Virus record (IMG/VR): IMGVR_UViG_3300024493_000235
Span: 128,001-192,000 of that record
Direction: 5' to 3' (one strand)
DNA length: 64,000 nt
DNA from: a virus
Taxonomy: Duplodnaviria > Caudoviricetes
Positions 1 to 64,000 of this stretch are shown here, one piece after another; position 1 is the first letter of the stretch; every line of letters starts with the position of its first letter. The position numbers and the translations under genes were made by a program. Below the pieces are notes generated by a model. It was not told where the DNA came from and did not search any database. It was given only the letters and a program-made list of their open reading frames with translations.

Positions 1-663
1 AGCGTCAACGGCTTCTTTTGAACGAATCTTTATTTCAAGAGTATCCTTTATGGCTTCTCTTCTTCGCGCTTCATCGTAATAAGGAGATGTGGGATCGGTC
101 TTTCCGGCTATGATGGCATCAACATCGTTATTTAATTGCTCGATCACAATATTCATCGTATTACGATCGAATGCGCCAATTTTTATCATGCCCTGTATTT
201 CTTCCTCTGTGAATCTAAGAAGAGATGGATTTTCCAAATACATATCAAGCTGCATTAATGTATTCTGATGATACTCCATATCCTTCTTAGTCAATTCATC
301 CGTTTCAGGAACAGGAACCGCCATTACATCATTGGATGTATCAACATTTTCTTGCTGTGGCGTTTTTTCAACTTCTGTAACGGTGATATCGCTAGCTGTA
401 TCCGCAGAAGTATCATTAGGTTTTTTTTCAGGAAGACATATCGTATCAAAGTCGATACCCGTCATTCTTTTGAAGTTTTCTTTAAGGGTGTTATAATCTG
501 TCTCGTTGTGACATGCGGCGAGTTTTTGTTTCATCTCTTCGATGAACGGTTTATTTCTCTCGTCATCAATTACAACTTTTACAAAGTTTTTTGACGGATC
601 ATCCCGAGTAAACTCGGATTCTCCTGTTGGAAGCGGGAGTGTAATTTCTTCTGTTTGTAACAT
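1..663 (-). CDS. Hypothetical protein, 3'-truncated by the window edge (MLQTEEITLPLPTGESEF...)
   Basis: ATG at 663, 6 nt after the stop of the upstream minus-strand gene, with a GGAG-type RBS. The frame is open to position 1. Not in the ORF track because it has no stop in the window. Confidence 0.8.
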   Translation of the reverse strand, partial: MLQTEEITLPLPTGESEFTRDDPSKNFVKVVIDDERNKPFIEEMKQKLAACHNETDYNTLKENFKRMTGIDFDTICLPEKKPNDTSADTASDITVTEVEKTPQQENVDTSNDVMAVPVPETDELTKKDMEYHQNTLMQLDMYLENPSLLRFTEEEIQGMIKIGAFDRNTMNIVIEQLNNDVDAIIAGKTDPTSPYYDEARRREAIKDTLEIKIRSKEAVDA

Positions 664-669
664 AATCCT

Positions 670-1455
670 TTATTCTCCTTCATCGTTATCGTTTGGATTT
701 TTCTGCGGGAAACACGGAATCATTCTTTGCTGAACTGATATTTTTAAAGCCTCATAGCTTAAAGTATTTGAATACGCTCTACGAAGATATTTTATAAACT
801 TTGGTACATCAAACTGAAGATATATAACTTCGTACAGATTAAATATCGAAGTATATTCGATATCTTCTTTGTTAGCATTATAAAGACAGTAAACAATTGT
901 CTCTGGAGTTATATATTCATCAGTCTGGAATATAAGATCAATTATGTCAGAATACTTAATTGCTATAATAGCGTCAACTTTATTTTTGAACGTTTTTCTT
1001 GCATTTTTAAGCGATACGTTCCCTTGAAGTTGGTTTGCGAAAAATCCTGCAAAATGCTCTTTATGGTATAATATCGTAGAAACAAGAAATTCGATCATAT
1101 TGCGATGAATTCCAAAAACAAAAGTGCTGTAAATACTGTTTATGACTTCGGGGTCAAAAACCTGTCCCGCAGTATCAAGAATTATACCGCAGTTGTTATA
1201 CATCGAATTGATCACATCAGTATAAAACCAATCCATATCGGCCCTGTTTTTTGCAATGGCATCAGAGTCGACTTCATTATCTTCTGATTCCCTGTTATCA
1301 TCACGATACTTTAAAAGCATATAAAATACATTCAAGAAATTCTTTGTGAATGTATGGACAGGCTCAGCTACAGTTATCTGTTTTTGAACTTCTCCCCGTA
1401 ATTGGTCATTTGACATCATCATATCCATTTCGCTAAGAACGTCAGGATCATACAT
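670..1455 (-). CDS. Hypothetical protein, probably late/virion-associated (261 aa)
   Basis: Long ORF with GGAGG RBS and an AACA-N6-TA motif at 1491-1502. Confidence 0.8.
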   Translation of the reverse strand: MYDPDVLSEMDMMMSNDQLRGEVQKQITVAEPVHTFTKNFLNVFYMLLKYRDDNRESEDNEVDSDAIAKNRADMDWFYTDVINSMYNNCGIILDTAGQVFDPEVINSIYSTFVFGIHRNMIEFLVSTILYHKEHFAGFFANQLQGNVSLKNARKTFKNKVDAIIAIKYSDIIDLIFQTDEYITPETIVYCLYNANKEDIEYTSIFNLYEVIYLQFDVPKFIKYLRRAYSNTLSYEALKISVQQRMIPCFPQKNPNDNDEGE

Positions 1456-1569
1456 AAAATTTTACCTCCATGAAGTTGGGACTAACATATTATGAAATTG
1501 TTGTAATTCAAAATTACGATGAAACAATTTTGATTTTGCCTATATATAATGAGATTAAGGGGATGAAAA

Positions 1570-3402
1570 ATGACACAATCACATATAGTCCCTGTACATT
1601 ATCCGCATATTGAACACCGAAAAGCAACTTTTAGTCCAGACGGAACTATTCTCGAGCAAGATGCAAGGGTATACAGCAGTCCTGAAGCAGTTCAACAATT
1701 CTTCTGTGCTGAACTTGAAAGGGAAAAATTAAAATATGAATATTCGCTACAAAACGCGCTCCAAAGCTATCAACATCAACAAGTAATGTACGGCATGCAA
1801 TTACAAGGTTTTTTAGCAGCAGTTGAAGTTGAAATGCAGCGAATGGACAATGAGCGACAGAGGTTGCAATTAGAAAATCAAAATTTTCAATTGTATGCCG
1901 AAAAACAAATAGCCATTTTAACGGCACAAATAGAAAATACAATAGATAAGTCTAAACAACTTGCTATAGAAGATAGTTCTCAATACATGGTAGGCAAAGA
2001 TTTTGCAGAAGATGCTCAATATGAGGTTATAAGCCCCATAGGTACGGAAGCCAAGAGCCCTTTTGATAAATCCGCTAAGTCTACAACACATATACAAGGA
2101 GGGAGTATGTCGGATGAAAAAACGGATGATCAAACAGAAGAAAGTGGTATAACTTCTGCATCCTCTGAGGAATACCTTCAAAAGCTAATTACGGACAAAG
2201 ATTACGTGATGGCTAATAAAGAGTATTTTGGGTTAATATTCGATTATAAAACTAATCGAATGAACAATGTTCCATTGAACTTCTATTTGGAGTTTGATAA
2301 GTTTAGGGATAACACGATGGTGATGAATTGGTGGCCTGACAATGGCAAAAACACAATTGACAAACCGCCTGAAACAATTCCGAAGACGCCAAATGGCTGG
2401 GAACCTGTCGATTACGTTCATGGATTTACAATTCCGTGCGAAACGTATGCAATGACGGGAACAGACGAAAACGACGTTGACGAATGGCAGTTCAGAAATG
2501 TTAAAAGTCAGCGTCTTACGATCTTCAAGCATTTCATACCGTCGAGTTTAAAAATGTATGCGGGAGAGAGTACGGACATCTACTGGGAAGCCTGGGACAT
2601 TCTTTTCAATACGGAATGGAAAGAAATCGTCGGGAAAGTAGCCGGTGGAATAGTTAAAGGGCAAGTGGGAATAATACGAACCTTAAGAAATGAGGCCAAC
2701 GGATTCTCAACATCGTATCTCACGATGTATATGCGCAATAACTCTCTGTCGCAGTATTTTGATTCGGAATACATCCGAAAGTATCGTGAGAAAGAAAGGT
2801 TAAGAAGAGAGGACGGTGCTAAAAACATTGACATGAGAATCAACGTTGAAATACAATATCCTCTTAAGTGGGCCGATTATCCGAGTGTAACGTATCCTGA
2901 TGGAACTATCGTTATGGACAAAACCGACCCGACCTTCACAGTTAAAGGAGCGATGGAACGCATCACACAGCTCATAGCCGAACTCGAAACACCTGAAGAC
3001 GAATTTGAAAATCCTACAGTGAAACACCTGCAGAAATTGTATTTGGATTTCCAAAATTATTTATGCTTCGGTCATTTCGTTAGCGCCCTATTGTATGCAC
3101 ACACAATAAACAAAAACAGGGAGTTCGTAATTATTGAGCAGATTTCAGCATCAAATGACTCAACAATGAAGCTTATTAATGAAGAGTCAAAGACAGAAAT
3201 CCGTCGTGAATGGAATATTTTCTGTAATGAGTTTGCGTACTGTGACACAAACTGCCAATCGGAAAAGTTCATGTGTAAGTATCATTCCCAAACCGATAGC
3301 TTTGTCATAACCAGGATGTTCCGTACCCATCCGATTATCGGCAGAGCAAAAGCAATCGTTTCTCGAGAGATCGAAGAAGAAAAAAGGAGGAACGGTTCCT
3401 AG
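1570..3402 (+). CDS. Hypothetical protein with N-terminal coiled coil (610 aa)
   Basis: Long ORF, AAGGGG RBS, TATATATAAT at 1541-1550, terminator downstream. Confidence 0.85.
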   Translation: MTQSHIVPVHYPHIEHRKATFSPDGTILEQDARVYSSPEAVQQFFCAELEREKLKYEYSLQNALQSYQHQQVMYGMQLQGFLAAVEVEMQRMDNERQRLQLENQNFQLYAEKQIAILTAQIENTIDKSKQLAIEDSSQYMVGKDFAEDAQYEVISPIGTEAKSPFDKSAKSTTHIQGGSMSDEKTDDQTEESGITSASSEEYLQKLITDKDYVMANKEYFGLIFDYKTNRMNNVPLNFYLEFDKFRDNTMVMNWWPDNGKNTIDKPPETIPKTPNGWEPVDYVHGFTIPCETYAMTGTDENDVDEWQFRNVKSQRLTIFKHFIPSSLKMYAGESTDIYWEAWDILFNTEWKEIVGKVAGGIVKGQVGIIRTLRNEANGFSTSYLTMYMRNNSLSQYFDSEYIRKYREKERLRREDGAKNIDMRINVEIQYPLKWADYPSVTYPDGTIVMDKTDPTFTVKGAMERITQLIAELETPEDEFENPTVKHLQKLYLDFQNYLCFGHFVSALLYAHTINKNREFVIIEQISASNDSTMKLINEESKTEIRREWNIFCNEFAYCDTNCQSEKFMCKYHSQTDSFVITRMFRTHPIIGRAKAIVSREIEEEKRRNGS

Positions 3403-3413
3403 TACCAAGGTTT

Positions 3414-3450
3414 ACATCGGAGGGCATTTTGCCCTCCGATGTTTTTTATT
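3414..3450. terminator. Intrinsic terminator between convergent genes
   Basis: ACATCGGAGGGCA-ttt-TGCCCTCCGATGT followed by a T-tract. Confidence 0.85.
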
Positions 3451-5827
3451 TGTTGTCTAAAAACGCGTTTATAATAGTATCAAGAGTCGTATCGCTCATA
3501 TTATCAGAGATACCTTGTCTCATGCGTTCTCTTAAAATGTTTTGTTCTCGTATATATCGTGCCTTCTCGATATTGTTTTTTTTGGCCATCTTGGCTGTAA
3601 CAATTTTCCTATCGAGTTCCTCGGATTTCTGTCTCTTATATTGCTCTCTTTCTGATATACTCATGCCAGTCATCGTTTGTTGTATGTCTTCGGCTAAGAC
3701 ATCGTCCATTTCAAGTTCTTCAATAACTTCTGTTTCTGTAAGGTCAAGTAAAGATTCTTCAGAACCAAAAACCATTTCCGCTATATCGGCATAGGAGTTA
3801 TTGCCTTTATCGAATTCTGATTCATGAGTAAGAGAATTTCTTGTATCAACACTAAGAGTCGGTTTCATGTCAATAATAGAATTATAATTATTCTTCCCAA
3901 GAAATGCTGTAGTTTGAATTTTTATTACATCTTCCAATGTACTCATCGATTTTTCGAGTAGATCAGATTCTTCTATTCGTTTAGCGTCGTCGGCTAACGA
4001 CATAGGTCTTATATATCCTATAGGATAATCATATCTATCCGCAAGAATTTTAGAATAACAAAGCACCCACAATCCTATAAGATATGCTAAAAGAATATCG
4101 TCGTGTTTTCCAAATTTGTGCTCCAATTTTCCTTTTTTGTTTCTGACAATATTATTAAGTTCAAGAAATATGTCGTTATCATGAAGTACGTCGTATAATT
4201 CGTTTATGATAATTCCAAGTAACTCAGAAAACATTTGTGCACGTCTTGGAGTTGTTGTATCAAAACCATAAGCTACAGCCCTTGTTTTATTTGTAAGATT
4301 AATATTGTCAGCCGTTGAAAGATAAAACGTTTCATTTGTAGTTTTAGTATCGGGTTCTAAAGCTGAAGCATACAATCTTGTTATAAGTTCCGGTTTTAAT
4401 GTCATAATATTATCGATGATGGCAACACCCATGTTATTTTTTTCGATAGCAATAAGTGCATTTACAAACATTGTTGCGACATCAATAATACAATATGTAA
4501 ATATCGTAGTATTAGAATATGCGGTTCTTGCATTACTGCGAAGTGTTCCTATAAGCTCAAAAGTTTGAGGATCAATAATTACTAATGAAGAATAATCATT
4601 TTCAAGCATACCAGAACAGTCAACTGATATGACGTATTTTTTCTTTACATCTGGTTTCTTAAATATTTTAAGAACGTATGTGTTACGAATCGTTATCGTT
4701 CCTATAGGAGGAGTTACATACCGATAAACCCTTTCCAATTGTTCTTTGGTAAACGGAGAATCGTTGGACCTTCTTGACCACATAAGAAGAACTTCGCGGG
4801 TAATGGTTTCCAAGTTATTCTGCATAACTTTACATATATCACGAAAGTAATCTTCTCCAAAACCAAGTTGCTTATAAGAAAAACGAATATAAACAAAATT
4901 ATTCTTTGATTGTGTATCGATGAGAGTGCGAAGAGAATCCATATCGGGCTGATCGTAAAACAGTTTTTCATCAAACCCGATACATTGTGGAAGCATATCA
5001 TAAAATATAAAATCCCCTTCCTCGGTTCCAAGAACTCCAGGAGTTGATGTACATATCCTACAATATGGAGCTCCATTCATCTTTGCAAAATCTTTTGCTT
5101 TGCTCCATGCAGGGGCCGAGTTCAAAAATATTGTTTTACAACTTGGAATATGTGGAAGCTCGTCAAACCATTGTTCAGGTTCTGTAGCACCGCGCGATTT
5201 ATTCATAGCCTGTTGCTCTGTAGCAGGAGGATTGCGAACGATGATGCGGTTATTTGTACTTTCAGATTTAAGTGATTCTTTATTGATGCTGTCTTTTTTT
5301 TCATCCATCATCTGAAGATACCATGGAAGATTCTTAAGTACATCTTTTACACGCTCAAGGTTATCCTTTACGATAACAGGGGTATTTGCAAAAAATGATG
5401 TATTTAAATTAACTCCACCAAATGCCCATACATATCCCATAAAAGCTGCGACGGTACCTGTCTTTGTAGTCTGACGTGGAATCTCTACATAACAGTTTAT
5501 GTTATTTGTCATAAGCCATGAGAGTGCCAAATTTCCACGATTAAATACAAATGGTGTAACGCCTCCTGGAGCATTTATTCGTACGATTTCTCGTAGATAA
5601 TACCAATAGTTTCGTACAATTTCGGCATGCACTCTTCTTTGCATTTCTACCGATAAATGTTTATCGAACGGATCTATATATTTTAAGTCTTCATCATATA
5701 GTGTTAACATGAATTTGCTGTTTTTAACACTTAGGGATTTTAATATATGCCAAATTTTTATAGCTGATAAATTTTGGGTATTGTGATGAATATGTGGCTC
5801 TAATAAATGTACAGGTCCTTCATTCAT
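3446..5827 (-). CDS. terL: Terminase large subunit (793 aa) with acidic/coiled-coil C-terminal extension
   Basis: Walker A EIPRQTTKT, Walker B QWFDE, coupling motif TSTPG, RNase H-like nuclease VISVDCSG...IEKNNMG...HDDILLA. Confidence 0.93.
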   Translation of the reverse strand: MNEGPVHLLEPHIHHNTQNLSAIKIWHILKSLSVKNSKFMLTLYDEDLKYIDPFDKHLSVEMQRRVHAEIVRNYWYYLREIVRINAPGGVTPFVFNRGNLALSWLMTNNINCYVEIPRQTTKTGTVAAFMGYVWAFGGVNLNTSFFANTPVIVKDNLERVKDVLKNLPWYLQMMDEKKDSINKESLKSESTNNRIIVRNPPATEQQAMNKSRGATEPEQWFDELPHIPSCKTIFLNSAPAWSKAKDFAKMNGAPYCRICTSTPGVLGTEEGDFIFYDMLPQCIGFDEKLFYDQPDMDSLRTLIDTQSKNNFVYIRFSYKQLGFGEDYFRDICKVMQNNLETITREVLLMWSRRSNDSPFTKEQLERVYRYVTPPIGTITIRNTYVLKIFKKPDVKKKYVISVDCSGMLENDYSSLVIIDPQTFELIGTLRSNARTAYSNTTIFTYCIIDVATMFVNALIAIEKNNMGVAIIDNIMTLKPELITRLYASALEPDTKTTNETFYLSTADNINLTNKTRAVAYGFDTTTPRRAQMFSELLGIIINELYDVLHDNDIFLELNNIVRNKKGKLEHKFGKHDDILLAYLIGLWVLCYSKILADRYDYPIGYIRPMSLADDAKRIEESDLLEKSMSTLEDVIKIQTTAFLGKNNYNSIIDMKPTLSVDTRNSLTHESEFDKGNNSYADIAEMVFGSEESLLDLTETEVIEELEMDDVLAEDIQQTMTGMSISEREQYKRQKSEELDRKIVTAKMAKKNNIEKARYIREQNILRERMRQGISDNMSDTTLDTIINAFLDNK

Positions 5828-5857
5828 GTAATTCTCCTATTATACATACGTTCAATA

Positions 5858-5889
5858 TAATGGCTAGTGGGAAAACCCACTAGCCATTA
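5858..5889 (-). terminator. Hairpin terminator after the 580-aa gene
   Basis: TAATGGCTAGTGGG-aaaa-CCCACTAGCCATTA, a perfect 14-bp stem. Confidence 0.75.
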
Positions 5890-5894
5890 AAAAG

Positions 5895-7637
5895 TTATGT
5901 CGTAACAGGATTTATTGTTTTATCGATAACAGTCTCAACTCTCTTTAGCACAAGGTCAAAATATTCAGCATTTTTGGCATCTTCTTCACTTAACGTTCTT
6001 GCAGTTGAATGTGCCAAGATATCCCTATACGCTTTTACATCAAGAAGAATACCAAGAGCATCTTCATAGCATTGTATGTTTGTTGTGCGATATGAAATTT
6101 CTTTACACGCTGCAAATGAATTCTTTGTGTTAAGAATATCTTTAGCCACTTCGATAGCATCCTTTTGTATCTCCACAGTTGTACTCTCATTTGTAACAGA
6201 AGATTTTCCTATAAAAGAGTATGCTCCTGTGATATACTGGTCATCATACACCTTTTGTGATGCGACCTGTCCATCATTAGCGTGGCGAGTTATTGGAACG
6301 CTGCTTGTTTTAGCACCGGCTATGTTTTTAACAATGTAAAACATATTATCCCCATGCTTGACAATGGCATTCCGTAATTCAAAAAAGTAATCAGTCATCA
6401 AGCTGTCAGTGTCTCCAACACTGGAGAGATGCTGTTTTATGTCTTCAAGAAGGTTTATAGCTTTACTCTTGTAAGTTTGAGCTGAATTTCTCGATACCTG
6501 TCCCTCTGTGATTAACGCCGTAATTATAAAGCACATAACACGACGTACAACCATCATAAGAGCACCTCTTTCTTCTGCAATTTTCTCTGAGTTAACGATT
6601 GTTACAACGTTTACGGCATCGATATAACTCTTATGATTGTTTAACTGTTCGACGTTGCAAGTTTTGGCAAGTGTTTCATACAATAAAGTCGCGTAAATAT
6701 TATTCGGATTTAAAAGCTGTATCGTGCTTATAACTTTCTGAATGCCGAAAGCTTTTATAAGCGGAAAACCGATTCCGCTCCTAATAAGAGCTTCAATGCA
6801 TTCAAACAGTTTCTTTTGGAAATATATCGATGCTGTATACTCTTTCAAGATAAATTCGTATATCATCATCGACAAGCCTTCAGAAAGATCTGCATCAACT
6901 CTTAAATTGATGGCGATTATCGGGAGAATGAAATCTGTATATTTGTTTACAACTGCAGATAACGTTGCCATTCCGGAAGTCCCAAGACTTCTGTTATCGA
7001 AATTGAAATCTTCACAGATTCTTAAAAGATCTGTTGAAACGGATGTAATTGATATTTCAACACGAGAAGAAGTATCTATGTCACTTCCGTGTATACTTTT
7101 TCTCGCATCTCCAGGATAATATTTTTTCAAGGATTTTGTAGTTCGATACAGTGCCCTCGATGAAGGGTATATCGCCATAATTGGGATTGCTTTCGCTGCT
7201 TCTCTCATACCGTCCATGTATTCAAAAAATGTGGTCTCTTTTACACACACAAATGGAAGCATATCGTATACTGTTGGATTTGTAACCCTTGTCGGCGTAT
7301 TGTCAATAACAAGATCGACAAAATCAATATCGTGACAAAAATCGCAAGAAATAAATCCTTGCGGATGCTGTTCATTTCGTTTAGCCAAAATACATGTGTT
7401 TAAGTTATTAACAGCGCCACTTATGGCTTTTTGAAACGAAAGGTCTTTTGGATTACTAAGAACCGTAGCATTTGGAATACTTTGAAGTAAATCCTGAAAA
7501 AATCTTAAAAAGAATCCTTGCCACGAATTATATGCTATTGTGAAAAGTTCTTTTAAATCCCCTGTTATATTTGTAGGATTTGAATGACTTTCCTGCATTT
7601 CATGTGTATCGGGGGTTGTAATTACTACATCGCTCAT
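5895..7637 (-). CDS. Hypothetical protein, probably virion (580 aa)
   Basis: Long ORF, AAGGAG RBS, AACA-N6-TA at 7665-7676. Confidence 0.85.
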   Translation of the reverse strand: MSDVVITTPDTHEMQESHSNPTNITGDLKELFTIAYNSWQGFFLRFFQDLLQSIPNATVLSNPKDLSFQKAISGAVNNLNTCILAKRNEQHPQGFISCDFCHDIDFVDLVIDNTPTRVTNPTVYDMLPFVCVKETTFFEYMDGMREAAKAIPIMAIYPSSRALYRTTKSLKKYYPGDARKSIHGSDIDTSSRVEISITSVSTDLLRICEDFNFDNRSLGTSGMATLSAVVNKYTDFILPIIAINLRVDADLSEGLSMMIYEFILKEYTASIYFQKKLFECIEALIRSGIGFPLIKAFGIQKVISTIQLLNPNNIYATLLYETLAKTCNVEQLNNHKSYIDAVNVVTIVNSEKIAEERGALMMVVRRVMCFIITALITEGQVSRNSAQTYKSKAINLLEDIKQHLSSVGDTDSLMTDYFFELRNAIVKHGDNMFYIVKNIAGAKTSSVPITRHANDGQVASQKVYDDQYITGAYSFIGKSSVTNESTTVEIQKDAIEVAKDILNTKNSFAACKEISYRTTNIQCYEDALGILLDVKAYRDILAHSTARTLSEEDAKNAEYFDLVLKRVETVIDKTINPVTT

Positions 7638-7683
7638 AGAAAAATCTCCTTTTCGAGGTTAATTTATTAAGATGTTTCCACAT

Positions 7684-8274
7684 CTATTTTTTAAAGACAA
7701 ACTTGTAGTTACGCAAAATCTTCATAACTTCTTGACTTTTATGCCATACATACGTGTATCCATCTCCTGGCCATTTTGCAATACGATGAAATCCTAAATT
7801 TTCGTAGAATTTATAATTCATTGTTCTCATAGTTCCGACTTCTACAAGTCTATCACCAATTGTATTTAAAAATGTAATTACAAGCTTCGTGCCGATTCTC
7901 TGCCCTTATAATTCGGATGGCATACCAAAAGGTCAATTATTGCTTCATAATCGATAGATTTCTTTTTTATAATATCAATAAACTCTGGGTTATTACGAAA
8001 AATAAATTGCAATCCTCTATGCAACTTCTTCTCAGGATTTAAAGGTTCTTTTGACATAAAGCAAATAATAGCTACAAGGTGCTTTCCGCACCTTACAGTT
8101 ACGATATAATCATCTAATTTAACCTCATCGAGCACATTTGAATCCATATGAGACATATCAAAAAAAACACAATTTTTCAATTTCTTTTTATAGATTGACA
8201 TCAATTTTCTTTATTCTTTCATAAGTGAGCTTTAAAGACAGTTTTTCGGAGATAGATTCAAAAGCATTCTGCAT
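7684..8274 (-). pseudogene. Frameshifted GNAT acetyltransferase
   Basis: ATG 8274 with AAGGAG RBS (MQNAFESISEK). One frameshift near 8205. A second at ~7898, where restoring one G gives VCHPNYKGR[G]IGTKLV...NYKFYENLGF (GNAT motifs A/B). Ends TAG at 7684. Confidence 0.8.
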
Positions 8275-8370
8275 AATATGCTCCTTTTGTAAAAAATAGT
8301 CTACAAAAATGTTAGCCAATATTTAAGATAAGTATATATAATTTAAGTAACTAAAATAGGAGGGTTTATA

Positions 8371-8898
8371 ATGGAGCTCGGATTTCATTACTTTATTGTC
8401 AAAGTGCAAGAAGGAAAAGGCGCTGTTTGTGCAATACGAAGTGTTGATAATGAAAATGAATTATTAATTATCGATGCATTTGGTTTTGGCGTTAAACTCG
8501 GAGAATATATAAAATATATCGTTTTTCCAAAAGACAATACTGATAAAATCGTCGTTACAGATGGAAAATTAAGACTCCAAGATTTAAGTGAACAATTTGG
8601 AATATCGTCCGGAACTGAAAGAAGCAAAGTTGGTTATATAGCGACAGGTTATACCGTAGGAACAGTTGTCGAAGAAATTGAATTCGGTGCTTATACAAAC
8701 TTAAAGCAAGAATACCTTCAAACATTTTTTGATCCATATGGTAGATTCAAAAAGAAAAAAGATGCCCTTATCGCATTAAAAGAAGGATCTGGGCATTTTA
8801 AAGAATCTTGTCTTAAAAAACCAACAGATAAATCCGGAGTTGGTATTTCTAAAGATGCAATGAGAAAAGGATTTAAAACTCGCAGTAACGTTTTTTAA
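8371..8898 (+). CDS. Hypothetical protein (175 aa)
   Basis: AGGAGG RBS, TATATATAAT at 8333-8342. Confidence 0.8.
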   Translation: MELGFHYFIVKVQEGKGAVCAIRSVDNENELLIIDAFGFGVKLGEYIKYIVFPKDNTDKIVVTDGKLRLQDLSEQFGISSGTERSKVGYIATGYTVGTVVEEIEFGAYTNLKQEYLQTFFDPYGRFKKKKDALIALKEGSGHFKESCLKKPTDKSGVGISKDAMRKGFKTRSNVF

Positions 8899-8935
8899 TT
8901 AAAAAATGATTTCTAAAATATACAGGGAGGCTTAA

Positions 8936-10081
8936 ATGGAAGCTAAAACAATTGTCAACATGATACAAGATGTTATCACAGTTGAAGGTGGATTTGTAAG
9001 AGGTATAATTCTTGAGAAACGCGCAAAACTCAAATTGTACCTTGAGGAACTTAACAAACATGTGCTAACTTGCGGAGATTGGGTTAGCGTCATAAAACGT
9101 GCTATACACGAAAAGAAACACAGTCCCAGGTACTTTGGGGAATGTAATATGGCAGGACTTACTACTTTGTGCAGCCTTACAGTTCCTAACCTGACGGAAA
9201 TCGGGAAAACACTCATTTCTGAATGTCCTGATAATAAAGTTGACAAATACTTTAACGACCTTTTAAGTGAAACATATGTCGATATGTTTGGAGGTTTCAC
9301 ATACAGTGATGTACAGAACTTCAAAATATTTGAAAATTCGGTTGTAAAACTTCGTGGCAGCGATGTTATTGCAAACGAAAACGCAAGTCATTTGCAATCA
9401 TGCGAAACGAATTACGATATTGCGCTTCTTGCTGTAAAGATATTGATGTCGTTATTTGGTGCGCATCTGACTATTAAATTTTGGAAAGATTTTCCAAACA
9501 CCACAATACTTGTCTCCGAAATTAGAGTAAGAGGTAATACGTGTGTTGTAGATTTCAATCTTGACATATTTCCAAACGAATATGTACCATTCGATTGGAC
9601 TCAATCTCCAGGATATTGTATCGGTTGTGGGCATGCTACACAGTACAAATTCACTGGAACGTTTGGACAACCGGGTTCCCCCATATATCCACAATATGGA
9701 ATGTCGTCACAGCATTTTAATCATCCGCAAGATCAGATAAACAAACAGTTTGCTGATATGAATGGTTATGCTGGAACGATAAAAGGAAGATTTCCCAAAC
9801 AAAACGAAAACTTGGAAGATTACCTTGCGAGAATAAAAAGGGAAGATGAAGAAAGTTCCGATGCAGCCAAACAAGAAAACCCGAATGAAACTCCAAATCC
9901 CTTCCAACAAAACTATTGCCAGGTAATACCTTTACACGATCAATGGGGATCTCCTACTCCCATGTGTGGGCCGTTTGCAGGAGGGACTCATAAGGACGTA
10001 AAATTCAGGTTCTTTATGGATCAAACCATGTACTTGAAGTTCCAACAATTCATTCTAACTGAACCAGTTCTTAAGGATTAG
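8936..10081 (+). CDS. Hypothetical protein (381 aa)
   Basis: GGGAGG RBS, long ORF, one CxxC (CIGCG). Confidence 0.85.
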   Translation: MEAKTIVNMIQDVITVEGGFVRGIILEKRAKLKLYLEELNKHVLTCGDWVSVIKRAIHEKKHSPRYFGECNMAGLTTLCSLTVPNLTEIGKTLISECPDNKVDKYFNDLLSETYVDMFGGFTYSDVQNFKIFENSVVKLRGSDVIANENASHLQSCETNYDIALLAVKILMSLFGAHLTIKFWKDFPNTTILVSEIRVRGNTCVVDFNLDIFPNEYVPFDWTQSPGYCIGCGHATQYKFTGTFGQPGSPIYPQYGMSSQHFNHPQDQINKQFADMNGYAGTIKGRFPKQNENLEDYLARIKREDEESSDAAKQENPNETPNPFQQNYCQVIPLHDQWGSPTPMCGPFAGGTHKDVKFRFFMDQTMYLKFQQFILTEPVLKD

Positions 10082-10135
10082 CAAAGACAAAAACTCTCAG
10101 TTGAGAGGATGCTATATTTTATTAAGGAGTGACAT

Positions 10136-11017
10136 ATGATCACAGTCAAGAAGACAAGGGAAATGCGTATCGTGCGGTTGTACGAATACGAAAATTCCGC
10201 CACAAAACAAAAACAGGATTGTTTGAAACAAATCGAAGAATTCTGTGCCAAACACGGCCTTGTAAAGAAGGAAAGAAAAACTGAAGTTGAACACCGCGTA
10301 TGGCGCGTTCATACTAAGTGGTACAAAGCGGAAGACGCCGAAAAGGAACTGGAATCAAAATGGGCAATTGTTTTGGTATCAACTTACCATTTTGACAATC
10401 TAACCCTTCCGTTGTTCTCAAGAGCTTTGTATCTCGATAACAAGTTCTTCAAAGAACACTTTTCGAAAGAAATTTTCAATGAAGCCACCGAACTGATAGA
10501 CCACATGATGCCAATGCATAATCCCGAACTTGTCGATCTTAACAACAACGTAGGTTCCGACAAGATCGAGTACAATTTCGAAGCCACAGGCCACCAGATC
10601 TATGAGTGTGATATTCCGGGAAATCCAAACCCGAAAGCATCGAACTACGGATACCTTCAAACAGAAACCTGCGCAATCGGCATGACCTTTACAGATTACC
10701 TTCTGCAGGGTATTGACGGGTGCCGGTTTAAATCTTCTGACGGAAGATTTATCATATCTCATCGGTATGTAACCGATGACGATGCTTTCATCATATACGG
10801 ACACGATCAGTCAGATGGTACAGTGTACAATATTCTGACGATTTCATCGGAAAAGAGAGATTCCAGCGAAGAACTTCGCAAATACAGTGTTACATTCGTC
10901 GCTGATCTCTTTAACTACTTCCCTGAGTTTTATGACGCAGTATCAAATATCTTGAATGGTGAATCTTTCGAACTCTCCTCGGGCTATTTAAAACTCGCCT
11001 CCAGGTACTTCGCTTAA
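10136..11017 (+). CDS. Hypothetical protein (293 aa)
   Basis: AAGGAG RBS, long ORF, followed by a terminator. Confidence 0.85.
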   Translation: MITVKKTREMRIVRLYEYENSATKQKQDCLKQIEEFCAKHGLVKKERKTEVEHRVWRVHTKWYKAEDAEKELESKWAIVLVSTYHFDNLTLPLFSRALYLDNKFFKEHFSKEIFNEATELIDHMMPMHNPELVDLNNNVGSDKIEYNFEATGHQIYECDIPGNPNPKASNYGYLQTETCAIGMTFTDYLLQGIDGCRFKSSDGRFIISHRYVTDDDAFIIYGHDQSDGTVYNILTISSEKRDSSEELRKYSVTFVADLFNYFPEFYDAVSNILNGESFELSSGYLKLASRYFA

Positions 11018-11024
11018 CAGTTAA

Positions 11025-11058
11025 AATCCGGGGCCATAGTGGCCCCGGATTGTTTTTT
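11025..11058. terminator. Intrinsic terminator, probably bidirectional
   Basis: AATCCGGGGCCA-tag-TGGCCCCGGATT plus T-tract, between convergent genes. Confidence 0.85.
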
Positions 11059-11075
11059 GAAAATTGTGCACAAAA

Positions 11076-11936
11076 TCAGTATCGAAGGACATCTTCGACA
11101 GACGATTTTTTTTGCGGTATTTTCGCTCTGTGAGAAAGAGTTCCCATTGTAATACTCCTTCCTATATCTTGAAATTTCAATGCTGTAAATGTTGATATAA
11201 CATGTGGAAGATCCAAAGCTTTCATGAATTTTAAGTTTGCAAGATCGGCCATCTGATCCCCTGTAGAAAGTCTGTTTAAATAATGTCTGTATGGAACCAT
11301 AAGATCTTTAACATACCGAGATTGGGCTGCTATCATTATTTCTAGTACAGCGGCATTTGTGCTAAAGTTTACACCATTTATTTGTGCGCTGCCAAATACA
11401 AGATCCGCAATTTCTGTGTATTTAACAATTGGAGGAAGGAAAGATTTCATGACAATATTCATAAATTTTCCTGCAACATCGGATTGTTTTGGTATTGTGA
11501 CATTCTTTATAAAAATATCACCTTTTTTATATCCAAGTACATAACACTGATGCTCTTCTTCTCCGGATAAACTCATATTACGCTTGAATATATCAGATGG
11601 GATTGTGACCAATGTGGACGGATACATGTACCTAGTTGTATAGTTACTTGGTGTATTATCCGGCCTATCGGGAATTGTATCCCAAATCTTTAGTTGAAAT
11701 ATTCCATATGTATATATTTCTCTTCCGTTTATTGCCATATTTTTTCTTGTAAGGCTTTCTGATGGAATATAAATTTCCATATATTCACCTATGAAAATCA
11801 CTTGACTTTCTTTATTTTTTTGAAAGTACATATGTATCGGCAATTTTGTTTTGACATTCTTTTTGTTGGATAAAATTCTATCAGCAAGTCCACCTTCCAT
11901 TGATATAACATAATCTGCAACGGACATTTCTTCCAT
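11076..11936 (-). CDS. Hypothetical protein, probably virion (286 aa)
   Basis: AAGGAG RBS, AACA-N6-TA at 11953-11964, N-terminal SME (S-x-E) motif. Confidence 0.85.
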   Translation of the reverse strand: MEEMSVADYVISMEGGLADRILSNKKNVKTKLPIHMYFQKNKESQVIFIGEYMEIYIPSESLTRKNMAINGREIYTYGIFQLKIWDTIPDRPDNTPSNYTTRYMYPSTLVTIPSDIFKRNMSLSGEEEHQCYVLGYKKGDIFIKNVTIPKQSDVAGKFMNIVMKSFLPPIVKYTEIADLVFGSAQINGVNFSTNAAVLEIMIAAQSRYVKDLMVPYRHYLNRLSTGDQMADLANLKFMKALDLPHVISTFTALKFQDIGRSITMGTLSHRAKIPQKKSSVEDVLRY

Positions 11937-11965
11937 TTTGAAACTCCTTAATTACATAGTTGTTG

Positions 11966-12176
11966 AAAATAAAAATAGCGTACCCTATAAAGGGTACGCC
12001 ATAGTGGAAAATCCTCAAGTGACGCTCTATTGATCTCGTAACACGAAACCGCTTAACCTACCTTGTTTGAAAAAGAAACCGTGTTTGGGACAATGTTTCT
12101 ATAAACCGAAAGGAGATAGGTTAAAAGCTACACTTGATTACGCGGCACAGCCTATATGATTAGACCAAAACCCATT
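11966..12176 (-). ncRNA. Candidate ~200-nt structured non-coding RNA
   Basis: AACA-N6-TA at 12187-12176. Nested stems: UCAAGUG/CACUUGA, UUAACCUA/UAGGUUAA, AGAAAC/GUUUCU, GGUUUCGU/ACGAGAUC. Ends in terminator GCGUACCCU-UUAU-AGGGUACGC plus U-tract. No RBS-led ORF. Confidence 0.6.
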
Positions 12177-12264
12177 ATCGTATTGTTAAATTATTATTGC
12201 AAAAGAAGTGAAATAAAGTATTATACAATTATATATCATTTATGTAGGAAGGAGATATACGCGT

Positions 12265-13011
12265 ATGATATTAACTTTACTTGTGTCTTTTGTTCAATCA
12301 TTCGTGGACTTGGAAGAAGATCGATGGTTGGACGGAATCGCAGCAGAAAATGCGAAGCGGAAAATTAAGGGAGAAAAACCTGCTGTTAAAGAGCAGCATC
12401 CTAACGTAGAGAGGAGACAGCAACAACCTGATTCCTCCTATCGCACGCCGAATCAAGTTAGTTCTGAAATTCCTATTCCGGGAGCTGGGAATTTCATAAC
12501 GTTCTGCAGCGATCACTGGCTTGCTAAAATGAACCCCAATCATTTTAACGAGCTGCGCACGATGTTTAAGGAACAGTTCCTTAAGCACGTGAACGAAAAG
12601 TATTTAAGCACTCTTTTTAACCGTGTAAAACACGCCATTGAGTGCACACTGGCAACACAGTTAGAATTTAAATTGGGGGACAACGTGTTCACGACAGTTA
12701 CAAGCTTCAAGGCGTTACAAACAATGCTTGAAGAAGCTGACAGGGACGCCCGCCTGTGGAATGGAAAGAAAGAATTGGCGCAAAACGACACCCTTATGAA
12801 TGTCATCGTTTGGACTGTCGTTGACCTCGAGTTCGCCAAACATTTAGGCGGAAAAAATCTGTCGAAACACGACCTTACAGAAAATGACAAAAACATCGTA
12901 TTCCCGACGATGATTCTTGCGGACTGCTATAACACGGCGTTAGCCCTGTTGGATTGCGCTCCTGTCGTTTTCAAAGTTCCAGAAAATCCGTCAACCCCAG
13001 CGGGTACTTAG
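12265..13011 (+). CDS. Hypothetical protein (248 aa)
   Basis: AAGGAG RBS, TATATATCAT at 12230-12239, terminator at 13019-13057. Confidence 0.8.
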   Translation: MILTLLVSFVQSFVDLEEDRWLDGIAAENAKRKIKGEKPAVKEQHPNVERRQQQPDSSYRTPNQVSSEIPIPGAGNFITFCSDHWLAKMNPNHFNELRTMFKEQFLKHVNEKYLSTLFNRVKHAIECTLATQLEFKLGDNVFTTVTSFKALQTMLEEADRDARLWNGKKELAQNDTLMNVIVWTVVDLEFAKHLGGKNLSKHDLTENDKNIVFPTMILADCYNTALALLDCAPVVFKVPENPSTPAGT

Positions 13012-13018
13012 GACGGGT

Positions 13019-13057
13019 TAACGCAAGGGGTTCTTCCACCCTTGCGTTATTTTTTTT
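13019..13057 (+). terminator. Intrinsic terminator
   Basis: TAACGCAAGGG...CCCTTGCGTTA plus T8. Confidence 0.85.
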
Positions 13058-13224
13058 GATGAAAACATTTATATAAGAGAAGATGGATTTTTATGAAAAA
13101 AGTCGTTTTAGTCCTCATTATGGGGAGTGGCTAGGATATATACAATAATGCTTATTTTATTAGCAGAACTTGTGGTCTAAAACACCTAAAATCGCCTCTT
13201 AATCTATGTAAAAAGGATTCAAAA

Positions 13225-13521
13225 ATGATATCAATAATCATACTTGTCATATTATTCATCGTAGCCGAATATTTTCTCATATTATACAGCGCAAAGAAAA
13301 AAGGTTTTATTATTCGAAAAGAAACCTATCAAGTTCCAAGACAAGGATGTCCTTATATAGTCTATAAGATTGTCTACACAGTTAACGGAGTATTTAAAAA
13401 AGCATCATACTCCATCGAAGTATCCAAAAACGATTTTGATAAAGCAAAATATGGAGACATAATCACAATTACAACTGATAATAAAGGCAAACAAACTGTT
13501 GATATTATTTCTAGCACATAA
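13225..13521 (+). CDS. Small membrane protein with N-terminal TM helix (98 aa)
   Basis: AAGGA RBS, hydrophobic N-terminus, beta-rich C-terminal part. Confidence 0.75.
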   Translation: MISIIILVILFIVAEYFLILYSAKKKGFIIRKETYQVPRQGCPYIVYKIVYTVNGVFKKASYSIEVSKNDFDKAKYGDIITITTDNKGKQTVDIISST

Positions 13522-13556
13522 AAATAATGTAGGGGCATAATGCCCCTACATTATTT
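13522..13556. terminator. Bidirectional terminator
   Basis: AAATAATGTAGGGGCA-taa-TGCCCCTACATTATTT between convergent genes. Confidence 0.85.
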
Positions 13557-16500
13557 ATGTCTTCGAAGTGTGCATTGGAATATCCATATTCTTTTTGTTC
13601 ATAGATCCTCCTGTAATATTTTTTAATGTACTAGCAAATGCAGATTTTACAGGACTCCCTTTGCTGCCTCCTTGCGACCTATAATACTCTCTCATCGGAG
13701 CTTCTTCTGTAAACGTTTGAGTGTGGAATTCGAGTGTCTCGGAGAGAAGTTCTATGATGCGTATATTATCAGAATGAAGAACGTTAATCATCTTTTCAGA
13801 GTGTTCCATTAAACGCTTCAAATCCAAAGATTCTTCTATCTTGCTATTCTGATCTTTCATGTAGTTAACGGATGTCGGAGTATTGGCTTCGATTAATTTC
13901 GGATTATACGAATCCGCACCGTTTTGCATACCGGATTGAGCTGTTACGCTTTGTGGTATTGCAGGACGAGATATTTGCGAAGAAGGCATTTCGAAGTGAG
14001 GTCTATCTTTGAAATTTCCATCCCAATATCCACCCCACTCTATTCCATACTTCTTTGCAATAGATCCTAATTTGTCGTAATAGTCATTCGGTTTTCCATA
14101 ATCTTCAGCATCGAATGCGTATCCGCTAAAGTGTTTTGAACCGATGGTTTGCGTATTTGGTTGATTATAGCTCCACGCTTTATTTCCTAATCCCGCTTTT
14201 TGGAACATACGATCCATGAAGTTGGTATCTCTTGATCTTCCTTGAGCGAAATACGCAAGTTGTGTTAACGGAGATCGTCTTGCTTCTCTGATGCGCAGCC
14301 CACCAATTGCTTTAACGCCAGGATCATCTTGTAGGGCTTTCACCTTCTGTTTAAAGATAGGATTTAGCGTTTCAATGTCTTTGTTTTGGCCCATTGAAGT
14401 TGGGTCTTTAACTTTATCTGCTAATTTTTCATAAAATTGGGTATCTCCTGCGCGGAGTCTATCAGTAAGGTATGCATTTAGACCCTTTGTTGCGTTTGAC
14501 CAAAAATATCCTGAAGCTTGTTGAGAAGTTTGAATGTTTTCTAACTCGCTCGGATTAAATGTGCCTGTGTATGCTGCAGGGGTTCCTCCACCATCACCTG
14601 TCGTTGTTGAAGTATCTTCGTCTTGGCGGCCCAATATTGAGAATGCGTTACTGCGTATCGAATTGATAATGTCGGCGAAGGGATTCGCATCAGCCATTCG
14701 ATTTTGCATCTGTCTTAAACGTCGACTTTTTTTGTCTTTCGGATTATACGAATCCGCACCGTTTTGCATACCGGATTGAACACCGGGTACAGATTTATTC
14801 TTTACGCATTCTGTCACAAAATCACGTACAGTCATCGCTTTGTTACCGACAGTGCGATAAATATTGGATGAGCCTGGCCTTGTTTTTGGGTCTATGGGAT
14901 ATGCTTCAAATGCCGCTTTTGCTTGATCTTCGATTGACATAGCTTGTTTTGCAGCATCACCTACGTCTTTTCCCAAACCAACTGTGGCTTGAACTGCCCC
15001 GGCAACCGGATGTGCAGAAAGAGCGAGCTCTGCACCGGAAACATTTTTAGCATTATCCTGTATTGTTGAGTTATAACCTTCATTAAAATCGGTGTTTTCA
15101 GAATGCCACCAATTGGAAAGTTTGTTGAGTTTATCTTTACCCCAGTTCATTACATTACCCGGAATTGACGTTACAAAATCAGCAACCTTTCCTGGCAATT
15201 CGGTTACAAATGAAGTTATTTTATGCCAAAGACCGCTTATAAAATCACCGACTGCAGATATCGCATTTTTCACTCCATCTATAGCCGTATTAAATCCTGC
15301 GACTATTTTATCTTTAATTTTTTCTGCGGTATCTTTTACATCGGCCCACATGTCACCACTTGTAACGTAATCTTTTAAATTTCCAAGCTTACCTGTAATG
15401 GAATAAAACGAGTCAACTGCTTTTTCGGCGAATTTTTTTCGTGCTTCTTTAAAATCTGCCATCCGGTTTTTCATTTTAGCTAAACGTTTTCCCCACCACT
15501 TGGAAAGAGATACTTTCTCTTTTTTATCCAATTTGGCTTCATGCGCTTTTATATCTTCCAGTGACATATTTTCCGCACTCTCTGGGATATTAACTCCTGG
15601 AATCATTCCAGCGGCAATGTTTTGCATTTGTTTATCCACAGCGGAGGTACGAAGCATAGTTCCAAATCCTAACATCGCAAGATGCTTCTTTGCTTCCGGA
15701 GAGAAATCTTTTATTTTACCAGATATGATATCTTGTGCTTCAGGAAGGATAACAACGCTAAACATTGTATCGCCTTGAGCTGCTTTTCTTTCGATAACGG
15801 AGATATCGATATACCTTCCAACGTCATCGTAATTATGTTTACCCAATGCATCGCTATGGTATCCACCTATTACACCCGTCTTAGCCACTTCATCAAGCAT
15901 TTCTTTTGAGTTAGCTCCAGTCTCCGCAATTTTATTTGCGATGGCTCTTCTCATATTGGCTTGACCTTGAGACACCATATTCGTTTCGTATGTTTTCCTG
16001 TCTTCTTTAAAACGAGCATAGGTTTCAAGATCCATTCCAAGCAGTTTAGCTTCACGCTGTTCACGTCGTTTCTTTCCACCCGGAAGAGCATCAAAAAACC
16101 TGGTTCCAACTGTCCTGTTATCAACTTCTGCCAAAGCTTCAGGAGTAAACGTATCGTATCCCATAGACTTCATGCCTTCGGTATACGCATTGCGTTTTTG
16201 TTCCAGCTCTGACATTTTAGATCGTGCTTCTTTTCCACCGACAATTTCATATACAGTACGAGCTAACCATGCCGGAGGAATTAATCCGAAAACTAATCCT
16301 GAAAGAGCGCTTGCGATACCCGATGCTACTTTCATTCCTGTTGTCGGCTGCTCTCCTGGAGGCATCTTAAAAAAATTTCCGGTATTATTAAAGCCTACAA
16401 CGAAGTCCGCAACGGCGAATGCCACTAAAGCTATTCCACCAGTTGCAGCTCCAAGAACAGCACCTAGTGCTCCTTTTGCAGCGCCTTTTCCTGCATTCTT

Positions 16501-19500
16501 ACCGGCTTCTTTTACTACACCAGATACTATTCTCTTTGCAGCCTCATTTGAAATATATTTGGCTATTTTTGGATTTGACAATACTTTCCAGATAGTCTGT
16601 TCAAGTTTAACAAGCATTCCAGCAATCTTAGGCGCTTTTGTAGCAAGTTTACTTCCTTCTCCTGCAACCCTTGCAAGAGCTAAAGCCGCTTTACTTCCAC
16701 CTTGTGCAACACCCTTTGCAACCACTGGTATTTTTGTAGCAACTCCTGCAACGTTTTTAGCATCTTTCATCGCTTGTCCGCGTACAAGATAGCGGCCAGC
16801 TTTAAAGTTATCCATACTTTGTTGCTCTAAGCTTTTCTTTGTTCCATCGGCATTCAGTTCAGAGCTATCAAATGAATCGAGACCTGTAAGCTCTCCTATC
16901 GCTCCCATTGTGCCTCTTTCTTGTTTAGCTTGAGCCATTGCGGCTCTCTTTTGTTTGCCTTTATCCCATGCTTGTTTTAGCATCATAGCTGAAGCAACAG
17001 CTCCAAGAGTGACACCAGCTATTTTTCCGAATTTTCCAAGTTTGCTTACTTTCGTTGCAGCTTGTCCTAACTTTCCGCCTTTTGCAGCGAGCTGTGCAAG
17101 TTTTCCACCTTTAGCGGCAGTACTGGCAACGCGGGCAGCTTTTGTAGCTTTATTAATACTTGAAATTCTTTTAGACGAGCGAATAAATTCTTTAAAGAAC
17201 CCTTTACCAGATTTAGCACCCTTAACACCAGCGCTAACGTTTCTTCCCAGCTTCGAGTAACGAACTGCCGATTTTAATCCTTGAAAGAATCCTTTAAGTC
17301 CTCCGGATTTTGTTATAAACTTTCCACCGGGTCCACGAATACGAGTGCCTTTACCGAATAACGTTTTAAAGAGACCAGCTTTCTTTCCTCCGGCAGTTAC
17401 AAGAGCTGCCGTAGAACCAACTTCAATAGCTCTATCGATCCATTTGCCTTTTCCTTGTTTCTCTTCGAGATCGATTTCTTTCTTTTGAAGTTTCACAAGC
17501 TGTTTCATATCCTCTTTAATTTCTTCGAGCTGACCAGTTTGTGTTGTAGTCTCTGTAAGCATGGGCTCCGATGTTTTTGCAACAACGTTATTCGCTTTTT
17601 CAGCTATCTCACGTTGTTTATCCGCAATCGAATCTTCGAGACTTCCTTCTTCATAACCGGTTTTTATATCGATATGATCGTCAACTTTCTTTGCTTCTGC
17701 TTCGTCTGGTTTCGGGAATTTCTTTTCAAGGAAAGATACTTCCTGAACTTGTAATGGCTTATCTTGAGCAACTTTTCCGCCAAGCAATCCGGCAACTGCT
17801 GTTATTTGTGTACGTATTTCTTTTGTATCATCAGCCATCTCTTCTTGCTTTTTGTCTCTCTCAAGCTGTTGCTCTTTATGCGCTTTTTCCGCTTTTCGTA
17901 ACAAATCATCACGTTCGCGTTGTGCAAGTTCTCTAGTTGTTAAACCGGCTTTCAGTTGATCGTCTGATAATTTATATTTTTCAGCTTCGGCTCTGTATTT
18001 CTCATCGCCTGTCTCCTGATATAACTTATCAAACTTCTGGAACTTTTTATTGATTTTTTCGTTTGCTTTTTTGATCTTTCGTTTTTCTTTAAACTCTTTT
18101 GTTTCTTCGGCATATGACATACCTTTGACTTTTTCTTCCAAAGATTTTAATTCGTCCCGTTGTCCTTTGAATCCGAGAGAGTTTAATTTTTTATCAGTAA
18201 GACTGCTTGCATATTCGTCAAGCTTCGCGTTCTGTTCGTTATGGCGTTTCTTTTCAGAGTCTAAATTTGCTTCTAGCTCTCCTACTTTCTCATCGTATTC
18301 TTCTATGGAGAGTTTTCCTTGAGCTACAAGCTGTTGTAATTTTCGCTTTTCACGATTTACACCGAAATTGACAGTCCCGCCAATTATGCCTGTTGCAACT
18401 CCTGTAAGTTTACTCGCAAGGCCGAATGCTCCACCTAATAAACCGCCTTTCCCGGCTTTAATACCACTTCGCTTACTCAGCCAATCAAGTGCTCCAGATA
18501 GTTTTTCCTTAACGCCTTTTCCAACACGTCCGAGTGTATTCTTTACATCGCGAACTAACCATTTCATGCGGGTAGCCAGTGACTTTCCGATGAATTTAAA
18601 AGGAATGCCTATTTTTTCCATAAACTGATGCCGGAAATCTTCAAAAAATCTCATAGCTGGAGATGCTAATTTATATAACAAACCCCATCTCTTTCCGTCT
18701 TTCTTTCCGAGCATAAAATCTTGGACATTTTTAACAAGTTCCTTAGTCACCCAAAGAGCTCGTCTTACAACACCCATTTTAGCAGTTTTAGGATCTTCAT
18801 ATTGTCCGAATAATGCTATATTTAATTTTTCTCCAAGAAGACCAAATGTTGTTCGTAGCATTCCTAAGGGGCTTAATTTTCCCGACTTAAGTTCGTTAAT
18901 AGCTTTTTTTGCTCCTTCACTATTAACTCCGTATTTTTGAGCGCTATGGGCTAAACCTAATGCAACAGAATTTCCAACCAGTTGAGCGGACTCTTTCGCT
19001 TTTCCGGTTAATGTTTCTCCTGTTTCAGATAATTTTAATTTTACAAGAGTTTCAAGTTGTGTTCTTCCTTCTTTTGTTTTAGCAAGTTCAATTACAGATT
19101 TTGCATCTCCTGTCAATTTAACAGCTTGAACAAACACTGGAGATTTCTGAAATTCACTGACGGCATCTTTTGCCTGTTGTATCGGAAGTTTTGATTCTAA
19201 AACCGTTTTTACTGGAGTAAGCTTTGTTTGAGTATATTCTTTTACACGATCTTTTAAAACTTGTATACCGCCAGGCTGTAAAGCTGTTCTGTAGACTTCT
19301 TTAGCATCGCCCATAAGTTCAACAGCTTTAGCATATGTGACAGTAGTTTTAAATTTATCAAATTCTTCGTCAATCTTTTTTTGGATTGCGGCTTTCCCTT
19401 TTCCAAATGTAACACTTGCGGCATCCTTTGTCATACCAAAAGCTGCTTTTCCTGCGGCAATAAGACCTTTTTCTTTTCGTACATCGTTTAACGTTTTTAA

Positions 19501-22239
19501 AACGTTAGCACCTTTGTCTGTTGTTGCGCTGACGGCATCTTTTGCTTGTTGTACTTTTGCATTCTGTGCTATTTCCTTTACAGCTCCAGCTATATCGAAT
19601 CCTTGCTCCCCTATATGATTGTCTATAAGTTTGTCAACAGAACCAATTGTTCCGGATATAGAATCCTTGACACTTGCTAGAGCTTTACCAAAAGCGGTTT
19701 TCGATGCTTCTTCTTTTCGTTTTGCAAGCCATTTTCCAGGAGCTGAATTATCTATTTTTTCATTGACAGTTTTTCCGAGTGTTGCGCGGGTTCTTTCGAT
19801 CATTGTCATCTTATTGCGTTCGCGCGTATCACGATCGGTTTTAGCTCTGTCTACTTCGATTTGTTTTGAAAGATCCTCGACTTCTGCTTTAAGTTTTTTC
19901 TGCTCATCTTCAAGCCGAGTCTTTTCTTTCTCTTGAGCTGCTTTTACCTCTCTTATTCTTTTTAAGTGAGGAGGAATACCAACACCAAGTTGAGGATATA
20001 CTAAAATCCCTTGATATAAAAGATCGTAAATCTTCTCTAAAGGACTTCCAGACATTTCTCCCAATCCGGTGGAACCTTCACCTTGAACCGCGGCTGTCGC
20101 TTTTAACGCTGCAATCTTTTTATCGATTTCAACGTTTTCAAGTTGCATTTGTTTATATTTCTTTTCGCCACGAAGATCAAAAGCGCCTTGGTTTCCTGAT
20201 ATTTTACTTAAATCGTGTTTTTTACTCGCAAGTTCTACGATGCTGTCTTCAACAATGTTAGCTCCCATTGTAGAACCTTGCCCGTATTCGATCATATTTA
20301 TTTCTTGACGTGTAAGTTCTGTTCGTCGTGATATTTTTCCACGTTCGATATTAAGATAGAAATTACTCTTACTCTCGTCGTCAATACCATCCCATGCGTT
20401 TAAAAATATCATAAACGAATTTGGATTTTTACATCCGCGAGAAAGCATGGCTATCTTTTTATCGTCGGTAATTATAGCGGCTGGATCAAAGAACGTTCCA
20501 GATACCATAATATTTTTAAATATGATATCAAGGTCTTTTTCAAAATCACGTTTACTTACACCGAATCTTGCTGATGCTGTTGCAAACTTAGAGTTATCTC
20601 GTGATGTTAAAGAGCTTCGAGTTTCCCACATGCTTCCAGTTCCGGCAACATCGATTTGACTTTGAAGTCTATTTCGCATATCACTTGCTGTTGTAAATTG
20701 TCCTGTAGTATGATCAAAAACTTTCTTTTCTTGACCGGATATTGCAGAATGAATATCAGCTAATAAACCTGGAATTACTTCAACTATCGATTTGCGAGTT
20801 ACCATATCAAACGGTACTCTTCGATTTGTTGTAGAAACGTTTACCGTCGATTTAGTTCCTGTATCGATATTTAAAAGCTCCGCAATTCCCTGTAAAAAAG
20901 GATTATCAGAACTTTTCATTTTGTAATTAGCCTTTACCATAGCGGCAGGAATTTTAACAGACAACTTATCACTCATTCCACGAAGTTGTTTCTTAAACGG
21001 TGCAGTTGCGACTTGTCCTAAAATCTTTCCAAGTCCGTGAGCAAAGCCTTTTCCACTTCCGCCCATAAGCATCATAGGAAGCATATCTTTTAAACCAGTT
21101 ATTGCATCTAGTCCATACATACTTCCCATTTCTTTTACTTGTTTTGTAGCATGCCCATAAAGACCGCCTAAATCAAATCCACCAGAACTTGTAATAAATT
21201 CGGAAACATTTTTCTTTGCGAATTTGCTCCTAGCTCCAGAAAGAAGCTGCGCAATGGGGGATACAGACTTGCTTCCATCTCCACGGGTGAGATCAATCAT
21301 ATCTGTCAATTGCGCTGTTGCTTTTGCAAAATAATCGGAATAAGTTTTCAAATGTGGCCCTAACATTTCGGCATCAAACTTCGCAACTATTGTTGTAGCA
21401 TGTGAAATTTGTTCAAGAGCATGCATCATTTGCATATGACGTTTTGTATCCAAAACAAGTTGTCTTTTCCATAACTTATTTTGATTTGCGATTTGCTTTG
21501 CACCAGTTACAATTACGGCTTCAAGAAGAGCTTGATTTGCTATAGCATTTTCTTTTCCGCCGCCAGTTACAATTACGGCTTGTTTCTTTATGATCTTTTT
21601 ATCGCCACCTGTTCCGCTTGGAGATGTGGCAATAGGACCCCTATATCCGCCTATACTTCCTTCACGACCGATACCGAACATTTCATCGCGTTCTCTTATA
21701 AGAGAATCTTCACTACGATCAGAAGTAGTCCCCCTTACTTCGGCTTGCTCTCTTGCAGCGGGGCCTGCCGAACTGCTTTCGATATCGTCTTCGCCAAACA
21801 TTTTGTCAAAGTCCATACTTTCCGCAAGTTCAGGATCCAGTTTATATGCTAAATTTTTCTTTGTTTGGTTTACGCCTTTTTCAGCAGCATGTATTTTATC
21901 AGCTAAAGTTTTTTGTCCTTTGATATCTTTTAATACATCTTTAACATCATCGGAAACACCTTTTATATAGCCTCCGACTCTGTTCATATTCTGTTTTATG
22001 GATTGAGCTTGTTCTCGCATTTGCTGCGCCATTTCCACCGCAGATTCTTCAGTTTCTGCAACAGGCGGCATATAATTTTTTATAGAGGTATGAACACCTA
22101 TTCCAAAACCAGAAGCTAAATCTCTAAAGAAAGTTTTCTTTTGTTGTCCTTTTCCGGAAGATCCACCAGAGGCGTCAAAATCGCCAAACGGATCTTCTGC
22201 ATCAAAATCAAAGCCTAACCCATCATTATTTTTTGCCAT
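13555..22239 (-). CDS. Tape-measure-like tail protein / virion lysin with C-terminal M15 (L-Ala-D-Glu-type) peptidase (2894 aa)
   Basis: Very long helical K/A/G-rich ORF with hydrophobic segments. C-terminal REARRSPLTQLAYFAQGR...SKHFSGYAFD...GIEWGGYW...DRPHFE. GGAGG RBS, AACA-N6-TA at 22308-22319. Confidence 0.85.
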   Translation of the reverse strand: MAKNNDGLGFDFDAEDPFGDFDASGGSSGKGQQKKTFFRDLASGFGIGVHTSIKNYMPPVAETEESAVEMAQQMREQAQSIKQNMNRVGGYIKGVSDDVKDVLKDIKGQKTLADKIHAAEKGVNQTKKNLAYKLDPELAESMDFDKMFGEDDIESSSAGPAAREQAEVRGTTSDRSEDSLIRERDEMFGIGREGSIGGYRGPIATSPSGTGGDKKIIKKQAVIVTGGGKENAIANQALLEAVIVTGAKQIANQNKLWKRQLVLDTKRHMQMMHALEQISHATTIVAKFDAEMLGPHLKTYSDYFAKATAQLTDMIDLTRGDGSKSVSPIAQLLSGARSKFAKKNVSEFITSSGGFDLGGLYGHATKQVKEMGSMYGLDAITGLKDMLPMMLMGGSGKGFAHGLGKILGQVATAPFKKQLRGMSDKLSVKIPAAMVKANYKMKSSDNPFLQGIAELLNIDTGTKSTVNVSTTNRRVPFDMVTRKSIVEVIPGLLADIHSAISGQEKKVFDHTTGQFTTASDMRNRLQSQIDVAGTGSMWETRSSLTSRDNSKFATASARFGVSKRDFEKDLDIIFKNIMVSGTFFDPAAIITDDKKIAMLSRGCKNPNSFMIFLNAWDGIDDESKSNFYLNIERGKISRRTELTRQEINMIEYGQGSTMGANIVEDSIVELASKKHDLSKISGNQGAFDLRGEKKYKQMQLENVEIDKKIAALKATAAVQGEGSTGLGEMSGSPLEKIYDLLYQGILVYPQLGVGIPPHLKRIREVKAAQEKEKTRLEDEQKKLKAEVEDLSKQIEVDRAKTDRDTRERNKMTMIERTRATLGKTVNEKIDNSAPGKWLAKRKEEASKTAFGKALASVKDSISGTIGSVDKLIDNHIGEQGFDIAGAVKEIAQNAKVQQAKDAVSATTDKGANVLKTLNDVRKEKGLIAAGKAAFGMTKDAASVTFGKGKAAIQKKIDEEFDKFKTTVTYAKAVELMGDAKEVYRTALQPGGIQVLKDRVKEYTQTKLTPVKTVLESKLPIQQAKDAVSEFQKSPVFVQAVKLTGDAKSVIELAKTKEGRTQLETLVKLKLSETGETLTGKAKESAQLVGNSVALGLAHSAQKYGVNSEGAKKAINELKSGKLSPLGMLRTTFGLLGEKLNIALFGQYEDPKTAKMGVVRRALWVTKELVKNVQDFMLGKKDGKRWGLLYKLASPAMRFFEDFRHQFMEKIGIPFKFIGKSLATRMKWLVRDVKNTLGRVGKGVKEKLSGALDWLSKRSGIKAGKGGLLGGAFGLASKLTGVATGIIGGTVNFGVNREKRKLQQLVAQGKLSIEEYDEKVGELEANLDSEKKRHNEQNAKLDEYASSLTDKKLNSLGFKGQRDELKSLEEKVKGMSYAEETKEFKEKRKIKKANEKINKKFQKFDKLYQETGDEKYRAEAEKYKLSDDQLKAGLTTRELAQRERDDLLRKAEKAHKEQQLERDKKQEEMADDTKEIRTQITAVAGLLGGKVAQDKPLQVQEVSFLEKKFPKPDEAEAKKVDDHIDIKTGYEEGSLEDSIADKQREIAEKANNVVAKTSEPMLTETTTQTGQLEEIKEDMKQLVKLQKKEIDLEEKQGKGKWIDRAIEVGSTAALVTAGGKKAGLFKTLFGKGTRIRGPGGKFITKSGGLKGFFQGLKSAVRYSKLGRNVSAGVKGAKSGKGFFKEFIRSSKRISSINKATKAARVASTAAKGGKLAQLAAKGGKLGQAATKVSKLGKFGKIAGVTLGAVASAMMLKQAWDKGKQKRAAMAQAKQERGTMGAIGELTGLDSFDSSELNADGTKKSLEQQSMDNFKAGRYLVRGQAMKDAKNVAGVATKIPVVAKGVAQGGSKAALALARVAGEGSKLATKAPKIAGMLVKLEQTIWKVLSNPKIAKYISNEAAKRIVSGVVKEAGKNAGKGAAKGALGAVLGAATGGIALVAFAVADFVVGFNNTGNFFKMPPGEQPTTGMKVASGIASALSGLVFGLIPPAWLARTVYEIVGGKEARSKMSELEQKRNAYTEGMKSMGYDTFTPEALAEVDNRTVGTRFFDALPGGKKRREQREAKLLGMDLETYARFKEDRKTYETNMVSQGQANMRRAIANKIAETGANSKEMLDEVAKTGVIGGYHSDALGKHNYDDVGRYIDISVIERKAAQGDTMFSVVILPEAQDIISGKIKDFSPEAKKHLAMLGFGTMLRTSAVDKQMQNIAAGMIPGVNIPESAENMSLEDIKAHEAKLDKKEKVSLSKWWGKRLAKMKNRMADFKEARKKFAEKAVDSFYSITGKLGNLKDYVTSGDMWADVKDTAEKIKDKIVAGFNTAIDGVKNAISAVGDFISGLWHKITSFVTELPGKVADFVTSIPGNVMNWGKDKLNKLSNWWHSENTDFNEGYNSTIQDNAKNVSGAELALSAHPVAGAVQATVGLGKDVGDAAKQAMSIEDQAKAAFEAYPIDPKTRPGSSNIYRTVGNKAMTVRDFVTECVKNKSVPGVQSGMQNGADSYNPKDKKSRRLRQMQNRMADANPFADIINSIRSNAFSILGRQDEDTSTTTGDGGGTPAAYTGTFNPSELENIQTSQQASGYFWSNATKGLNAYLTDRLRAGDTQFYEKLADKVKDPTSMGQNKDIETLNPIFKQKVKALQDDPGVKAIGGLRIREARRSPLTQLAYFAQGRSRDTNFMDRMFQKAGLGNKAWSYNQPNTQTIGSKHFSGYAFDAEDYGKPNDYYDKLGSIAKKYGIEWGGYWDGNFKDRPHFEMPSSQISRPAIPQSVTAQSGMQNGADSYNPKLIEANTPTSVNYMKDQNSKIEESLDLKRLMEHSEKMINVLHSDNIRIIELLSETLEFHTQTFTEEAPMREYYRSQGGSKGSPVKSAFASTLKNITGGSMNKKNMDIPMHTSKT
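13897..13939. repeat. 43-bp perfect direct repeat, copy 1 (encodes QSGMQNGADSYNPK)
   Basis: tttcggattatacgaatccgcaccgttttgcataccggattga, identical to 14737-14779. Confidence 0.95.
14737..14779. repeat. 43-bp perfect direct repeat, copy 2
   Basis: Identical to 13897-13939, 840 bp away (in frame). Confidence 0.95.
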
Positions 22240-22388
22240 GGTGACACCTCCTTTATATAGAATTTTTTAAGGTAATTTTCATAATACCTTCCTTTAAGGA
22301 CTTAATTTAATACAATGTTTTCTAGCTAAAAATAGCCTATTTTTCTAAATAATTTTTAAGTATATATAATTTGTCAAGGAGGAAAAAC

Positions 22389-23069
22389 ATGAAAAAAGCT
22401 ATAGATATCGTAACTATGGTTATTGATAAAAGAACACAATTCGTCAATAAACAACGTGAGGCAGAAGAAAAATCCGCAGAATCGTATGTTAACGAATTTA
22501 AAAATTGGGACGCTACAGTATTCAAAACTCTCAATGAAATTGTCTATGGCATTATCAAAGGCAAAATGGAGAGAATCGCCAAAGCGTATAAAGGGGACGC
22601 ACGCACATATTTTATTAGCATTCTTAAAAATTGCGTAACCTTTTCGTTTGAAATATCAACAAAAGAAATCGAAGACGGATTTAGATTAAAAGAATTTTAT
22701 TTCCAACGTTGCATTACATGGAAACAGTTATTTAGACCACTTCCAAAAGACAGTGTAATGGATAAATCCATACTATCGGTATGTGACACAATCTGCAAAC
22801 TTCAAAATCCGGCTAACGAACTTAAGTGGTACACTCTTGGTATAACCCAAGAAGCTTTGACCAAACATTCCTTAGATCGATTAAACGACGGAGTAACAGA
22901 ATTCTTTACATCAAATGATGGTAGTAATTGTTCCGTAGAATTTGAATTATTACCAATTCGAGACGGCCTTCCTTCAGAGAACATGAAGGATTTCAAATTC
23001 GATTGTAAAGTACGAATGTATCTTAAAGAAGAATTGCCAACAAATGTACAGTTTATTTTCAATCCCTAA
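22389..23069 (+). CDS. Hypothetical protein (start reassigned to MKKAIDI)
   Basis: AAGGAGG RBS before ATG 22389, TATATATAAT at 22361-22370. Confidence 0.8.
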   Translation: MKKAIDIVTMVIDKRTQFVNKQREAEEKSAESYVNEFKNWDATVFKTLNEIVYGIIKGKMERIAKAYKGDARTYFISILKNCVTFSFEISTKEIEDGFRLKEFYFQRCITWKQLFRPLPKDSVMDKSILSVCDTICKLQNPANELKWYTLGITQEALTKHSLDRLNDGVTEFFTSNDGSNCSVEFELLPIRDGLPSENMKDFKFDCKVRMYLKEELPTNVQFIFNP

Positions 23070-23124
23070 TTTCTTCGTTTTAGCCTTGTTTATAAATATA
23101 CATAATAACTAACAAGGAGATGAT

Positions 23125-23787
23125 ATGGGAAAACGAATAAAAGAAGTAACTCTTGAAGAAGAAAACAATATCGTTCATGGTATTGGTGACAAATTTAAGT
23201 TTTCTCGAAAAGCCTTTCGAGAAAAAGAATTCGACAAGACTATTGGTGATTTAGACAAACGCAATGTCGAAGTCATTGACAGGGACAAAAACACAGGAAA
23301 GATATTTCATTTCATATGGAATATTGGAAAAAGCAACGATAATATCGACGACACAAGAGAAGGAAAGGGAGGATTTTCATTTTATTTATCAAGATATGTA
23401 TATTACGATATATACAAAATGGAAGTACCCGACCTTGTAGAAGCACAATACCGACATGAACGTACTGCATATGTAGGACAAATATTTGATCCGGAAAGAC
23501 CGCACGCAAGAACAAAAACTCCGGTAGCCATAGTAATACAACTGAAGGAAGAAAAAAGGGATAGAATTCGAATCATTTCTTCATATATGAAAGATCTTGA
23601 TCATGGTATTACAGAGTTATATTATGATCGAGCATTAAAAATGGCGCGGAAAGGAGCTCAACAACAAAAAATAACCTTAGAAAAAACTGTTATCGAAGGC
23701 CCAGTCGATGATCCTCCGCCAGGAGAAGTACAAAAAGCAATCAATGAAATCATGGGTTATCCAGATGACGATTCCGAGATAACATGA
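23125..23787 (+). CDS. BrnT/RelE-like domain protein (220 aa)
   Basis: FIWNIGKSNDN...GFSF...R..YVG...IRIISS resembles the BrnT (DUF497) pattern. AAGGAG RBS, TATACATAAT at 23097-23106. Confidence 0.6.
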   Translation: MGKRIKEVTLEEENNIVHGIGDKFKFSRKAFREKEFDKTIGDLDKRNVEVIDRDKNTGKIFHFIWNIGKSNDNIDDTREGKGGFSFYLSRYVYYDIYKMEVPDLVEAQYRHERTAYVGQIFDPERPHARTKTPVAIVIQLKEEKRDRIRIISSYMKDLDHGITELYYDRALKMARKGAQQQKITLEKTVIEGPVDDPPPGEVQKAINEIMGYPDDDSEIT

Positions 23788-23791
23788 AATC

Positions 23792-23832
23792 ATCCGGGGC
23801 CATTACGGCCCCGGATATTATTTATTTTTTTT
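23792..23832 (+). terminator. Intrinsic terminator
   Basis: ATCCGGGGCC-attac-GGCCCCGGAT plus T-tract. Same stem as at 11025. Confidence 0.85.
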
Positions 23833-23960
23833 GATCCTGTAATAATGACAATGTTAAGTATATATAATATCAATAGGATAAAGAATAAATAGATTATTAA
23901 GTCTTGGATCGTTGATCCGCGCTTGTAACAATGTTATTCTTTTAACTAGAGGTGAGCAAA

Positions 23961-24188
23961 ATGTCAGATGCGGAAATTGCGCGGATCTATGCGCAAGAGA
24001 ATGGGAGGCCGACACATCGTCGTAAAGGAGTGCGTATCGCACGAATGCCGTGGGAAAGTGATAGTGATTTTAGGTTTCGGCAAATAGAAGCCGATGCTGA
24101 CTACATCGCAAATCGCGGTCTCAGGGTTGTAACTATTGTTGTTGCCAAAATGCCAAAAGCATGGTACCCGAAGAAACGCAAGATGTAA
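23961..24188 (+). CDS. Small basic hypothetical protein (75 aa, MSDAEIAR...)
   Basis: GAGGTG RBS, own TATATATAAT at 23859-23868, terminator at 24196-24218. Confidence 0.75.
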   Translation: MSDAEIARIYAQENGRPTHRRKGVRIARMPWESDSDFRFRQIEADADYIANRGLRVVTIVVAKMPKAWYPKKRKM

Positions 24189-24195
24189 AAACACA

Positions 24196-24218
24196 AAGGC
24201 CTGCAAATAGCAGGCCTT
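24196..24218. terminator. Hairpin terminator between convergent genes
   Basis: AAGGCCTGC-aaata-GCAGGCCTT. Confidence 0.7.
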
Positions 24219-24221
24219 ACG

Positions 24222-24659
24222 TCAAATTTTTTGTAAAATGCTGCGAATCTCTTCTTTGTTTTTAGATATAGCAGTTTCTTCTTTCTTTACGATTGTCCTT
24301 AAAAAGTTAACACCGTCAGAAGTTAATACCCGTATTCTTCGTTTGTTAAAGTCTGTACAGCTTGTCATGTTGTTTATCATAAGAAGTATGTACCAAAAAT
24401 CAACGGTATTATACATATCACTTGACAATCTTTTTGGTCTAAATCGGTATTTATTAATATCGGAATCATTAAGGATTCTAATCGATGTGAATTCCATTAT
24501 TTTATTAAAATACCGATCTCTGAAAATATTTGAATCCTCTAATATTTCTCCGTTTATAACTTTGAAATACGAAGAATTTTGGAATTGGACAAAGTTTTCT
24601 GTGCTTATTTTTATAAAATCATCGATAGTTCTTAGGTTTGTATTGGCAAGCATTTTCAT
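24222..24659 (-). CDS. Baseplate wedge protein, LysM-like / T4 gp53-like (145 aa)
   Basis: YRFRPKRLSSDMYNTVDFWYILLMINN matches the RPxxlSxxxYg...wxiLxxN pattern of gp53-like proteins. Confidence 0.75.
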   Translation of the reverse strand: MKMLANTNLRTIDDFIKISTENFVQFQNSSYFKVINGEILEDSNIFRDRYFNKIMEFTSIRILNDSDINKYRFRPKRLSSDMYNTVDFWYILLMINNMTSCTDFNKRRIRVLTSDGVNFLRTIVKKEETAISKNKEEIRSILQKI

Positions 24660-24674
24660 GACATGGCCTCTCCT

Positions 24675-25142
24675 TTAAAATGCACTTCTTAAAACAGAAG
24701 CTGCAGCTATAATTCTTAAATCCTTGAACTTAGATTCTAATAAATTTACAACTTCTCGAATAGATGCAAGATACGATTTATCACTTGGCATATACGCACT
24801 AAGTGTCGGAGGATAAACGTTATACGGATATTCCGGTCGCAATAATATAGCGGAAGCCGCAGCTACTTGTATTGTCCGTGCTTTAGCTTTTCTTACTGCA
24901 CGTATCATATCGTTATCTTTGTATGTGGATTCTAATAAATTAAGGACACCAAAAACAGACCATACATAAGGAACCATTGTTGCCATATATTCTGGATTTT
25001 TTGGTGTTACAATAGCATTTGGCATAAATATTTTACCTGTAGTTTTTACCTTTGCTACGGCCCTCATCATTCTTTTATCAAAGAATGTAGATTCAAGCAG
25101 AGAAAGGCATACTTCTAGCGCATTTACCCATGAGCTTGTCAT
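24675..25142 (-). CDS. Hypothetical protein with three internal LLES-x-(F/Y)-x-D repeats (start reassigned to MTSSW)
   Basis: GAGGA RBS before ATG 25142, AACA-N6-TA at 25157-25168. Confidence 0.75.
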   Translation of the reverse strand: MTSSWVNALEVCLSLLESTFFDKRMMRAVAKVKTTGKIFMPNAIVTPKNPEYMATMVPYVWSVFGVLNLLESTYKDNDMIRAVRKAKARTIQVAAASAILLRPEYPYNVYPPTLSAYMPSDKSYLASIREVVNLLESKFKDLRIIAAASVLRSAF

Positions 25143-25220
25143 ATTCTTTTCCTCATTATCTCGATGTTTTAGGCATGCAAAATACGTAAAAAACATCTTA
25201 ATAATAAAAGGGAGTTTGTT

Positions 25221-26207
25221 ATGTACGTAGGAGATTCTATTTACGAATTAAAACGAGCAGACTATACCGCAGGAAAGATGGTTGGAAAAGTATTAAAGAC
25301 ACAAGAAGAAGTAAAAGATGCATCCTATGTCGGTTTTTATATTCCCAAGATTCTTCCACTCATGGATGCTACAAATGGCCCAGAAGAAACATCATACGAT
25401 ATAGATAAATCCATATTTGCAAATTCTGTAAACTGCGAAAGTTCGATACCAGTTGCAAATTATATCAAATGTAAATACGTAACGTATTCTAATATGAGTC
25501 AGCCTATTATAGCATTAGGAGAATCCGCATATTGTTATTTTTTTGACGGAGACTATAAACACCCGTTTTATACCAATGAATATTCAGAAGAAAGAAGACG
25601 AAAAACTGACATTCTTGAAGTGTATGTATATGGAAAACCTGATTCCGATTATGTGCCTGATGATTATTACAAAATCGTCTTAAATTCAAAAGACAAAAAA
25701 TTATTTCTTCACACATCAAAAGAAAATGGGGAAAAATATACATACGATTTTATCATCGATGCTGAAGAAGGAACAACTGAAATTAAAGACGACACAGGTA
25801 ACTCTCTTAAATTGATTACAAAAGACAAACATTGGAAAATGATAAATGCGACCGGGTCTTTTATAGAAATAAAAGACAAAGATGGAGATATTTATGTACC
25901 AGGAGATTTTGGTATAAAGTGCAACAACTTAAAAGTCGATGCTAAAATTTCTATAGAGGAAAAAGCTGGTGCTAAAATAGAGATAACTGCTCCAAAAATT
26001 GACATAAAAGGGGATGCTGCGGTTACCGTTAATACGGCAATTATGACATTTAACGTTTCAGGTATTTTAAAATCAACGGCACCTATGAATAAATTCGATG
26101 TCGCCGCTACAATTAATACTTTATTAGTAGAAGCAATGTTTACAAGCACAGCGCCAACTAATAAATGTGAAGGACTTGTAGTAGCGAGAATGTTTATGAT
26201 TGGGTAA
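25221..26207 (+). CDS. Baseplate central spike / gp5-VgrG-like protein (328 aa)
   Basis: N-terminal OB-like part (P.I.LGE...YFFDGD...PFY) and repetitive beta-helix-like C-terminus. GGGAG RBS, AACA-N6-TA at 25192-25203. Confidence 0.7.
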   Translation: MYVGDSIYELKRADYTAGKMVGKVLKTQEEVKDASYVGFYIPKILPLMDATNGPEETSYDIDKSIFANSVNCESSIPVANYIKCKYVTYSNMSQPIIALGESAYCYFFDGDYKHPFYTNEYSEERRRKTDILEVYVYGKPDSDYVPDDYYKIVLNSKDKKLFLHTSKENGEKYTYDFIIDAEEGTTEIKDDTGNSLKLITKDKHWKMINATGSFIEIKDKDGDIYVPGDFGIKCNNLKVDAKISIEEKAGAKIEITAPKIDIKGDAAVTVNTAIMTFNVSGILKSTAPMNKFDVAATINTLLVEAMFTSTAPTNKCEGLVVARMFMIG

Positions 26208-26219
26208 AAAGGATCACAA

Positions 26220-26927
26220 ATGAAGGTATTGACCATTGCTCCAGAGAGATTGACCGAGGAATGTACGAAATTCACGGATATAAGACTTAATCAATTTCTT
26301 GAAAAATATGGCGCATTTAAAAAAGGCCATCTTTCCATTAAAAAGACCGAAAAAATAAACGATATTGCAAATCCACATCAATTAAGTGCATTCTCAAGGG
26401 TACTCGACTTTTTCAAAGAAAAAGAAAAAGTTTTCACAGCGCACAAAGATCGTTTATTTAATTACGAGATAAAAGGTAACGAATTATCTGATATAGAAGT
26501 TCCTTTAGTTACCTTTTTAAATAATGTAGCCGACTCAGATTATGATTTTGCACGTAAAACTATCGTTTTGACTTCCGGAACATTTTGGGAAAATTATAGA
26601 ATTTCAAGAGATTATATAATTCACTATTTATCCAAAATGTGCGATAAAGGAGCATTTGTAAAAATATTTTCAAACTCAACGAAAGTATCCGATTTACCAC
26701 GATGCATTTATAAAGATTCATATTTTGGATATACAAATCCTTTACCTCTTCATTTCATAAAAATAGACAGTGATTATCTATTTTTGGAATTTCCGCATAC
26801 TGAAAAGACAAAATTTCGTTTAGCTGTATTCTTAGATTTAAACAATCTTAAAGATGAGTGGCGAAACGGCTTTACCAAAGAAGACCTATCTAAGTTCTTA
26901 AATGAACTTGTATTCGAGACATTATAA
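26220..26927 (+). CDS. Hypothetical protein (235 aa)
   Basis: AAGGA RBS, long ORF, terminator at 26935-26965. Confidence 0.8.
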   Translation: MKVLTIAPERLTEECTKFTDIRLNQFLEKYGAFKKGHLSIKKTEKINDIANPHQLSAFSRVLDFFKEKEKVFTAHKDRLFNYEIKGNELSDIEVPLVTFLNNVADSDYDFARKTIVLTSGTFWENYRISRDYIIHYLSKMCDKGAFVKIFSNSTKVSDLPRCIYKDSYFGYTNPLPLHFIKIDSDYLFLEFPHTEKTKFRLAVFLDLNNLKDEWRNGFTKEDLSKFLNELVFETL

Positions 26928-26934
26928 ACAATAT

Positions 26935-26965
26935 CCTACGGGCTTTTATAGCCCGTAGGTATTTT
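26935..26965 (+). terminator. Intrinsic terminator
   Basis: CCTACGGGCT-tttat-AGCCCGTAGG followed by T-rich sequence. Confidence 0.75.
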
Positions 26966-27014
26966 CAAAACAACTTTTGCCTATACATCATAATAGTACA
27001 GGAAAGGAGTTTAT

Positions 27015-27731
27015 ATGACCTTTAAGAAATTTTTCGCGTTTTTTAAGAAAAAAGAAACTATGGAAGTTTGGAAAATCCGTCTCATTGTCAAAACTTTTGA
27101 CTCTATGTATAAAGAGTTTCGTGCAGATAAATCCGGTTCAGGCTTTAAAATAGAATTTGCCGCCGATATAACTCTTAAGTGCTGGAAACAAATAAAGACC
27201 CTTCTTAAAAATGAAGGTCGAAAGCCTATAGCGACAATAGAGTTCATAAACCGGAAATATTCGAAGTCCAAAAGTATCGCAATGGTAAAGAAAAATGATG
27301 CACATATGTGCATTACAAATACCCTCGCTCTTATTTACGCCATAAACGAAGAACTCACGGACGGGATTCAAAGTGTACAAACAACTCACACACTTTCTGA
27401 CTACGTGTTCTTAAAACTTATATTTTCTTCTTGTTACAGCATTATTAGCGTTTTTGATTCATGGATATCGAAAGAATTGTTGGAAACATATAATCCGATA
27501 ATCGATATTGTACAAAAATGTCTTGATAAAAATTTTGTATCACTTGAAAATATTAAGGATTTAAGCGAGCATTATAACTCGATTATTAGGCTGCTTACAA
27601 ACAAAGTGGTCAACTTACATAGCAGTGAAGCAAGAATGGCTTTCGATCCAGATACAAAACACATGGAACGGGTAAATGCAATAAAAGACAAGAGCACAAA
27701 CGAAGTTCCTATTCCAAAGAATCCAATTTAA
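27015..27731 (+). CDS. Hypothetical protein (238 aa)
   Basis: AAGGAG RBS, TATACATCAT at 26982-26991. Confidence 0.8.
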   Translation: MTFKKFFAFFKKKETMEVWKIRLIVKTFDSMYKEFRADKSGSGFKIEFAADITLKCWKQIKTLLKNEGRKPIATIEFINRKYSKSKSIAMVKKNDAHMCITNTLALIYAINEELTDGIQSVQTTHTLSDYVFLKLIFSSCYSIISVFDSWISKELLETYNPIIDIVQKCLDKNFVSLENIKDLSEHYNSIIRLLTNKVVNLHSSEARMAFDPDTKHMERVNAIKDKSTNEVPIPKNPI

Positions 27732-27734
27732 GCG

Positions 27735-27770
27735 ATATCACAGAGGGCAAATGCCCTCTGTGATATTTAT
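27735..27770. terminator. Bidirectional terminator
   Basis: ATATCACAGAGGGCA-aa-TGCCCTCTGTGATAT. Confidence 0.85.
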
Positions 27771-30700
27771 TATTTTGTAAGTTCTTCGGCTAAAACTGCC
27801 GCATTCCTTTCATCGATACCGATATCATCATTAGCATCATTCTTTTCTTGAACAACAGAGATGATGTTTTTAACGATATCTTTCTTCGAAGCCGTTATGG
27901 GAGCTGCCAATTCGTCAGCAGTTTTTGCTTTACTTTTGAACTTAACAAAAACCCTTATACAAAAATAAAGAAGTCCTTGTCCTATTCTCCCATTTTTAAA
28001 ATTCTCTTTAGGGGATATGCAATCGTTATACAATTGCTTTATATCGTTCAAATCTTTGAGTGCTTTTTCTCGCAATTCCTGTGACAAATATTTGTTGGTA
28101 TTGAGTTCTTTTTCAAGATTTTCATACATTGCTTTGATTCTTACCCTGTTTGTAGGATGATCATCTAAAGCTGCCAACATCGAAATCGTGCCCGCCATAT
28201 TGAATTGTTGTATGGTGTTTAAAATAGGAATCTTACATACGTCATGAACATTTTGCTCATTTTCATATAGATGATAGTTAAGAGCACTTAAGTCTCCACC
28301 GAGTCCATACATTGTAGCAAAATAGTCTGCGAATTTTTCATCTCTATGTCTTCTGTTAAAATATACACCACGTACTGCCAAATCCAGTAAATAAAACGGG
28401 TCGTATAATATTACAGTTGCAAATGATGTTAAACCCGGAATTGGGATGACAGAGACTATCGATACCAAAACAGATTGAAGACATGAAAGAATAAGTACAA
28501 CAGGATTTACAATAGTATCGGAACCCTGATTTTTTGGTTTTTGAGCTTTACCATCTTTGAATTCTGTTGTATTCATATCTTGGGTTGTCGATGCTTGTAA
28601 TTCTTGAGCAAATTTAAGTCTATCCTTTCCAAGACCAAACTTTTGAAAAAGTCCTACAACAAGAGCAAAAACTTGCTTTGTGGCATTAACAATTTGAAAC
28701 GAAAGGGCGTACGCAAAGAAATCTTTTATAGCTCCTGCTGTAACAGCGAACATCATCGATTGTCTTTGTCTTTGTATAGATTCGTTTTTATAATGCTGAA
28801 ATCCGTGCCCAATTTCGTGAAACATAACTGCAACGATTGTAGTTTCACTTAATTTTGGATCTGTTATAAGACGTATCCCAAGCGAAATTATAAAAAAGAT
28901 ATTATCCGGTTTTTCAAACTTTATGCCATTAGAGGTTTCAATAACTTTTGTAGTTTTTGCAGCTTTAAGTTGTACAGAATTTCCTCTCACCATTGAAAGA
29001 GCGTATGCGTTGTAAATATTTTCTAACCCCAAAATCGTGTCTTCTGTGTTGAATTCTTTTGACAATTCTTTTCCCCAAATTTTGAGAATATTTTTTATTT
29101 TTTCTCGATTTTCTTGTGGAATAGTTCCAGAAGTTGGGAAAAGGGATCTTATTTTTTTGAGGTAATTTATCGAGTTCTTTACGATAGCGGTTTGTCCGAA
29201 ATATCCTTCCATTGTCACAGAACGAAGATTTTCATATTCTACGTCTGTAAGTGGGGATTCAAATGCTACGACACAATCTAACGGATCGACATATTTATCT
29301 TCTTCGACCATTGATAATGGGGATTTACCTTCGATTATTTCAAGAACAGACTTTTCTTCGTCCGGTTTAAACTTAAGAATTTTCTTAATATCAAAAGAAT
29401 TTATCCACGCAGATATTGCATGGAGTCCTATTGAAAGTTTACTAGGTTTCTTTTCGACACTGAGATCTCCTTTTATAAAAATGCCCTTGAAAAACCTGAA
29501 CGCATAATACATAAAAGCGACAGCATGATTATTTTCTTCCGAATTCAGTTTCGGATCCGTACGTACTTTGTACGTTTCATTAACCCTGTTTATGTCTTCA
29601 ATAAGAGCCTTTTTAAGTTTCGGATTTAATGCTTGCGCTTCAAGATCCTTTACAAGATTCTTATGAACGTTCACAATACGGGCATGATCGGTAGGATGAC
29701 CTGAAATATGATTTTCCATTGCAACTAATAATAAAGCTGGCATTTGAGCTACAACATTTACGACTGGTATATTATTCGTTGCTTTGAAGATACCACTTTT
29801 TATAAAATCCGCACTCACATTTATATCACGAAACAATTTTAGAGCTTCTGTAATTTCAGGTCCCATGCCATATGCTGCGGCTATCTCATCTGCCGTTTTT
29901 TCAATTTTCTTTCCAACCCAAACTCCAGGAGGAAGGACACTCATCATAAGTTTTGATATCACATAACCTGGAAATCCGTATAACACAATTTGAAATGCTG
30001 TTGTGAGTATGCATATAATCTGTCTTACTACAACATTTACTGCAAGGGTTAAATCTTCAAATTTTCCAACAACAAAAGATCCTTCAAGAAGTTTATGTCT
30101 TGTCTCCTTTATCTTCGTGCTTTCATCGGTTGTTCTGTCAAAAAGATATCCCCAGAAATTCTTTACGTTTAAAAATATTGCTTGAATGCAATTTATAAAA
30201 ATTAAAAAATTTCTTCCAAAATCACCAACGTTATATGCAGTCTTTTTTACAAAATCCGATTTTTTGAATATCTCGGCGTATTTATCCCAAATCGGTTTAA
30301 CGTAAGAATCTTCACCTGGAGGAATTAAAAGTTCGTCGATTTCTTTATTCTTTTTGTATTCGTCTTTCATGAACTTTACGTTTGAAACAGCTTGAGAACC
30401 TTCTTTGTATGCTGTTTTAAAACTGCGTACAGCAGAATAAACACTTAATGTTGTTTTCACCGCGATATCTATTTTTACCCAAAGACGTTGGACTCCAATA
30501 CTCCATCCAGTCTTGTATTGCAAAAAAGAATGTCCAATTTCATGAAAGTACATCGCTGTCAAATGTTCGGGTTTCACTTGCTTTGCAGCTAACATATTCA
30601 CACTAAGATTGACGATGATATGATGTCCTTCTTTGTGTATATAGCGGATACCATTTTTATCAATTTTTATTTTTGAATACTCCTCCATGGCCTCTTTATC

Positions 30701-31093
30701 GCCATATTTTTCATATTGGGATAAGTCTAATTTGCCGGTAGAAACTGGTATCGAAGAGATTTCTGCCGTATGAGTTATTATGTTCATTGTCACACTTTCG
30801 ACATTAAAATGCTCTTCACTTAGCTCTTCTATTGTCTCCAATTCCCGTCTAATTAAATCGCGAGTTTTATCATCAATAACCGTATAAAGGCGTGCAATAA
30901 GCGCATTTTGTATCCTTGCAAAACACTTTGTAATACGGTTTACAACGGGTAATTTTCCAAAATATTCTTCGTATGAAACTTGCGTGCTATTTAATTTTTC
31001 TATCGCTTTTTCCATCTGAATTGATGTGTCATGAAGGATAAAATTTTGAGGAAAATAGAATCTTTTTGGTATTATCATATCTTCATCGTACAT
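27770..31093 (-). CDS. Tandem two-domain zinc metallopeptidase (M48/HtpX-like zincin), probably virion-associated (1107 aa)
   Basis: Two copies of E.YFG...FHEIGH...E..AD..A..YG.G...HPT...RI, each with hydrophobic helices. AACA-N6-TA at 31118-31129. Confidence 0.85.
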   Translation of the reverse strand: MYDEDMIIPKRFYFPQNFILHDTSIQMEKAIEKLNSTQVSYEEYFGKLPVVNRITKCFARIQNALIARLYTVIDDKTRDLIRRELETIEELSEEHFNVESVTMNIITHTAEISSIPVSTGKLDLSQYEKYGDKEAMEEYSKIKIDKNGIRYIHKEGHHIIVNLSVNMLAAKQVKPEHLTAMYFHEIGHSFLQYKTGWSIGVQRLWVKIDIAVKTTLSVYSAVRSFKTAYKEGSQAVSNVKFMKDEYKKNKEIDELLIPPGEDSYVKPIWDKYAEIFKKSDFVKKTAYNVGDFGRNFLIFINCIQAIFLNVKNFWGYLFDRTTDESTKIKETRHKLLEGSFVVGKFEDLTLAVNVVVRQIICILTTAFQIVLYGFPGYVISKLMMSVLPPGVWVGKKIEKTADEIAAAYGMGPEITEALKLFRDINVSADFIKSGIFKATNNIPVVNVVAQMPALLLVAMENHISGHPTDHARIVNVHKNLVKDLEAQALNPKLKKALIEDINRVNETYKVRTDPKLNSEENNHAVAFMYYAFRFFKGIFIKGDLSVEKKPSKLSIGLHAISAWINSFDIKKILKFKPDEEKSVLEIIEGKSPLSMVEEDKYVDPLDCVVAFESPLTDVEYENLRSVTMEGYFGQTAIVKNSINYLKKIRSLFPTSGTIPQENREKIKNILKIWGKELSKEFNTEDTILGLENIYNAYALSMVRGNSVQLKAAKTTKVIETSNGIKFEKPDNIFFIISLGIRLITDPKLSETTIVAVMFHEIGHGFQHYKNESIQRQRQSMMFAVTAGAIKDFFAYALSFQIVNATKQVFALVVGLFQKFGLGKDRLKFAQELQASTTQDMNTTEFKDGKAQKPKNQGSDTIVNPVVLILSCLQSVLVSIVSVIPIPGLTSFATVILYDPFYLLDLAVRGVYFNRRHRDEKFADYFATMYGLGGDLSALNYHLYENEQNVHDVCKIPILNTIQQFNMAGTISMLAALDDHPTNRVRIKAMYENLEKELNTNKYLSQELREKALKDLNDIKQLYNDCISPKENFKNGRIGQGLLYFCIRVFVKFKSKAKTADELAAPITASKKDIVKNIISVVQEKNDANDDIGIDERNAAVLAEELTK

Positions 31094-31179
31094 ACAAAAA
31101 CCGCCTTTTTATCGATTTACAAACATGTTTTTGAAAATTTCATTTTGGAGAAAATGTGCGTAACAAAAATGTCGATAAG

Positions 31180-31420
31180 TATATATAATACATTAAGTTA
31201 CTATAACTAAAGTAACTATCTAGTTACTTAACTAAAATAACTAACAACGTAGATAACTTACGATCAAGATTCTAGATTTAATATTTAGTTATATAAATAT
31301 AATTTAGTTACTCTAACTATTTTTTAACTTAGTTATTTTATAGAGATCTCGAAAATTTTTAAATTTTACTTTTTTTGAAAAAATTTTGGAAATTTTAAAA
31401 TGTTTTAAAGATCGTTGCTC
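31180..31420. other. Putative replication origin / protein-binding repeat array
   Basis: ORF-free and extremely AT-rich. About a dozen TAACT/AGTTA units in both orientations at 31196-31335, followed by AAATTTT tracts. Lies at a divergent gene junction. Confidence 0.45.
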
Positions 31421-31598
31421 ACAGTTGTCAACGTTGTTAATATCGATTATCTCCAAGGCTCGCTCAAATTGCTCTTAAGAAGATTTTTTAAAGTTAGTTC
31501 CAACAGTTTCTTTGACCACGTTTAAAGCGCCGAAATTTTATCTTGAAAGGCAATTTAACACTAAAGTATATATAATCTTTGGCGAGGAGGAGATTTTT

Positions 31599-33575
31599 AT
31601 GTCCGAGGAACAAGGATTACCGTTATTACCGACGACGTTACAAAAATCCGAATACTTATCAAAATACGAGATTAAGCCCGAGCTTGAAAAAATGTGGGGC
31701 TTCAATCCTTATCGCATTCTAACAAAAGCCGATAACATTCACAGGTATAACGATACACCAAGTTGGCAATGCGCAAACTGTCACATGATATTTGAATCAT
31801 CTTTTGCCGGTCTTGAAGAAATGTATCCAAAATATTATTGCCCTCATTGTCATGGACAAGAAGATCCTGTACTGCGGACAAAACTTCCGGAAGGCATGAA
31901 AGAAACAAAAGAGCATTATATTAAGATGCTTGCCGCCGAATGGTACATCATGGACGAGATTCAAAATTTTTACGGATATCAGCCGTACGAATTTAAATCA
32001 ATCGTCGTTGGAGAAAAAGTTACACTCGAACATAAATGCTGCGGAACAGTTTTCGAAGCAATTCCAAAAATGATTTTTGAAAATCGAGACTATGTCGATA
32101 TATTCGCTCCGTCAAACGGAATGATGCAAATGCCGTATTGCCCAAGATGCAATAACGTCATGGTCAATGAAAACGCAAATTTTGGCGGAATGAAAATGAT
32201 AGAGCATTTGCATTTCTTTTTCGACAAAATCGGTAAAGAATTTCCGTATGAATTTCCTGAAGACGATTTATTTAGATTTAGAGCGTACGAAGTTCCACTC
32301 GTTATCGCTTGCAAACATTGCAAACACAGATTCCCAATAGCGCCGGAAGAATTATTTAAAATGAGTTTTACAGAATTATCAAAATGCCCGCGATGTCACG
32401 GAGTTAAGAAAACCGGTGACATCGCAAAGGATGCAGTTATGCAAGAACAATTCAATCAAGCAAATGTGCATGTGGATAATGGTGTTCCGATACCTCCTCC
32501 AATTCCCGACAATCAAGACCAGACAAAACATTTGCCACAAGAGGTCACAGTCGAATCAACACCAGAACCGGTTGGAGTTGGAGTGCCTATTCCTGCACAA
32601 AATAACGACGTTCAACCAACTGACGATGTGTCAACAATTCAATCTGAAGAAAACGCCCAAAACGATGAAATAGTTGCAAGGGCTGTACAAGAAGCAAATG
32701 AAGCTGTAAAAGAAATTGAAGGTGTTAACGAGTATGCAGAGTTTCAAGCTGATAGTGCGCCGCTTCCTGTAATTGTTGACCAAAACGGAATATACGATTC
32801 GATACTTAACGAATCAGGATTATCAGTTGAATACGCAGACGACGGCAATGGTATGCTGAATGATGAAGTCGCAGTCACAGCAGAAGAGATGGAACAGGGA
32901 TTCGTATCAACGCTTCCAACAGAAGATGAAGAACCTCAAGAAGACTTGATGCAAAATTCGGAAGATTTTGACAGTAACTATTCGGCAGACTATGTCCCAA
33001 CTGAAGTTGAGACGACAGAAAACGATTTTGCTAATCCTGAAGTGGACCAAAATCAAGAAGATGAATTACTTCAAAATCGAGGTGAGCTTACTCAAGACGA
33101 AGAGATTCCGTTCCAAGAAGATATCACTCAAGAGGATTTAGAATCAACTCGTGAAATTGCAAGCGACCTTTTGGGTGTACCTGAAGGTAACGAAGTTGTT
33201 CCCACTGAAGTTGAATACGCCGAAGAAGAATTTGACGAAAACGAAGGGATACCTGTCGAAATGGACTTAGAAGACGATAACGAATTGACAGATGTTCCGA
33301 CAGAACCGTATAACGGTGAAGAAAACGATTATCAAAATCAGCCAGTTGTATTTGAACAGCCAAACCCCGCCTCATATGCTCAATTTAACGGTGCAAATGC
33401 GAATAGTCAAAACCAAAACAAAGTAGATATTATATCTACAGGTAACTCTAGCAGCGAACAGAGAATTCCCGGTCAAAACGATTTAATGCAAGAAAACAAT
33501 CCTAATGTGAAACCGTATGAACGAACACTCGCCGATGACATACTAGATGCCGCAACCGACGATGTGTATTGGTAA
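31599..33575 (+). CDS. Multi-Zn-ribbon protein with long acidic disordered C-terminus (start MSEEQ)
   Basis: GAGGAGG RBS, TATATATAAT at 31567-31576. Cys pairs CANC..CPHC, HKCC..CPRC, CKHC..CPRC. C-terminal half is E/D/N/Q-rich. Confidence 0.85.
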   Translation: MSEEQGLPLLPTTLQKSEYLSKYEIKPELEKMWGFNPYRILTKADNIHRYNDTPSWQCANCHMIFESSFAGLEEMYPKYYCPHCHGQEDPVLRTKLPEGMKETKEHYIKMLAAEWYIMDEIQNFYGYQPYEFKSIVVGEKVTLEHKCCGTVFEAIPKMIFENRDYVDIFAPSNGMMQMPYCPRCNNVMVNENANFGGMKMIEHLHFFFDKIGKEFPYEFPEDDLFRFRAYEVPLVIACKHCKHRFPIAPEELFKMSFTELSKCPRCHGVKKTGDIAKDAVMQEQFNQANVHVDNGVPIPPPIPDNQDQTKHLPQEVTVESTPEPVGVGVPIPAQNNDVQPTDDVSTIQSEENAQNDEIVARAVQEANEAVKEIEGVNEYAEFQADSAPLPVIVDQNGIYDSILNESGLSVEYADDGNGMLNDEVAVTAEEMEQGFVSTLPTEDEEPQEDLMQNSEDFDSNYSADYVPTEVETTENDFANPEVDQNQEDELLQNRGELTQDEEIPFQEDITQEDLESTREIASDLLGVPEGNEVVPTEVEYAEEEFDENEGIPVEMDLEDDNELTDVPTEPYNGEENDYQNQPVVFEQPNPASYAQFNGANANSQNQNKVDIISTGNSSSEQRIPGQNDLMQENNPNVKPYERTLADDILDAATDDVYW

Positions 33576-33595
33576 TACGTAAAACTCTTCTGGAA

Positions 33596-33790
33596 AACAG
33601 GTTATCTGTGGTATCTCCAAAAACGCTGACTTGACCGGCAGCGTTACACTCAATTAAGCGCGTCATTCATATAACGAGGCTCATGATGTATGAATGCGCC
33701 CACAGACTCGATTGTGGTTGAATGAATAACCACCCCGAAAATAACCAAACGCAGTATAAGCCTGCAATCATTTTTATTAGGAGAAAATTC
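33596..33790 (+). promoter_or_regulatory. Structured intergenic RNA / 5' leader
   Basis: Nested stems GGUUAU/AUAACC, UCUGUGG/CCACAGA, AACGCUG/CAGCGUU, CAUUCAUAUA/UGUAUGAAUG, GUGGUU/AACCAC, GCAG/CUGC. Confidence 0.5.
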
Positions 33791-36019
33791 ATGAGTGCAA
33801 ATACGCAAGATCAGAATGTGCCAATTCCGAATGCAGAGCCGACAATGCCAGCAGCTACTGGACCGGCTAATAGCGCAGGAAAAGCACAAGCTGTACATGT
33901 CGGCTCACATGTAGTAGCGCCGAATCCGTCAGCAGGACCTTCGATACCTGGTGGCGGACAAGCAAAAGGCCAACAAGCGGGAGGTGGACAGGCAAGACAA
34001 CAAGCTAGGCCGCAAACACCTTTCACAACAGGTTTCTCCGGTGCACAACCGAGAAATCAACAGTACCAGCAACAACAGATAAATCCAAAGCTGGTACTCG
34101 ACTTCACAAAGTTGCTTCAGTCGAATTCCGGCGATTCGGGCATGTTCAAAATGACCGAAATCGGAATGCTTCTGAACTCCATTGGGAATCAATACGGACA
34201 AGAAGTGACGGAAGTGGAATGGAGTCAAAGTCTCATGACGTGGAAAGCACGTTTGGGACAGTGTGTTGTTTACTTTGTCACAGGGCTTAAGAATAGGGAC
34301 ACACCTGTATTCAAAATTGTTGAACGTGATATGCCGCTTAATCCGTGGACATATTACGCGTATGGAAATCCCCTTACCCAACTTGTCCTTCCGACAGTGT
34401 GGAACGATCAAGGTGATGTGTGCATTTTGATTTACGAAGATGATTTTGAAATGTGCAGACGTGCCTTGGCCTATCATATCGGCAAATGCGCATTCCCGAG
34501 TTTGATAGGGGAAGGCTATATCTCTGAGGATAAATACTTAGGGCCAACAAGCGGGTTCCGCATTATCGACACGAGAATCGAAACGCACTTCAAAGAAGAG
34601 CTGTTAAGGTTCGTTCAAGAAAACCGATTAACGGCCATGGCAATTCCGGCAACGGAAGTTGTGGCTATGACTGTAAGCCAGCAACAAGGCTATGCAGGTT
34701 CATTCCAGTACGGCGGTCAGAATCCGTTCGGTGCTCCTCCATTTGGTGCGCCTCCAACAGGTTTTGGAAATGCCAATCCGTATGGCGTAGGACAAAACGG
34801 CGGGTTTAATATAAATCAGTCGTTTACAGCTTTACCGTCAACGATCGTTTTAGCCGCTGTGAAGTACCATGTGCGTGATGAGGAAGTTCCGGGATATACG
34901 GGACAGAAATTCCACATTGTGCACATCACAGAAATTATCGAGAATCGCCACTTCGTAGTGGAAGGGTTCTTGAAACATTTCATCATGCACTTTGCTCAAC
35001 AAGGGTATCAGATTTCCCTCGATTTAGATTTGAGTAAACTCAGCCAGCACCTCGTAGAACAGATAAAAATGTTCTTCTACGCAAATCCGCAAGATCCGAA
35101 AAGGTTCCACAATCAAATGGCATATATCCATCCGGATATGAAAACCTTTAACAGGATACACAACGATTATTTAACTCCAAAAACATTTTCTGCATTATTC
35201 CCAGATCTCGCCAAGGTTGACAAATTCCCCAAAGCCCTCCAATCCCAAGAAGACAAAGAGCGTTTTGAGGAATTCAAAAGAAGGGCGGGATACATACCGG
35301 TCTTGAGTGTAGGAGATCAGCATCTCCAGCTCAATCCTGCATGCGTACAATCTCTGTATACGGAGTTGCAACAGCGCAGATGGGCCGTGTATCATGGTAA
35401 AACGCTCGAAGAAGCGATCCAAGAATATGAGGAATCGCTTCAAAATCCTCAAAACAATCCGAACGCAGGACAGGCACAAGGCCAACAAAGGCAACAAGGT
35501 TATCAGAATCCAGGATTTAACAATCCGATGTTTGCCCAACAACCACAGTCTATGGGTTTTGGAATGGGGCCTAACTACGGCTATCAGCAAGGGTATGGAC
35601 AACCTCCTTTCCCAGGTCAGCCTCCGATGGGCGGTTTTGCCGCCCCTCCAGGGTATGGCGGATATCCGCAGCAACAACCATTCGGTCAGCCGCCATTTGG
35701 ACAGCAGCCGATGTATGGACAGATGGGATATGGCGTTCCGCCATACGGACAACCTTACCAAGCGCAACCTGATCCGAATATGAAAGGAAAAGGAAAAGGC
35801 GCCCCTCAACAACAGCAATTCCAGCAGCCATACTACTACCAGCAAGGATATGGACAGCCTTATCCCCAACAACCGCCAGGATATTATGGACCGCCGCAAG
35901 GAATGCAACCTCCGGGATATAATTATTACGGAGGACCTCAACCGCAAGGCCTTGCAGGTGGGGCATTCCCATATCAGCCATCGCCTCAACAACCCGGTGG
36001 TAAAGTGTTCGTGAACTAA
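33791..36019 (+). CDS. Protein with folded core and prion-like Q/P/G/Y low-complexity termini (742 aa, start MSANTQ)
   Basis: AGGAGA RBS. N-terminal Q/G/P/A tract, internal FGAPP repeats, ~190-aa C-terminal YGQP/QQP/PPGY repeats. Strong terminator at 36057-36095. Confidence 0.9.
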   Translation: MSANTQDQNVPIPNAEPTMPAATGPANSAGKAQAVHVGSHVVAPNPSAGPSIPGGGQAKGQQAGGGQARQQARPQTPFTTGFSGAQPRNQQYQQQQINPKLVLDFTKLLQSNSGDSGMFKMTEIGMLLNSIGNQYGQEVTEVEWSQSLMTWKARLGQCVVYFVTGLKNRDTPVFKIVERDMPLNPWTYYAYGNPLTQLVLPTVWNDQGDVCILIYEDDFEMCRRALAYHIGKCAFPSLIGEGYISEDKYLGPTSGFRIIDTRIETHFKEELLRFVQENRLTAMAIPATEVVAMTVSQQQGYAGSFQYGGQNPFGAPPFGAPPTGFGNANPYGVGQNGGFNINQSFTALPSTIVLAAVKYHVRDEEVPGYTGQKFHIVHITEIIENRHFVVEGFLKHFIMHFAQQGYQISLDLDLSKLSQHLVEQIKMFFYANPQDPKRFHNQMAYIHPDMKTFNRIHNDYLTPKTFSALFPDLAKVDKFPKALQSQEDKERFEEFKRRAGYIPVLSVGDQHLQLNPACVQSLYTELQQRRWAVYHGKTLEEAIQEYEESLQNPQNNPNAGQAQGQQRQQGYQNPGFNNPMFAQQPQSMGFGMGPNYGYQQGYGQPPFPGQPPMGGFAAPPGYGGYPQQQPFGQPPFGQQPMYGQMGYGVPPYGQPYQAQPDPNMKGKGKGAPQQQQFQQPYYYQQGYGQPYPQQPPGYYGPPQGMQPPGYNYYGGPQPQGLAGGAFPYQPSPQQPGGKVFVN

Positions 36020-36056
36020 AAGAGAAAGCAAAGGAAAACTTTATTAATACGAATGG

Positions 36057-36095
36057 AATGCTGGGAGATTTATTGCTCCCAGCATTTTTTATTTT
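36057..36095 (+). terminator. Intrinsic terminator
   Basis: AATGCTGGGAG...CTCCCAGCATT plus T-tract. Confidence 0.85.
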
Positions 36096-36188
36096 CTCTA
36101 AAAATTATCAGTTACTCACCTTATGAATTTTTAAAAATAAGAAAATTAAAAACAATGTCTTTAACAAAAATATAAGGAGAGTAAGCTC

Positions 36189-36887
36189 ATGGAACAAAAT
36201 CAAGACACCGAAGTTACAGGAAGTACGAAGAAACGTCTTACTGTGAAATCAACACAAAAAACATCTCATATCGCGAAAAAGGTATATGCGCCTTTTGAGA
36301 TTATGAGACAGATGAAGAATCCAAGTAACTATGATGTAGTTATAATTACTTTGGAAAGATACGAAGATGATGACGCTGTGTATGCGAGAGCCGCAAGGTC
36401 ATTAGTACACGACCTTCCTGGAGAAAATTTAAGAAAAGCAAAAACCTTCACCCTCAACAGGTCGTATGAAGGCGATTACAATGACGACATACTTTCTGTC
36501 GATACATCCGATTTTAAAGTAACCGAATGGTATCCGCCTATGATGAGTACGGCGTTTGATATGATAAGAAAATCGTTGGAAAATATAACAAAGAAATCAA
36601 ACGATTTTCTAGCGATACGAAATATCGAAGGCTTTCCGATAAATGACGCGTTTTGTGTTACAGTAAGTAACAATGAAGAACCTGTGTTTTTCGCCCTTCG
36701 TACGAGAACCCAACTTGTCTTTTTATACGACACGTTCCATACCTGCAAGAAGAAAAATATTTCTGCAGACTCAACTGTCGTTCTTGAATGTCAAAAACTA
36801 TTCCTTGCTTTCTTAAGCGAGGTGACAAAGATAGAAACTGCATACTCGACCTTCGCGCTACGAAATGCGTTAGGGTTACTAAACTGA
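36189..36887 (+). CDS. Hypothetical protein (232 aa)
   Basis: AAGGAG RBS, long ORF. Confidence 0.8.
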   Translation: MEQNQDTEVTGSTKKRLTVKSTQKTSHIAKKVYAPFEIMRQMKNPSNYDVVIITLERYEDDDAVYARAARSLVHDLPGENLRKAKTFTLNRSYEGDYNDDILSVDTSDFKVTEWYPPMMSTAFDMIRKSLENITKKSNDFLAIRNIEGFPINDAFCVTVSNNEEPVFFALRTRTQLVFLYDTFHTCKKKNISADSTVVLECQKLFLAFLSEVTKIETAYSTFALRNALGLLN

Positions 36888-36935
36888 GATTTGAGTATAC
36901 ATAATTTTCCCGACTGATAAGGAGAAGAAACAAGA

Positions 36936-38444
36936 ATGGAACTTGCCATTTTTAACATGGAATCTCAGTATCAACAGGATATGAAAACGGGTGTGGGCAT
37001 CGAAATTGACACACCCGTTCCTGTTACTAAGAAGGAAATCATCAGGAATCCTCGTGGCATTTACTCTTCGTTATTTGGCGGAGATATCTCGGATACCGAT
37101 GAATTGCAAAAAAGATATCAGTGTTCTTGTGGAGAAAAAACTGGAAAGTTCCACGAGAGATCAGTCTGTGAGAAATGCCACACCCCGGTCACGTTTCAAG
37201 ACAACGAACTTGAAAAAACAGGTTGGATGAGCCTGTGCGACCCGTACGTATTAATCACTCCGAGGCTTTTTCGGTTCATAGAAAAAGTTTTAAAACCCAA
37301 ACGTCTTGATGAAATGCTAAAGTTCGATCATCGTTTTGATGCTAACGGCGTTATCATTTATGATACCACAGTCGATGCAAAGAATCCGTATGCAAATATC
37401 GGTATAAATGAATTTGCAAGACGCTTCGATGAAATACTTGAAGTGATGGCGGATAAAACAAAGGAACTCGAAATAGCTTTTATTAAGAAGCACAGAGGAG
37501 AAATATTTACTCGTAGAATTCCTGTTTTGAATTTGCTTTTACGTCCGGTTGTATTAATCAGTAATACTACTTTTAATTACGACCCTATCAATATGTATTA
37601 TGCGGAGATGATGAGTCATGTGCATTATATTAATAACAATATTAACAATGAGCACACGCAATCATCGCTTCAGATACTGTACGAACTGCAACGTAAATGG
37701 GTTTCCCTTGATGCTGAAATCATAAAGCAAAAAATAAACGGGAAAAAACATACGATAAGACAATTTGTTCTTGGAAGTAGGGTTAACTTTTCTGCTCGCC
37801 ATGTCGTCGTTCCAAATTTGGACACGGTCAAAATAGATTCTCTTAAAATTCCCTATTATACATTCTGTGAATTTTATAAATTTCACATTATGAATATCTA
37901 CAAAAAGATATATAGGGTTACGGTAAACGAACTTAATGATAGGTGGTACACACTTGTCATGACTCGGGATCCGTCTATTTTGCATATTATCAATATTCTT
38001 ATTAAGAGAACCAAAGGCGGTCTTAGGATGTATGTTAATCGTCCTCCGACTATCGCACTGGGTTCAATTCAAGTCTTTAAAGTGACCGCAATAAACGAAG
38101 ACTTCGACGATTTAACGGCATCTCTTCCGCTTTGTATTTTACCTTTGATGAACTGTGACTTTGATGGCGATTGTCTTTCGTTTATACCTCTTATTGATTC
38201 TATTTTTGCAGATAAAATGCAAAAATATTTTTCATCACAGAGGTTGGTTGTAAATCCATCGACAGGGTTATACAATAGACGAGTGGGACTCATTAAGGAC
38301 CAGTTAGTCGGGTTGTATTCGTTCTGCAACGATTCGTACAGTCCGCAGGACTTCGCAAGCGAAGATGACAAGTTCACGATTATAACTCCGGAAATTTTAC
38401 ATGCCAGGGATATGTGGTACAAACGTAACCGGAGAGCTGCCTAA
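36936..38444 (+). CDS. rpoC: Phage multisubunit RNA polymerase beta' N-terminal subunit, likely non-virion RNAP (502 aa)
   Basis: Zn finger CSCG..CEKC, GSRVNFSARHVVVP, NRPPTI, catalytic NCDFDGD. Preceded by TATACATAAT at 36896-36905. Confidence 0.93.
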   Translation: MELAIFNMESQYQQDMKTGVGIEIDTPVPVTKKEIIRNPRGIYSSLFGGDISDTDELQKRYQCSCGEKTGKFHERSVCEKCHTPVTFQDNELEKTGWMSLCDPYVLITPRLFRFIEKVLKPKRLDEMLKFDHRFDANGVIIYDTTVDAKNPYANIGINEFARRFDEILEVMADKTKELEIAFIKKHRGEIFTRRIPVLNLLLRPVVLISNTTFNYDPINMYYAEMMSHVHYINNNINNEHTQSSLQILYELQRKWVSLDAEIIKQKINGKKHTIRQFVLGSRVNFSARHVVVPNLDTVKIDSLKIPYYTFCEFYKFHIMNIYKKIYRVTVNELNDRWYTLVMTRDPSILHIINILIKRTKGGLRMYVNRPPTIALGSIQVFKVTAINEDFDDLTASLPLCILPLMNCDFDGDCLSFIPLIDSIFADKMQKYFSSQRLVVNPSTGLYNRRVGLIKDQLVGLYSFCNDSYSPQDFASEDDKFTIITPEILHARDMWYKRNRRAA

Positions 38445-38461
38445 AGGAGATAAAAAGAGGT

Positions 38462-39028
38462 ATGCATAAAAAATACACAATTTCTTTCGATGCCGATAAA
38501 ATACAATCTAAAGCGAACGCTGGCAAAACAATCGGATATTATGCAAAATGCTTAAACAACGTTTTGCAGGATTTACATTTCCCAAAGAAAACTTCACATG
38601 CGGAAAAGAGTGAACAAAAAATTTCTCGTACCGCTTTAAACGACGTAAAGAAAAACGTAGATGCGTTACTTGAGATTAAATATCCAAAACGTATAACAAT
38701 CGAAATATTTCAAGAGATGCAGGATAACATTGTATCTTCAATAGTGCAGCTTATGAAAGTATATGCAAATCTTGAAAACGATTACACGCTTGACAGTTAT
38801 TCGAAAAATGAGTACAACGATCCATTATCTAAAGTCTATAACGTTCATGCTGACGGTCAGACAAAAATGATCGAAGAAGCTTCAATGCATTCTCCTGAAC
38901 CGTATCATAATCCTGAAGATGAAGACTTCGACGATTATGATGACGATGACGAAGACTTTGATGAAGATCTTGATGATCCTGTTGATGAAGACAGAGACAT
39001 CGACGATGACGACTTTGACGATGATTAA
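38462..39028 (+). CDS. Hypothetical protein with very acidic C-terminal tail (188 aa)
   Basis: GAGG RBS, last ~37 residues mostly D/E, terminator at 39037-39072. Confidence 0.85.
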   Translation: MHKKYTISFDADKIQSKANAGKTIGYYAKCLNNVLQDLHFPKKTSHAEKSEQKISRTALNDVKKNVDALLEIKYPKRITIEIFQEMQDNIVSSIVQLMKVYANLENDYTLDSYSKNEYNDPLSKVYNVHADGQTKMIEEASMHSPEPYHNPEDEDFDDYDDDDEDFDEDLDDPVDEDRDIDDDDFDDD

Positions 39029-39036
39029 TTTAAATC

Positions 39037-39072
39037 TGTAGAGGGAGAAATCCCTCTACATAATTTTTATTT
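39037..39072 (+). terminator. Intrinsic terminator
   Basis: TGTAGAGGGA-gaaa-TCCCTCTACA followed by T-rich sequence. Confidence 0.8.
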
Positions 39073-39115
39073 GAGAATAACAGAAAAACATTTGAATAGA
39101 CAAAAGGAGGAATTT

Positions 39116-39598
39116 ATGAATCCGTTATTCCAATCGTGCATATCAAATATACGATACAAAGCAGATTTTGAAGGAATAAATGATCCTGTAAAGTTTCATT
39201 CAAAACACGCATGCAGTTTTGATATTCAATCTGCTAAAGATTACGACATTTGGTTTGGAAAAGTAGTCATTGTTGAGACAGGACTTCATCTTGAGATACC
39301 GTTGGGATTTGAAGCGTTAGTTCGTGGAAGATCCGGTCTTGCATCAAAGGGAATTCAACCATATGGAGGTATAGTTGACAGCGATTATACAGGGGAGATA
39401 AAAGTACTTTTATCTTGCTGCAACTTGGAGTTTACACCAGAGAAACCTTTTCACATTGTAAAAGGCGATAGAGTCGCTCAATGTGCATTTAAGAAAGTAT
39501 GTTTTTTAAGTGATACAAGTGAAATGACTTTTGAAAAAGTTGATGTATTAAAAGAAACCGAAAGAGGCGAAAACGGTTTAGGTTCCACAGGGAACTAA
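39116..39598 (+). CDS. dut: Trimeric dUTPase (start MNPLFQ)
   Basis: Motifs RGRSGLA, GIVDSDYTGEI, GDRVAQ, ERGENGLGSTG. AAGGAGG RBS, AACA-N6-TA at 39087-39098. Confidence 0.95.
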   Translation: MNPLFQSCISNIRYKADFEGINDPVKFHSKHACSFDIQSAKDYDIWFGKVVIVETGLHLEIPLGFEALVRGRSGLASKGIQPYGGIVDSDYTGEIKVLLSCCNLEFTPEKPFHIVKGDRVAQCAFKKVCFLSDTSEMTFEKVDVLKETERGENGLGSTGN

Positions 39599-39614
39599 AA
39601 GGAGATACAACTGT

Positions 39615-42113
39615 ATGAAAAATGATACACATCTTTTGATGATACAAAAATCAAACGATAAAATCTTTACTCTCGATAAGGAATTCATTGAGAGTTATGA
39701 AAATAAAAACCCCAAAAACGGAATGGACATATTAGGTCTTGTTACCTTTTATCGCACATACTCTCGTATGCTTGAAAAAGAAGAACGAAACGAGCATTGG
39801 TTTGAATGTGTTCGCCGTGTCGTAGAAGGAGTCATGAATATTCAAAAAGAATATTGTATGAATCATCGTCGCAAATGGTCTGATATAAAGGCACAGAGAA
39901 TAGCCCAGATTATGTACGACAAAATGTTTAACTTTAAAATGATTCCCCCAGGAAGAGGATTGTGGATTATGGGTTCTTCTTTTATTAAAGAAAGAGGAGC
40001 TGCGGCATTAAATAACTGCGCATATATTTCTACAGAAAATATAGGAGATCCGAAAGAATCTTCAATGTGTTTTGCATGGACTATGGATATGCTCATGTTA
40101 GGATCAGGCGTTTCCTCTGATACAAGGGGTGCCGGGAAAGTCGTCATAAAGCAACCAAAACCAACGGTGAAAGTATATACAATTCCTGACTCAAGAGAAG
40201 GTTGGGTTAACTCATTATGGATGCTCATGGAAAGTTATTTTCAAGGAACTGAGTCTGTTGATTTTAATTATAGTCTAATACGTGAAAGAGGACTTCCGAT
40301 AAAAGGATTTGGAGGAACTGCTTCTGGCCCTGATCCTTTGAAGATATTGCACAACTTCATCCGAGAGTTATTTAATAAAAGAATTGGTTTAACACTATCA
40401 TCAGTTGATATTGTTGATATCATGAATAACATCGGACGCTGCGTTGTAAGTGGGAACGTGCGCAGATCAAGTTGTCTCATGTTAGGCGATCCTGACGATA
40501 CCGAATTTGTTACGATGAAGGATCCCGTTCTTCATAAGGAAGAACTTATAAGTCACAGATGGGCAAGTAACAATTCAGTGAATGCTGTTCCAGGAAAAAT
40601 AAGATACGAAGATTACATCGATTCTATTTGTGCGAATGGAGAACCAGGTTTTGTGTGGCTTTCTAATATTCGTAAACACGGTAGAATGATGGATCCAGTG
40701 GATGACGTTGATATTAACGTCGGAAACTTAAATCCGTGCTTTACAGGTGATATGAAACTTCTTACTAAAGATGGATACGTGACATTTGATCAACTTGATG
40801 ATATAGGTTGCGAAGTTGATATCGTTCGTAAAGACGGTTCTATAGGCCCCGCGCAAATAATATACACAGGAAAGAAAATCATCGCTGAAATATATGTCGC
40901 CGGAGTTGAAGAGCCGCTTAAATGTACGCACGATCATGTATGGATGCTTTCTAATGGAACTGAATGCAAAGCAATAAACTTGCAGGGAAAGACTTTAAAG
41001 AATTATTCATATATGAAAACACGGCCGATTGTTACCAAAGTCGTTCTTAAGAACGATGAAGAGGATGTATTTGATTTTAAAGAACCTAAATTCCATTGGG
41101 GTATTGTTAATAACTTTTTTGCACATAACTGCGGAGAGATTTGTCTTGAATCTGGCGGCATGTGCAATTTAGTTTCTGTAATTCCGGCATATCATGATAC
41201 ATATGATGAGTTTGAAGAATCTCTTAAATATGCATATATGTATGCAAAAACGGTAACACTTCTTGATACCGGATGGCCAAATACTGACGAGATTATACGT
41301 AATACTCGTCGTATTGGTATTTCTCTGTCTGGAGTTATTGACGCTTTTGAAAAACACGGAAGAGATAAAATGTTAAAGTGGTGTCGAGACGGATACAATT
41401 ATGTGCGTAAACTCGACAAAGAATATTCGGAACACTGGCTTCATATTCCAGAATCATCCAGAATTTCTGCACTGAAGCCCGACGGCACAACATCGCTATT
41501 GACAGGAAGTTCTCCTGGAATACATTACCCGTTCGATAAGTATTATATTAGGAGAGTTAGAATAGATTCGAGCTCCCCCATTTGCAAGATACTTACAGAA
41601 CACGGCTATCATTATGAAGTCGAAAGAGAAAACTTTGTTTTCGAATTTCCTGTAATGAAAGAGCATTTTGGAAAATCGGTACAAACGTGTACAGTCGAAG
41701 ATCAATTTCGTAACGCTTCTGACATGCAAGAGATGTGGGCTGATAATTCTGTTTCTATTACGATAACTTTCAGACATCAGATTAAAAGAAACGAAAAAGG
41801 AGAACCTATCGATGAAAACAATAATGTCATTACGTCTGGAAATCCTAAAGATTACATCGTCCTTGAGAGCGATAAAGACGAAGTCGTTCGGTGCTTGTAC
41901 AAATATGAAAATAGATTAAAGGCTGTATCTTTACTTCCTGACGATCCGTTTGCATACGCTCTTATGCCGTTTGAGTCTATCACAAAAGAAAAGTTTGATA
42001 GAATGTGGGAGAAAATAACTCCTATTAATTTCAAAGAAATTAACATCTATCAGAAACCGGAAGTAATCGAACGATTCTGCACAAAAGATTCGTGCGATAT
42101 TATAAAACCATAA
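39615..42113 (+). CDS. nrdJ: Class II (adenosylcobalamin-dependent, monomeric-type) ribonucleotide reductase containing an intein
   Basis: PPGRGLW, LNNCAY, DSREGW, GGTASGP, VVSGNVRRS, GEPG, NP[intein]CGEI, CNL, KPDGTTSLL, C-terminal CTKDSC. Confidence 0.93.
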   Translation: MKNDTHLLMIQKSNDKIFTLDKEFIESYENKNPKNGMDILGLVTFYRTYSRMLEKEERNEHWFECVRRVVEGVMNIQKEYCMNHRRKWSDIKAQRIAQIMYDKMFNFKMIPPGRGLWIMGSSFIKERGAAALNNCAYISTENIGDPKESSMCFAWTMDMLMLGSGVSSDTRGAGKVVIKQPKPTVKVYTIPDSREGWVNSLWMLMESYFQGTESVDFNYSLIRERGLPIKGFGGTASGPDPLKILHNFIRELFNKRIGLTLSSVDIVDIMNNIGRCVVSGNVRRSSCLMLGDPDDTEFVTMKDPVLHKEELISHRWASNNSVNAVPGKIRYEDYIDSICANGEPGFVWLSNIRKHGRMMDPVDDVDINVGNLNPCFTGDMKLLTKDGYVTFDQLDDIGCEVDIVRKDGSIGPAQIIYTGKKIIAEIYVAGVEEPLKCTHDHVWMLSNGTECKAINLQGKTLKNYSYMKTRPIVTKVVLKNDEEDVFDFKEPKFHWGIVNNFFAHNCGEICLESGGMCNLVSVIPAYHDTYDEFEESLKYAYMYAKTVTLLDTGWPNTDEIIRNTRRIGISLSGVIDAFEKHGRDKMLKWCRDGYNYVRKLDKEYSEHWLHIPESSRISALKPDGTTSLLTGSSPGIHYPFDKYYIRRVRIDSSSPICKILTEHGYHYEVERENFVFEFPVMKEHFGKSVQTCTVEDQFRNASDMQEMWADNSVSITITFRHQIKRNEKGEPIDENNNVITSGNPKDYIVLESDKDEVVRCLYKYENRLKAVSLLPDDPFAYALMPFESITKEKFDRMWEKITPINFKEINIYQKPEVIERFCTKDSCDIIKP
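40737..41129 (+). mobile_element. Mini-intein (131 aa, no homing endonuclease) in the RNR NP/CGE active-site motif
   Basis: Starts CFTGDMKLLTKDG, block B CTHDHVW, block F DVFDF, ends FFAHN followed by Cys+1. Confidence 0.92.
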
Positions 42114-42128
42114 CGAAAGGAGAAAATT

Positions 42129-42899
42129 ATGGGACCAGAAGATTTGGGGGAGATGCTTTACGAAGGAAAAGCAAAAAAATTGTATGCCGTTCAAAATTGG
42201 CCAGAACTTGTTGTCATAGAATATAAGGATGATGCAACAGCCAATAACGGAGAGAAGAAAGGACAGATTGCGAACAAAGGAAAAATAAATAATGCGATTG
42301 CATCAAAATTATTTGAAGTCCTTAAAGCCGAAGGCATTCCAACACATTTTGTCCGTAAACGTACTGATACCGAAATGGTGTGTAAAAAAGTCGAGATCAT
42401 AAAACTTGAAGTCATCATCCGAAATCTTATCGCCGGTTCCATGGCAAAACGTCTTGGAATTAAAGAGGGGACGGCTCCCGAAACGACAATCTTTGAGCTT
42501 TCGTACAAAGACGATTCGCTTGGCGATCCTCTTATTAATGATTATCACGCCGTCGGAATTGGAGCTGCGACCTTCGAAGAAATTGAGACCATTAAGACTT
42601 ATGCGTTCAAAATCAATAGGATACTCAAGAGATTCTTTTCTAAACGAAGAGTGAACGTAGTCGATTTCAAACTTGAATTTGGACGTGTTATTGATGAGAA
42701 TGGGGAAGTAACACGTGAGATTGTTCTCGCCGACGAGATATCTCCTGATACTTGTCGGTTCTGGGATCAAAAGACAAATGAAAAACTCGACAAAGATCGG
42801 TTCCGTCGGGATCTTGGCGGCATTGAAGAAGCATATAACGAAATTGAGGCAAGGATCCTTATGAATGACGACGAGGTATCGCGTATATGGAAGACATAA
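42129..42899 (+). CDS. purC: SAICAR synthetase (auxiliary metabolic gene)
   Basis: [59 protein letters not shown]. Confidence 0.96.
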
Positions 42900-43369
42900 T
42901 ATATACTCTTGATACTCAAAGTCTTTTACGTTCGATGTATCCTAAGGATTTTGGTCCAGGACGAGCAGATCTTTTAGTACTTCTGGATGACGAATCGCCA
43001 TATGCGTATTCTATTTCGTGTGGCGGTATTGTAAATCCTGAAAAGAGAATAGCTCGCGGGATTGCCATTCCTATTACGACAAAGAAAATTACACGCCTTA
43101 GAGAACTCGATGATCATAGAGCCGGATGCAGTAAACTTCGTTATGATAAGTACCCGACTCTTGTGAAAGATTTTGTCAAAAATCTCGATAGCGCTTACAA
43201 AAGACAAATTGCCTACATCGAAGATGCTCTTGATATCGCTGTGGATATGTCACGAATAGAAGAGTTACGAGAAGGATATATTCCTGTTTTAATATCAGGA
43301 AGAACCTCGACAGGACTCTTCTTAAGTGAGCCTACGAAAGCTGTAATTGTGTCAGGAAATTGCATCTAA
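42887..43369 (+). CDS. Hypothetical protein, possibly DUF6210-like (160 aa)
   Basis: GAGG RBS inside the purC end. Pattern Y...CGG...G..IP...VD..R..E..EGYIPV...N near the C-terminus. Family recalled from memory, unverified. Confidence 0.7.
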
Positions 43370-43379
43370 ATGACAGGAA

Positions 43380-43412
43380 ATCCGCAGACCTTTTGGTCTG
43401 CGGATCCTTTTT
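43380..43412 (+). terminator. Intrinsic terminator
   Basis: ATCCGCAGACC-tttt-GGTCTGCGGAT plus T-tract. Confidence 0.85.
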
Positions 43413-43463
43413 AGGCCTCTCGAACATCTTGTTAATTACAACCCTTTTAATAGGAGGAATATT

Positions 43464-44432
43464 GTGAAATTATATTCTGAAACCTTCACATATAAACAAT
43501 ATGATGAAAATTTTCACATAAGCTCAATGCTTAAAGACCTGAAAAATCATATTACAATTGTCGATAAAGAAGTTTTTTCATCTAAAGTGTTAGAAATTGA
43601 CAAAATGGTAAATATCTCTATAAAGAAATCCGTAATGAAAGATTTCGATGAGAAAGCCATTGTATTTTTTGTTACAAACGACGATTTTCCATTACCTTCT
43701 ACAGTGCCCGTATTTATAGTTCCTGATAAAACCTCAAATTTAAGATACAGAGCAATTGTCAATATCACAGGCCACAGTAAAATCTCAAAAGACGAATTTG
43801 GAAAAATTGAAAGTGTGGAAATCGAGAATAAGAAAATGTTTACACTTCTTGCTACAGGATGGATTTACAGAAAACTGTTTCTCGATGATTCAGCGTTCTT
43901 TATTAATTCGGGCATTGTAAAGGTAGCTGCAAATATGTACGCAAGATTGTGCTACAAAATTCTTGATAAGAAATGGTCCATTGGTGTCGACTTCAAAAGA
44001 GTCGATGTTGCAATGGTTATATTTGCTTATTTTTTTGCATATTATGTCGCAGGGGAACCTAAAAGGGCGTTGGATATAGCATCTGCTATTGATGCCGTTA
44101 CAAATTTAAATGAAGGTGTTAAGGTTGCTCGTGACATAATAAAGCATGTAAAGGATCCAAAGCATCCGTTTAAGGATTTCAGGGATTGTATCGAACTTTT
44201 GAATAAATCCATTAGTGAGATTGTCCCTATCGATGCTCTTACATTCATAGGGGTCTTTGCACAACATTGGCAAGGTTCAACTGTGCCAGGAATTGATTAT
44301 CTTCCCTACTTTGTGATGACAATCGTTTCTTCATTTATAGGAGCCGGACTTGCGAGGGATACGGCCGTACTTCAAGTTGTACGAAAAGATGCCGATACTT
44401 TCATTAAAATGCTAAGTGAAGTATACAAATAG
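43464..44432 (+). CDS. Putative virion protein (322 aa)
   Basis: AGGAGG RBS, GTG start, AACA-N6-TA at 43423-43434. First gene of a structural-looking operon. Confidence 0.8.
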   Translation: MKLYSETFTYKQYDENFHISSMLKDLKNHITIVDKEVFSSKVLEIDKMVNISIKKSVMKDFDEKAIVFFVTNDDFPLPSTVPVFIVPDKTSNLRYRAIVNITGHSKISKDEFGKIESVEIENKKMFTLLATGWIYRKLFLDDSAFFINSGIVKVAANMYARLCYKILDKKWSIGVDFKRVDVAMVIFAYFFAYYVAGEPKRALDIASAIDAVTNLNEGVKVARDIIKHVKDPKHPFKDFRDCIELLNKSISEIVPIDALTFIGVFAQHWQGSTVPGIDYLPYFVMTIVSSFIGAGLARDTAVLQVVRKDADTFIKMLSEVYK

Positions 44433-44442
44433 GAGGCAAGGT

Positions 44443-47400
44443 GTGAAAGACATCGCCACAGACAGCGCAGTTCAATACATGGAAGGTAGTACTATAGATA
44501 CATTAGAGTCATGGAGGCTTAAAGAAAGTTCAACTCTTCAAGAGCTATACCTTTCGGATCTTGACTATAATGAAAACCTTATGAAGGAGTTTATAGTCCC
44601 TTCTAGCAATCGAGTAAAAATGTCAACAGGGGAAACGGTCGATGTTCCTTCAACAGTGAATCTTTTTATGTTTCCTACTCGCAAAAGATTATATGACGAA
44701 AACGAGTATGCTGCAAGGTTAAAACCAAAAGTACAAACATTAAAAGAACGTGGAGAATTAAAGAGGCGTTCTTTTGTCGTATTCGTAAACGGAAAGAAAG
44801 TTCCGGATGACAGAGTACTTGTATACGCAAGTCAAAATGGAACGGATGTATTTATTCCATGTTCGTACTTCGATAAGAAAAACCTTAACTCTCTTGTATG
44901 TACGGTTCATGAATACGGAGAATGTTATCTTCAGTATTACATCGATAACACCCTATCAAGAATGATTGGGGATACTTCCAAAGGCAGCATTTCAATTCCT
45001 CCAAGATTAAGAGCGAAGATTATAAAAAGATACATCTTAGTATATGTAGACGGTCTTCTTTTGGAACCTGCAGAATTTGAAATTACCATAGACGGATTGT
45101 GCTTCTCTGTAGAACTTGTAGGAGAGCCTAGTTCGTTTTTGAATAAACCTGTAGAAGTCGTTGTTGATAGCTCTATCTTGGGTTCTTTTTCGAATCGTTA
45201 CATCAACTCTTCTAACGACTTGTTTTTCTTCATACCAAAAGATAATACCATGACACTTGATTTTGCGATATTCCAATATATGTGCGATATTTATCTTAAT
45301 GGAGAGAGAATACCGTCTTATGATATTGCGCAGAAATCGTATCGTCATTTCTTGTATAAAAGACCGCTTACAGAAAACGTTGTCACATCCCGTATTGTGT
45401 TGTCGGATAAGAGAAAACTGTCAAGTTCATTTTATCCGTATATCGATTCTTTCATGCAATATGAAATGTGGGCAGATGAAAAACAAACAATACAACAGCT
45501 TGCAGGAGAAATTGTCGAGGATACAGAAATACAACCACCGTTTATAAACTATAAACAACTTGCATTTCCTCCTGAAAACAAATATATCGTTGATGAAAAA
45601 GTCACCAGCCTTATGAGTAACCTCCAGAGAATAAAAGCCATGATAGCCGAAAATACAAATTACTTCAGAGCTCTTTTAAGCTACTACGGTATCAAAGAAG
45701 AAGAGTACACAGTTACACGTGGAGAGGGCATTGACGATGACAATAAGAAAGTAGGAATTGTTCTTGAAAACAATGACGGCGTTTATCCGAATAGGGATGA
45801 TAGTCTTCTTGAAGTGTACATAAACGGAAAGAAAATTCAGGACACATCTCTTACATATGTCAACAAAGCTGGAGCTGATTACATTCAAATTCCGATGAAG
45901 TTCTTCCGTAAAGGAAAGGATCCGCAAAAGGTTAGTAATGCAAGTTTAACCGAAGACAAAAAATATTACACGGATGTGATTCATCTGTATCGATACAAAA
46001 CAACTTCATGTCAACAAGGGTCTATTTCATTTGAATGTGCTCCTCAAGACTGGATGCACAGCAACACGTGGATTGACATATGTGATATCCCTGGAGTCTC
46101 TGGAAATCTTTTTGATTACGACATATCGGAACTTGTTGTATACCAAAGAACAAACCGTGATACTGATAAAAATCATTTCTACATTGATATGGAAGGTGCC
46201 GTAAGTTATTTCGGTATCGTTCATGAAAAGAATAAAGACGGTTCTATTAATTACTCTTTACGCCATGAATTGCATGATGACGGAAAAGAATACCTACAAA
46301 TAATAATACCGGAAGGTTCGTGTATACAAAAAGATTCAAAAGTATACATTTCTAACCCAAGGTTTCATTCACAAAGAACGTTTACAGTACAAGTTACAGC
46401 CAACTCTCTTAACAATGAAAGTAGACTTGTACTTAATTCCGTTGATCGAGGGGAAGTTATTCCTAAAGCCGTTGGCGATTATCTTATAAAGTTATTTATA
46501 AACGGCTCATGTTGCATTAAAGACGTTGACTATTTTATATCATCTCCTGAAACACGTGATACTGTCGTAAATACGATTATTATTTTTAGGAGAAAAGTAG
46601 AAATAGATGACGTTATTGAAATTGTATATACTGGTACAAAAAACAGATGGCTATGCGGATATTCGAATATCCCAGCTTCCAATAAATTCGGTCTTTTATA
46701 TCTGTCTGCACTTCGAATTCCTTTTTCAACCGATTACATCGATGTATACTTGAATGAGAAAAAACTTGATAAAGATGATATCGTTGTTTATACAGACAGA
46801 CTCGTTCGCATTAAAAATAATCTTCTCCCGTTTAGAAACGTGTCATTTTATACTCGTCTTTCTGTGGGATATCCGGATCTCAATCCTTACATCGAAGAGC
46901 ATATGAAAAATAGGGATCCGTTCGATGTATACATCGAAGAATTCTGTAAGTCAGTCGATTATGAAACGGACTCTGAAGGGGATAAATCGATTAACGATAT
47001 TTTTGAAACAACCACTATTGGAACTGACGATGATGGAAACCCGATATATCCTGATGTAATACCGGAAGACCCTGATGTACCGCCAATACAGCAAATAGAT
47101 CCGTTCTTGGATCGTTTTGGAAGGGATTTCAATACCGATAGAAATCAGGTTACAAAATATTTTGACGCCAACGAATTTAAACTTATCGACTTCGATGAGT
47201 ATCTGATTCTTTTGAATGAGAAAACGCTTGCTACGCATCATATTGTCTTGAATGCGAATTCTCCTGAAAAGATACATGATGACTTTATATTTGATCCCAA
47301 CAGATACTATCGGAATGTGCCGGAGATTATGAAAGTAATAGCCGACACATTCAATTTAGGGTTTATCACGAAGGATATGGATTCAAATGCTCCTATATCT

Positions 47401-47529
47401 AAGTATACAGACCCGTTATTGTCAACGTACCTCTATCCTCGGGATGTGATTCCTCTTGATTCAAACAGAGTCTTTACAGAGAAAGAATTGCAAGAGACTG
47501 TGGTACTCGATTCAAATATCGTTCCATAA
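44443..47529 (+). CDS. Large virion structural (baseplate/tail-associated) protein, start reassigned to GTG 44443
   Basis: AGGAGG RBS. Repeated (V/I)(F/Y)(V/L/I)NG beta modules typical of jumbo-phage baseplate/tail proteins. Confidence 0.75.
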   Translation: MKDIATDSAVQYMEGSTIDTLESWRLKESSTLQELYLSDLDYNENLMKEFIVPSSNRVKMSTGETVDVPSTVNLFMFPTRKRLYDENEYAARLKPKVQTLKERGELKRRSFVVFVNGKKVPDDRVLVYASQNGTDVFIPCSYFDKKNLNSLVCTVHEYGECYLQYYIDNTLSRMIGDTSKGSISIPPRLRAKIIKRYILVYVDGLLLEPAEFEITIDGLCFSVELVGEPSSFLNKPVEVVVDSSILGSFSNRYINSSNDLFFFIPKDNTMTLDFAIFQYMCDIYLNGERIPSYDIAQKSYRHFLYKRPLTENVVTSRIVLSDKRKLSSSFYPYIDSFMQYEMWADEKQTIQQLAGEIVEDTEIQPPFINYKQLAFPPENKYIVDEKVTSLMSNLQRIKAMIAENTNYFRALLSYYGIKEEEYTVTRGEGIDDDNKKVGIVLENNDGVYPNRDDSLLEVYINGKKIQDTSLTYVNKAGADYIQIPMKFFRKGKDPQKVSNASLTEDKKYYTDVIHLYRYKTTSCQQGSISFECAPQDWMHSNTWIDICDIPGVSGNLFDYDISELVVYQRTNRDTDKNHFYIDMEGAVSYFGIVHEKNKDGSINYSLRHELHDDGKEYLQIIIPEGSCIQKDSKVYISNPRFHSQRTFTVQVTANSLNNESRLVLNSVDRGEVIPKAVGDYLIKLFINGSCCIKDVDYFISSPETRDTVVNTIIIFRRKVEIDDVIEIVYTGTKNRWLCGYSNIPASNKFGLLYLSALRIPFSTDYIDVYLNEKKLDKDDIVVYTDRLVRIKNNLLPFRNVSFYTRLSVGYPDLNPYIEEHMKNRDPFDVYIEEFCKSVDYETDSEGDKSINDIFETTTIGTDDDGNPIYPDVIPEDPDVPPIQQIDPFLDRFGRDFNTDRNQVTKYFDANEFKLIDFDEYLILLNEKTLATHHIVLNANSPEKIHDDFIFDPNRYYRNVPEIMKVIADTFNLGFITKDMDSNAPISKYTDPLLSTYLYPRDVIPLDSNRVFTEKELQETVVLDSNIVP

Positions 47530-47561
47530 GGAATGAGTAAACTAACATAGGAGGAATTTCT

Positions 47562-49265
47562 ATGCCGGACGGATATGAAGCTCTTGAAGGTGACAAACAT
47601 CGTTTTGTATTTAAAGCTCTTTTAATCGAAAATAAAGAGCTAGCACACCCGGGAGAACTCGTCATCGACAAAAAGACAGGTATCATTTGGACTGTTGACG
47701 ATGACGGGAATTTGCATTCAAAAGCGTTTGAACTTGCAGAACAACTTAAAACGCTTAATGATTCGGGTGTAATTCAAAGCGCACTTGCATTTGCAAATAA
47801 CGCAAAGATATACACATTGTACGTAAGCGGAAACACATGTCGTATCGACAGCATGATAAAGCTTGATAAAAACATAAGGTATTGGGCTGTTCGCGGTATC
47901 GATGAGAAAACCAAACAGCTTATATACCTTACGGGTCTTATGAAAGAGGATCAGATTGAAAACTCCCTTATCGATGTCCTTCCCTTTACATCAGATCCTG
48001 AAATTGCTTTCCCTGGAGAAGCGCAATCCGGAACTTTTCATACACCATCGATTGTCAAAGACAGGCATCCATACTTCATCGATTTCTTTGATGCCGACAG
48101 AGTTGCGAGAGCTTCTGTACCGTGTCAAACAGTATTTGTTTCGAGGCTCGATTTTGCGTTAGCCCCGGATCAGAATATCGTGGATCTTGAAATCGTAACA
48201 AGTCAAGATATGGTAAATCCGGATAATCCTCACGAACAAATCGGCTTTATTTATCAGGGACAATCTTTCGGCTCTATCAACGTATATGTATATGCAAAAT
48301 ACGCATCAGGGGACAAAAGATATATCAATCATGAAATTTCAACATCGCGCCTTGTCCTCACAATCCCCAAAGACGAAGAAACAATAGCTGACAGACTTGA
48401 AATTGGAAAAACCTTCGAAATCCAAGCCAGGTATTATGCAGGAGAAATAAATACAGATACTGGGGAGGCAATTCATGACGGAAACTATTTTTCCATCGAT
48501 AAGACAAAAACTGTACGCGTTGTCGAAGATGTCTATACCGGAGTTGAATATCTTCTTCCGGTCCCAGTCGTCCATACCCTCGGAAGCGCATCCCTTCCCG
48601 GAGGCGCTACGGAAGTTATCAAACTTCATATGTTTGCCAAATACACAACAGAACAATTCCTCGATGTATCGGCTAACGCAAAATTTGCCCATAGCGAATT
48701 CAGCGAAACTTCTTTTGGTGTTACCCAGACCTTCACAGTATCTCTTGGTATAGGTCACGGAGGTCTTAGGTTTGAACAGCACAATACGCAGGTGACAATG
48801 TCAGGAATAGATAAAGGAAGATGGGACAAGATTGTTGTTCCATATGCGCCAAAGACACAAATTCCGTGCTGTGTCGCTCAATTTGATCCGTTCACAAATG
48901 TTGACGGTATAAAAATGCGTTTCAGAAAAGAAAACCTCGATGGTTTTGCTACTCCTGATGCATTCGCAATCTTTGGTTCTATTCCGGGAAAGAAGCCGAC
49001 ACACTTCAGGGTAAGATCGGTTATCGAATCTTCTTTTGTTCATACGATAATTCCTATCCGTATAGAAGATTTTGAGAAATTCACGATATCTGATACAACG
49101 AACGCATCGAATATGCTTTCTAACTTCCAAGCGAACAACAACGGTATTCCGTATCCGATCATCGTTGAATTTTTGTATCAAGATCCTTCAAACGCAAGCG
49201 CACCGTTTACGTTTGTAACAGCCATACCGTTCATAACGCAGCGAACAGAGATCTACGATTTTTAA
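47562..49265 (+). CDS. Putative virion structural protein (567 aa)
   Basis: AGGAGG RBS, N-terminal L..GELVID motif, Ig-like VYAKYASG segments. Confidence 0.75.
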   Translation: MPDGYEALEGDKHRFVFKALLIENKELAHPGELVIDKKTGIIWTVDDDGNLHSKAFELAEQLKTLNDSGVIQSALAFANNAKIYTLYVSGNTCRIDSMIKLDKNIRYWAVRGIDEKTKQLIYLTGLMKEDQIENSLIDVLPFTSDPEIAFPGEAQSGTFHTPSIVKDRHPYFIDFFDADRVARASVPCQTVFVSRLDFALAPDQNIVDLEIVTSQDMVNPDNPHEQIGFIYQGQSFGSINVYVYAKYASGDKRYINHEISTSRLVLTIPKDEETIADRLEIGKTFEIQARYYAGEINTDTGEAIHDGNYFSIDKTKTVRVVEDVYTGVEYLLPVPVVHTLGSASLPGGATEVIKLHMFAKYTTEQFLDVSANAKFAHSEFSETSFGVTQTFTVSLGIGHGGLRFEQHNTQVTMSGIDKGRWDKIVVPYAPKTQIPCCVAQFDPFTNVDGIKMRFRKENLDGFATPDAFAIFGSIPGKKPTHFRVRSVIESSFVHTIIPIRIEDFEKFTISDTTNASNMLSNFQANNNGIPYPIIVEFLYQDPSNASAPFTFVTAIPFITQRTEIYDF

Positions 49266-49275
49266 GGAGTGATAT

Positions 49276-52089
49276 ATGGGATACAGGCAAGACCTAATTT
49301 CAATGGATGCTCATACAATTCTCTTTGTACGAAAAAATAGGGATGCGTTAGCATACCATTGGGATTTTTATGTAAGTAACATAAGCCTGATTTCCAAACT
49401 GTTTTTACACGAACCTGCGGTAGACTGTTTTTTCAAAGCCACTGACGATCCGTTGTCGTGGGTTGACTATAAGTTGGCTCGCGATGACGGACGTTATGAA
49501 AATCCCTTGAAACACGGGGTGAATGAAACTGACGACATACCACAGTTGTGTGAAGCGGCCTTTGCGAAAGGAAATAGGCTAATTTCCAACACGGGAAAGA
49601 TAATTCCAAACGCGATTTACATAGACCAAGAAGGATTTGAATACAGGATTCCTATAAACGATGGAAGAGAAAAGGCTGTGTTATGCCAAGAATTTACCGT
49701 CGGAGGACCTGGAGAAGACAATATTGACGTAGAACTTGAACAATGTTCGGTTTCGAATTTAAAGCTAAGCTTTAAAAACCGGCATCTCATGGACGACTTA
49801 AAACTACGTTTCAGGAATCATGAAAATCGCGGAAATAACATTATATCTTTTAACGCCATCACAGTCCCTCTTGTAATAGACGAATCTGATGTTACATTGG
49901 GATATATAAGAAATGCTCTTCGTATGTCGTCGTTTAATTCCCTTCAAACAAAAGAAGGAGAATTTTCCCTTCCGTTATCACCTATTGCAATAGGGTCTTC
50001 AAAGAAACAATTTTCAAGAAATGAAGATGTTGACGGTCTTGATTGTAATCGATACATAATGACAAGTTGGGGAACTTTATTCAAAATAGATGCCAACAAT
50101 GCATTATGGAAAACACGAAATTTGAATGATCTTGAAAACTGGGTAAGAGTGCATATTCCGCCTTTCATAGACGAATATCTTGATGTGAAAGATGTCCGTA
50201 ATAAATACATTAAAGATTTAAACACAAACGGAAATTTCTTAACAATAGTCCCAGGACCAAATAATACAATCATTGCTTTTGAGCAATTTGATAAAGAGGA
50301 CGTTATAACGATTAATGCCGATGAACTTGATATCGAAAAGATTGCGTACTACGTATCGAATAACGACGGTGTATCGTGGAAGAAGTGTCGGTTTACAAAC
50401 ATCAATGGGGTAGGGAGTACAACACGTAAATTTATCGTTTACAACGTCCCAAATCCCGAAAAGGATACATCTGTTGAAGTGTTTATCCTATCTAATTCCG
50501 ATGGAACTCAAAACGTAGCAAATGTAATGAGTACTAACGGAGTTGTATGGGAAGTAAATCCGATAACAGCGCAATATCCGCAAGGATATGGTGTCATAGA
50601 ATACGATGGACCTCTCTCTGATATCGATTACAGAGCATATCACATTTTCCTTATGGCATCCTGTCTCTATACAAACGACCTTATCAAAGTTCCGTATATC
50701 AATTCAAAAGGGAATGTATTTGTAAAACATGCAAACGGAAAGTTTTTAAAACTTACATCAGAAAATACAACTCCATCTCTTTCGATGCCAGAAATCAGGA
50801 ATTACATTAAAAATAAAATCATAGAAAGAAATCCTGATTTGAACTTATTTGGCCCCTACATAAATGAAAAAGGCGGAATTGATGTCAATGAACTTAATCT
50901 AACTCTTCAATGGGAAGCCAACCTTAAAATGCTTCGAGTCGGATACTGCTTTATGTTTATGAGGATGGATAATCCCGATATACAAGAAGACAGGACAGAG
51001 TATTATGAATCCGGGATTTTTGTTGTGAATTCAACGATTGACGGGTTTGTATATGAAACTCCTAAGTTTACTATAAACACGCTTGACAACGTAATGAAGG
51101 AGACCGGGCAGAAAGACAAGAACTCTGCTTTTGGAAGATTTACAATCCAATTTCAGCAGGGTTTGTGTTGGTACATTGATGGCAAATGGGTTATCCGTGA
51201 TACTCTTGTTGGAGAAGATTATCTTGGCAATGTCTTTGACAACCGGGATATCCAGAAAGGGTATGTATACAGAGTGTCTTCAGATTTTCTTCACTGGTAT
51301 CCTGTACGCAATATCAATGGTGAGCATATCGGAAATACACCTCTTCGTCCTGTTATTACAAACGATAAAGATACAATACTTTTTGTTTCGCAGGATAATG
51401 CTATACATGTGTATGCAATGCCATTTAAAACAAAGCTTCATTATAACTTCAGGGTAAATATCCATAAGTGGACTGGAGTAAACTTAACACAACAGGTACG
51501 CGGCTCTTATGTAAAGACAGGGCCCGTATCTATGCATTACGATACAGATACTCCTCCATATATCGTAGGATTCCCGTGTGAGTTAAATCCAAATGCCACG
51601 ATTCTTCTGTATAACGGAGTTCCAATTATTGATGGAAGCGCGTATGTGAATCCCGAGAATCCCAAAGAGATGATCGTGAACGAAATGATTGCAAAACACG
51701 CATTCATCCGTAACATATGGCCAATCCAGTACAAATACGGAGACCGTAAATATCGCTCTGAAGATTTCTCTGTCATTGTTGCAAGCAGTAAGGACCCGAC
51801 AAAAGATGTTTATGCTTTCATGTGTCCTGGCCGTATTACTTTGAGCACAAAAGAAATCTATGTCGATTTTAATTCCGATGTAGCAGGAGACTTTATTCTA
51901 TTTAACGGAATTAACCACGAATACGTCATTACACACAGGAAAGGAATCAAGTACATATTCTCAAGGTACAGTTTACAAGAAGCCATGGTTGCAGGTTTGA
52001 AATTCAATACTGTAGGATATTCAAACCATAAAGTCATGACTAAGGGGATATACAGACTTCAGTTCTTATCGGTTGACAAAAAAAGTTAA
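49276..52089 (+). CDS. Putative tail / receptor-binding protein with Asp-box-like motifs (937 aa)
   Basis: AAGGAG RBS. SNNDGVSW, STNGVVW and SSDFLHW are Asp-box (BNR)-like motifs suggesting a beta-propeller. Confidence 0.65.
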   Translation: MGYRQDLISMDAHTILFVRKNRDALAYHWDFYVSNISLISKLFLHEPAVDCFFKATDDPLSWVDYKLARDDGRYENPLKHGVNETDDIPQLCEAAFAKGNRLISNTGKIIPNAIYIDQEGFEYRIPINDGREKAVLCQEFTVGGPGEDNIDVELEQCSVSNLKLSFKNRHLMDDLKLRFRNHENRGNNIISFNAITVPLVIDESDVTLGYIRNALRMSSFNSLQTKEGEFSLPLSPIAIGSSKKQFSRNEDVDGLDCNRYIMTSWGTLFKIDANNALWKTRNLNDLENWVRVHIPPFIDEYLDVKDVRNKYIKDLNTNGNFLTIVPGPNNTIIAFEQFDKEDVITINADELDIEKIAYYVSNNDGVSWKKCRFTNINGVGSTTRKFIVYNVPNPEKDTSVEVFILSNSDGTQNVANVMSTNGVVWEVNPITAQYPQGYGVIEYDGPLSDIDYRAYHIFLMASCLYTNDLIKVPYINSKGNVFVKHANGKFLKLTSENTTPSLSMPEIRNYIKNKIIERNPDLNLFGPYINEKGGIDVNELNLTLQWEANLKMLRVGYCFMFMRMDNPDIQEDRTEYYESGIFVVNSTIDGFVYETPKFTINTLDNVMKETGQKDKNSAFGRFTIQFQQGLCWYIDGKWVIRDTLVGEDYLGNVFDNRDIQKGYVYRVSSDFLHWYPVRNINGEHIGNTPLRPVITNDKDTILFVSQDNAIHVYAMPFKTKLHYNFRVNIHKWTGVNLTQQVRGSYVKTGPVSMHYDTDTPPYIVGFPCELNPNATILLYNGVPIIDGSAYVNPENPKEMIVNEMIAKHAFIRNIWPIQYKYGDRKYRSEDFSVIVASSKDPTKDVYAFMCPGRITLSTKEIYVDFNSDVAGDFILFNGINHEYVITHRKGIKYIFSRYSLQEAMVAGLKFNTVGYSNHKVMTKGIYRLQFLSVDKKS

Positions 52090-52091
52090 TC

Positions 52092-52137
52092 AAAAAAAAA
52101 CAAAATTCGGAGGGTATTTCGCCCTCCGAATCATTTT
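52092..52137. terminator. Bidirectional terminator
   Basis: A-tract, ATTCGGAGGG...CCCTCCGAAT, then T-rich sequence. Confidence 0.8.
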
Positions 52138-52299
52138 CTATCCATGTAATGTTAAATGTACATTTATTGAGATAATAAATCCCTGTAACTCTGATTCTTG
52201 ATACAGCTTTTCTAATGTACAATTCTCCATCAAGGAACCTTCCGAAAATGTCCCAATCATGTTCAAGTTGCTAAATGATGTTTTCTTCAGTGTGGTCTG

Positions 52300-52685
52300 T
52301 CATATGTCCTCCGGTTTAATAATATGCATAATACGACGGTTTGCGGCTTCAATGCTTCCTTCGGGAATTTCATCATATAGGCCATCCATATTTACATTTT
52401 CTGTAGTAGCTGTGATTCGTAATTTCATATTATGCACCACATGCCGCATATTACGATAGTATCTTGCAATAATTTTATCGGAAAGTTTTTTCTTATGTGC
52501 AGAAATAATTCGTATTTTTCCGTCTTTTTCTTGTTCTAATTGTATGACAGTTAATATCGAAATATCGATATCGTCATTAAAATCTATTATTGACGGTCGC
52601 GTTGGGTCTATAATTTCTCCAATAAAATATGAACTATATTTTCTCGTAATAGTTCATCTAACGTAACTTCTTTTATTTCTCCCAT
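52300..52685 (-). pseudogene. Internally deleted, frameshifted paralog of the BrnT-like gene at 23125-23787
   Basis: MGEIKEVTLDELLRENIVH (cf. MGKRIKEVTLEEENNIVH) stops at 52608. Another frame continues YFIGEIIDPTRP...VIQLEQEKDGKIRIISAH...YY (cf. YVGQIFDPERP...VIQLKEEKRDRIRIISSY...YY). Same TATACATAAT motif at 52714-52705. Confidence 0.85.
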
Positions 52686-52778
52686 TCTGTTCTCCTATAC
52701 ATTTATTATGTATATCCTAAATAATTTTTAATTCATAATCGCATTAAAAATTAACATTGAAATAGAAGAAGGGATTTA

Positions 52779-55541
52779 ATGAAATACACAAGAGCTATTT
52801 TTAAAAATTTCATCGGCTTTAAAATAGGCTTAGGCCTAGATACATTCGAAATAGATTTTTCCAAATGTAAGAATAGGATGGTATTAATTTTAGCCCCTAA
52901 TCGTTCTGGAAAAACAACTCTACTTGAAGGACTAACCCTATTCTCAACAATATATTCAGCGGTCAGAGACGAAAATGATTTTATTCTTCCTGAAAAAGAA
53001 GGATACAGAGAATTACATTTCGAACACGAAGGATCCGCATATATATCAAAAGTTCATTGGAGAACAAAAGTAGGAACGAGATGTTTTCTTTCACATTTTC
53101 AAAATGGGCAAGAAATAGAATTGAATCCTTCTGGAAACGTTGGAAGTTACGACGAGGTATTACTTGCAAGATTCGGTTTATCCAAGGAACATAACAAACT
53201 TTTATTTTTGGGTCCGGGTCTTAGAGATGTAGTATCTATGACACCATCAGAGCGAAAATCTAACATCTCAAAGTTTACCCCAGATATTCAAGTTTATCTT
53301 GATATGTATCAGGATACTTCGAAATACTTTGCAAAATTAAAAGGTGATATCGCATCTGTTATAAGCGAATTGCATAGACTTGGAGACAGTAAAGAAAATA
53401 TACTGTTACGATTACAAAATGCAAAAGCTAGATATGATTCTATTCTTGAAAAAGTGACATACCTTAAAACTGTTGAATCAAAAGCACAATCCATTATTGA
53501 CATGCTTAATATTGGTGGAAAACCTATTGTACAATCATATACTGAAATGAAAAAAGAATATGAGAAAATAGGATCCAATCTTATTACTCTAAATGATACA
53601 TTTAAAGATATCTGTACAAAATATGATATATCATCCGATAAGCATCAAGATGAATATACAAAGATGCAACAAGAAGTGAGGGATTATTATGTAACACTTC
53701 AAGTAAAGTACGACAGCGGATTAACACGAGAAAGAGAACTTATAACAACAAGAAGTACGTTACAAAATATCATACAGCAAAAAACAAAAGACTTGGAGGA
53801 TTATGAAGATAAAAATAATCCCGATAAGTTTTTAATAGAACAAAAATCCTTATCTGATGAACTTATATCTTCTACAAGAATCATCGATTCTCTTTTAGAA
53901 GAGATACCGCAACTTAAGGATTATATAAACCTCTTTACAAAAGACGACGCTACAAAATATATGCTTTTTGTTGACAATGTGATTGACAAAACAAATGCTC
54001 TTCGATCTAGGTATGATGAAAGTAGCATATTCGAAGATTATATCGCAAAAAAGATAGACTTTAAATCTTTTGAGAATACCAAAATCGAACTTGAAAAAGA
54101 ATATAACGACACAATGGAAGAGCTTCAGAGGTACCAAGAAAAAATAAAAGGCTACGATCATCTTAAAGTATTATCAGACTTACTTGTAAATATACCTTCT
54201 ACTTGTAAGGAAAAATCGTGTCCTTTTATAATTAAAGCAAACGAGTTTACAACTATAGGAAAAGAGCATCCCATAATTCTTCAAAAGATAATAGATCTTA
54301 CAGCCACATCAAATGCCTTATACGAAAAGATATCAAAATTTGATGAATATGAAAATAAGGCTAGACAACTTTTAAAAGACATGCTCCAGTTTCAAATGTA
54401 CTTAAATAGCAATTCGGAAATAATAACAAAATTTCCGGATTTTAATCTTTTCTCAGATCCTTGTGTATTTATTCAAAATGTAATGATAATACTTCCTAGA
54501 GCTAGAAAGTTCTCTGAGTTTTCTTATGCACAGGAAAGACATGCATTTTTATTGCAAAGACTTACAGAATTAGAGAAATTTATATCCGATGCTGCAAGTT
54601 TTTATACCCATGTAGAGCAAACTCGTAAGGATATCGATGAAATAAACGCTAAAATAATTGAATATAATGACGAGATACAACATTTGTATAATGACAAAAG
54701 CAGGATTCTAGAAGAACTTCGCGTTTACGAAGCAAAATCTGGGGACCTTTTGTCGTTGCTTTCCATCCGTTCGAATATTTTAGTTGGGCTAAAAAGGTAT
54801 TCGGACCTCAAAGAAATCATTAACCGCTTGCACAAACATTATGTCGCCGGCCTTGCCTTTGAGGATAATATCGAAAGGCTTCGGTCAAAAATCACATTCG
54901 CAAAAGATGAGCTTGGCCAATTGGAAAAAGAGCTCACTGACGCAGACTATACCATGCGCACTTTTGATGAATACGAAAAGAAACGGGATATCCTTACTGA
55001 AGAGTATGGCCTTCTTGAGACTTTGCGTAAAGCGTGGTCACCAACAACCGGGATTCCGCTTATCTTTATTGAAGGATTCATGAATAGGCTGTTAAGAGAT
55101 GCTAACAAGTACTTGGCAGAGATTTGGCCGGAACAAGACCTTATTATCGATGGATTTATAATCGACGAAAAAAACTTTTATATTAACGTCATTCAATCTG
55201 ATTCGCTTGAGAGCCATGATGCTTCTGTTTGTTCAGGAGCAGAACGAGCTACTCTTACCACCGTTTTATCTTTGGCATTATTAAATCAATTCCCAAACGT
55301 CTCTTCGATGTATAACATCGTAAAATTTGACGAAATCGATAATCCTTTGGATTATAACACTGCGAAGACTTTTGTAGGTATTTTAAACGACTTATTGGAT
55401 AATATTAATTGCCAACAGTCGTTTTTGATTTCTCATAATGATACCTTCTTAAGCGACAGTGATGTTATTTTACTTAAGGACAGCGAGCAATGGGAATCAA
55501 GGGTACTATCTGGTAACTTTAATATCATTTATCGAAACTAA
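52779..55541 (+). CDS. sbcC: SbcC/Rad50-like SMC ATPase (920 aa)
   Basis: Walker A APNRSGKTT, long coiled coil with central CKEKSCPF hook, signature CSGAE, Walker B IVKFDEID, H-loop ISH. AACA-N6-TA at 52753-52764. Confidence 0.93.
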   Translation: MKYTRAIFKNFIGFKIGLGLDTFEIDFSKCKNRMVLILAPNRSGKTTLLEGLTLFSTIYSAVRDENDFILPEKEGYRELHFEHEGSAYISKVHWRTKVGTRCFLSHFQNGQEIELNPSGNVGSYDEVLLARFGLSKEHNKLLFLGPGLRDVVSMTPSERKSNISKFTPDIQVYLDMYQDTSKYFAKLKGDIASVISELHRLGDSKENILLRLQNAKARYDSILEKVTYLKTVESKAQSIIDMLNIGGKPIVQSYTEMKKEYEKIGSNLITLNDTFKDICTKYDISSDKHQDEYTKMQQEVRDYYVTLQVKYDSGLTRERELITTRSTLQNIIQQKTKDLEDYEDKNNPDKFLIEQKSLSDELISSTRIIDSLLEEIPQLKDYINLFTKDDATKYMLFVDNVIDKTNALRSRYDESSIFEDYIAKKIDFKSFENTKIELEKEYNDTMEELQRYQEKIKGYDHLKVLSDLLVNIPSTCKEKSCPFIIKANEFTTIGKEHPIILQKIIDLTATSNALYEKISKFDEYENKARQLLKDMLQFQMYLNSNSEIITKFPDFNLFSDPCVFIQNVMIILPRARKFSEFSYAQERHAFLLQRLTELEKFISDAASFYTHVEQTRKDIDEINAKIIEYNDEIQHLYNDKSRILEELRVYEAKSGDLLSLLSIRSNILVGLKRYSDLKEIINRLHKHYVAGLAFEDNIERLRSKITFAKDELGQLEKELTDADYTMRTFDEYEKKRDILTEEYGLLETLRKAWSPTTGIPLIFIEGFMNRLLRDANKYLAEIWPEQDLIIDGFIIDEKNFYINVIQSDSLESHDASVCSGAERATLTTVLSLALLNQFPNVSSMYNIVKFDEIDNPLDYNTAKTFVGILNDLLDNINCQQSFLISHNDTFLSDSDVILLKDSEQWESRVLSGNFNIIYRN

Positions 55542-55584
55542 GTGATATTTTTGTATAACAAATTCATTATTTAAGGAGACTATT

Positions 55585-56046
55585 ATGGCTATTTTTAATG
55601 GTTCGGAAGATGACGCCGTGGCTTTTGAAGACGAAGATCAGAAAGCTGCCGATGACAGTGAAACTTCCGATTCCGGTAACGGAGATGCCGCCGATGACAG
55701 TGATGATTCCGATGGCGGAGAAGGCAAAGGTGAGGGAAGCGACGATTCCAATGAAGGTGACGACAAAACCACCGATGAGGATGACGACCTTGCTGACAGC
55801 ACAGGAGACCAGGATTTGGATGAGACCATGAATCCGGCCGAAGATAACGTCGAGACCTCTGAAACCGATAATGGTGGTGGCCCGACGGAACCCGTGGCAA
55901 CAGAAATGGATGCCGCAGGAGGCCCGGACGAGGTTGAAGCCGAGGATGACAACCTCGAACCGACTGCCGTTGATTCAGAGCCGCCAGCCCAATTTGACCC
56001 GGAACAGCTTCCGCCGCCTGAAGGTTCAGGAAGCACAGAAGGCTAA
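55585..56046 (+). CDS. Extremely acidic disordered protein (153 aa)
   Basis: AAGGAG RBS, D/E/G/S/P-rich, own terminator at 56071-56108. Confidence 0.85.
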   Translation: MAIFNGSEDDAVAFEDEDQKAADDSETSDSGNGDAADDSDDSDGGEGKGEGSDDSNEGDDKTTDEDDDLADSTGDQDLDETMNPAEDNVETSETDNGGGPTEPVATEMDAAGGPDEVEAEDDNLEPTAVDSEPPAQFDPEQLPPPEGSGSTEG

Positions 56047-56070
56047 GGAATTACATTCCAATCCTCCACA

Positions 56071-56108
56071 AATAAGCTACCACCCATCTGGGTGGTAGCT
56101 TATTTTTT
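56071..56108 (+). terminator. Intrinsic terminator
   Basis: AATAAGCTACCACCCA-tc-TGGGTGGTAGCTTATT plus T-tract. Confidence 0.85.
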
Positions 56109-56176
56109 GTCCACATGCTTTAGATAAAATAAAGTTAAAACACTATATTAATACAGAAATTTAAGCGAGGAATTGC

Positions 56177-56635
56177 ATGGAGAATGGTGTTACACTTATA
56201 AGACTTCCATCAGCACCTGAAGAGATTCAAGAGACAGAATTGCTACATCGATTAGCAGGAAAAATTGCATCTAATTATATTCAACGCGTTACTGTTATAA
56301 GAGAATCTTTAAAAATATTGCACAAAAATAATATTTTTATTGTAAATGCCACAGACGAAAATTATACTAAAAACGGCATTCCTATGTTCAAACTTGAAAT
56401 ACAAATGTTTGTTACAGGTGTCTGTTATGGTCGTATATGTATAACTCAAGATGACTATATAGACATTGCAATGATCTTATCTGAAAAGATAACACATGAT
56501 TGCAAAGACGTTTATTTCTTGGAAGAAAATGACTTCAGGTTGATTTATACAAATATGCTTCTGTCAATACTTGAAGCACTTTCAATAGAACCATTTTTTA
56601 GTTGTTACAGTATAACAGGTGTTGGCATAGAGTAA
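56177..56635 (+). CDS. Hypothetical protein (152 aa)
   Basis: GAGGA RBS, AACA-N6-TA at 56139-56150. Confidence 0.8.
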   Translation: MENGVTLIRLPSAPEEIQETELLHRLAGKIASNYIQRVTVIRESLKILHKNNIFIVNATDENYTKNGIPMFKLEIQMFVTGVCYGRICITQDDYIDIAMILSEKITHDCKDVYFLEENDFRLIYTNMLLSILEALSIEPFFSCYSITGVGIE

Positions 56636-56648
56636 AGGAGAAATAAAA

Positions 56649-57443
56649 GTGGCAGCTCTTACCAAAATACAAAAGTTTCGCAAAGAAGTCACGAAAACAA
56701 TACACGATTTTATGATCATATTTGATCCTTCAGGAAATAGCGCAAAGAAATGGGATGATTATCTTAATCATTTCTCTGATGCAGCTTTTGTAAAAGAGAT
56801 AAAAAGAATTTTAGATAATCCCAAAATATATTTTTCACCTGAAATACAATCGTTTAATAAGAACGCACAACCTAAATTCGATAACTATCAGAAACTTGCT
56901 AAGATGGTAGGAGTTGAACTAGAAGAATATGTGGCACTTCCGTATATGACAGAAGGTACAAGTATTACATCTCCTGTGGTTACAGCTACGAAGGTGCCTG
57001 TTGGAAAATTGCACTTAAAAAGACTTCAGCAAATAATTCGGAAGAAAAATAAAGTTACAACTTCGGCGGAAAAACGGGATGCCAGAACCGGGCAAGTTAT
57101 AAAAGAAGATAAGGGTGCTAAAATTACAGGTCCTGATCTTTTTTCTCTTACTGTTGTTGGAGCTGGGCCTGTTATGAAAGAACTTTATGGACCAAGAGCC
57201 GATTCTATGGACGCAAAGGAAGAATTATACAAGCAACTTAGAGAAGGAGTTAAACTTCCGCGCCTTTCAAGTCTTCCTAACAATATCGAAGACAAAATAG
57301 CTTTAAATACCATGAATAATTATATTCTTGGTAGCTCTCTTATTTCAGATCTGACAAGTAATAGTTATGTATTGTCGATTACCACAAACGACATACTACA
57401 AGGGAGACTCGGCAAACGTGTTGAACAAGGGAGGAAACCGTAG
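56649..57443 (+). CDS. rpoB: Phage RNA polymerase beta C-terminal subunit fragment, likely virion RNAP (264 aa)
   Basis: VPVGKLHLKRLQQ...K...RDARTGQV...KGAKI...L...GA...MKELYGPRAD parallels the RpoB C-terminal vG..y..kL.h...R...t.QP...E.l..ksD region. Confidence 0.8.
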   Translation: MAALTKIQKFRKEVTKTIHDFMIIFDPSGNSAKKWDDYLNHFSDAAFVKEIKRILDNPKIYFSPEIQSFNKNAQPKFDNYQKLAKMVGVELEEYVALPYMTEGTSITSPVVTATKVPVGKLHLKRLQQIIRKKNKVTTSAEKRDARTGQVIKEDKGAKITGPDLFSLTVVGAGPVMKELYGPRADSMDAKEELYKQLREGVKLPRLSSLPNNIEDKIALNTMNNYILGSSLISDLTSNSYVLSITTNDILQGRLGKRVEQGRKP

Positions 57444-57878
57444 ATGGCCACACAGAATCAGAATGAAAATCTTGTTCTAAAGTTGTTAGAACAGATTCAA
57501 AGAAAAATGGATTTAATGGGAGAAGCGATTCAGGAAATAAAAAGCGACATGGTTCGACAACATGGAAAAATCGAATCAATGAATGAAAAGCTTACAGACA
57601 TTGCCAACAAGCAAGCTGATTTCGAAAATCGTGTAAGAGCACTTGAGACCAGTACCGTAAAGACCAAAGATGTTGATGAACTATACGTACGTATTCGAAA
57701 ACTTGAGGAAGTGCCTGATAAGAAAATTCTTGACAGATGGAGCTTCTTTAAAAAATGCGCCATTGCTGCAGTCGGACTTGTTGTTACGGCTATCATAGCT
57801 TCAGGAATATGGTTCTTTCTTAACATGGCACGGGATTTAAATCTTCTCACGGAGTTAATTAACGGCGCACACCCTTAA
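57444..57878 (+). CDS. Coiled-coil protein with C-terminal TM helix (holin / XhlA-like architecture)
   Basis: GGGAGG RBS, heptad repeats (RVRALE, RIRKLE), TM segment AIAAVGLVVTAIIASGIWFFL. Confidence 0.65.
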   Translation: MATQNQNENLVLKLLEQIQRKMDLMGEAIQEIKSDMVRQHGKIESMNEKLTDIANKQADFENRVRALETSTVKTKDVDELYVRIRKLEEVPDKKILDRWSFFKKCAIAAVGLVVTAIIASGIWFFLNMARDLNLLTELINGAHP

Positions 57879-57892
57879 AAAAAGGAAAAAAT

Positions 57893-58618
57893 ATGATAAT
57901 TAAAGAAGTAAACGCGTCTGTTGATAATCGGGAAGAATTTGATGAAATTTTTACACAATTTATAAGTCCAGAATGGAATAACAAAGTTGATAGGGAAGCT
58001 GCTAGAGAACATACGTTCAATTTCTTGTTCATAAAACACGATACAATTGTTCGTAAAATGCTAGCAGCTTCTACTTCGACAGGAGAACTTATGGGGTGCA
58101 TGATATTTCATTACTACACAAAAATTGATTGTACCCTTATCGCTTTCGTAAATGTAGGACATTCCTTCCGATATCAAAACATAGCGTCAAGTCTTTTAAC
58201 AAAAAGTATCGAATTATGCGAAGAACTTGCAGAAACGTATTCGAATAAAAGAATACATTCGATATTTTCAATATGCCGCCGTCCTTCCATTGTAGAAAAA
58301 GGTCTTACGGACCTGCTTTCATTTTTTTCAAAAAGGCATTTCACACTTATCCGTTTAGAAACGTCAATTCCAAGATTGTATGCAAACACGAAAGAAGAGA
58401 CTGTGTTAGTCGTAAGACAATACACTCATCTTAATCTTTTGAATATACCAAAAGAATCGGTAAGTTCGTTTGTTGAATTATATCTTGTATACGAAGTTCC
58501 TGAACCTATGGAAATTGTAGAAGATATATACACAAACTTTGAAAATGAGATAGCGAAGAAAGATACAATTCCTGTCGGCGCTATTAAACTTGAAACTTGT
58601 TTAGGAGATATAAAATAA
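57893..58618 (+). CDS. GNAT-fold acetyltransferase-like protein (241 aa)
   Basis: IAFVNVGHSFRYQNIASSLL (motif A-like) and FFSKRHF (motif B-like). Confidence 0.65.
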   Translation: MIIKEVNASVDNREEFDEIFTQFISPEWNNKVDREAAREHTFNFLFIKHDTIVRKMLAASTSTGELMGCMIFHYYTKIDCTLIAFVNVGHSFRYQNIASSLLTKSIELCEELAETYSNKRIHSIFSICRRPSIVEKGLTDLLSFFSKRHFTLIRLETSIPRLYANTKEETVLVVRQYTHLNLLNIPKESVSSFVELYLVYEVPEPMEIVEDIYTNFENEIAKKDTIPVGAIKLETCLGDIK

Positions 58619-58800
58619 TGGAACACTGTTCTGAAGCTTATGAAGGGTTTGACGGAAGTCACCTTACAATGGAAGAAGGCACATTATCTGCCTTAGGGTT
58701 AAACCCCGATTCTGTGAATTCTCTTACGGAGAATATAACTCCTCATGTACGGAGGGAAAACAATGGCGGAGAACTCAAACAACAGTCCGCAAACAGATGA
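58618..58800 (+). CDS. Possible small protein (60 aa, MEHCSEAYEG...)
   Basis: TAATG coupling to the upstream gene and AGGAG RBS. Overlaps the next gene by 38 nt. Confidence 0.45.
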   Translation: MEHCSEAYEGFDGSHLTMEEGTLSALGLNPDSVNSLTENITPHVRRENNGGELKQQSANR

Positions 58801-59128
58801 TAAAAAATTTACTCAAGACAAATTTCTTTCTATTTTAAAAAAGATAGGTCTTGTCGTCCTCGGAATTCTCGGTGCAATTATCAGCGTTCTTTTAATGCAG
58901 AGCGTTAGCGATAAAAATAAAACAAAAGAGCAAGAAGCAAAAAAGAATCTTGACGATTCTGTTGCAAAGGCAAAAGACACAGCTAATACATTACAACAAA
59001 AAACTGGTAAAGCTAAAGAAGATGCTTCTTTAGCTATGAATACAGTTCAAACAAATACAGTAAATGATAGGCTGGATAGTCTTGAAGATGCTGGGATTAT
59101 TACAAGAAAGCAAAAGGATAAACCATGA
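58763..59128 (+). CDS. Inner-membrane-anchored coiled-coil protein, i-spanin-like (start MAENSN)
   Basis: GGAGGG RBS, KK followed by a TM helix, then a helical C-terminal domain. Confidence 0.65.
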   Translation: MAENSNNSPQTDDKKFTQDKFLSILKKIGLVVLGILGAIISVLLMQSVSDKNKTKEQEAKKNLDDSVAKAKDTANTLQQKTGKAKEDASLAMNTVQTNTVNDRLDSLEDAGIITRKQKDKP

Positions 59129-59637
59129 AAAATCTATGTTTAGTTTTTCTTATCTTTATTTCATCTTCTCTTTTTGCGCTTCCTCCTGTTGAAAAAGAAA
59201 TAGGAGATGAGATTGTCGTCTTTAAAGTTCCTGATGATTATGAAACGCTTGTAACGTATTACAAAGCGATAATAGAAGTATATGCCGCAAGTGAAAATCG
59301 CAATCTCTTATTGGAGGAGCACATCAAGATTCTATCTAAAGATATAGACGAAGTTGTCGATATCTCAGATCAAATGAAAGAAGATGTGTCTTCCATAGAA
59401 GACGCGGTAAAAATATACGAAAAGACGCGAAATATGTTTTTTACTTATTGGGGAGCTGTAGCAAGTTATGGTTTTGCATCTAACGGAGAGGGTTTCTATC
59501 AAAATATACAAGCAGGACCAGCATTTGCATTCGGAAGAAGCGGTTGGTTTGTACAATTAGCCCTTCCATTACAGGTGAGTTTTCCGGTGTTAAGCATAGG
59601 CGGCGCAATTCAAATTTCGGTGGTATTTCGCAAATAG
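59125..59637 (+). CDS. Secreted protein: signal peptide, coiled coil, C-terminal amphipathic beta strands (170 aa)
   Basis: MKNLCLVFLIFISSSLFA signal peptide, ATGA overlap with the previous gene, C-terminus ...GGAIQISVVFRK. Confidence 0.75.
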   Translation: MKNLCLVFLIFISSSLFALPPVEKEIGDEIVVFKVPDDYETLVTYYKAIIEVYAASENRNLLLEEHIKILSKDIDEVVDISDQMKEDVSSIEDAVKIYEKTRNMFFTYWGAVASYGFASNGEGFYQNIQAGPAFAFGRSGWFVQLALPLQVSFPVLSIGGAIQISVVFRK

Positions 59638-59721
59638 TCAATCTTTTTTTTAAGTATACATAATATACATACAATGAAATGGAGAAGTCAAAGACTATTG
59701 TGAAAAGACATAGGAGGGAAA

Positions 59722-60909
59722 ATGAACACAATTACAATCGGAATCGGAGCCGCAGGATCTGCCATTGCTGAAGTCGCAGTCCGTTTAGGATTTGGGCAAG
59801 CAATGGCTATGAATTCAAGTTCCGAAGATTTAGACGCCGTAAAATTAATCGATCCGGCAAGACGAATTAAACTGCGCACACTAGATGGCGCAGCGAAAAA
59901 CAGAAACTCAGCATTAGCTGCGTTCAAAACCGAATACCAAAACTTTTTGACCAATGTAAACAACGCCTTTAACGCTACAGGTACCATAGTAGTTCCTGAT
60001 CTTATTTTCGTTGTCGCCTCTGGTGGAGGCGGGACAGGCTCAGGTATTCTTCCTGTGGCCAGCAGAATATTGCGAAAAACATATCCTGACAGCTTTGTAA
60101 TTCCTGTCATTGTTCTTCCGTCCCTTTATGAGAGGGGAATTGCGCAGCAAAATGCGATTGACTGTCTGCGCGAACTCGGCCCGACACAGGATGAAAAGAA
60201 AGATCCTTCATGGAAGGATTTTACAATCATTCTGGCCGATAACACACGAGAACAAACCGACTTGTTGGAAAAGAAGTATGAACTTATAAATTCCAACATA
60301 GTTGGCAACATACAAAGACTCGTCTCAACCACAAAAACTTCCCGTATTTCAAATATGGATATTGCCGACAGAAAAGCTATGTTCTCAGACCCTGGAATCA
60401 TGGTAATAGGAAGCGCGACTGTAAAGAACGATGAGGAATCTCCGATACGCGCCGCGATAAAAAGAGCGATAGAAGCTACGGCAATGTCCGCAGATATAAC
60501 CGCCAGTGTAAAGCGCGTTGCAATTCAAGTTGAAGCCTCAACAAGCCTCTATACCGAGAAAAACATCGTCGACGCTCAAAGCATGTTTAAAAATGCCGCA
60601 GGTGTCTTCGAAGGCTATTACGGTTTGGATGAACCGGCAGTCGCTACAGAAGGAAAGACAGGCGACGGTAAAGTGCTTGTAGCATTCTCCGGCGCAAGAC
60701 TTCCTGAAAAGGTGATAAGGGAACGTGAAGCAATCATTGAAGATACATTCAAAGTTCCTACAGAAAGTGCCGTCGAAATTGCCAAAGGAAACAAAGATCT
60801 TAAATCGGCTTGGAGTTCTTCGACAAAATCGACTCCGGCAGCGGCGACAGAACCTGCCGCACAAAACTTTGACGATATCTTTGCGGGTATTGAAGGAGAA
60901 AGGACTTAA
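59722..60909 (+). CDS. phuZ: Tubulin/FtsZ-family GTPase (PhuZ/TubZ-like, 395 aa)
   Basis: IGIGAAGS, DGAAKN, signature GGGGTGSG, T7 loop NMDIAD, flexible tail ending NFDDIFAGI. TATACATAAT at 59655-59664. Confidence 0.9.
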   Translation: MNTITIGIGAAGSAIAEVAVRLGFGQAMAMNSSSEDLDAVKLIDPARRIKLRTLDGAAKNRNSALAAFKTEYQNFLTNVNNAFNATGTIVVPDLIFVVASGGGGTGSGILPVASRILRKTYPDSFVIPVIVLPSLYERGIAQQNAIDCLRELGPTQDEKKDPSWKDFTIILADNTREQTDLLEKKYELINSNIVGNIQRLVSTTKTSRISNMDIADRKAMFSDPGIMVIGSATVKNDEESPIRAAIKRAIEATAMSADITASVKRVAIQVEASTSLYTEKNIVDAQSMFKNAAGVFEGYYGLDEPAVATEGKTGDGKVLVAFSGARLPEKVIREREAIIEDTFKVPTESAVEIAKGNKDLKSAWSSSTKSTPAAATEPAAQNFDDIFAGIEGERT

Positions 60910-60918
60910 TAGAAATTC

Positions 60919-60960
60919 CTTAAGTGTGGGACGCAAAATCCCACACTTAAGTTTTTATTT
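60919..60960 (+). terminator. Terminator-like hairpin after the tubulin gene
   Basis: CTTAAGTGTGGGA-cgcaaaa-TCCCACACTTAAG plus T-tract. Confidence 0.8.
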
Positions 60961-61390
60961 ATCATTACGTCAATGGATACATTAGGGTCTAGTTTTATCA
61001 CGCTAGTGGTAAAGCGCCTCCTTTCAGCGTCCGTTTGCACCGATATACCACTCGGTGTACATATTAGAAATGCGCTATTAGCCATGGATGTATTTCTAGT
61101 AATGACGCAAAAAGACATGCGGATTGTATGTCGCTTCTATACATACGGTTCTTACTCGATCGTATAACGAATTCGATTTTCTGTCAAGCCGCAAACCGGA
61201 AATTCGTCTTCGTACCCATGATCTTAATGTATCCATTGATCTAATGATAAACATACAAAAGTTAATGGATTGACCAAAATGGTCGCGCTATTTGGTTAAG
61301 AATAGCTGTAGTAATTTTTGTGTGTTATCTTGGGTCCGCGTAAATCTTCCTTTACGTAAGCGCTATTACGGCGCTTACGTTTATTTTTTT
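60958..61390 (+). ncRNA. Candidate large structured non-coding RNA (~430 nt)
   Basis: 32-nt arms 60958-60989 and 61220-61251 pair at 31 of 32 positions, including 3 G-U. Many internal G-U-containing stems. A second 15-bp stem at 61250-61264/61312-61326. Terminator at 61354-61390. Confidence 0.7.
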
Positions 61391-61405
61391 AATCGGGGGG
61401 GGGTT

Positions 61406-62095
61406 ATGAAAAACGATAACCTACATGACTTGTCGACCTTCATGGACTGGTGGTCTGATAAGTGTGCGAAACCTTTCTCTATTCCGTTTCACATACAGCC
61501 TGATACTGTAAATCGTTTTATAGAGAAATATAAGTACGCAAATCTTGTATATGAAAGTTATACAGATGATGAGGATCACAGCACACCAAATTTTATGGCG
61601 CTTTTTTATTCTCCGTACTATCCTGTGTATACTTTACATCGAAAGTTTAAAATTCACACCATTCAGGATCATGAGGAATATGGCGGTAAATATACTGTGA
61701 CATTCAAGCATATCTTCTCAGAAGAGGAATTTCAGAAATGTAAATACTACAAAGAAGATACGCGTGAAAGAAAAAATCACATTGAAGTTGTGGAATATCC
61801 GCAAGAGAGACTTAAGGAAAAGGACAGCCTTTTGTCTATATCTCCGTATATTTTCGCATACGATTTCTTGAACTTAAAGGAACCTACAGATATAGCTTTA
61901 TCTTTACAGTTCTTGAAAAATCGGCATAACATATTGCAATCCTTACGTGTTTTATACATACAAAATGAAGAATCTTACACAGAAATTCTTAAAGCTTCTG
62001 GTTTTTCTATTGTCGATTGTGTACCGAATGTCGCATATCCTTTGTGTATGGACAACATTTGGGCTTATGATTTGGGTGCTTCAACATCTACATAA
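61406..62095 (+). CDS. Hypothetical protein (start reassigned to MKNDNL)
   Basis: ATG 61406 after a G9 tract. The upstream TTG extension in the ORF track runs through the RNA structure and terminator. Confidence 0.75.
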   Translation: MKNDNLHDLSTFMDWWSDKCAKPFSIPFHIQPDTVNRFIEKYKYANLVYESYTDDEDHSTPNFMALFYSPYYPVYTLHRKFKIHTIQDHEEYGGKYTVTFKHIFSEEEFQKCKYYKEDTRERKNHIEVVEYPQERLKEKDSLLSISPYIFAYDFLNLKEPTDIALSLQFLKNRHNILQSLRVLYIQNEESYTEILKASGFSIVDCVPNVAYPLCMDNIWAYDLGASTST

Positions 62096-62121
62096 ACGTA
62101 TCCTACAAGGAGGGTATAATC

Positions 62122-63624
62122 GTGGCTATGACACTTGAAGATTTTGAGGGTTTTTATTATATCGAAAACGATCCGGATGAAGTTACCGGCTTTTTAAAGG
62201 GCGGATCCATATCCCTTGATAAGGATATAAGTAACGATCTTACTAATGATAAAAAGATCACTTTCCGGGATGTACTTGAAAAGTTTTCCGTTCCAGTTCA
62301 TCTTACATGTACAGTTGCGAATGTCATTCACAATCTTTACATGGATAACTACGGGCTTGAAGGAACGTCAAATGATCTTTCTCTTTTAAATCCTGACACC
62401 ATAAACTCGTGGAAGAAAGCTTTTCAAATCGCTTACAGCATATACAGAATGCGCCGGTATTTAGGATGGACTGACGGAGCTAATAATCCTGCAGATTTAG
62501 CCTTACATATGGCGATGTCGGGATCAAATAAAACAGAAGATCCGAATGATCCTTTGAAGATGATCCCGAATACCATTTTTGAAGAATTCAAAATCCTTCG
62601 TGATGCACAGCGTTTAGATCTTTGGTATGTCAAAAACCTTGGAAGAGAAATAAGAACATACATTGTTCCTGGGACACAGCGTATTGCTAGAATGGAATTC
62701 TCATGTTATGACGATTCCGGCATTGGCGGAAGTTTCAGGAACTTTGTATTGTGGACAAACCCAGAAGTCTTCGTTACGACACAAGTGAACTCTCGTCCGT
62801 ATATTTACGTTTATTATACGGACGATCCTGATATTGAACGCCACGAACAAGAAGAAGTCGTTGCGGCAATGTTTAGAAGAATAGGACCGAGGTATGTAAA
62901 AGATCACAATGTATACATGGCGCCTGTATATTCAAGTGGAGAAATGCAGCCTTTCCATATCTTTACAAAAGGTATAAACTGGGAAGGACTCACTAATCCC
63001 TTGGATAATGCTAATATATTGCATGCTATAAAGCAGACAATATTGGAAAATGACAAAGACGCCCACAGAGGAGAAGACTTTCTTTCAGAAAAATATCCGA
63101 CAATATTTATCTCTTCAAGAAGGGCTATTTGGCCTTTGTATACAAACAAAAGTTTAAACGATTACATGGAAACAAATCCCGCAACTTCTATTAAGGAGTT
63201 ATTTCTTTCAAATCCTGTGAGTCTTGAAACAATACAAAAGGAAATAAACGATTCGTCTGTATTGCAAAACAGTGAAGCTCAATATCCATGGAAATACGAA
63301 ATATTCACTCTCGAACATAAATGGTTCCCGTTCATAGTTGGAGGCCCCGATGGCGGTCTTTCCGATAAAATCCCGAAATATCGTCCTTCAATAGACGGAA
63401 ATTTTAGGCATGATAATACCGAAGATGATTTTGCATTTAAGTTTCACACGTATTTAAAGAATACGATAAACTACATTTGCGGTGATACAAAAGTTATCGA
63501 TTCTGCCATCATGTCTGCGATGGGGTATGCTGAAACTTCAACTTACGTGTCGTTTAAATTACGAGGGGTTGAATGGGCGGTATACAAACGCGGAAACAGA
63601 ACTGAATTCGATTTAAAGGTGTAG
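62122..63624 (+). CDS. Putative virion protein (500 aa)
   Basis: AAGGAGG RBS, GTG start, AACA-N6-TA at 62083-62094. Confidence 0.8.
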   Translation: MAMTLEDFEGFYYIENDPDEVTGFLKGGSISLDKDISNDLTNDKKITFRDVLEKFSVPVHLTCTVANVIHNLYMDNYGLEGTSNDLSLLNPDTINSWKKAFQIAYSIYRMRRYLGWTDGANNPADLALHMAMSGSNKTEDPNDPLKMIPNTIFEEFKILRDAQRLDLWYVKNLGREIRTYIVPGTQRIARMEFSCYDDSGIGGSFRNFVLWTNPEVFVTTQVNSRPYIYVYYTDDPDIERHEQEEVVAAMFRRIGPRYVKDHNVYMAPVYSSGEMQPFHIFTKGINWEGLTNPLDNANILHAIKQTILENDKDAHRGEDFLSEKYPTIFISSRRAIWPLYTNKSLNDYMETNPATSIKELFLSNPVSLETIQKEINDSSVLQNSEAQYPWKYEIFTLEHKWFPFIVGGPDGGLSDKIPKYRPSIDGNFRHDNTEDDFAFKFHTYLKNTINYICGDTKVIDSAIMSAMGYAETSTYVSFKLRGVEWAVYKRGNRTEFDLKV

Positions 63625-63627
63625 CCC

Positions 63628-64000
63628 ATGATAGATAGATTGCATGTTGGCAAATATTACGAAGCAATCGGGGCTGGAAAATGGGCAGATTTTAAACAAG
63701 ACATAAAAGTTGTCGCCGTCACCACATTTCAAGAAGCTGAAAAGCTAGAATGGGATGTATATAAACCGTGGTTTGAAGATTATCAAATCGATGAAAGCAT
63801 GTATCAAAGACTGCTTTTAGAGAACGGTTTTGTTTATCATTGCAAAGCTCTTGATTCAAGGGATCCACAGGTTATGATAGACGGAAAGGGAGGAGATATA
63901 TATCTTTTCCCTATGATGGTGAATTATAATGAGACTACAGAGCTTATTACTTGTATGACATATAAATTTGAAATCTTTTCACGCCCTTATACCCAAGATG
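63628..64000 (+). CDS. Hypothetical protein, truncated at the window end (MIDRLHVGKYYEAIG...)
   Basis: ATG 3 nt after the previous stop, AAGGTG RBS, frame open to the window end. Confidence 0.75.
   Translation, partial: MIDRLHVGKYYEAIGAGKWADFKQDIKVVAVTTFQEAEKLEWDVYKPWFEDYQIDESMYQRLLLENGFVYHCKALDSRDPQVMIDGKGGDIYLFPMMVNYNETTELITCMTYKFEIFSRPYTQD

Follow-up and report, generated by a model that had tools for sequence, protein, structure and literature searches.

The minus strand of a short intergenic gap in an uncultured giant phage carries a candidate late transcription unit, which runs from a late-promoter-like motif to an intrinsic terminator, and we put at about one half the probability that this small independent unit produces a non-coding RNA of about 210 nt. 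The window analysed here is the whole stretch of 64,000 nt, which corresponds to bases 128001-192000 of a 268,442-bp IMG/VR virus contig; the GC content computed for this context (window/contig) is 36.8%. Its gene content, which includes a g125-type virion gene, a terminase, an RNAP beta-like subunit and a ribonucleotide reductase, places the phage as a distant relative among the AR9/PBS1-like jumbo phages, which encode their own RNA polymerases. In the proposed scheme, the non-virion RNA polymerase of the phage would start at A12176, guided by the motif AACAATACGATA, and would copy a 174-nt sequence predicted to fold into a 5' hairpin and a three-way-junction domain. Transcription would end at the terminator located at 12002-11966, right before the separate late promoter of the following virion gene, yielding a predicted RNA that spans 12176 to about 11967. 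The sequence anatomy, the lack of an ORF, the strand specificity and the validity of the promoter class in this genome are shown, whereas we infer the transcription of this unit, the position of its ends and any function that it may have.

Predicted transcription signals in the gap between two divergent genes

The candidate unit lies in a gap of 328 nt (11937-12264) that separates divergent genes, both of which are outside the RNA. On the minus strand, the downstream gene (11076-11936) matches PHROG 2926, a virion structural protein, and its product is a homolog of the AR9 virion protein g125, with 27% identity (tblastn) to AR9 g125, its PBS1 counterpart and a Staphylococcus jumbo phage protein. 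The counterpart in Staphylococcus phage Machias is annotated, in one record, as a C-terminal beta-prime fragment of a viral RNA polymerase. On the plus strand, the early gene located at 12265-13011 encodes a 248-aa ORFan product for which 0 homologs were found in PHROGs, Pfam, IMG/VR and a 5.8-billion-protein database. A large terminase (3446-5827), the RNAP beta-like subunit and the ribonucleotide reductase are encoded near the candidate unit, and a query with the RNAP beta-like sequence retrieved IMG/VR relatives only, at 22-26% identity. ARAGORN detected 0 tRNA and 0 tmRNA genes in the window, and the sole detectable known RNA gene of the genome is a tRNA-Cys (GCA) at G000 244881-244954.

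The late promoters of AR9, recognised by the non-virion RNA polymerase, have the form AACA-(N6)-TA/G with the final base as the start site (PMC5312081, PMC5449584). The exact AACA-N6-TA motif announced by the original prediction is read directly on the minus strand at 12187-12176 (AACAATACGATA). It matches the AR9-type definition AACA-(N6)-T-A/G, in which the last base is the start, so that the AR9 rule would place the start at A12176, and the +1 set in this way falls one base ahead of the first helix of the RNA. Genome-wide, 51 copies of AACA-N6-T[AT] are found 10-39 nt 5' of ORF starts versus 7 for the reverse-complement control, which makes AACA-N6-TA a working late-promoter motif class of the phage. 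The copy at 12187-12176 scores 7.6 on a matrix derived from 50 sites that lie close to genes of the same phage, the training median being about 13, a low value due mainly to a C at motif position 7, present in 1 of the 50 training sites; 197 sites genome-wide score at least 8 on this matrix. Within the window, the bare AACA-N6-TA motif shows no enrichment (46 copies versus 55.6 expected), an exact motif is present 120-300 nt upstream of a random point in 6.8% of cases, and no gene follows about 27 of the 78 intergenic copies. Since the score of AACAATACGATA is low and the motif is frequent by chance, its assignment as the promoter of the minus-strand unit is plausible, not proven. Between 12176 and 22308, the AACAATACGATA copy is the only exact one on the minus strand.

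The plus strand of the gap carries the canonical early promoter of the 248-aa gene (12218-12251, core TATATATCAT at 12230-12239), together with its ribosome binding site (RBS). The early-promoter matrix score of 24.5 is typical for the training set. This promoter is unidirectional and points away, and would therefore not feed the minus-strand unit. No early promoter was found on the minus strand of the gap, where the best matrix score is 2.6, so that the AACA copy at 12187 would be the only possible phage-type promoter there. A sigma-70-like match on the same strand (TTGCAA-17-GATAAT, 12202-12174) was discarded, being no more than shuffles yield. The early promoter consensus derived here consists of a T-rich segment followed by (A/G)nnTATATAT(A/C)AT-N5-TA, with about 50 genome copies scoring at least 20; it is similar to the early box of AR9, AAATATATATTAT-N6-G, without being identical. 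In AR9, early promoters are a long AT-rich box and intrinsic terminators function at operon ends (PMC5312081).

The strong terminator with a U tract claimed by the original prediction is present at 12002-11966. Its hairpin, ATGGCGTACCCT-TTAT-AGGGTACGCTAT at 12002-11975, is followed by TTTTATTTT (11974-11966) on the minus strand, which gives in the RNA a 12-bp stem with 6 GC pairs, a 4-nt UUAU loop and the U tract UUUUAUUUU, for a stability of -19.7 kcal/mol. This is the arrangement by which an intrinsic terminator is defined, namely a GC-rich hairpin with a U tract directly after it on the transcribed strand, and it is strand-specific, as a T tract is present on the minus strand only. On neither strand does a gene end within 950 nt upstream of this terminator. 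The nearest upstream minus-strand gene, which encodes a 2894-aa protein, ends 1553 nt away, at 13555, and is served by a hairpin terminator of its own at 13527-13553; another terminator, at about 13021-13050, belongs to the plus-strand 248-aa gene. The terminator at 12002-11966 is thus left without any annotated gene to serve, which argues for a short unit starting inside the gap. Judged from gene positions, an orphan terminator between divergent genes would imply a separate short transcription unit, and this is the strongest argument for it. The distance from 12176 to 11966 is 211 nt, below the 250 nt used as a limit for promoter-terminator spacing, and no CDS lies between the two signals.

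The downstream virion gene has, as had been proposed, an AACA promoter of its own. This promoter, AACAACTATGTA (11964-11953, minus strand), has a matrix score of 10.1, begins one base past the U tract of the terminator and is located 16 nt before the ATG at 11936. An AACA-N6-TA motif is found at the same position, about 15-25 nt before the ATG, for the g125 homologs of the studied phage and of L002, L003, L004 and L005.

Two further elements were noted in the vicinity of the gap. The hairpin GTAGGGGCAT-AAT/ATT-GCCCCTAC, at 13527-13553 between the convergent genes for a 98-aa protein and the 2894-aa protein, has weak T tracts on both sides and is probably a bidirectional terminator. On the plus strand, a late motif with a high-scoring context (AAAACATTTATATAAG, stretch 13064-13224) is found 150 nt 5' of the 98-aa gene, which starts at 13225; only tiny ORFs lie between them, and this stretch may be a long leader or a further short unit.

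Fold, coding capacity and relatives of the unit

The structured core of the unit (12003-12176, minus strand) is 174 nt long and has a minimum free energy (MFE) of -49.2 kcal/mol. In the predicted structure, a 5' hairpin is followed by a three-way-junction domain, which the helix UCAAGUG/CACUUGA closes, with a small hairpin on the 3' side. All six stems named in the original prediction are recovered in the MFE fold, as UGGUCUA/UAGGCUG, UCAAGUG/CACUUGA, UUAACCUAUCU/AGGUAGGUUAA, AGAAAC/GUUUCU and GGUUUCGU/ACGAGAUC, with CCUU/AAGG inside the long helix. The centroid structure is the same as the MFE structure, the MFE pairs have a mean probability of 0.93, and the predicted RNA has hardly any long unpaired segment. 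Compared with dinucleotide shuffles, the z value of the whole unit on the minus strand was -5.4, and that of the core was -3.6, versus -1.2 when the plus strand was folded. A native control, in which 6168 windows of 174 nt from the same genome were folded and regressed on composition, gave z = -1.9 for the core, 282 of these windows (4.6%) folding equally well. Taken alone, the modelled thermodynamics of the fold are thus suggestive, not decisive. The GC content of the core is 0.40, versus 0.24 in the remainder of the gap and 0.33 in intergenic DNA overall.

The 9-mer AAGGAGATA is present twice on the plus strand, at 12110-12118 and at 12249-12257, the latter being the RBS of the 248-aa gene. 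The minus-strand RNA would consequently contain UAUCUCCUU, the 9-nt complement of AAGGAGATA, which is the common RBS of the phage, that of the neighbouring early gene included. This lead was abandoned, as both the duplication and the anti-RBS match are at chance level (112/300 shuffles), and UAUCUCCUU is buried within an 11-bp helix of the predicted fold. A scan of the phage genome for base-pairing targets yielded no convincing complementarity; the best match, 15 nt within a coding region, comes from a low-complexity part of the RNA and was rejected. Since the RNA has no long unpaired segment and no convincing phage target, a fold-dependent protein-binding role late in infection would be more likely than seed pairing, if the RNA is functional.

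No credible ORF was found in the gap when stop-to-stop frames were inspected in all six frames of both strands, and none of at least 20 aa has a start and an RBS. The only ORF at the 5' end is, as stated in the original prediction, one of 7 codons and no RBS: it encodes MGFGLII (ATG GGT TTT GGT CTA ATC ATA TAG, 12175-12152, minus strand), lies at the extreme 5' end and has no Shine-Dalgarno sequence. From these features it is probably not a gene.

The unit was searched for in several collections. At gathering thresholds, one tRNA-Cys was the sole Rfam result for the window and for the remaining part of the genome, and at E<=10 the region 11900-12300 gave four weak matches that were judged to be noise. 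With blastn, the region had 0 matches among 50,697 phage records. The single-sequence covariance model R1 recovered only itself in the window, its own genome, L002-L007, L027, the IMG/VR relative G001, AR9, BpSp and Machias. Exact 20-mer scans gave 0 matches in GTDB genomes, and the one IMG/VR match and one JGI metagenome match that they produced were rejected as chance occurrences inside unrelated coding sequence. Across all searches, 0 homologs or paralogs were found; no conservation of the fold in relatives was therefore observed, and the covariation check proposed in the original prediction had nothing to align.

The gap itself can be compared with that of metagenomic relatives. In L003-L005, the three closest relatives, whose virion protein is 52-56% identical to that of the studied phage, the same divergent layout is found with a junction of 74-111 nt, in which an early-type box nearly abuts the late promoter; in L003, the gene upstream of the junction is non-homologous to the neighbour present in the studied phage. 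Given the length of this junction in the relatives, the unit of about 220 nt would be DNA added in the studied lineage.

Alternative readings of the gap

The best-surviving alternative, which we regard as possible though unlikely, is that the core is an inert spacer, a remnant of about 175 nt of lost or foreign DNA, in which the AACA copy is a chance occurrence or a weak site and the terminator does no more than protect the late virion gene against stray transcripts of the minus strand, which would come for instance from spurious starts or from polymerase running on past the giant gene. The weak promoter score and the high chance rate of the motif are as expected from such a spacer, as are a fold stability unremarkable against native windows and the lack of any conservation found in a variable region where relatives have non-homologous neighbours. 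On the other hand, relatives with an equal divergent layout manage without such a terminator, the giant gene already has its own, the minus strand has no other exact late motif further upstream, and the early promoter faces away. Moreover, no frame remnant is detectable, and the fold of the core is strand-specific and well defined, with a GC content above that of the flanks.

The position of the unit, immediately 5' of the virion gene and co-oriented with it, also brings to mind a terminated leader or attenuator, in which starts at 12176 would mostly stop and would sometimes be read through into the g125-like gene as a regulated second input. There is precedent for this, as transcripts that end prematurely within 5' UTRs account for 8 of the 11 sRNAs of phage 201phi2-1, including one that precedes a conserved tail gene (PMC11512511). 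We nevertheless consider it improbable here, because the virion gene has its own conserved late promoter past the terminator, both promoters belong to one temporal class, and relatives express the virion gene without a leader. Moreover, no riboswitch-like antiterminator competes with the terminator fold, the best alternative pairing being 18 kcal/mol worse (ddG +18).

That the product is a micro-peptide, either a leaderless MGFGLII or another tiny ORF, is very improbable: the predicted +1 lies one base ahead of the AUG and would give a nearly leaderless message, but the ORF has seven codons only, neither an RBS nor homologs, about 185 nt of structured 3' sequence would be left unaccounted for, and the gap offers no ORF of at least 20 aa having a start and an RBS.

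The reading of the gap as an independent late unit producing a non-coding RNA is thus the one that we prefer. Of the stand-alone unit put forward in the original prediction, the anatomy, the absence of an ORF, the dedicated terminator and the separate promoter of the virion gene have all held, while the promoter copy proved weak and 0 homologs were found.

Elsewhere in the genome, outside the window, a second ORF-free cassette was detected on the minus strand at G000 61535-61744 (L015:2135-2344), within a gap at 61366-61760 flanked by two plus-strand genes. Its promoter, AACATTACAATA, has a matrix score of 11.1, and its fold a z of -3.0. With the start defined by AAAACATTACAATA, the +1 falls at the foot of a hairpin, and the terminator, about 190 nt further on, consists of a 10-bp G+C-rich hairpin and UUUUUGUUUU, the plus strand having no T tract. 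No sequence kinship was found between the two cassettes, their alignment being no better than that of shuffles (31/300), and the promoter variant AACAnTACnATA that they have in common is not significant, with 3 copies genome-wide versus about 1.8 that base frequencies predict by a hand estimate. The joint chance of two such cassettes is about 0.06 by a hand calculation that assumes about six truly orphan terminators and the rate of 6.8%. Two unrelated cassettes of like layout therefore modestly strengthen the idea of short late RNAs. A further ORF-free stretch, of 288 nt, is located just 5' of an early promoter at G000 66568-66855 (L015:7168-7455); its fold has a z of -3.4, and it is bounded by plus-strand terminators at 66573-66594 and 66801-66822.

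A broader proposal, which we consider a long shot, is that the phage makes several unrelated, lineage-specific structured late RNAs from promoter-RNA-terminator cassettes, that at 61535-61744 included, and that the RNA studied here is a late protein-binding decoy or scaffold. Such an RNA might act, for example, on one of the two phage RNA polymerases or in the loading of the virion polymerase, the latter being suggested by the C-terminal beta-prime-like fragment encoded next door.

If transcribed, the unit would rank among the earliest examples of a stand-alone late non-coding RNA from the AR9/PBS1 branch of RNAP-encoding jumbo phages, whose transcription is independent of the host. Being short and deletable, with a defined promoter and terminator, it would also provide an easy handle on structured RNAs late in giant-phage infection. 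At present it is one prediction, unconserved and made for an uncultured phage, and is of value chiefly as an annotation and a transcriptomics candidate.

Comparison with known RNAs and phage transcription units

The original prediction had noted a resemblance to RNAP decoys of the 6S type or to packaging RNAs, which was not borne out. Membership in, or mimicry of, a known class, be it a 6S-like RNAP decoy, a phi29-type packaging RNA or a fragment of a plus-strand group II intron, is highly doubtful. A size of about 200 nt and a high helicity would fit, but one tRNA is the only gene in the whole genome to reach the gathering score of an Rfam family, and 6S RNA and pRNA are missing from the matches even with the limit relaxed to E<=10. 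No rod with a central bubble is predicted, the plus strand folds like shuffles, and the phage encodes a large terminase. The weak plus-strand Rfam match to group-II-D1D4-7 (RF02012; 19.8 bits for a gathering score of 34, E 0.043) speaks for an intron fragment but was rejected, being below the gathering score with most helices deleted, no domain V nearby and a plus-strand z of -1.2.

The candidate shares with 6S RNA (RF00013) a similar length and a high helical content. It has no match to the corresponding covariance model and lacks both paired termini and a large central bubble; it is built of a 5' hairpin and a three-way junction, whereas 6S RNA is a rod. The pRNA of phi29 (RF00044) is, like the candidate, phage-encoded, 170-210 nt long and organised around a three-way junction. 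Here again no covariance-model match was obtained, and the candidate is devoid of the 5'/3' helix A. Small podoviruses of the phi29 type, which have a gp16 ATPase, are the phages to which pRNA belongs; the studied phage has a conventional large terminase instead.

Closer counterparts are found among giant phages. In 201phi2-1, short start-to-terminator units of less than 250 nt, several of them just 5' of structural genes, were mapped as sRNAs by ONT-cappable-seq, and sRNA001-011 of this phage together with the phiKZ sRNA located upstream of gp182 are units of this type (PMC11512511). The candidate resembles them in being shorter than 250 nt, without a CDS, ended by a terminator soon after the start and located 5' of a virion-protein gene in a giant phage with its own RNA polymerases. 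It differs from them in its AR9-like lineage, its other promoter type and the separate promoter of the following gene; furthermore, the 201phi2-1 and phiKZ sRNAs were found experimentally and one is conserved across genera, whereas the candidate is a prediction without relatives. The short start-to-terminator sRNAs of 201phi2-1 are the nearest described category (PMC11512511).

With the late units of AR9, the candidate has in common an exact core motif, a start at the final A and an intrinsic terminator of the kind used by the phage polymerases (PMC5312081, PMC5449584). Its promoter copy departs from the flanking bases preferred by the studied phage. The available part of one AR9 report does not mention a stand-alone late non-coding RNA gene (PMC5312081). 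In AR9, some late promoters drive transcripts that are not mRNAs but antisense RNAs (PMC5312081, PMC5449584).

Follow-up and report, generated by a model that had tools for sequence, protein, structure and literature searches.

A predicted chimallin-like core with long uncharged tails, encoded beside an RNA polymerase beta' gene in a tubulin-encoding giant phage

In the phage nucleus, chimallin protomers are linked to one another through the segments NTS, CTS1 and CTS2 (PMC9365700), and in PhuN of phage PhiPA3 a flexible lattice loop (Loop 272-291, in the acetyltransferase-like domain) lies at the lattice corners, and a groove accommodates the final 12 residues (PMC9938867). The chimallin core itself combines a small alpha/beta nuclease-like domain with a GNAT-like domain in one rigid arrangement; in phiKZ its gene, gp54, is adjacent to the nvRNAP beta' gene gp55. 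Transcription by vRNAP starts with chmA and the nvRNAP genes (PMC12908238). Searches for nucleus-forming phages depend on chimallin HMMs or PSI-BLAST (PMC12625630; Prichard et al.), and recent reviews consider a protein nucleus unlikely in jumbo phages without chimallin homologues, the AR9-like ones included (PMC13282480). Described chimallins include phiKZ gp54, 201phi2-1 gp105, PhiPA3 gp53 and the Goslar chimallin, with the families PF25677 and phrog_4795 and PDB entries 7SQQ-7SQV, 8FNE and 8IGG.

A second set of described proteins proved relevant, namely the Hef-like free-standing homing endonucleases with an EDxHD nuclease motif (Vsr-like), represented by AR9 gp264 and by phrog_559/3339, with the Pfam families DUF4379, DUF723, REase_MTES_1575 and Mom. 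Pfam confirms their domain order as zinc fingers, REase_MTES_1575 and a Mom-like domain, and E320, D322 and H340 are among the invariant positions of their alignment.

The window (the whole stretch of 64,000 nucleotides analysed here) belongs to a giant, uncultured termite-gut phage, whose lineage is nearer to AR9 than to phiKZ. It shares 43 ORFs (5365 bits in total) with AR9 vs 17 (1319 bits) with phiKZ, at identities of only 21-38%; the AR9/PBS1-type label given by an earlier, sequence-only reading of this DNA is thus roughly right. The BpSp/AR9/PBS1 group contains the closest relatives of its RNA polymerase beta'-N subunit, and other ORFs have matches within the RNAP gene regions of AR9 and phiKZ. 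The Chimalliviridae core gene set, with phiKZ as the sole family representative compared, was not found in the genome. Nor was a canonical chimallin (phiKZ gp54, PF25677, phrog_4795), which is a weak negative because genome-search controls also found nothing; the record is an estimated 91% complete. In the protein-scan control, phiKZ gp54 scored 1122 bits on PF25677. Like the chimallin-encoding phages, this phage encodes a tubulin and a phage RNAP beta'-N subunit. The locus of interest and its surroundings are as follows.

27770-31093, minus strand: 1107-aa M48-like protein (weak Peptidase_M48; phrog_2767), divergently oriented upstream neighbour
31567-31576, plus strand: putative early-type promoter motif TATATATAAT (motif enrichment, likeness to AR9), heading a two-gene unit of partner and P0001
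31599-33575, plus strand: partner gene encoding three zinc-ribbon/treble-clef units (about aa 1-290) followed by a polyacidic disordered region of ~380 aa
33576-33790, plus strand: 215-nt spacer or leader between the partner and P0001 genes, moderately structured (RNA fold -53.6 kcal/mol, z -2.98)
33791-36019, plus strand: P0001, a 742-aa protein with a predicted chimallin fold, in a frame without stops
36055-36088, plus strand: strong intrinsic terminator closing the two-gene unit (13-bp stem with 6 G-C pairs, then a T run)
36936-38444, plus strand: non-virion-type RNAP beta' N-terminal subunit (Pfam RNA_pol_Rpb1_2; phrog_2987, 1e-65), conserved downstream neighbour
59722-60909, plus strand: tubulin/FtsZ-family protein, PhuZ/TubZ-like (Pfam Tubulin 4.4e-12, Tubulin_2 1e-9, weak PhuZ PHROG)

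The tubulin and the position of P0001 two genes upstream of beta'-N had both been noted from the sequence and hold up: a single gene (36189-36887, 232 aa) intervenes, and the beta'-N assignment is secured by Pfam and phrog_2987. The P0001 family gene lies just upstream of nvRNAP beta'-N in every relative with readable context, at a distance of 0-5 genes in five other contigs (L003, L012, L013, L015 and L004). This linkage is conserved down to 26% identity, and in the most divergent contig the two genes are directly adjacent, as are gp54 and gp55 of phiKZ. Homologues of the M48-like protein hold the same position in L003, L013 and L015. An RNase H assignment for the intervening 232-aa gene was rejected: L003 has an RNase H protein in the corresponding place, but the two are not homologous.

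Several signals bear on when P0001 might be made. The window contains 7 copies of the motif TATATATMAT vs 0.76 expected, and the motif resembles the annotated AR9 early promoters AAATATATATTAT; the beta'-N and tubulin genes likewise have variants of it in front of them, at 36896 and 59655 respectively. Judging from the sequence, the TATATATAAT copy is a putative promoter and P0001 is probably expressed early, which together with the nearby nvRNAP beta'-N gene would be a further likeness to chimallin. Neither a promoter motif nor a plus-strand terminator was found within the 33576-33790 spacer, and one metatranscriptome contig spans 33399-33816, from the end of the partner gene into the start of P0001. 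Metatranscriptome contigs from two termite-gut samples cover most of the P0001 gene and neighbouring genes are sparsely covered; these contigs come from runs chosen with this stretch, expression cannot be ranked rigorously from them, and the contig-free parts of the 19-kb stretch with RNA comparison are no evidence of silence.

The zinc-ribbon/polyacidic protein is most likely a functional partner of P0001, encoded in the same apparent operon. Its gene starts at ATG 31599 with a GGAGGAG ribosome-binding site. The product matches positions 154-306 of phrog_559 (2.7e-9 and 1e-10, in the zinc-ribbon part only), with weak matches to Zn_ribbon_8, HypA and DUF7836, and its last 381 residues contain 95 D+E vs 9 K+R. 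It is homologous to the N-terminus of P0014 (BLASTP 3e-43), a relative in which the zinc-ribbon module is fused to a P0001-type core, and its homologues lie upstream of the P0001-type gene in L003 and L013. The sequence-only reading had passed over this gene as a linked partner, including its fusion to the core in one relative. Possession of this linked gene sets P0001 apart from chimallin.

P0001 itself can be divided into a folded two-domain core (aa ~98-552), two low-complexity tails and an internal loop, with conserved elements at defined places in the tails.

33881-33910, plus strand: conserved N-terminal peptide, aa 31-40, R-x5-V-x2-H, within the Q/A/G/P tail (family alignment)
34082-34681, plus strand: N-terminal alpha/beta core domain, aa 98-297, of predicted nuclease-like topology (AF2 model, alignment to chimallin)
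34682-34834, plus strand: internal uncharged FG/G/Q/N loop, aa 298-348, inserted in the GNAT-like domain (pLDDT <50, no charge)
34835-35446, plus strand: remainder of the predicted GNAT/Mom-like C-terminal domain, aa 349-552
35447-36016, plus strand: Q/P/G/Y low-complexity C-terminal tail, aa 553-742 (composition; pLDDT <50)
35738-35800, plus strand: mid-tail patch, aa 650-670, PY...KGKGKG (partly conserved columns)
35954-36016, plus strand: conserved C-terminal peptide, aa 722-742, with AGGAFP, a variable spacer and a (Y/F)(I/V)P-type end (VFVN in P0001)

A longer frame is possible from ATG 33722; the start at 33791 is preferred, and 33722 rejected, because an AGGAG ribosome-binding site stands 8 nt upstream of 33791 and homologues also start MSA... 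Translation, composition and AF2 bear out the architecture first described from the letters, with its folded core, Q/G/P/A-rich N-terminus, loop and Y/G/Q/P tail. The N-tail (aa 1-97) contains 18% Q, 15% A, 13% G and 12% P. The 51-aa loop has 24% G, 12% each of F, Q, N and P, and no charged residue at all; it too is predicted to be disordered. In the 194-aa C-tail (aa 549-742), Q (23%), P (20%), G (20%) and Y (11%) together make up 74% of the sequence; with 1 acidic and 5 basic residues, this long disordered segment is indeed nearly devoid of acidic residues, as had been remarked. A repeat check ruled out a recent DNA tandem-repeat origin of the C-tail, and the minus-strand ORFs overlapping it are by-products of biased codons.

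Sequence comparisons place P0001 in a small family of its own. It has no match in Pfam or PHROGs, searches of 50,697 phage records with tblastn and megablast returned nothing, and BLASTP against phiKZ gp54 gave low-complexity noise only; the Pfam and PHROG negatives include the chimallin families PF25677 and phrog_4795 and the Hef-like phrog_559/3339, DUF723 and Mom. Only 13 other metagenomic clusters carry a relative (14 members in all, 9 of them full-length), and the gene is single-copy in its genome. A profile of the 14-member core alignment found nothing among all PDB sequences (hmmsearch), and against the full AR9, phiR1-37 and phiKZ genomes it found only noise, in phiKZ (E 0.07). Profile comparison spoke against a detectable relation to chimallin: hhalign gave the core a probability of 0.3% with a 19-sequence chimallin profile and 0.4% with the Hef-like profile, and chimallin and Hef-like profiles scored <1% against each other; all three stayed at <1% with relaxed settings. 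A 51-column C-terminal alignment of core and Hef that recurred in hhalign is not significant and was discounted.

Conservation across the family is higher in the core than in the tails; within the tails it peaks in short, discrete peptides located at the tail ends. In the N-terminal peptide, 8 of the 9 full-length members retain V and H and 7 retain R (K31 in P0001), between unconserved flanks; by analogy this peptide is a candidate counterpart of the chimallin NTS and might dock likewise. In the C-terminal peptide, the AGGAFP columns persist in 7-9 of the 9 members of full length, and most of the 14 have a YIP-type end; this peptide may similarly dock on a neighbouring core. The mid-tail patch, a weak feature, is the tail's only basic cluster, with P-Y and G...G partly conserved and K or Q around them, and is a candidate CTS1-like element. 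The G/F-rich loop is present in all members. Homologues' tails keep the same uncharged character, with a composition shifted towards M, N or F.

The AF2 model of aa 95-560 reaches a mean pLDDT of 82.6 and a pTM of 0.79, and falls below 50 only in the loop. Its N-terminal domain consists of a helix, three strands, helices and then a strand, and is followed by the GNAT-like domain in the same two-domain arrangement as in chimallin. Foldseek of the core against the PDB, the comparison with ChmA proposed earlier, places eight chimallin/PhuN entries on top (probability 0.96-0.99), with modest TM-scores of 0.34-0.43; the N-terminal domain aligns with that of chimallin within this whole-core alignment, and the core is not accounted for by any unrelated enzyme or SSB fold. 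BFVD likewise returns predicted chimallins, those of Eowyn, D3, Noxifer, RSF1 and pTD1. The best BFVD neighbours, though, are phage proteins labelled 'endonuclease-like' or 'homing endonuclease' (E 7e-9 to 1e-5), the best of them a Hef-like protein at E 7e-9 over about 416 columns. Atlas matches reach TM 0.50-0.55 over 289-322 residues (model 6-424, both domains covered), in clusters carrying DUF723, DUF4379, Mom, ROS_MUCR or DUF7487. Since the core matches these predicted Hef-like endonucleases no less well than chimallins, and they are not shell proteins, the fold alone is no proof of shell function. An ESM Atlas feature search with P0001 gave no usable match, and the Atlas's own model of it is poor (pLDDT 0.35). 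In the full-length AF2 monomer both tails are undocked, with pLDDT <50.

We suggest, at a probability of roughly 0.5, that P0001 is a very divergent relative of ChmA/PhuN, and most likely an early-made, self-assembling boundary or scaffold of the replication compartment. A divergent shell protein was one of the options raised by the sequence-only reading; the chimallin/PhuN two-domain fold and the conserved synteny speak for it, while the Hef-like endonucleases, the closest predicted-structure neighbours, had been missed. Because neither of the two catalytic motifs looked for (nuclease and GNAT/Mom) was found in the family consensus, P0001 is most likely a structural protein, with a putative shell function. 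Conserved end peptides on unconserved low-complexity linkers, together with the internal loop, would correspond to the way in which NTS, CTS1, CTS2 and the Loop work in chimallin and PhuN; the 51-aa loop lies in the same domain as Loop 272-291 and, as estimated from alignment ranges, at a roughly equivalent position. We speculate that P0001 cores pack as chimallin cores do, and that the N-tail, loop and C-tail are the protomer-linking elements in greatly lengthened form, the end peptides docking on neighbouring cores and the low-complexity spacers adding elastic, cohesive contacts of an FG-nucleoporin-like or prion-like kind. Made early, such a protein would self-assemble into the boundary or scaffold. 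The differences from chimallin are nonetheless considerable: sequence similarity is not detectable, the tails and loop have 5-20 times the length and are made of uncharged Q/G/P/Y/F low-complexity sequence, the linkers span about 55-170 residues vs the 8-10 of chimallin, and the phage is nearer to the AR9 type, in which a nucleus is not known.

The same core could instead be that of a domesticated Hef-like (EDxHD) endonuclease which has lost catalysis and taken on a non-shell role, its likeness to chimallin reflecting shared ancestry only; with its zinc-ribbon partner it could, for example, bind or organise DNA or counter host defence. We regard this as unlikely, if the most serious of the alternatives. 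The BFVD and Atlas neighbours described above favour it across both domains, as does the order of parts: the core runs from a nuclease-type to a Mom/GNAT-type domain as in the Hef-like proteins, and the zinc-ribbon module, here split off as the upstream ORF and in P0014 fused to the core, is homologous to theirs by sequence. Profile similarity to Hef-like proteins is nevertheless lacking in the core, and the invariant E, D and H of their nuclease site have no conserved counterpart, the N-terminal domain of the P0001 family showing no invariant residue, acidic and His ones included. Hef-like genes are also multi-copy and mobile, whereas the P0001 gene is single-copy and syntenic, and the long tails and loop with conserved terminal peptides are of chimallin/PhuN type and absent from the Hef-like consensus.

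Somewhat less probable again is a condensate scaffold, in which tails and FG loop would drive a liquid-like, membraneless factory lacking an ordered lattice, and the core would add valency or recruit clients. Uncharged low-complexity sequence, with many aromatic or Met 'stickers', makes up about 340 of the 742 residues, the uncharged character persists across the family despite drift in composition, AF2 predicts these regions to be disordered, and the co-encoded partner carries its long polyacidic region. The resemblance to FET-type prion-like domains and FG-nucleoporin repeats (a Q/G/P/Y tail, an FG/G loop, spaced aromatics) is one of composition only, with no homology. In P0001, however, the low-complexity parts flank a core that is better conserved than they are and has the predicted fold of a lattice-forming protein, and they end in conserved peptides; since tail conservation is concentrated in these, specific docking is suggested rather than composition-driven cohesion. 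Jumbo phages package many low-complexity proteins, and a virion-type protein (phrog_21032 match at 43464-44432) is found among the neighbours. A role for P0001 in the virion, or as another late structural protein (inner-body, ejected), with its place near the RNAP gene due to chance, is still very improbable, given the early-type motif that heads its unit, the absence of any match to virion-protein families in PHROGs and the chimallin/Hef-like fold.

If P0001 is indeed a divergent ChmA/PhuN relative, its chimallin-like predicted core with enlarged prion-like tails and loop suggests that phages outside the chimalliviruses may build a related compartment differently. A bolder version, which we hold only tentatively and at clearly less than even odds, is that a lineage of msRNAP/tubulin jumbo phages outside Chimalliviridae builds a nucleus-like compartment that combines an ordered lattice with a cohesive selective phase, through the FG/prion-like tails and corner loop of P0001, and that the Hef-type zinc-ribbon link would mark the shell as recruited from homing endonucleases and not from a toxin-antitoxin pair. 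The core's structural match to Hef-like endonucleases, at least as good as that to chimallins, and the homologous zinc-ribbon module, fused to the core in one relative, suggest that chimallin-type proteins derive from such endonucleases.

Should this hold, a chimallin-fold protein invisible to HMM and PSI-BLAST searches would extend phage nuclei beyond the range known so far; its locus is the syntenic one, and its phage, which is represented in gut metatranscriptomes, carries a tubulin and an RNA polymerase of its own. Such a protein would also serve as a natural experiment in combining low-complexity sequence with an ordered lattice to form a selective barrier. Finally, it would give chimallin a concrete, testable origin from Hef-like nuclease and Mom/GNAT proteins, with the P0001 family, in its fused and split zinc-ribbon forms, as a candidate intermediate.

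The core of P0001, the 742-aa protein under study, very probably adopts the two-domain fold of chimallin and of Hef-type proteins, as judged from a predicted structure. An AlphaFold2 model of residues 95-560, built on a 14-sequence alignment, reached a mean pLDDT of 82.6 and a pTM of 0.79, with disorder in the loop only. When this model was compared with the PDB using Foldseek, as the sequence-only reading had proposed, chimallin/PhuN entries took the top eight places (probability 0.96-0.99, E about 1e-3, TM 0.34-0.38), and below them came GNAT acetyltransferases, the AtaT/TacT toxins among them; the ranking therefore assigns a chimallin architecture to the core. Chimallin consists of an orphan alpha/beta domain and a GNAT-like domain (Laughlin et al., PMC9365700), while PhuN is described as a nuclease-like domain fused to an acetyltransferase-like one (Nieweglowska et al., PMC9938867).

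The gene is an uninterrupted frame of 742 codons, and its start at 33791 is preferred over an in-frame ATG at 33722, since an AGGAG ribosome-binding site lies 8 nt upstream of the former and homologues begin with MSA.... Residue counts agree with the composition described earlier from inspection: Q, A, G and P are abundant in the N-terminal 97 residues; residues 298-348 contain 24% G, 12% each of F, Q, N and P, and zero charged residues; and the final 194 residues are 23% Q, 20% P, 20% G and 11% Y, with one acidic and five basic residues. The DNA of this tail rules out a recent DNA repeat. P0001 had no match in Pfam or PHROGs, nor by tblastn in 50,697 phage genomes, and the family profile matched no PDB sequence. 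An exhaustive phmmer search of 1.84 billion representatives returned just 13 further clusters matching the core, all metagenomic, at 25-43% identity. In the alignment, nine full-length members have one architecture in common, from N- to C-terminus:

Short conserved N-terminal peptide, R-x5-V-x2-H (K31...V36...H40 in P0001)
Q/N/G linker, not conserved
N-domain, folded
Loop rich in G/F
C-domain, folded
Uncharged tail of 150-200 residues, its composition varying by member (Y/P in P0001; M, N or F in others)
PY...KG.KG patch, weakly conserved
C-terminal end, AGGAFP followed by a (Y/F)(I/V)P-type terminus, strongly conserved

Conservation thus falls mainly on short separate peptides at the ends of flexible linkers. 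One N-terminal segment and a pair of C-terminal ones, docked on adjacent protomers, join the chimallin lattice (PMC9365700); in PhuN, a big flexible loop (272-291) in the acetyltransferase-like domain contributes to the lattice, and the last 12 residues lodge in a groove (PMC9938867). The P0001 family likewise has a conserved N-peptide and C-terminal peptide, and its disordered loop lies in the same domain as that of PhuN, at about the equivalent place; its linkers, however, are uncharged, of low complexity and about 55-170 residues long, compared with 8-10 residues in chimallin. In a full-length AlphaFold2 monomer the N-tail, loop and C-tail elements were all undocked, a result that is uninformative on docking in trans.

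The gene is apparently the second of a two-gene unit, in the following setting:

27770-31093 (-), M48-like protein of 1100-1260 aa (in contigs of relatives: L003 4074-7382, L013 3409-7188, L015 6365-9655)
31567 (+), promoter-type motif TATATATAAT, heading the two-gene unit
31599 (+), ATG start of the zinc-ribbon/polyacidic partner gene, with a ribosome-binding site
33576-33790 (+), 215-nt structured spacer without promoter motif or terminator
33791-36019 (+), gene for P0001
36055-36088, terminator closing the unit, 13-bp stem
36936-38444, gene for beta'-N, the N-terminal part of the nvRNAP beta' subunit, one gene beyond that for P0001
59722-60909, tubulin-family gene

Both the placement two genes upstream of beta'-N and the tubulin, claimed from the sequence alone, are thus borne out. 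The order is kept in relatives, where it recurs as M48-like giant protein (minus strand), zinc-ribbon/acidic protein, P0001 homologue, 0-5 small genes and beta'-N. It is complete in L003 and L013, with beta'-N directly adjoining the homologue in the latter; in L015 a single protein is encoded by a fusion of the first two plus-strand genes, and in L012 and L004 beta'-N lies downstream of the homologue. In phiKZ, gp54 (chimallin) precedes gp55 (beta'-N). The M48-like protein carries internal repeats and a weak signature of M48 metallopeptidases, and it always stands divergently beside the zinc-ribbon/chimallin-fold pair. Directly after beta'-N, 38462-39028 (+) encodes a 188-aa protein whose ~40-residue end is almost all D/E, a second polyacidic tail near the gene. 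Downstream, 39071-42899 (+) is a block of genes for nucleotide metabolism, encoding a dUTPase, a ribonucleotide reductase of class II (B12-type) and a PurC-like SAICAR synthase; the dUTPase speaks against a PBS1-style dU genome.

The motif at 31567, TATATATMAT, has 7 copies in the window where 0.76 would be expected (about nine-fold enrichment), on the plus strand only (1541, 8333, 12230, 22361, 23859, 31180 and 31567) and shortly upstream of genes; a relaxed form occurs 87 times across the whole genome. It is similar to annotated early promoters of AR9. Variants precede beta'-N (36896) and the tubulin gene (59655), consistent with the published order of transcription, in which chmA and the nvRNAP genes are the first to be read by the virion RNAP (PMC12908238). 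The 215-nt spacer, a possible leader for regulation or processing, folds at -53.6 kcal/mol (z -2.98 against shuffled sequence).

In two metatranscriptome runs from termite gut, made on two samples of one study, 22-30% of the sampled words of a 7-kb query are present. Mapped on 19 kb, the contigs of these runs cover a large part of the P0001 gene, at 33399-33816 (spanning the spacer), 34755-35471 and 35649-36029 in one run and in four pieces in the other, while coverage of the zinc-ribbon gene, beta'-N and other neighbours is sparse in both. DNA carry-over would give even coverage, so the contigs are probably RNA; they weakly hint at expression of the gene, in runs chosen with this stretch and through contigs that cannot rank expression. 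At 35705 one RNA contig shows a T in place of the C of the DNA (depth 17; the contig ends 57 nt away), probably strain variation or error.

The partner protein (31599-33575, +) has 658 aa, with three zinc-ribbon units followed by a ~380-residue polyacidic disordered region (D+E 95 vs K+R 9); its C-terminus is a DD(I/L)-type peptide, acidic and hydrophobic, which the homologues on L003, L013 and L004 also carry. Its frame matches the zinc-ribbon part of the Hef-like phrog_559 (2.7e-9 and 1e-10), which ties the P0001 family to Hef-like proteins. In P0014, an 1150-aa homologue, zinc-ribbon module, acidic linker and chimallin-fold core form a single polypeptide (BLASTP 3e-43), a layout that follows the Hef-like domain order by Pfam (zinc fingers, REase_MTES_1575, Mom-like GNAT). 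Among predicted viral structures (BFVD), the core is matched best by proteins termed 'endonuclease-like' or 'homing endonuclease', 400-560 aa long, which come from PA5oct, Campylobacter CP21 and uncultured myoviruses (E 7e-9 to 1e-5), and chimallins of known chimalliviruses rank next (E 8e-5 and weaker). The ESM Atlas gave viral clusters covering both domains (TM 0.50-0.55) with DUF723, DUF4379 treble-clef fingers, Mom, ROS_MUCR or DUF7487, features typical of the free-standing homing endonucleases known as Hef-like or EDxHD. This family is very large, with >2,400 clusters recovered using AR9 gp264, itself Hef-like (11574-13271, -, on the AR9 contig L006).

The core lacks the invariant nuclease residues of Hef-like proteins and shows no profile similarity to them, and the gene, unlike mobile genes, is single-copy and syntenic. 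We read the family as descending from Hef-like proteins through domestication and loss of catalysis. That such a domesticated Hef derivative has a role other than in a shell is possible though unlikely. A purely liquid condensate, for which the long low-complexity segments might speak, is somewhat less likely still, given the folded core and conserved end peptides; a virion protein, set beside the AR9-like early motif, seems very improbable. We give roughly even odds (about 0.5) to P0001 forming a shell or scaffold. What the analysis shows is the fold, the layout of the protein, its conserved features, its synteny and its occurrence in RNA libraries; the mechanism that we propose goes further. 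Made early, the protein would self-assemble through its chimallin-like cores, with end peptides docking on adjacent protomers and the long uncharged linkers and loop supplying elastic, cohesive contacts; these could also fill or gate openings in the manner of FG-nucleoporins, or seed assembly by condensation. The apparently co-transcribed zinc-ribbon/polyacidic protein would be a partner, with nucleation on DNA, chaperoning or capping as candidate roles.

The window represents bases 128001-192000 of a 268,442-bp IMG/VR virus record, and its DNA is present in a termite-gut metagenome. Its beta'-N is nearest to those of the Bacillus phages BpSp, Goe21, AR9 and PBS1 (32-34%), then phiR1-37 and Staphylococcus jumbo phages, then phiKZ-like phages (24-26%); of 248 ORFs, 43 match AR9 (5365 bits total) and 17 phiKZ (1319 bits). 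This places the phage among msRNAP-type jumbo phages, closer to the group of AR9, whose members are regarded as lacking chimallin (PMC13282480; Prichard et al.). AR9 and phiR1-37 have no P0001 homologue and nothing comparable upstream of beta'-N. A canonical chimallin was not found in the record, which is about 91% complete, a weak negative as genome-search controls likewise gave nothing.

In our literature search no paper described a chimallin-fold protein from beyond Chimalliviridae, traced chimallin back to Hef-like proteins or drew the domain-order parallel between the two. This analysis contributes the zinc-ribbon partner in its fused and split forms, the connection to Hef-like proteins, the RNA evidence from termite gut and the position of the phage closer to AR9. 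In Hef-like endonucleases a Mom-like GNAT follows a Vsr-like nuclease, the same order as in chimallin/PhuN; chimallin may thus share a Hef-like origin, which we infer as an alternative to the proposed toxin-antitoxin origin (PMC9365700, PMC12908238). In this phage, assembled P0001 would bound or scaffold a replication compartment, which the phage tubulin could position.

Follow-up and report, generated by a model that had tools for sequence, protein, structure and literature searches.

Bacterial RNase III cuts double-stranded RNA of about two helical turns or more, and it processes both the stalks formed by rRNA leaders and trailers and a set of sites in the early mRNA of phage T7. The T7 early mRNA sites (R0.3-R1.3) and the early transcripts of Bacillus phage SP82 are characterized by intercistronic RNase III stems, which divide the messages from one another, and by protective hairpin ends. 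Large phages appear to carry many structured RNAs that are uncatalogued, almost none of them of known function, and we found nothing relevant in the literature on jumbo-phage non-coding RNAs or on termite-gut jumbo phages. Here we describe an ornate structured RNA region of about 430 bases (60958-61390) that lies 3' of the tubulin gene of a giant phage. The reading that we favor, at a probability of about one half, is that of a lineage-specific RNA gene cassette, transcribed by read-through of the tubulin terminator (T1) and released or stabilized by host RNase III at a long closing stem.

Results

The phage and the tubulin locus

The source phage is an uncultured giant phage known from a 268-kb IMG/VR virus record (91% complete), and its DNA was found in a termite-gut metagenome. 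The window, by which we mean the whole 64-kb stretch of DNA that was analyzed, corresponds to bases 128001-192000 of that record. The element is flanked by the following features:

59655-59664, plus strand: early-type promoter motif TATACATAAT of the tubulin gene (position weight matrix [PWM] score 29.9 bits, rank 2 in the genome)
59722-60909, plus strand: tubulin/FtsZ-family gene (395 aa; Pfam Tubulin 4.4e-12, Tubulin_2 1e-9)
61395-62095, plus strand: G9 ribosome-binding tract and 229-aa gene (ATG at 61406), downstream of the element

In the phage database, the tubulin comes closest to those encoded by Bacillus phage G and Clostridium phage c-st, which share 29% identity with it, and it is therefore not a close PhuZ. 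The 229-aa protein has no match in Pfam or PHROG, and its N-terminus is homologous to that of a ~210-aa gene which follows tubulin in a relative, L004. A tblastn search with the neighboring 500-aa gene against phages returned no match. The sole tRNA of the phage genome, a tRNA-Cys(GCA) at L062:14881-14954, lies away from the element, and the GC profile of the region contains no GC island. The sequence-only reading that preceded this analysis saw no credible open reading frame (ORF) in the gap between the two genes (60910-61405, 496 bp), and we concur: the gap holds only ORFs of 38-70 aa, which have no Shine-Dalgarno sequence and no match in Pfam or PHROG.

Architecture of the element

The gap is occupied by two terminators and, between them, a succession of predicted helices and exposed tracts:

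60919-60957, plus strand: intrinsic terminator T1 (13-14 bp stem, 6 G-C pairs, TTTTTATTTA tail)
60958-60989, plus strand: 5' arm of P1, the 32-bp closing stem (TTTATCATTACGTCAATGGATACATTAGGGTC; mean pair probability 0.95)
60992-61015, plus strand: H1 hairpin (10 bp, GCUA tetraloop; predicted fold)
61016-61026, plus strand: single-stranded tract GCCUCCUUUCA (11 nt, anti-Shine-Dalgarno-like; mean unpaired probability 0.86)
61027-61108, plus strand: three-way junction, in which GCGUC/GACGC closes H2 (61036-61059) and H3 (61062-61101)
61114-61132, plus strand: H4 hairpin (GACAUGC/GUAUGUC; predicted fold)
61143-61165, plus strand: H5 hairpin (AUACGGUU/GAUCGUAU; predicted fold)
61167-61213, plus strand: H6 two-tier hairpin (ACGAA..UUCGU, 13-nt loop; predicted fold)
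61220-61251, plus strand: 3' arm of P1 (GATCTTAATGTATCCATTGATCTAATGATAAA)
61250-61326, plus strand: domain 2 (15-bp stem around two hairpins; z = -4.8)
61341-61353, plus strand: second exposed pyrimidine tract UAAAUCUUCCUUU (unpaired probability 0.80)
61354-61390, plus strand: intrinsic terminator T2 (stem 61354-61380, 11 bp, 6 G-C pairs, T-run), which closes the cassette

T1 (60919-60951 plus the T-run) follows the tubulin stop codon and directly abuts the 5' arm of P1; strong as it is, it was overlooked in the first reading of the sequence. Of the 32 positions in the P1 arms, 31 are paired, 28 by Watson-Crick pairing and 3 as G-U, and the remaining one is a C-C mismatch; in every G-U pair the G is on the 5' arm, so that the minus strand has A-C mismatches there. 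In the predicted fold, 29-31 positions of P1 are paired at a mean pair probability of 0.95. P1 is the longest long-range inverted repeat of the 64-kb window, it encloses six hairpins, and it supplies the near-continuous flanking double-stranded RNA (~20 bp or more) that marks an RNase III stalk. Domain 2 abuts P1 without a linker, such that the two might stack coaxially; the stem-closed part and domain 2 measure about 294 and 77 nt. The second exposed tract, AUCUUCCUUU, sits before T2, and the order 3' of domain 2 is pyrimidine tract, T2, G9 ribosome-binding tract, and ATG (61406). Two candidate pairings of loops with H1 are also proposed, in which the H2 loop UACCACU and the H3 loop CUAUUAGC would each pair with 61002-61011.

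Most of this architecture had been set out beforehand. The sequence bears out the earlier statement that arms 60958-60989 and 61220-61251 pair at 31/32 with three G-U pairs on the plus strand, and the second domain that it described (a 15-bp stem and two hairpins at 61250-61326, followed by a terminator) was recovered with a z score of -4.8 for the domain and T2 at 61354-61380. The inner helices that it listed were all reproduced by the minimum free energy (MFE) fold, with one correction: GACAUGC/GUAUGUC is a helix of 7 bp and not 8.

The fold is specific to plus-strand RNA

Folded with RNA parameters, the whole element (60950-61400) has an MFE of -159.3 kcal/mol (z = -9.6) on the plus strand and -118.2 (z = -4.7) on the minus strand. 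The interior alone (60990-61219) separates the strands more sharply, at -70.1 (z = -4.5) for plus versus -51.1 (z = +0.5) for minus. With DNA parameters, the two strands of the interior are about equal and neither is significant (plus, -29.1, z = -1.7; minus, -28.4, z = -1.1). G-U pairs make up 20 of the 142 MFE pairs, and these become A-C mismatches on the opposite strand. The fold is thus specific to plus-strand RNA, and because it is specific both to the strand and to RNA parameters, it points to selection on RNA and not on DNA, as the sequence-only reading had argued. The confinement of the arm substitutions to G-U pairs on one strand suggests purifying selection on RNA pairing.

As a native control, we sampled 1000 windows from the same genome and corrected for GC. 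Against these, the interior falls in the top 1.5% for stability and in the top 2.3% for the difference between strands. The interior is notable, not extreme; it is the 32-bp and 15-bp stems that make the element exceptional.

Searches for known RNA families and homologues

The element belongs to no described family. Searches of Rfam 15, the families of which include tmRNA, RNase P, SRP, 6S, group I/II introns, GOLLD, ROOL, riboswitches, and T-box, found nothing in the window at the gathering score and one tRNA only in the rest of the genome. At E <= 10, the window yielded just two chance matches, on the minus strand over T1, and ARAGORN detected neither a tRNA nor a tmRNA in it. The earlier failure to recognize signatures of tmRNA, RNase P, tRNA, or group I introns in the element is upheld by covariance models and ARAGORN alike.

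The element is single-copy in the phage genome, and our searches for homologues elsewhere were uniformly negative. A blastn search of 50,697 phage records gave no match to it. When the tubulin and the 229-aa protein served as queries for the locus, only relatives at <=28% identity in IMG/VR (tblastn and patterns) and at <=26% identity in GTDB genome contigs came back. Five DNA pattern scans (arms, arms with a gap, and loop plus anti-Shine-Dalgarno tract) found no second copy, and the arms had no further copy in IMG/VR and the JGI metagenome collection; a degenerate 20-mer gave 11 metagenome matches, all devoid of a partner arm or flanking similarity and hence attributable to chance. A covariance model that combined H1 with the three-way junction, run over 575 kb of DNA from the phage itself and its relatives, found only itself. 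No homologue having been found, there is no covariation to draw on, and the weakness of our case is that the element is a single example.

The tubulin locus in relatives

We identified ten relatives of the tubulin among 5.8 billion proteins (38-61% amino-acid identity; alignment A2). The gene layout was read in nine relatives, with DNA for eight and coordinates only for P0009 (P0006 and P0007 were left out). The sequence-only reading had proposed a comparison of tubulin-downstream regions; these were collected, and in all nine relatives with a readable layout, the element is missing after tubulin. By gene coordinates, only 80-165 bp lie between tubulin and the next called gene in each of the nine. 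Synteny is kept, the 500-aa gene being 37% identical to its L004 counterpart. Given these short spacers and the kept synteny, the ~435-nt block is best described as an insertion, or lineage-specific gain, of an RNA plus a terminator.

Four intergenic regions were aligned (L004, L005, L006, and L008). That of L005 clearly consists of a terminator and then a ribosome-binding site. In L004, the slot holds a terminator, a tRNA-Cys(GCA) right after the T-run with no promoter between the two, and then a ribosome-binding site, which is the layout of our element with a different RNA gene. To judge from this tRNA, the slot is therefore one that, in this phage group, holds RNA genes in need of maturation from read-through transcripts. 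The L004 tRNA-Cys is, on comparative grounds, the best indirect argument for the element being an RNA gene.

Promoters and expression

The motif TATA[CT]AT[ACGT]AT occurs at 93 sites in the genome, mostly 10-25 nt before ribosome-binding sites and with conserved flanks, and 66 genome sites were used to build the promoter PWM. Judged by this motif, the phage genome uses an early promoter of AR9 type; the AR9 consensus is AAATATATATTAT-N6-G (PMC5312081). A candidate early promoter at 60956, TATTTATCAT, was rejected at -9.2 bits versus >20 for real sites. Between 60900 and 61400, we found neither the late motif AACA-N6-TA nor a plus-strand sigma-70-like site. Of the features of an independent small RNA gene, the element has its own terminator and no promoter of early, late, or sigma-70 type that we could find, in keeping with the earlier claim that it lacks a promoter of its own, although a promoter of an unrecognized class is conceivable.

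With no such promoter found, the element would receive its transcription through T1. Termination at predicted terminators is strong in phage AR9 (PMC5312081), and read-through is less comfortable as a source than the sequence-only reading assumed, because T1 precedes the element and AR9-type polymerases stop well at such sites.

Contigs identical to the phage are present in two metatranscriptome libraries of termite gut, which represent two samples of a single study. One contig (60767-60996) bridges T1, reaching from the 3' end of tubulin to 39 nt into the stem. Another (60985-61161) lies inside the core at a depth of 13.3, compared with 3-17 for tubulin pieces of the same run, although such unstranded, assembled contigs reveal neither the strand nor the ends nor the true level of a transcript, and the libraries may contain carried-over DNA. 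The contigs span neither 61178-62600 nor 59000-59335, and we did not count these gaps as evidence. The RNA-library contigs over the element are supportive but weak. The earlier proposal of read-through from the tubulin gene gains from the contig that bridges T1 into the stem, but the apparent strength of T1 suggests that such read-through would be limited.

An anti-Shine-Dalgarno-like tract

The tract GCCUCCUUUCA, directly after H1, contains the 9-mer CCUCCUUUC, which we take to be the 3' tail of Firmicute-type 16S rRNA, and it is predicted to be unpaired (0.86). The complement of the tract, AAAGGAGG, occurs at 19 sites in the genome, 11 of which are real ribosome-binding sites; no ORF lies behind the anti-Shine-Dalgarno-like site in the element. 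We noticed the tract post hoc, and the chance expectation was estimated at about 0.016 such sites in the region. The exposed CCUCCUUUC tract is the sole functional lead that the element offers: as a hypothesis only, base pairing of the two pyrimidine tracts might engage Shine-Dalgarno regions in trans or, in cis, the G9 site of the following gene. A search of the genome for antisense targets (exact complementarity of at least 12 nt) gave 22 matches, four of them of at least 13 nt where an estimated ~3.5 of that length are expected by chance. Since the matches are at chance level, no target can be inferred.

We also considered whether the excised core could be a trans-acting mimic of the 16S rRNA 3' end, an idea to which we attach very little credence. 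It would draw on the likeness of H1 (a 10-bp tetraloop hairpin) and the exposed CCUCCUUUC tail to the layout of helix 45 with its anti-Shine-Dalgarno tail. If true, this would be an early RNA that soaks up the Shine-Dalgarno regions of host mRNAs or, alternatively, a decoy for host factors or nucleases acting at the 16S 3' end, and in either case a new kind of RNA-based host-takeover or counter-defense device.

Discussion

A model for origin and processing

In the model that we favor, the cassette (60958-61390) would comprise a plus-strand structured non-coding RNA and its own terminator, T2, inserted in the short interval that separates T1 from the ribosome-binding site of the next gene. Polymerase would initiate at the early promoter of tubulin (59655), which is very strong, and some polymerase would pass T1. 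The flanks of the element would then pair into the 32-bp helix, and host RNase III would cut this helix, which should be long enough to make it an obligatory substrate; we found no RNase III gene in the phage genome (91% complete). The cut would separate off the tubulin mRNA, left with a hairpin 3' end, and would yield two further products: a core of ~250 nt, in which six hairpins are clamped by the remaining stem, and a 3' RNA of ~140 nt made up of domain 2 and T2. The read-through source, the cutting by RNase III, and any function in trans are what we infer here.

Alternative readings

The element could instead be a cis-regulatory leader of the 229-aa gene, in which a signal or factor decides whether transcription stops at T2 or in which the pyrimidine tracts mask the ribosome-binding site. 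The position of T2, directly upstream of the ribosome-binding site (14 nt) and start codon, would suit such a leader. The 229-aa gene has no promoter of its own and so depends on transcription through the element, and base pairing with the G9 tract is conceivable for both pyrimidine tracts (61016-61026 and 61341-61353). A hairpin of 6 bp, CGUAAA/UUUACG, is a weak competitor that overlaps 3 nt of T2, but a convincing antiterminator that competes with T2 was not found, nor was there a match to any Rfam riboswitch, T-box, or leader. In relatives, expression of the homologous gene from the same position involves no such leader, and the 32-bp closing stem and self-contained second domain would be atypical of an attenuator. 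We regard a leader as unlikely.

Unlikely also, in our estimation, is that the element is a functionless remnant, i.e., a recent or decaying piece of foreign DNA, such as a dead mobile RNA gene or an intron fragment, with hairpins that were kept by history. With a single example and no covariation, a recent functionless insertion is conceivable. The element is known from one genome and is missing from every relative examined, the covariance model of H1 and the junction has no other match in 575 kb, and interior stability reaches just the top 1.5% of native windows. Intact stems (31/32 in P1 and 15/15 in domain 2) argue against a remnant, as do G-U-only substitutions on one strand, which suggest purifying selection on RNA pairing. 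The RNA-library contigs over the element also speak against a remnant, as do the very short spacers (80-165 bp at this locus) that large phages of this kind otherwise have.

A third reading places the function in the DNA: a miniature inverted-repeat transposable element (MITE), an inverton bounded by inverted repeats of 32 bp, or a site for replication or segregation beside the tubulin gene. Terminal inverted repeats of 32 bp that enclose 230 bp and are confined to this phage are insertion-like, and a minus-strand sigma-70-like site, TTGACA-17-TACGAT (61187-61159), would face the downstream gene once inverted. Tubulin-based partition systems (TubZRC) use a nearby DNA site, which lends some plausibility to a segregation site here. 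Set against this, the element is single-copy in the genome, no other copy of the arms exists in IMG/VR or the JGI metagenomes, and the flanks, TTTTTA and CATACA, form no target-site duplication. The 91%-complete genome contains no serine/tyrosine recombinase, TnpB, or reverse transcriptase. T2 would stand in the way of an inverted promoter, and the DNA contig exists in the reference orientation only and has no joints, although contigs may hide a minor form. Direct repeats (9-13 nt, 2-3 copies) are at about chance frequency and form no centromere-like iteron array. On the plus strand, each of the three transition mismatches in the arms is a G-U pair, and only as plus-strand RNA does the interior fold reach significance. 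We consider a DNA-level element distinctly improbable.

A retron-type msr/msd template RNA, which the sequence-only reading had raised together with a check for a reverse transcriptase, has a negligible probability in our judgment: the 32-nt terminal inverted repeat resembles the a1/a2 repeats, a likeness insufficient alone, but a PF00078 search of the whole 268-kb genome (91% complete) was blank, the 229-aa downstream protein has no reverse transcriptase motifs or Pfam matches, and no Rfam retron family was found. An omega-RNA was rejected on the lack of a TnpB gene in the genome, and a Y-RNA module or circularization was rejected on Ro/TROVE and RNA ligase searches of the genome, which gave no match. 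Lacking a reverse transcriptase, recombinase, TnpB, and Ro, the retron, phage-encoded inverton, omega-RNA, and Y-RNA readings therefore fall.

Comparison with known systems

If the element is indeed an RNA gene cassette, it is an unusually clean one: a stalk of 32 bp clamps a core of six hairpins, and a second domain and a dedicated terminator follow. A slot that holds a tRNA in a relative, combined with one of the strongest early promoters of the genome, makes it a tractable test case for how non-coding RNAs are made and processed in AR9-like giant phages. The anti-Shine-Dalgarno tract, if functional, would suggest that translation in early infection is controlled by RNA.

Among the described systems, RNase III stalks (rRNA leader-trailer helices and the intervening sequences of 23S rRNA) share with the element flanks that pair for more than two turns around an excisable RNA, and they too tolerate G-U pairs and a single mismatch. 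The element differs from them in its cargo, a 230-nt orphan RNA and not an rRNA; in its place, in the 3' region of a phage mRNA behind a terminator; and in its cleavage, which is one that we infer. The T7 and SP82 sites are simple hairpins of 20-30 bp that contain an internal loop, whereas the element has six enclosed hairpins, a second domain, and its own terminator. The element resembles GOLLD and ROOL, which are phage-borne, multi-helix RNAs of several hundred nucleotides often found beside tRNAs, but it is smaller and has no Rfam match even at E = 10. Retron msr/msd RNAs are likewise structured RNAs flanked by terminal inverted repeats, but here there is no reverse transcriptase. The small stable RNAs of phages, such as T4 species 1 and 2, are structured non-coding RNAs that occupy tRNA-type slots and are co-transcribed and processed; unlike them, the element is single copy, has no adjoining tRNA in its own genome, and is much larger (about 294 + 77 nt). 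By analogy, then, the element would seem most like two of these systems: the RNase III stalks around rRNA and the small stable RNAs of phage tRNA clusters.

Repeats and possible alternative pairings around the tubulin-linked RNA

Two short sequences recur in and next to the tubulin-linked RNA, the plus-strand element that lies 3' of the tubulin gene. The first, GCGCTATT(A/T), is present in three copies, all within hairpins:

61072-61080, H3 apex
61285-61293, domain 2 hairpin
61360-61368, arm and loop of the T2 terminator

The second, GACGCAAAA, is present twice, in the loop of the T1 terminator and in the three-way junction. Both may be protein-binding or switching motifs, with a recurrence that is statistically only marginal. 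The loop and 3' arm of H1 (GCUAGUGGUA, window 61002-61011) are complementary to two other loops and could form seven perfect pairs with the H2 loop UACCACU (61046-61052) and eight pairs, two of them G-U, with the H3 apex CUAUUAGC (61075-61082). Because this one stretch of H1 matches both the H2 loop and the H3 apex, its sequence complementarity suggests alternative or tertiary pairings near the exposed anti-Shine-Dalgarno-like tract that directly follows H1.

The element also contains a promoter-like match:

61187-61159, minus strand, sigma-70-like TTGACA-17-TACGAT (10/12 positions)

It faces the 3' end of tubulin in the antisense direction, and promoter-like matches across the region as a whole occur at chance level. 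Past the T2 terminator, a run of nine G at window 61395-61403 is the sole ribosome-binding sequence of the 229-aa gene; this homopolymer could be slippage-prone or could reflect assembly uncertainty.

Early promoters and a second structured RNA candidate

The AR9-like early promoter motif, TATA[CT]AT[ACGT]AT, occurs 93 times in the whole genome. Examples in the window are located at:

59655
31180
31567
23859

On its 5' side, the extended consensus comprises YAA (-16 to -14), a T-rich stretch spanning -7 to -4, and R-A-G (-3 to -1), and on its 3' side (G/A)TA begins 4 nt past the motif. Transcription likely starts 7 nt past the motif.

What appears to be another large structured RNA is found elsewhere in the same genome, with an early promoter upstream:

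L061:8600-9103 (G000:C1:218600-219103), minus strand, structured RNA candidate
TATATATCAT, minus strand, early promoter upstream of the candidate (29.4 bits by position weight matrix, rank 5 in the genome)

A stem of ~15 bp is predicted to close about 300 nt, followed by more hairpins and then a strong terminator. The fold (-189 kcal/mol, z = -4.8) ranks first in structure among 1000 sampled genome windows. The candidate had no match in Rfam with the threshold relaxed to E = 5, and no similarity to the tubulin-linked RNA was evident.

Relatives of the tubulin locus

The window's own genome carries one tRNA in total, Cys(GCA), the same type that occupies the slot after tubulin in a phage with a related tubulin (L004):

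L004:5217-5290, tRNA-Cys(GCA), between tubulin and the next gene, terminator directly before
L062:14881-14954, tRNA-Cys(GCA), window's own genome, flanked by two protein genes, about 56 kb away

The conserved 500-aa neighbor of tubulin had no tblastn match among 50,697 phage records. The tubulin itself (59722-60909) matches the PHROG PhuZ family weakly (9.4e-4), and Bacillus phage G and Clostridium phage c-st encode tubulins that are, by tblastn, closer to it than is the PhuZ of phiKZ-like phages.
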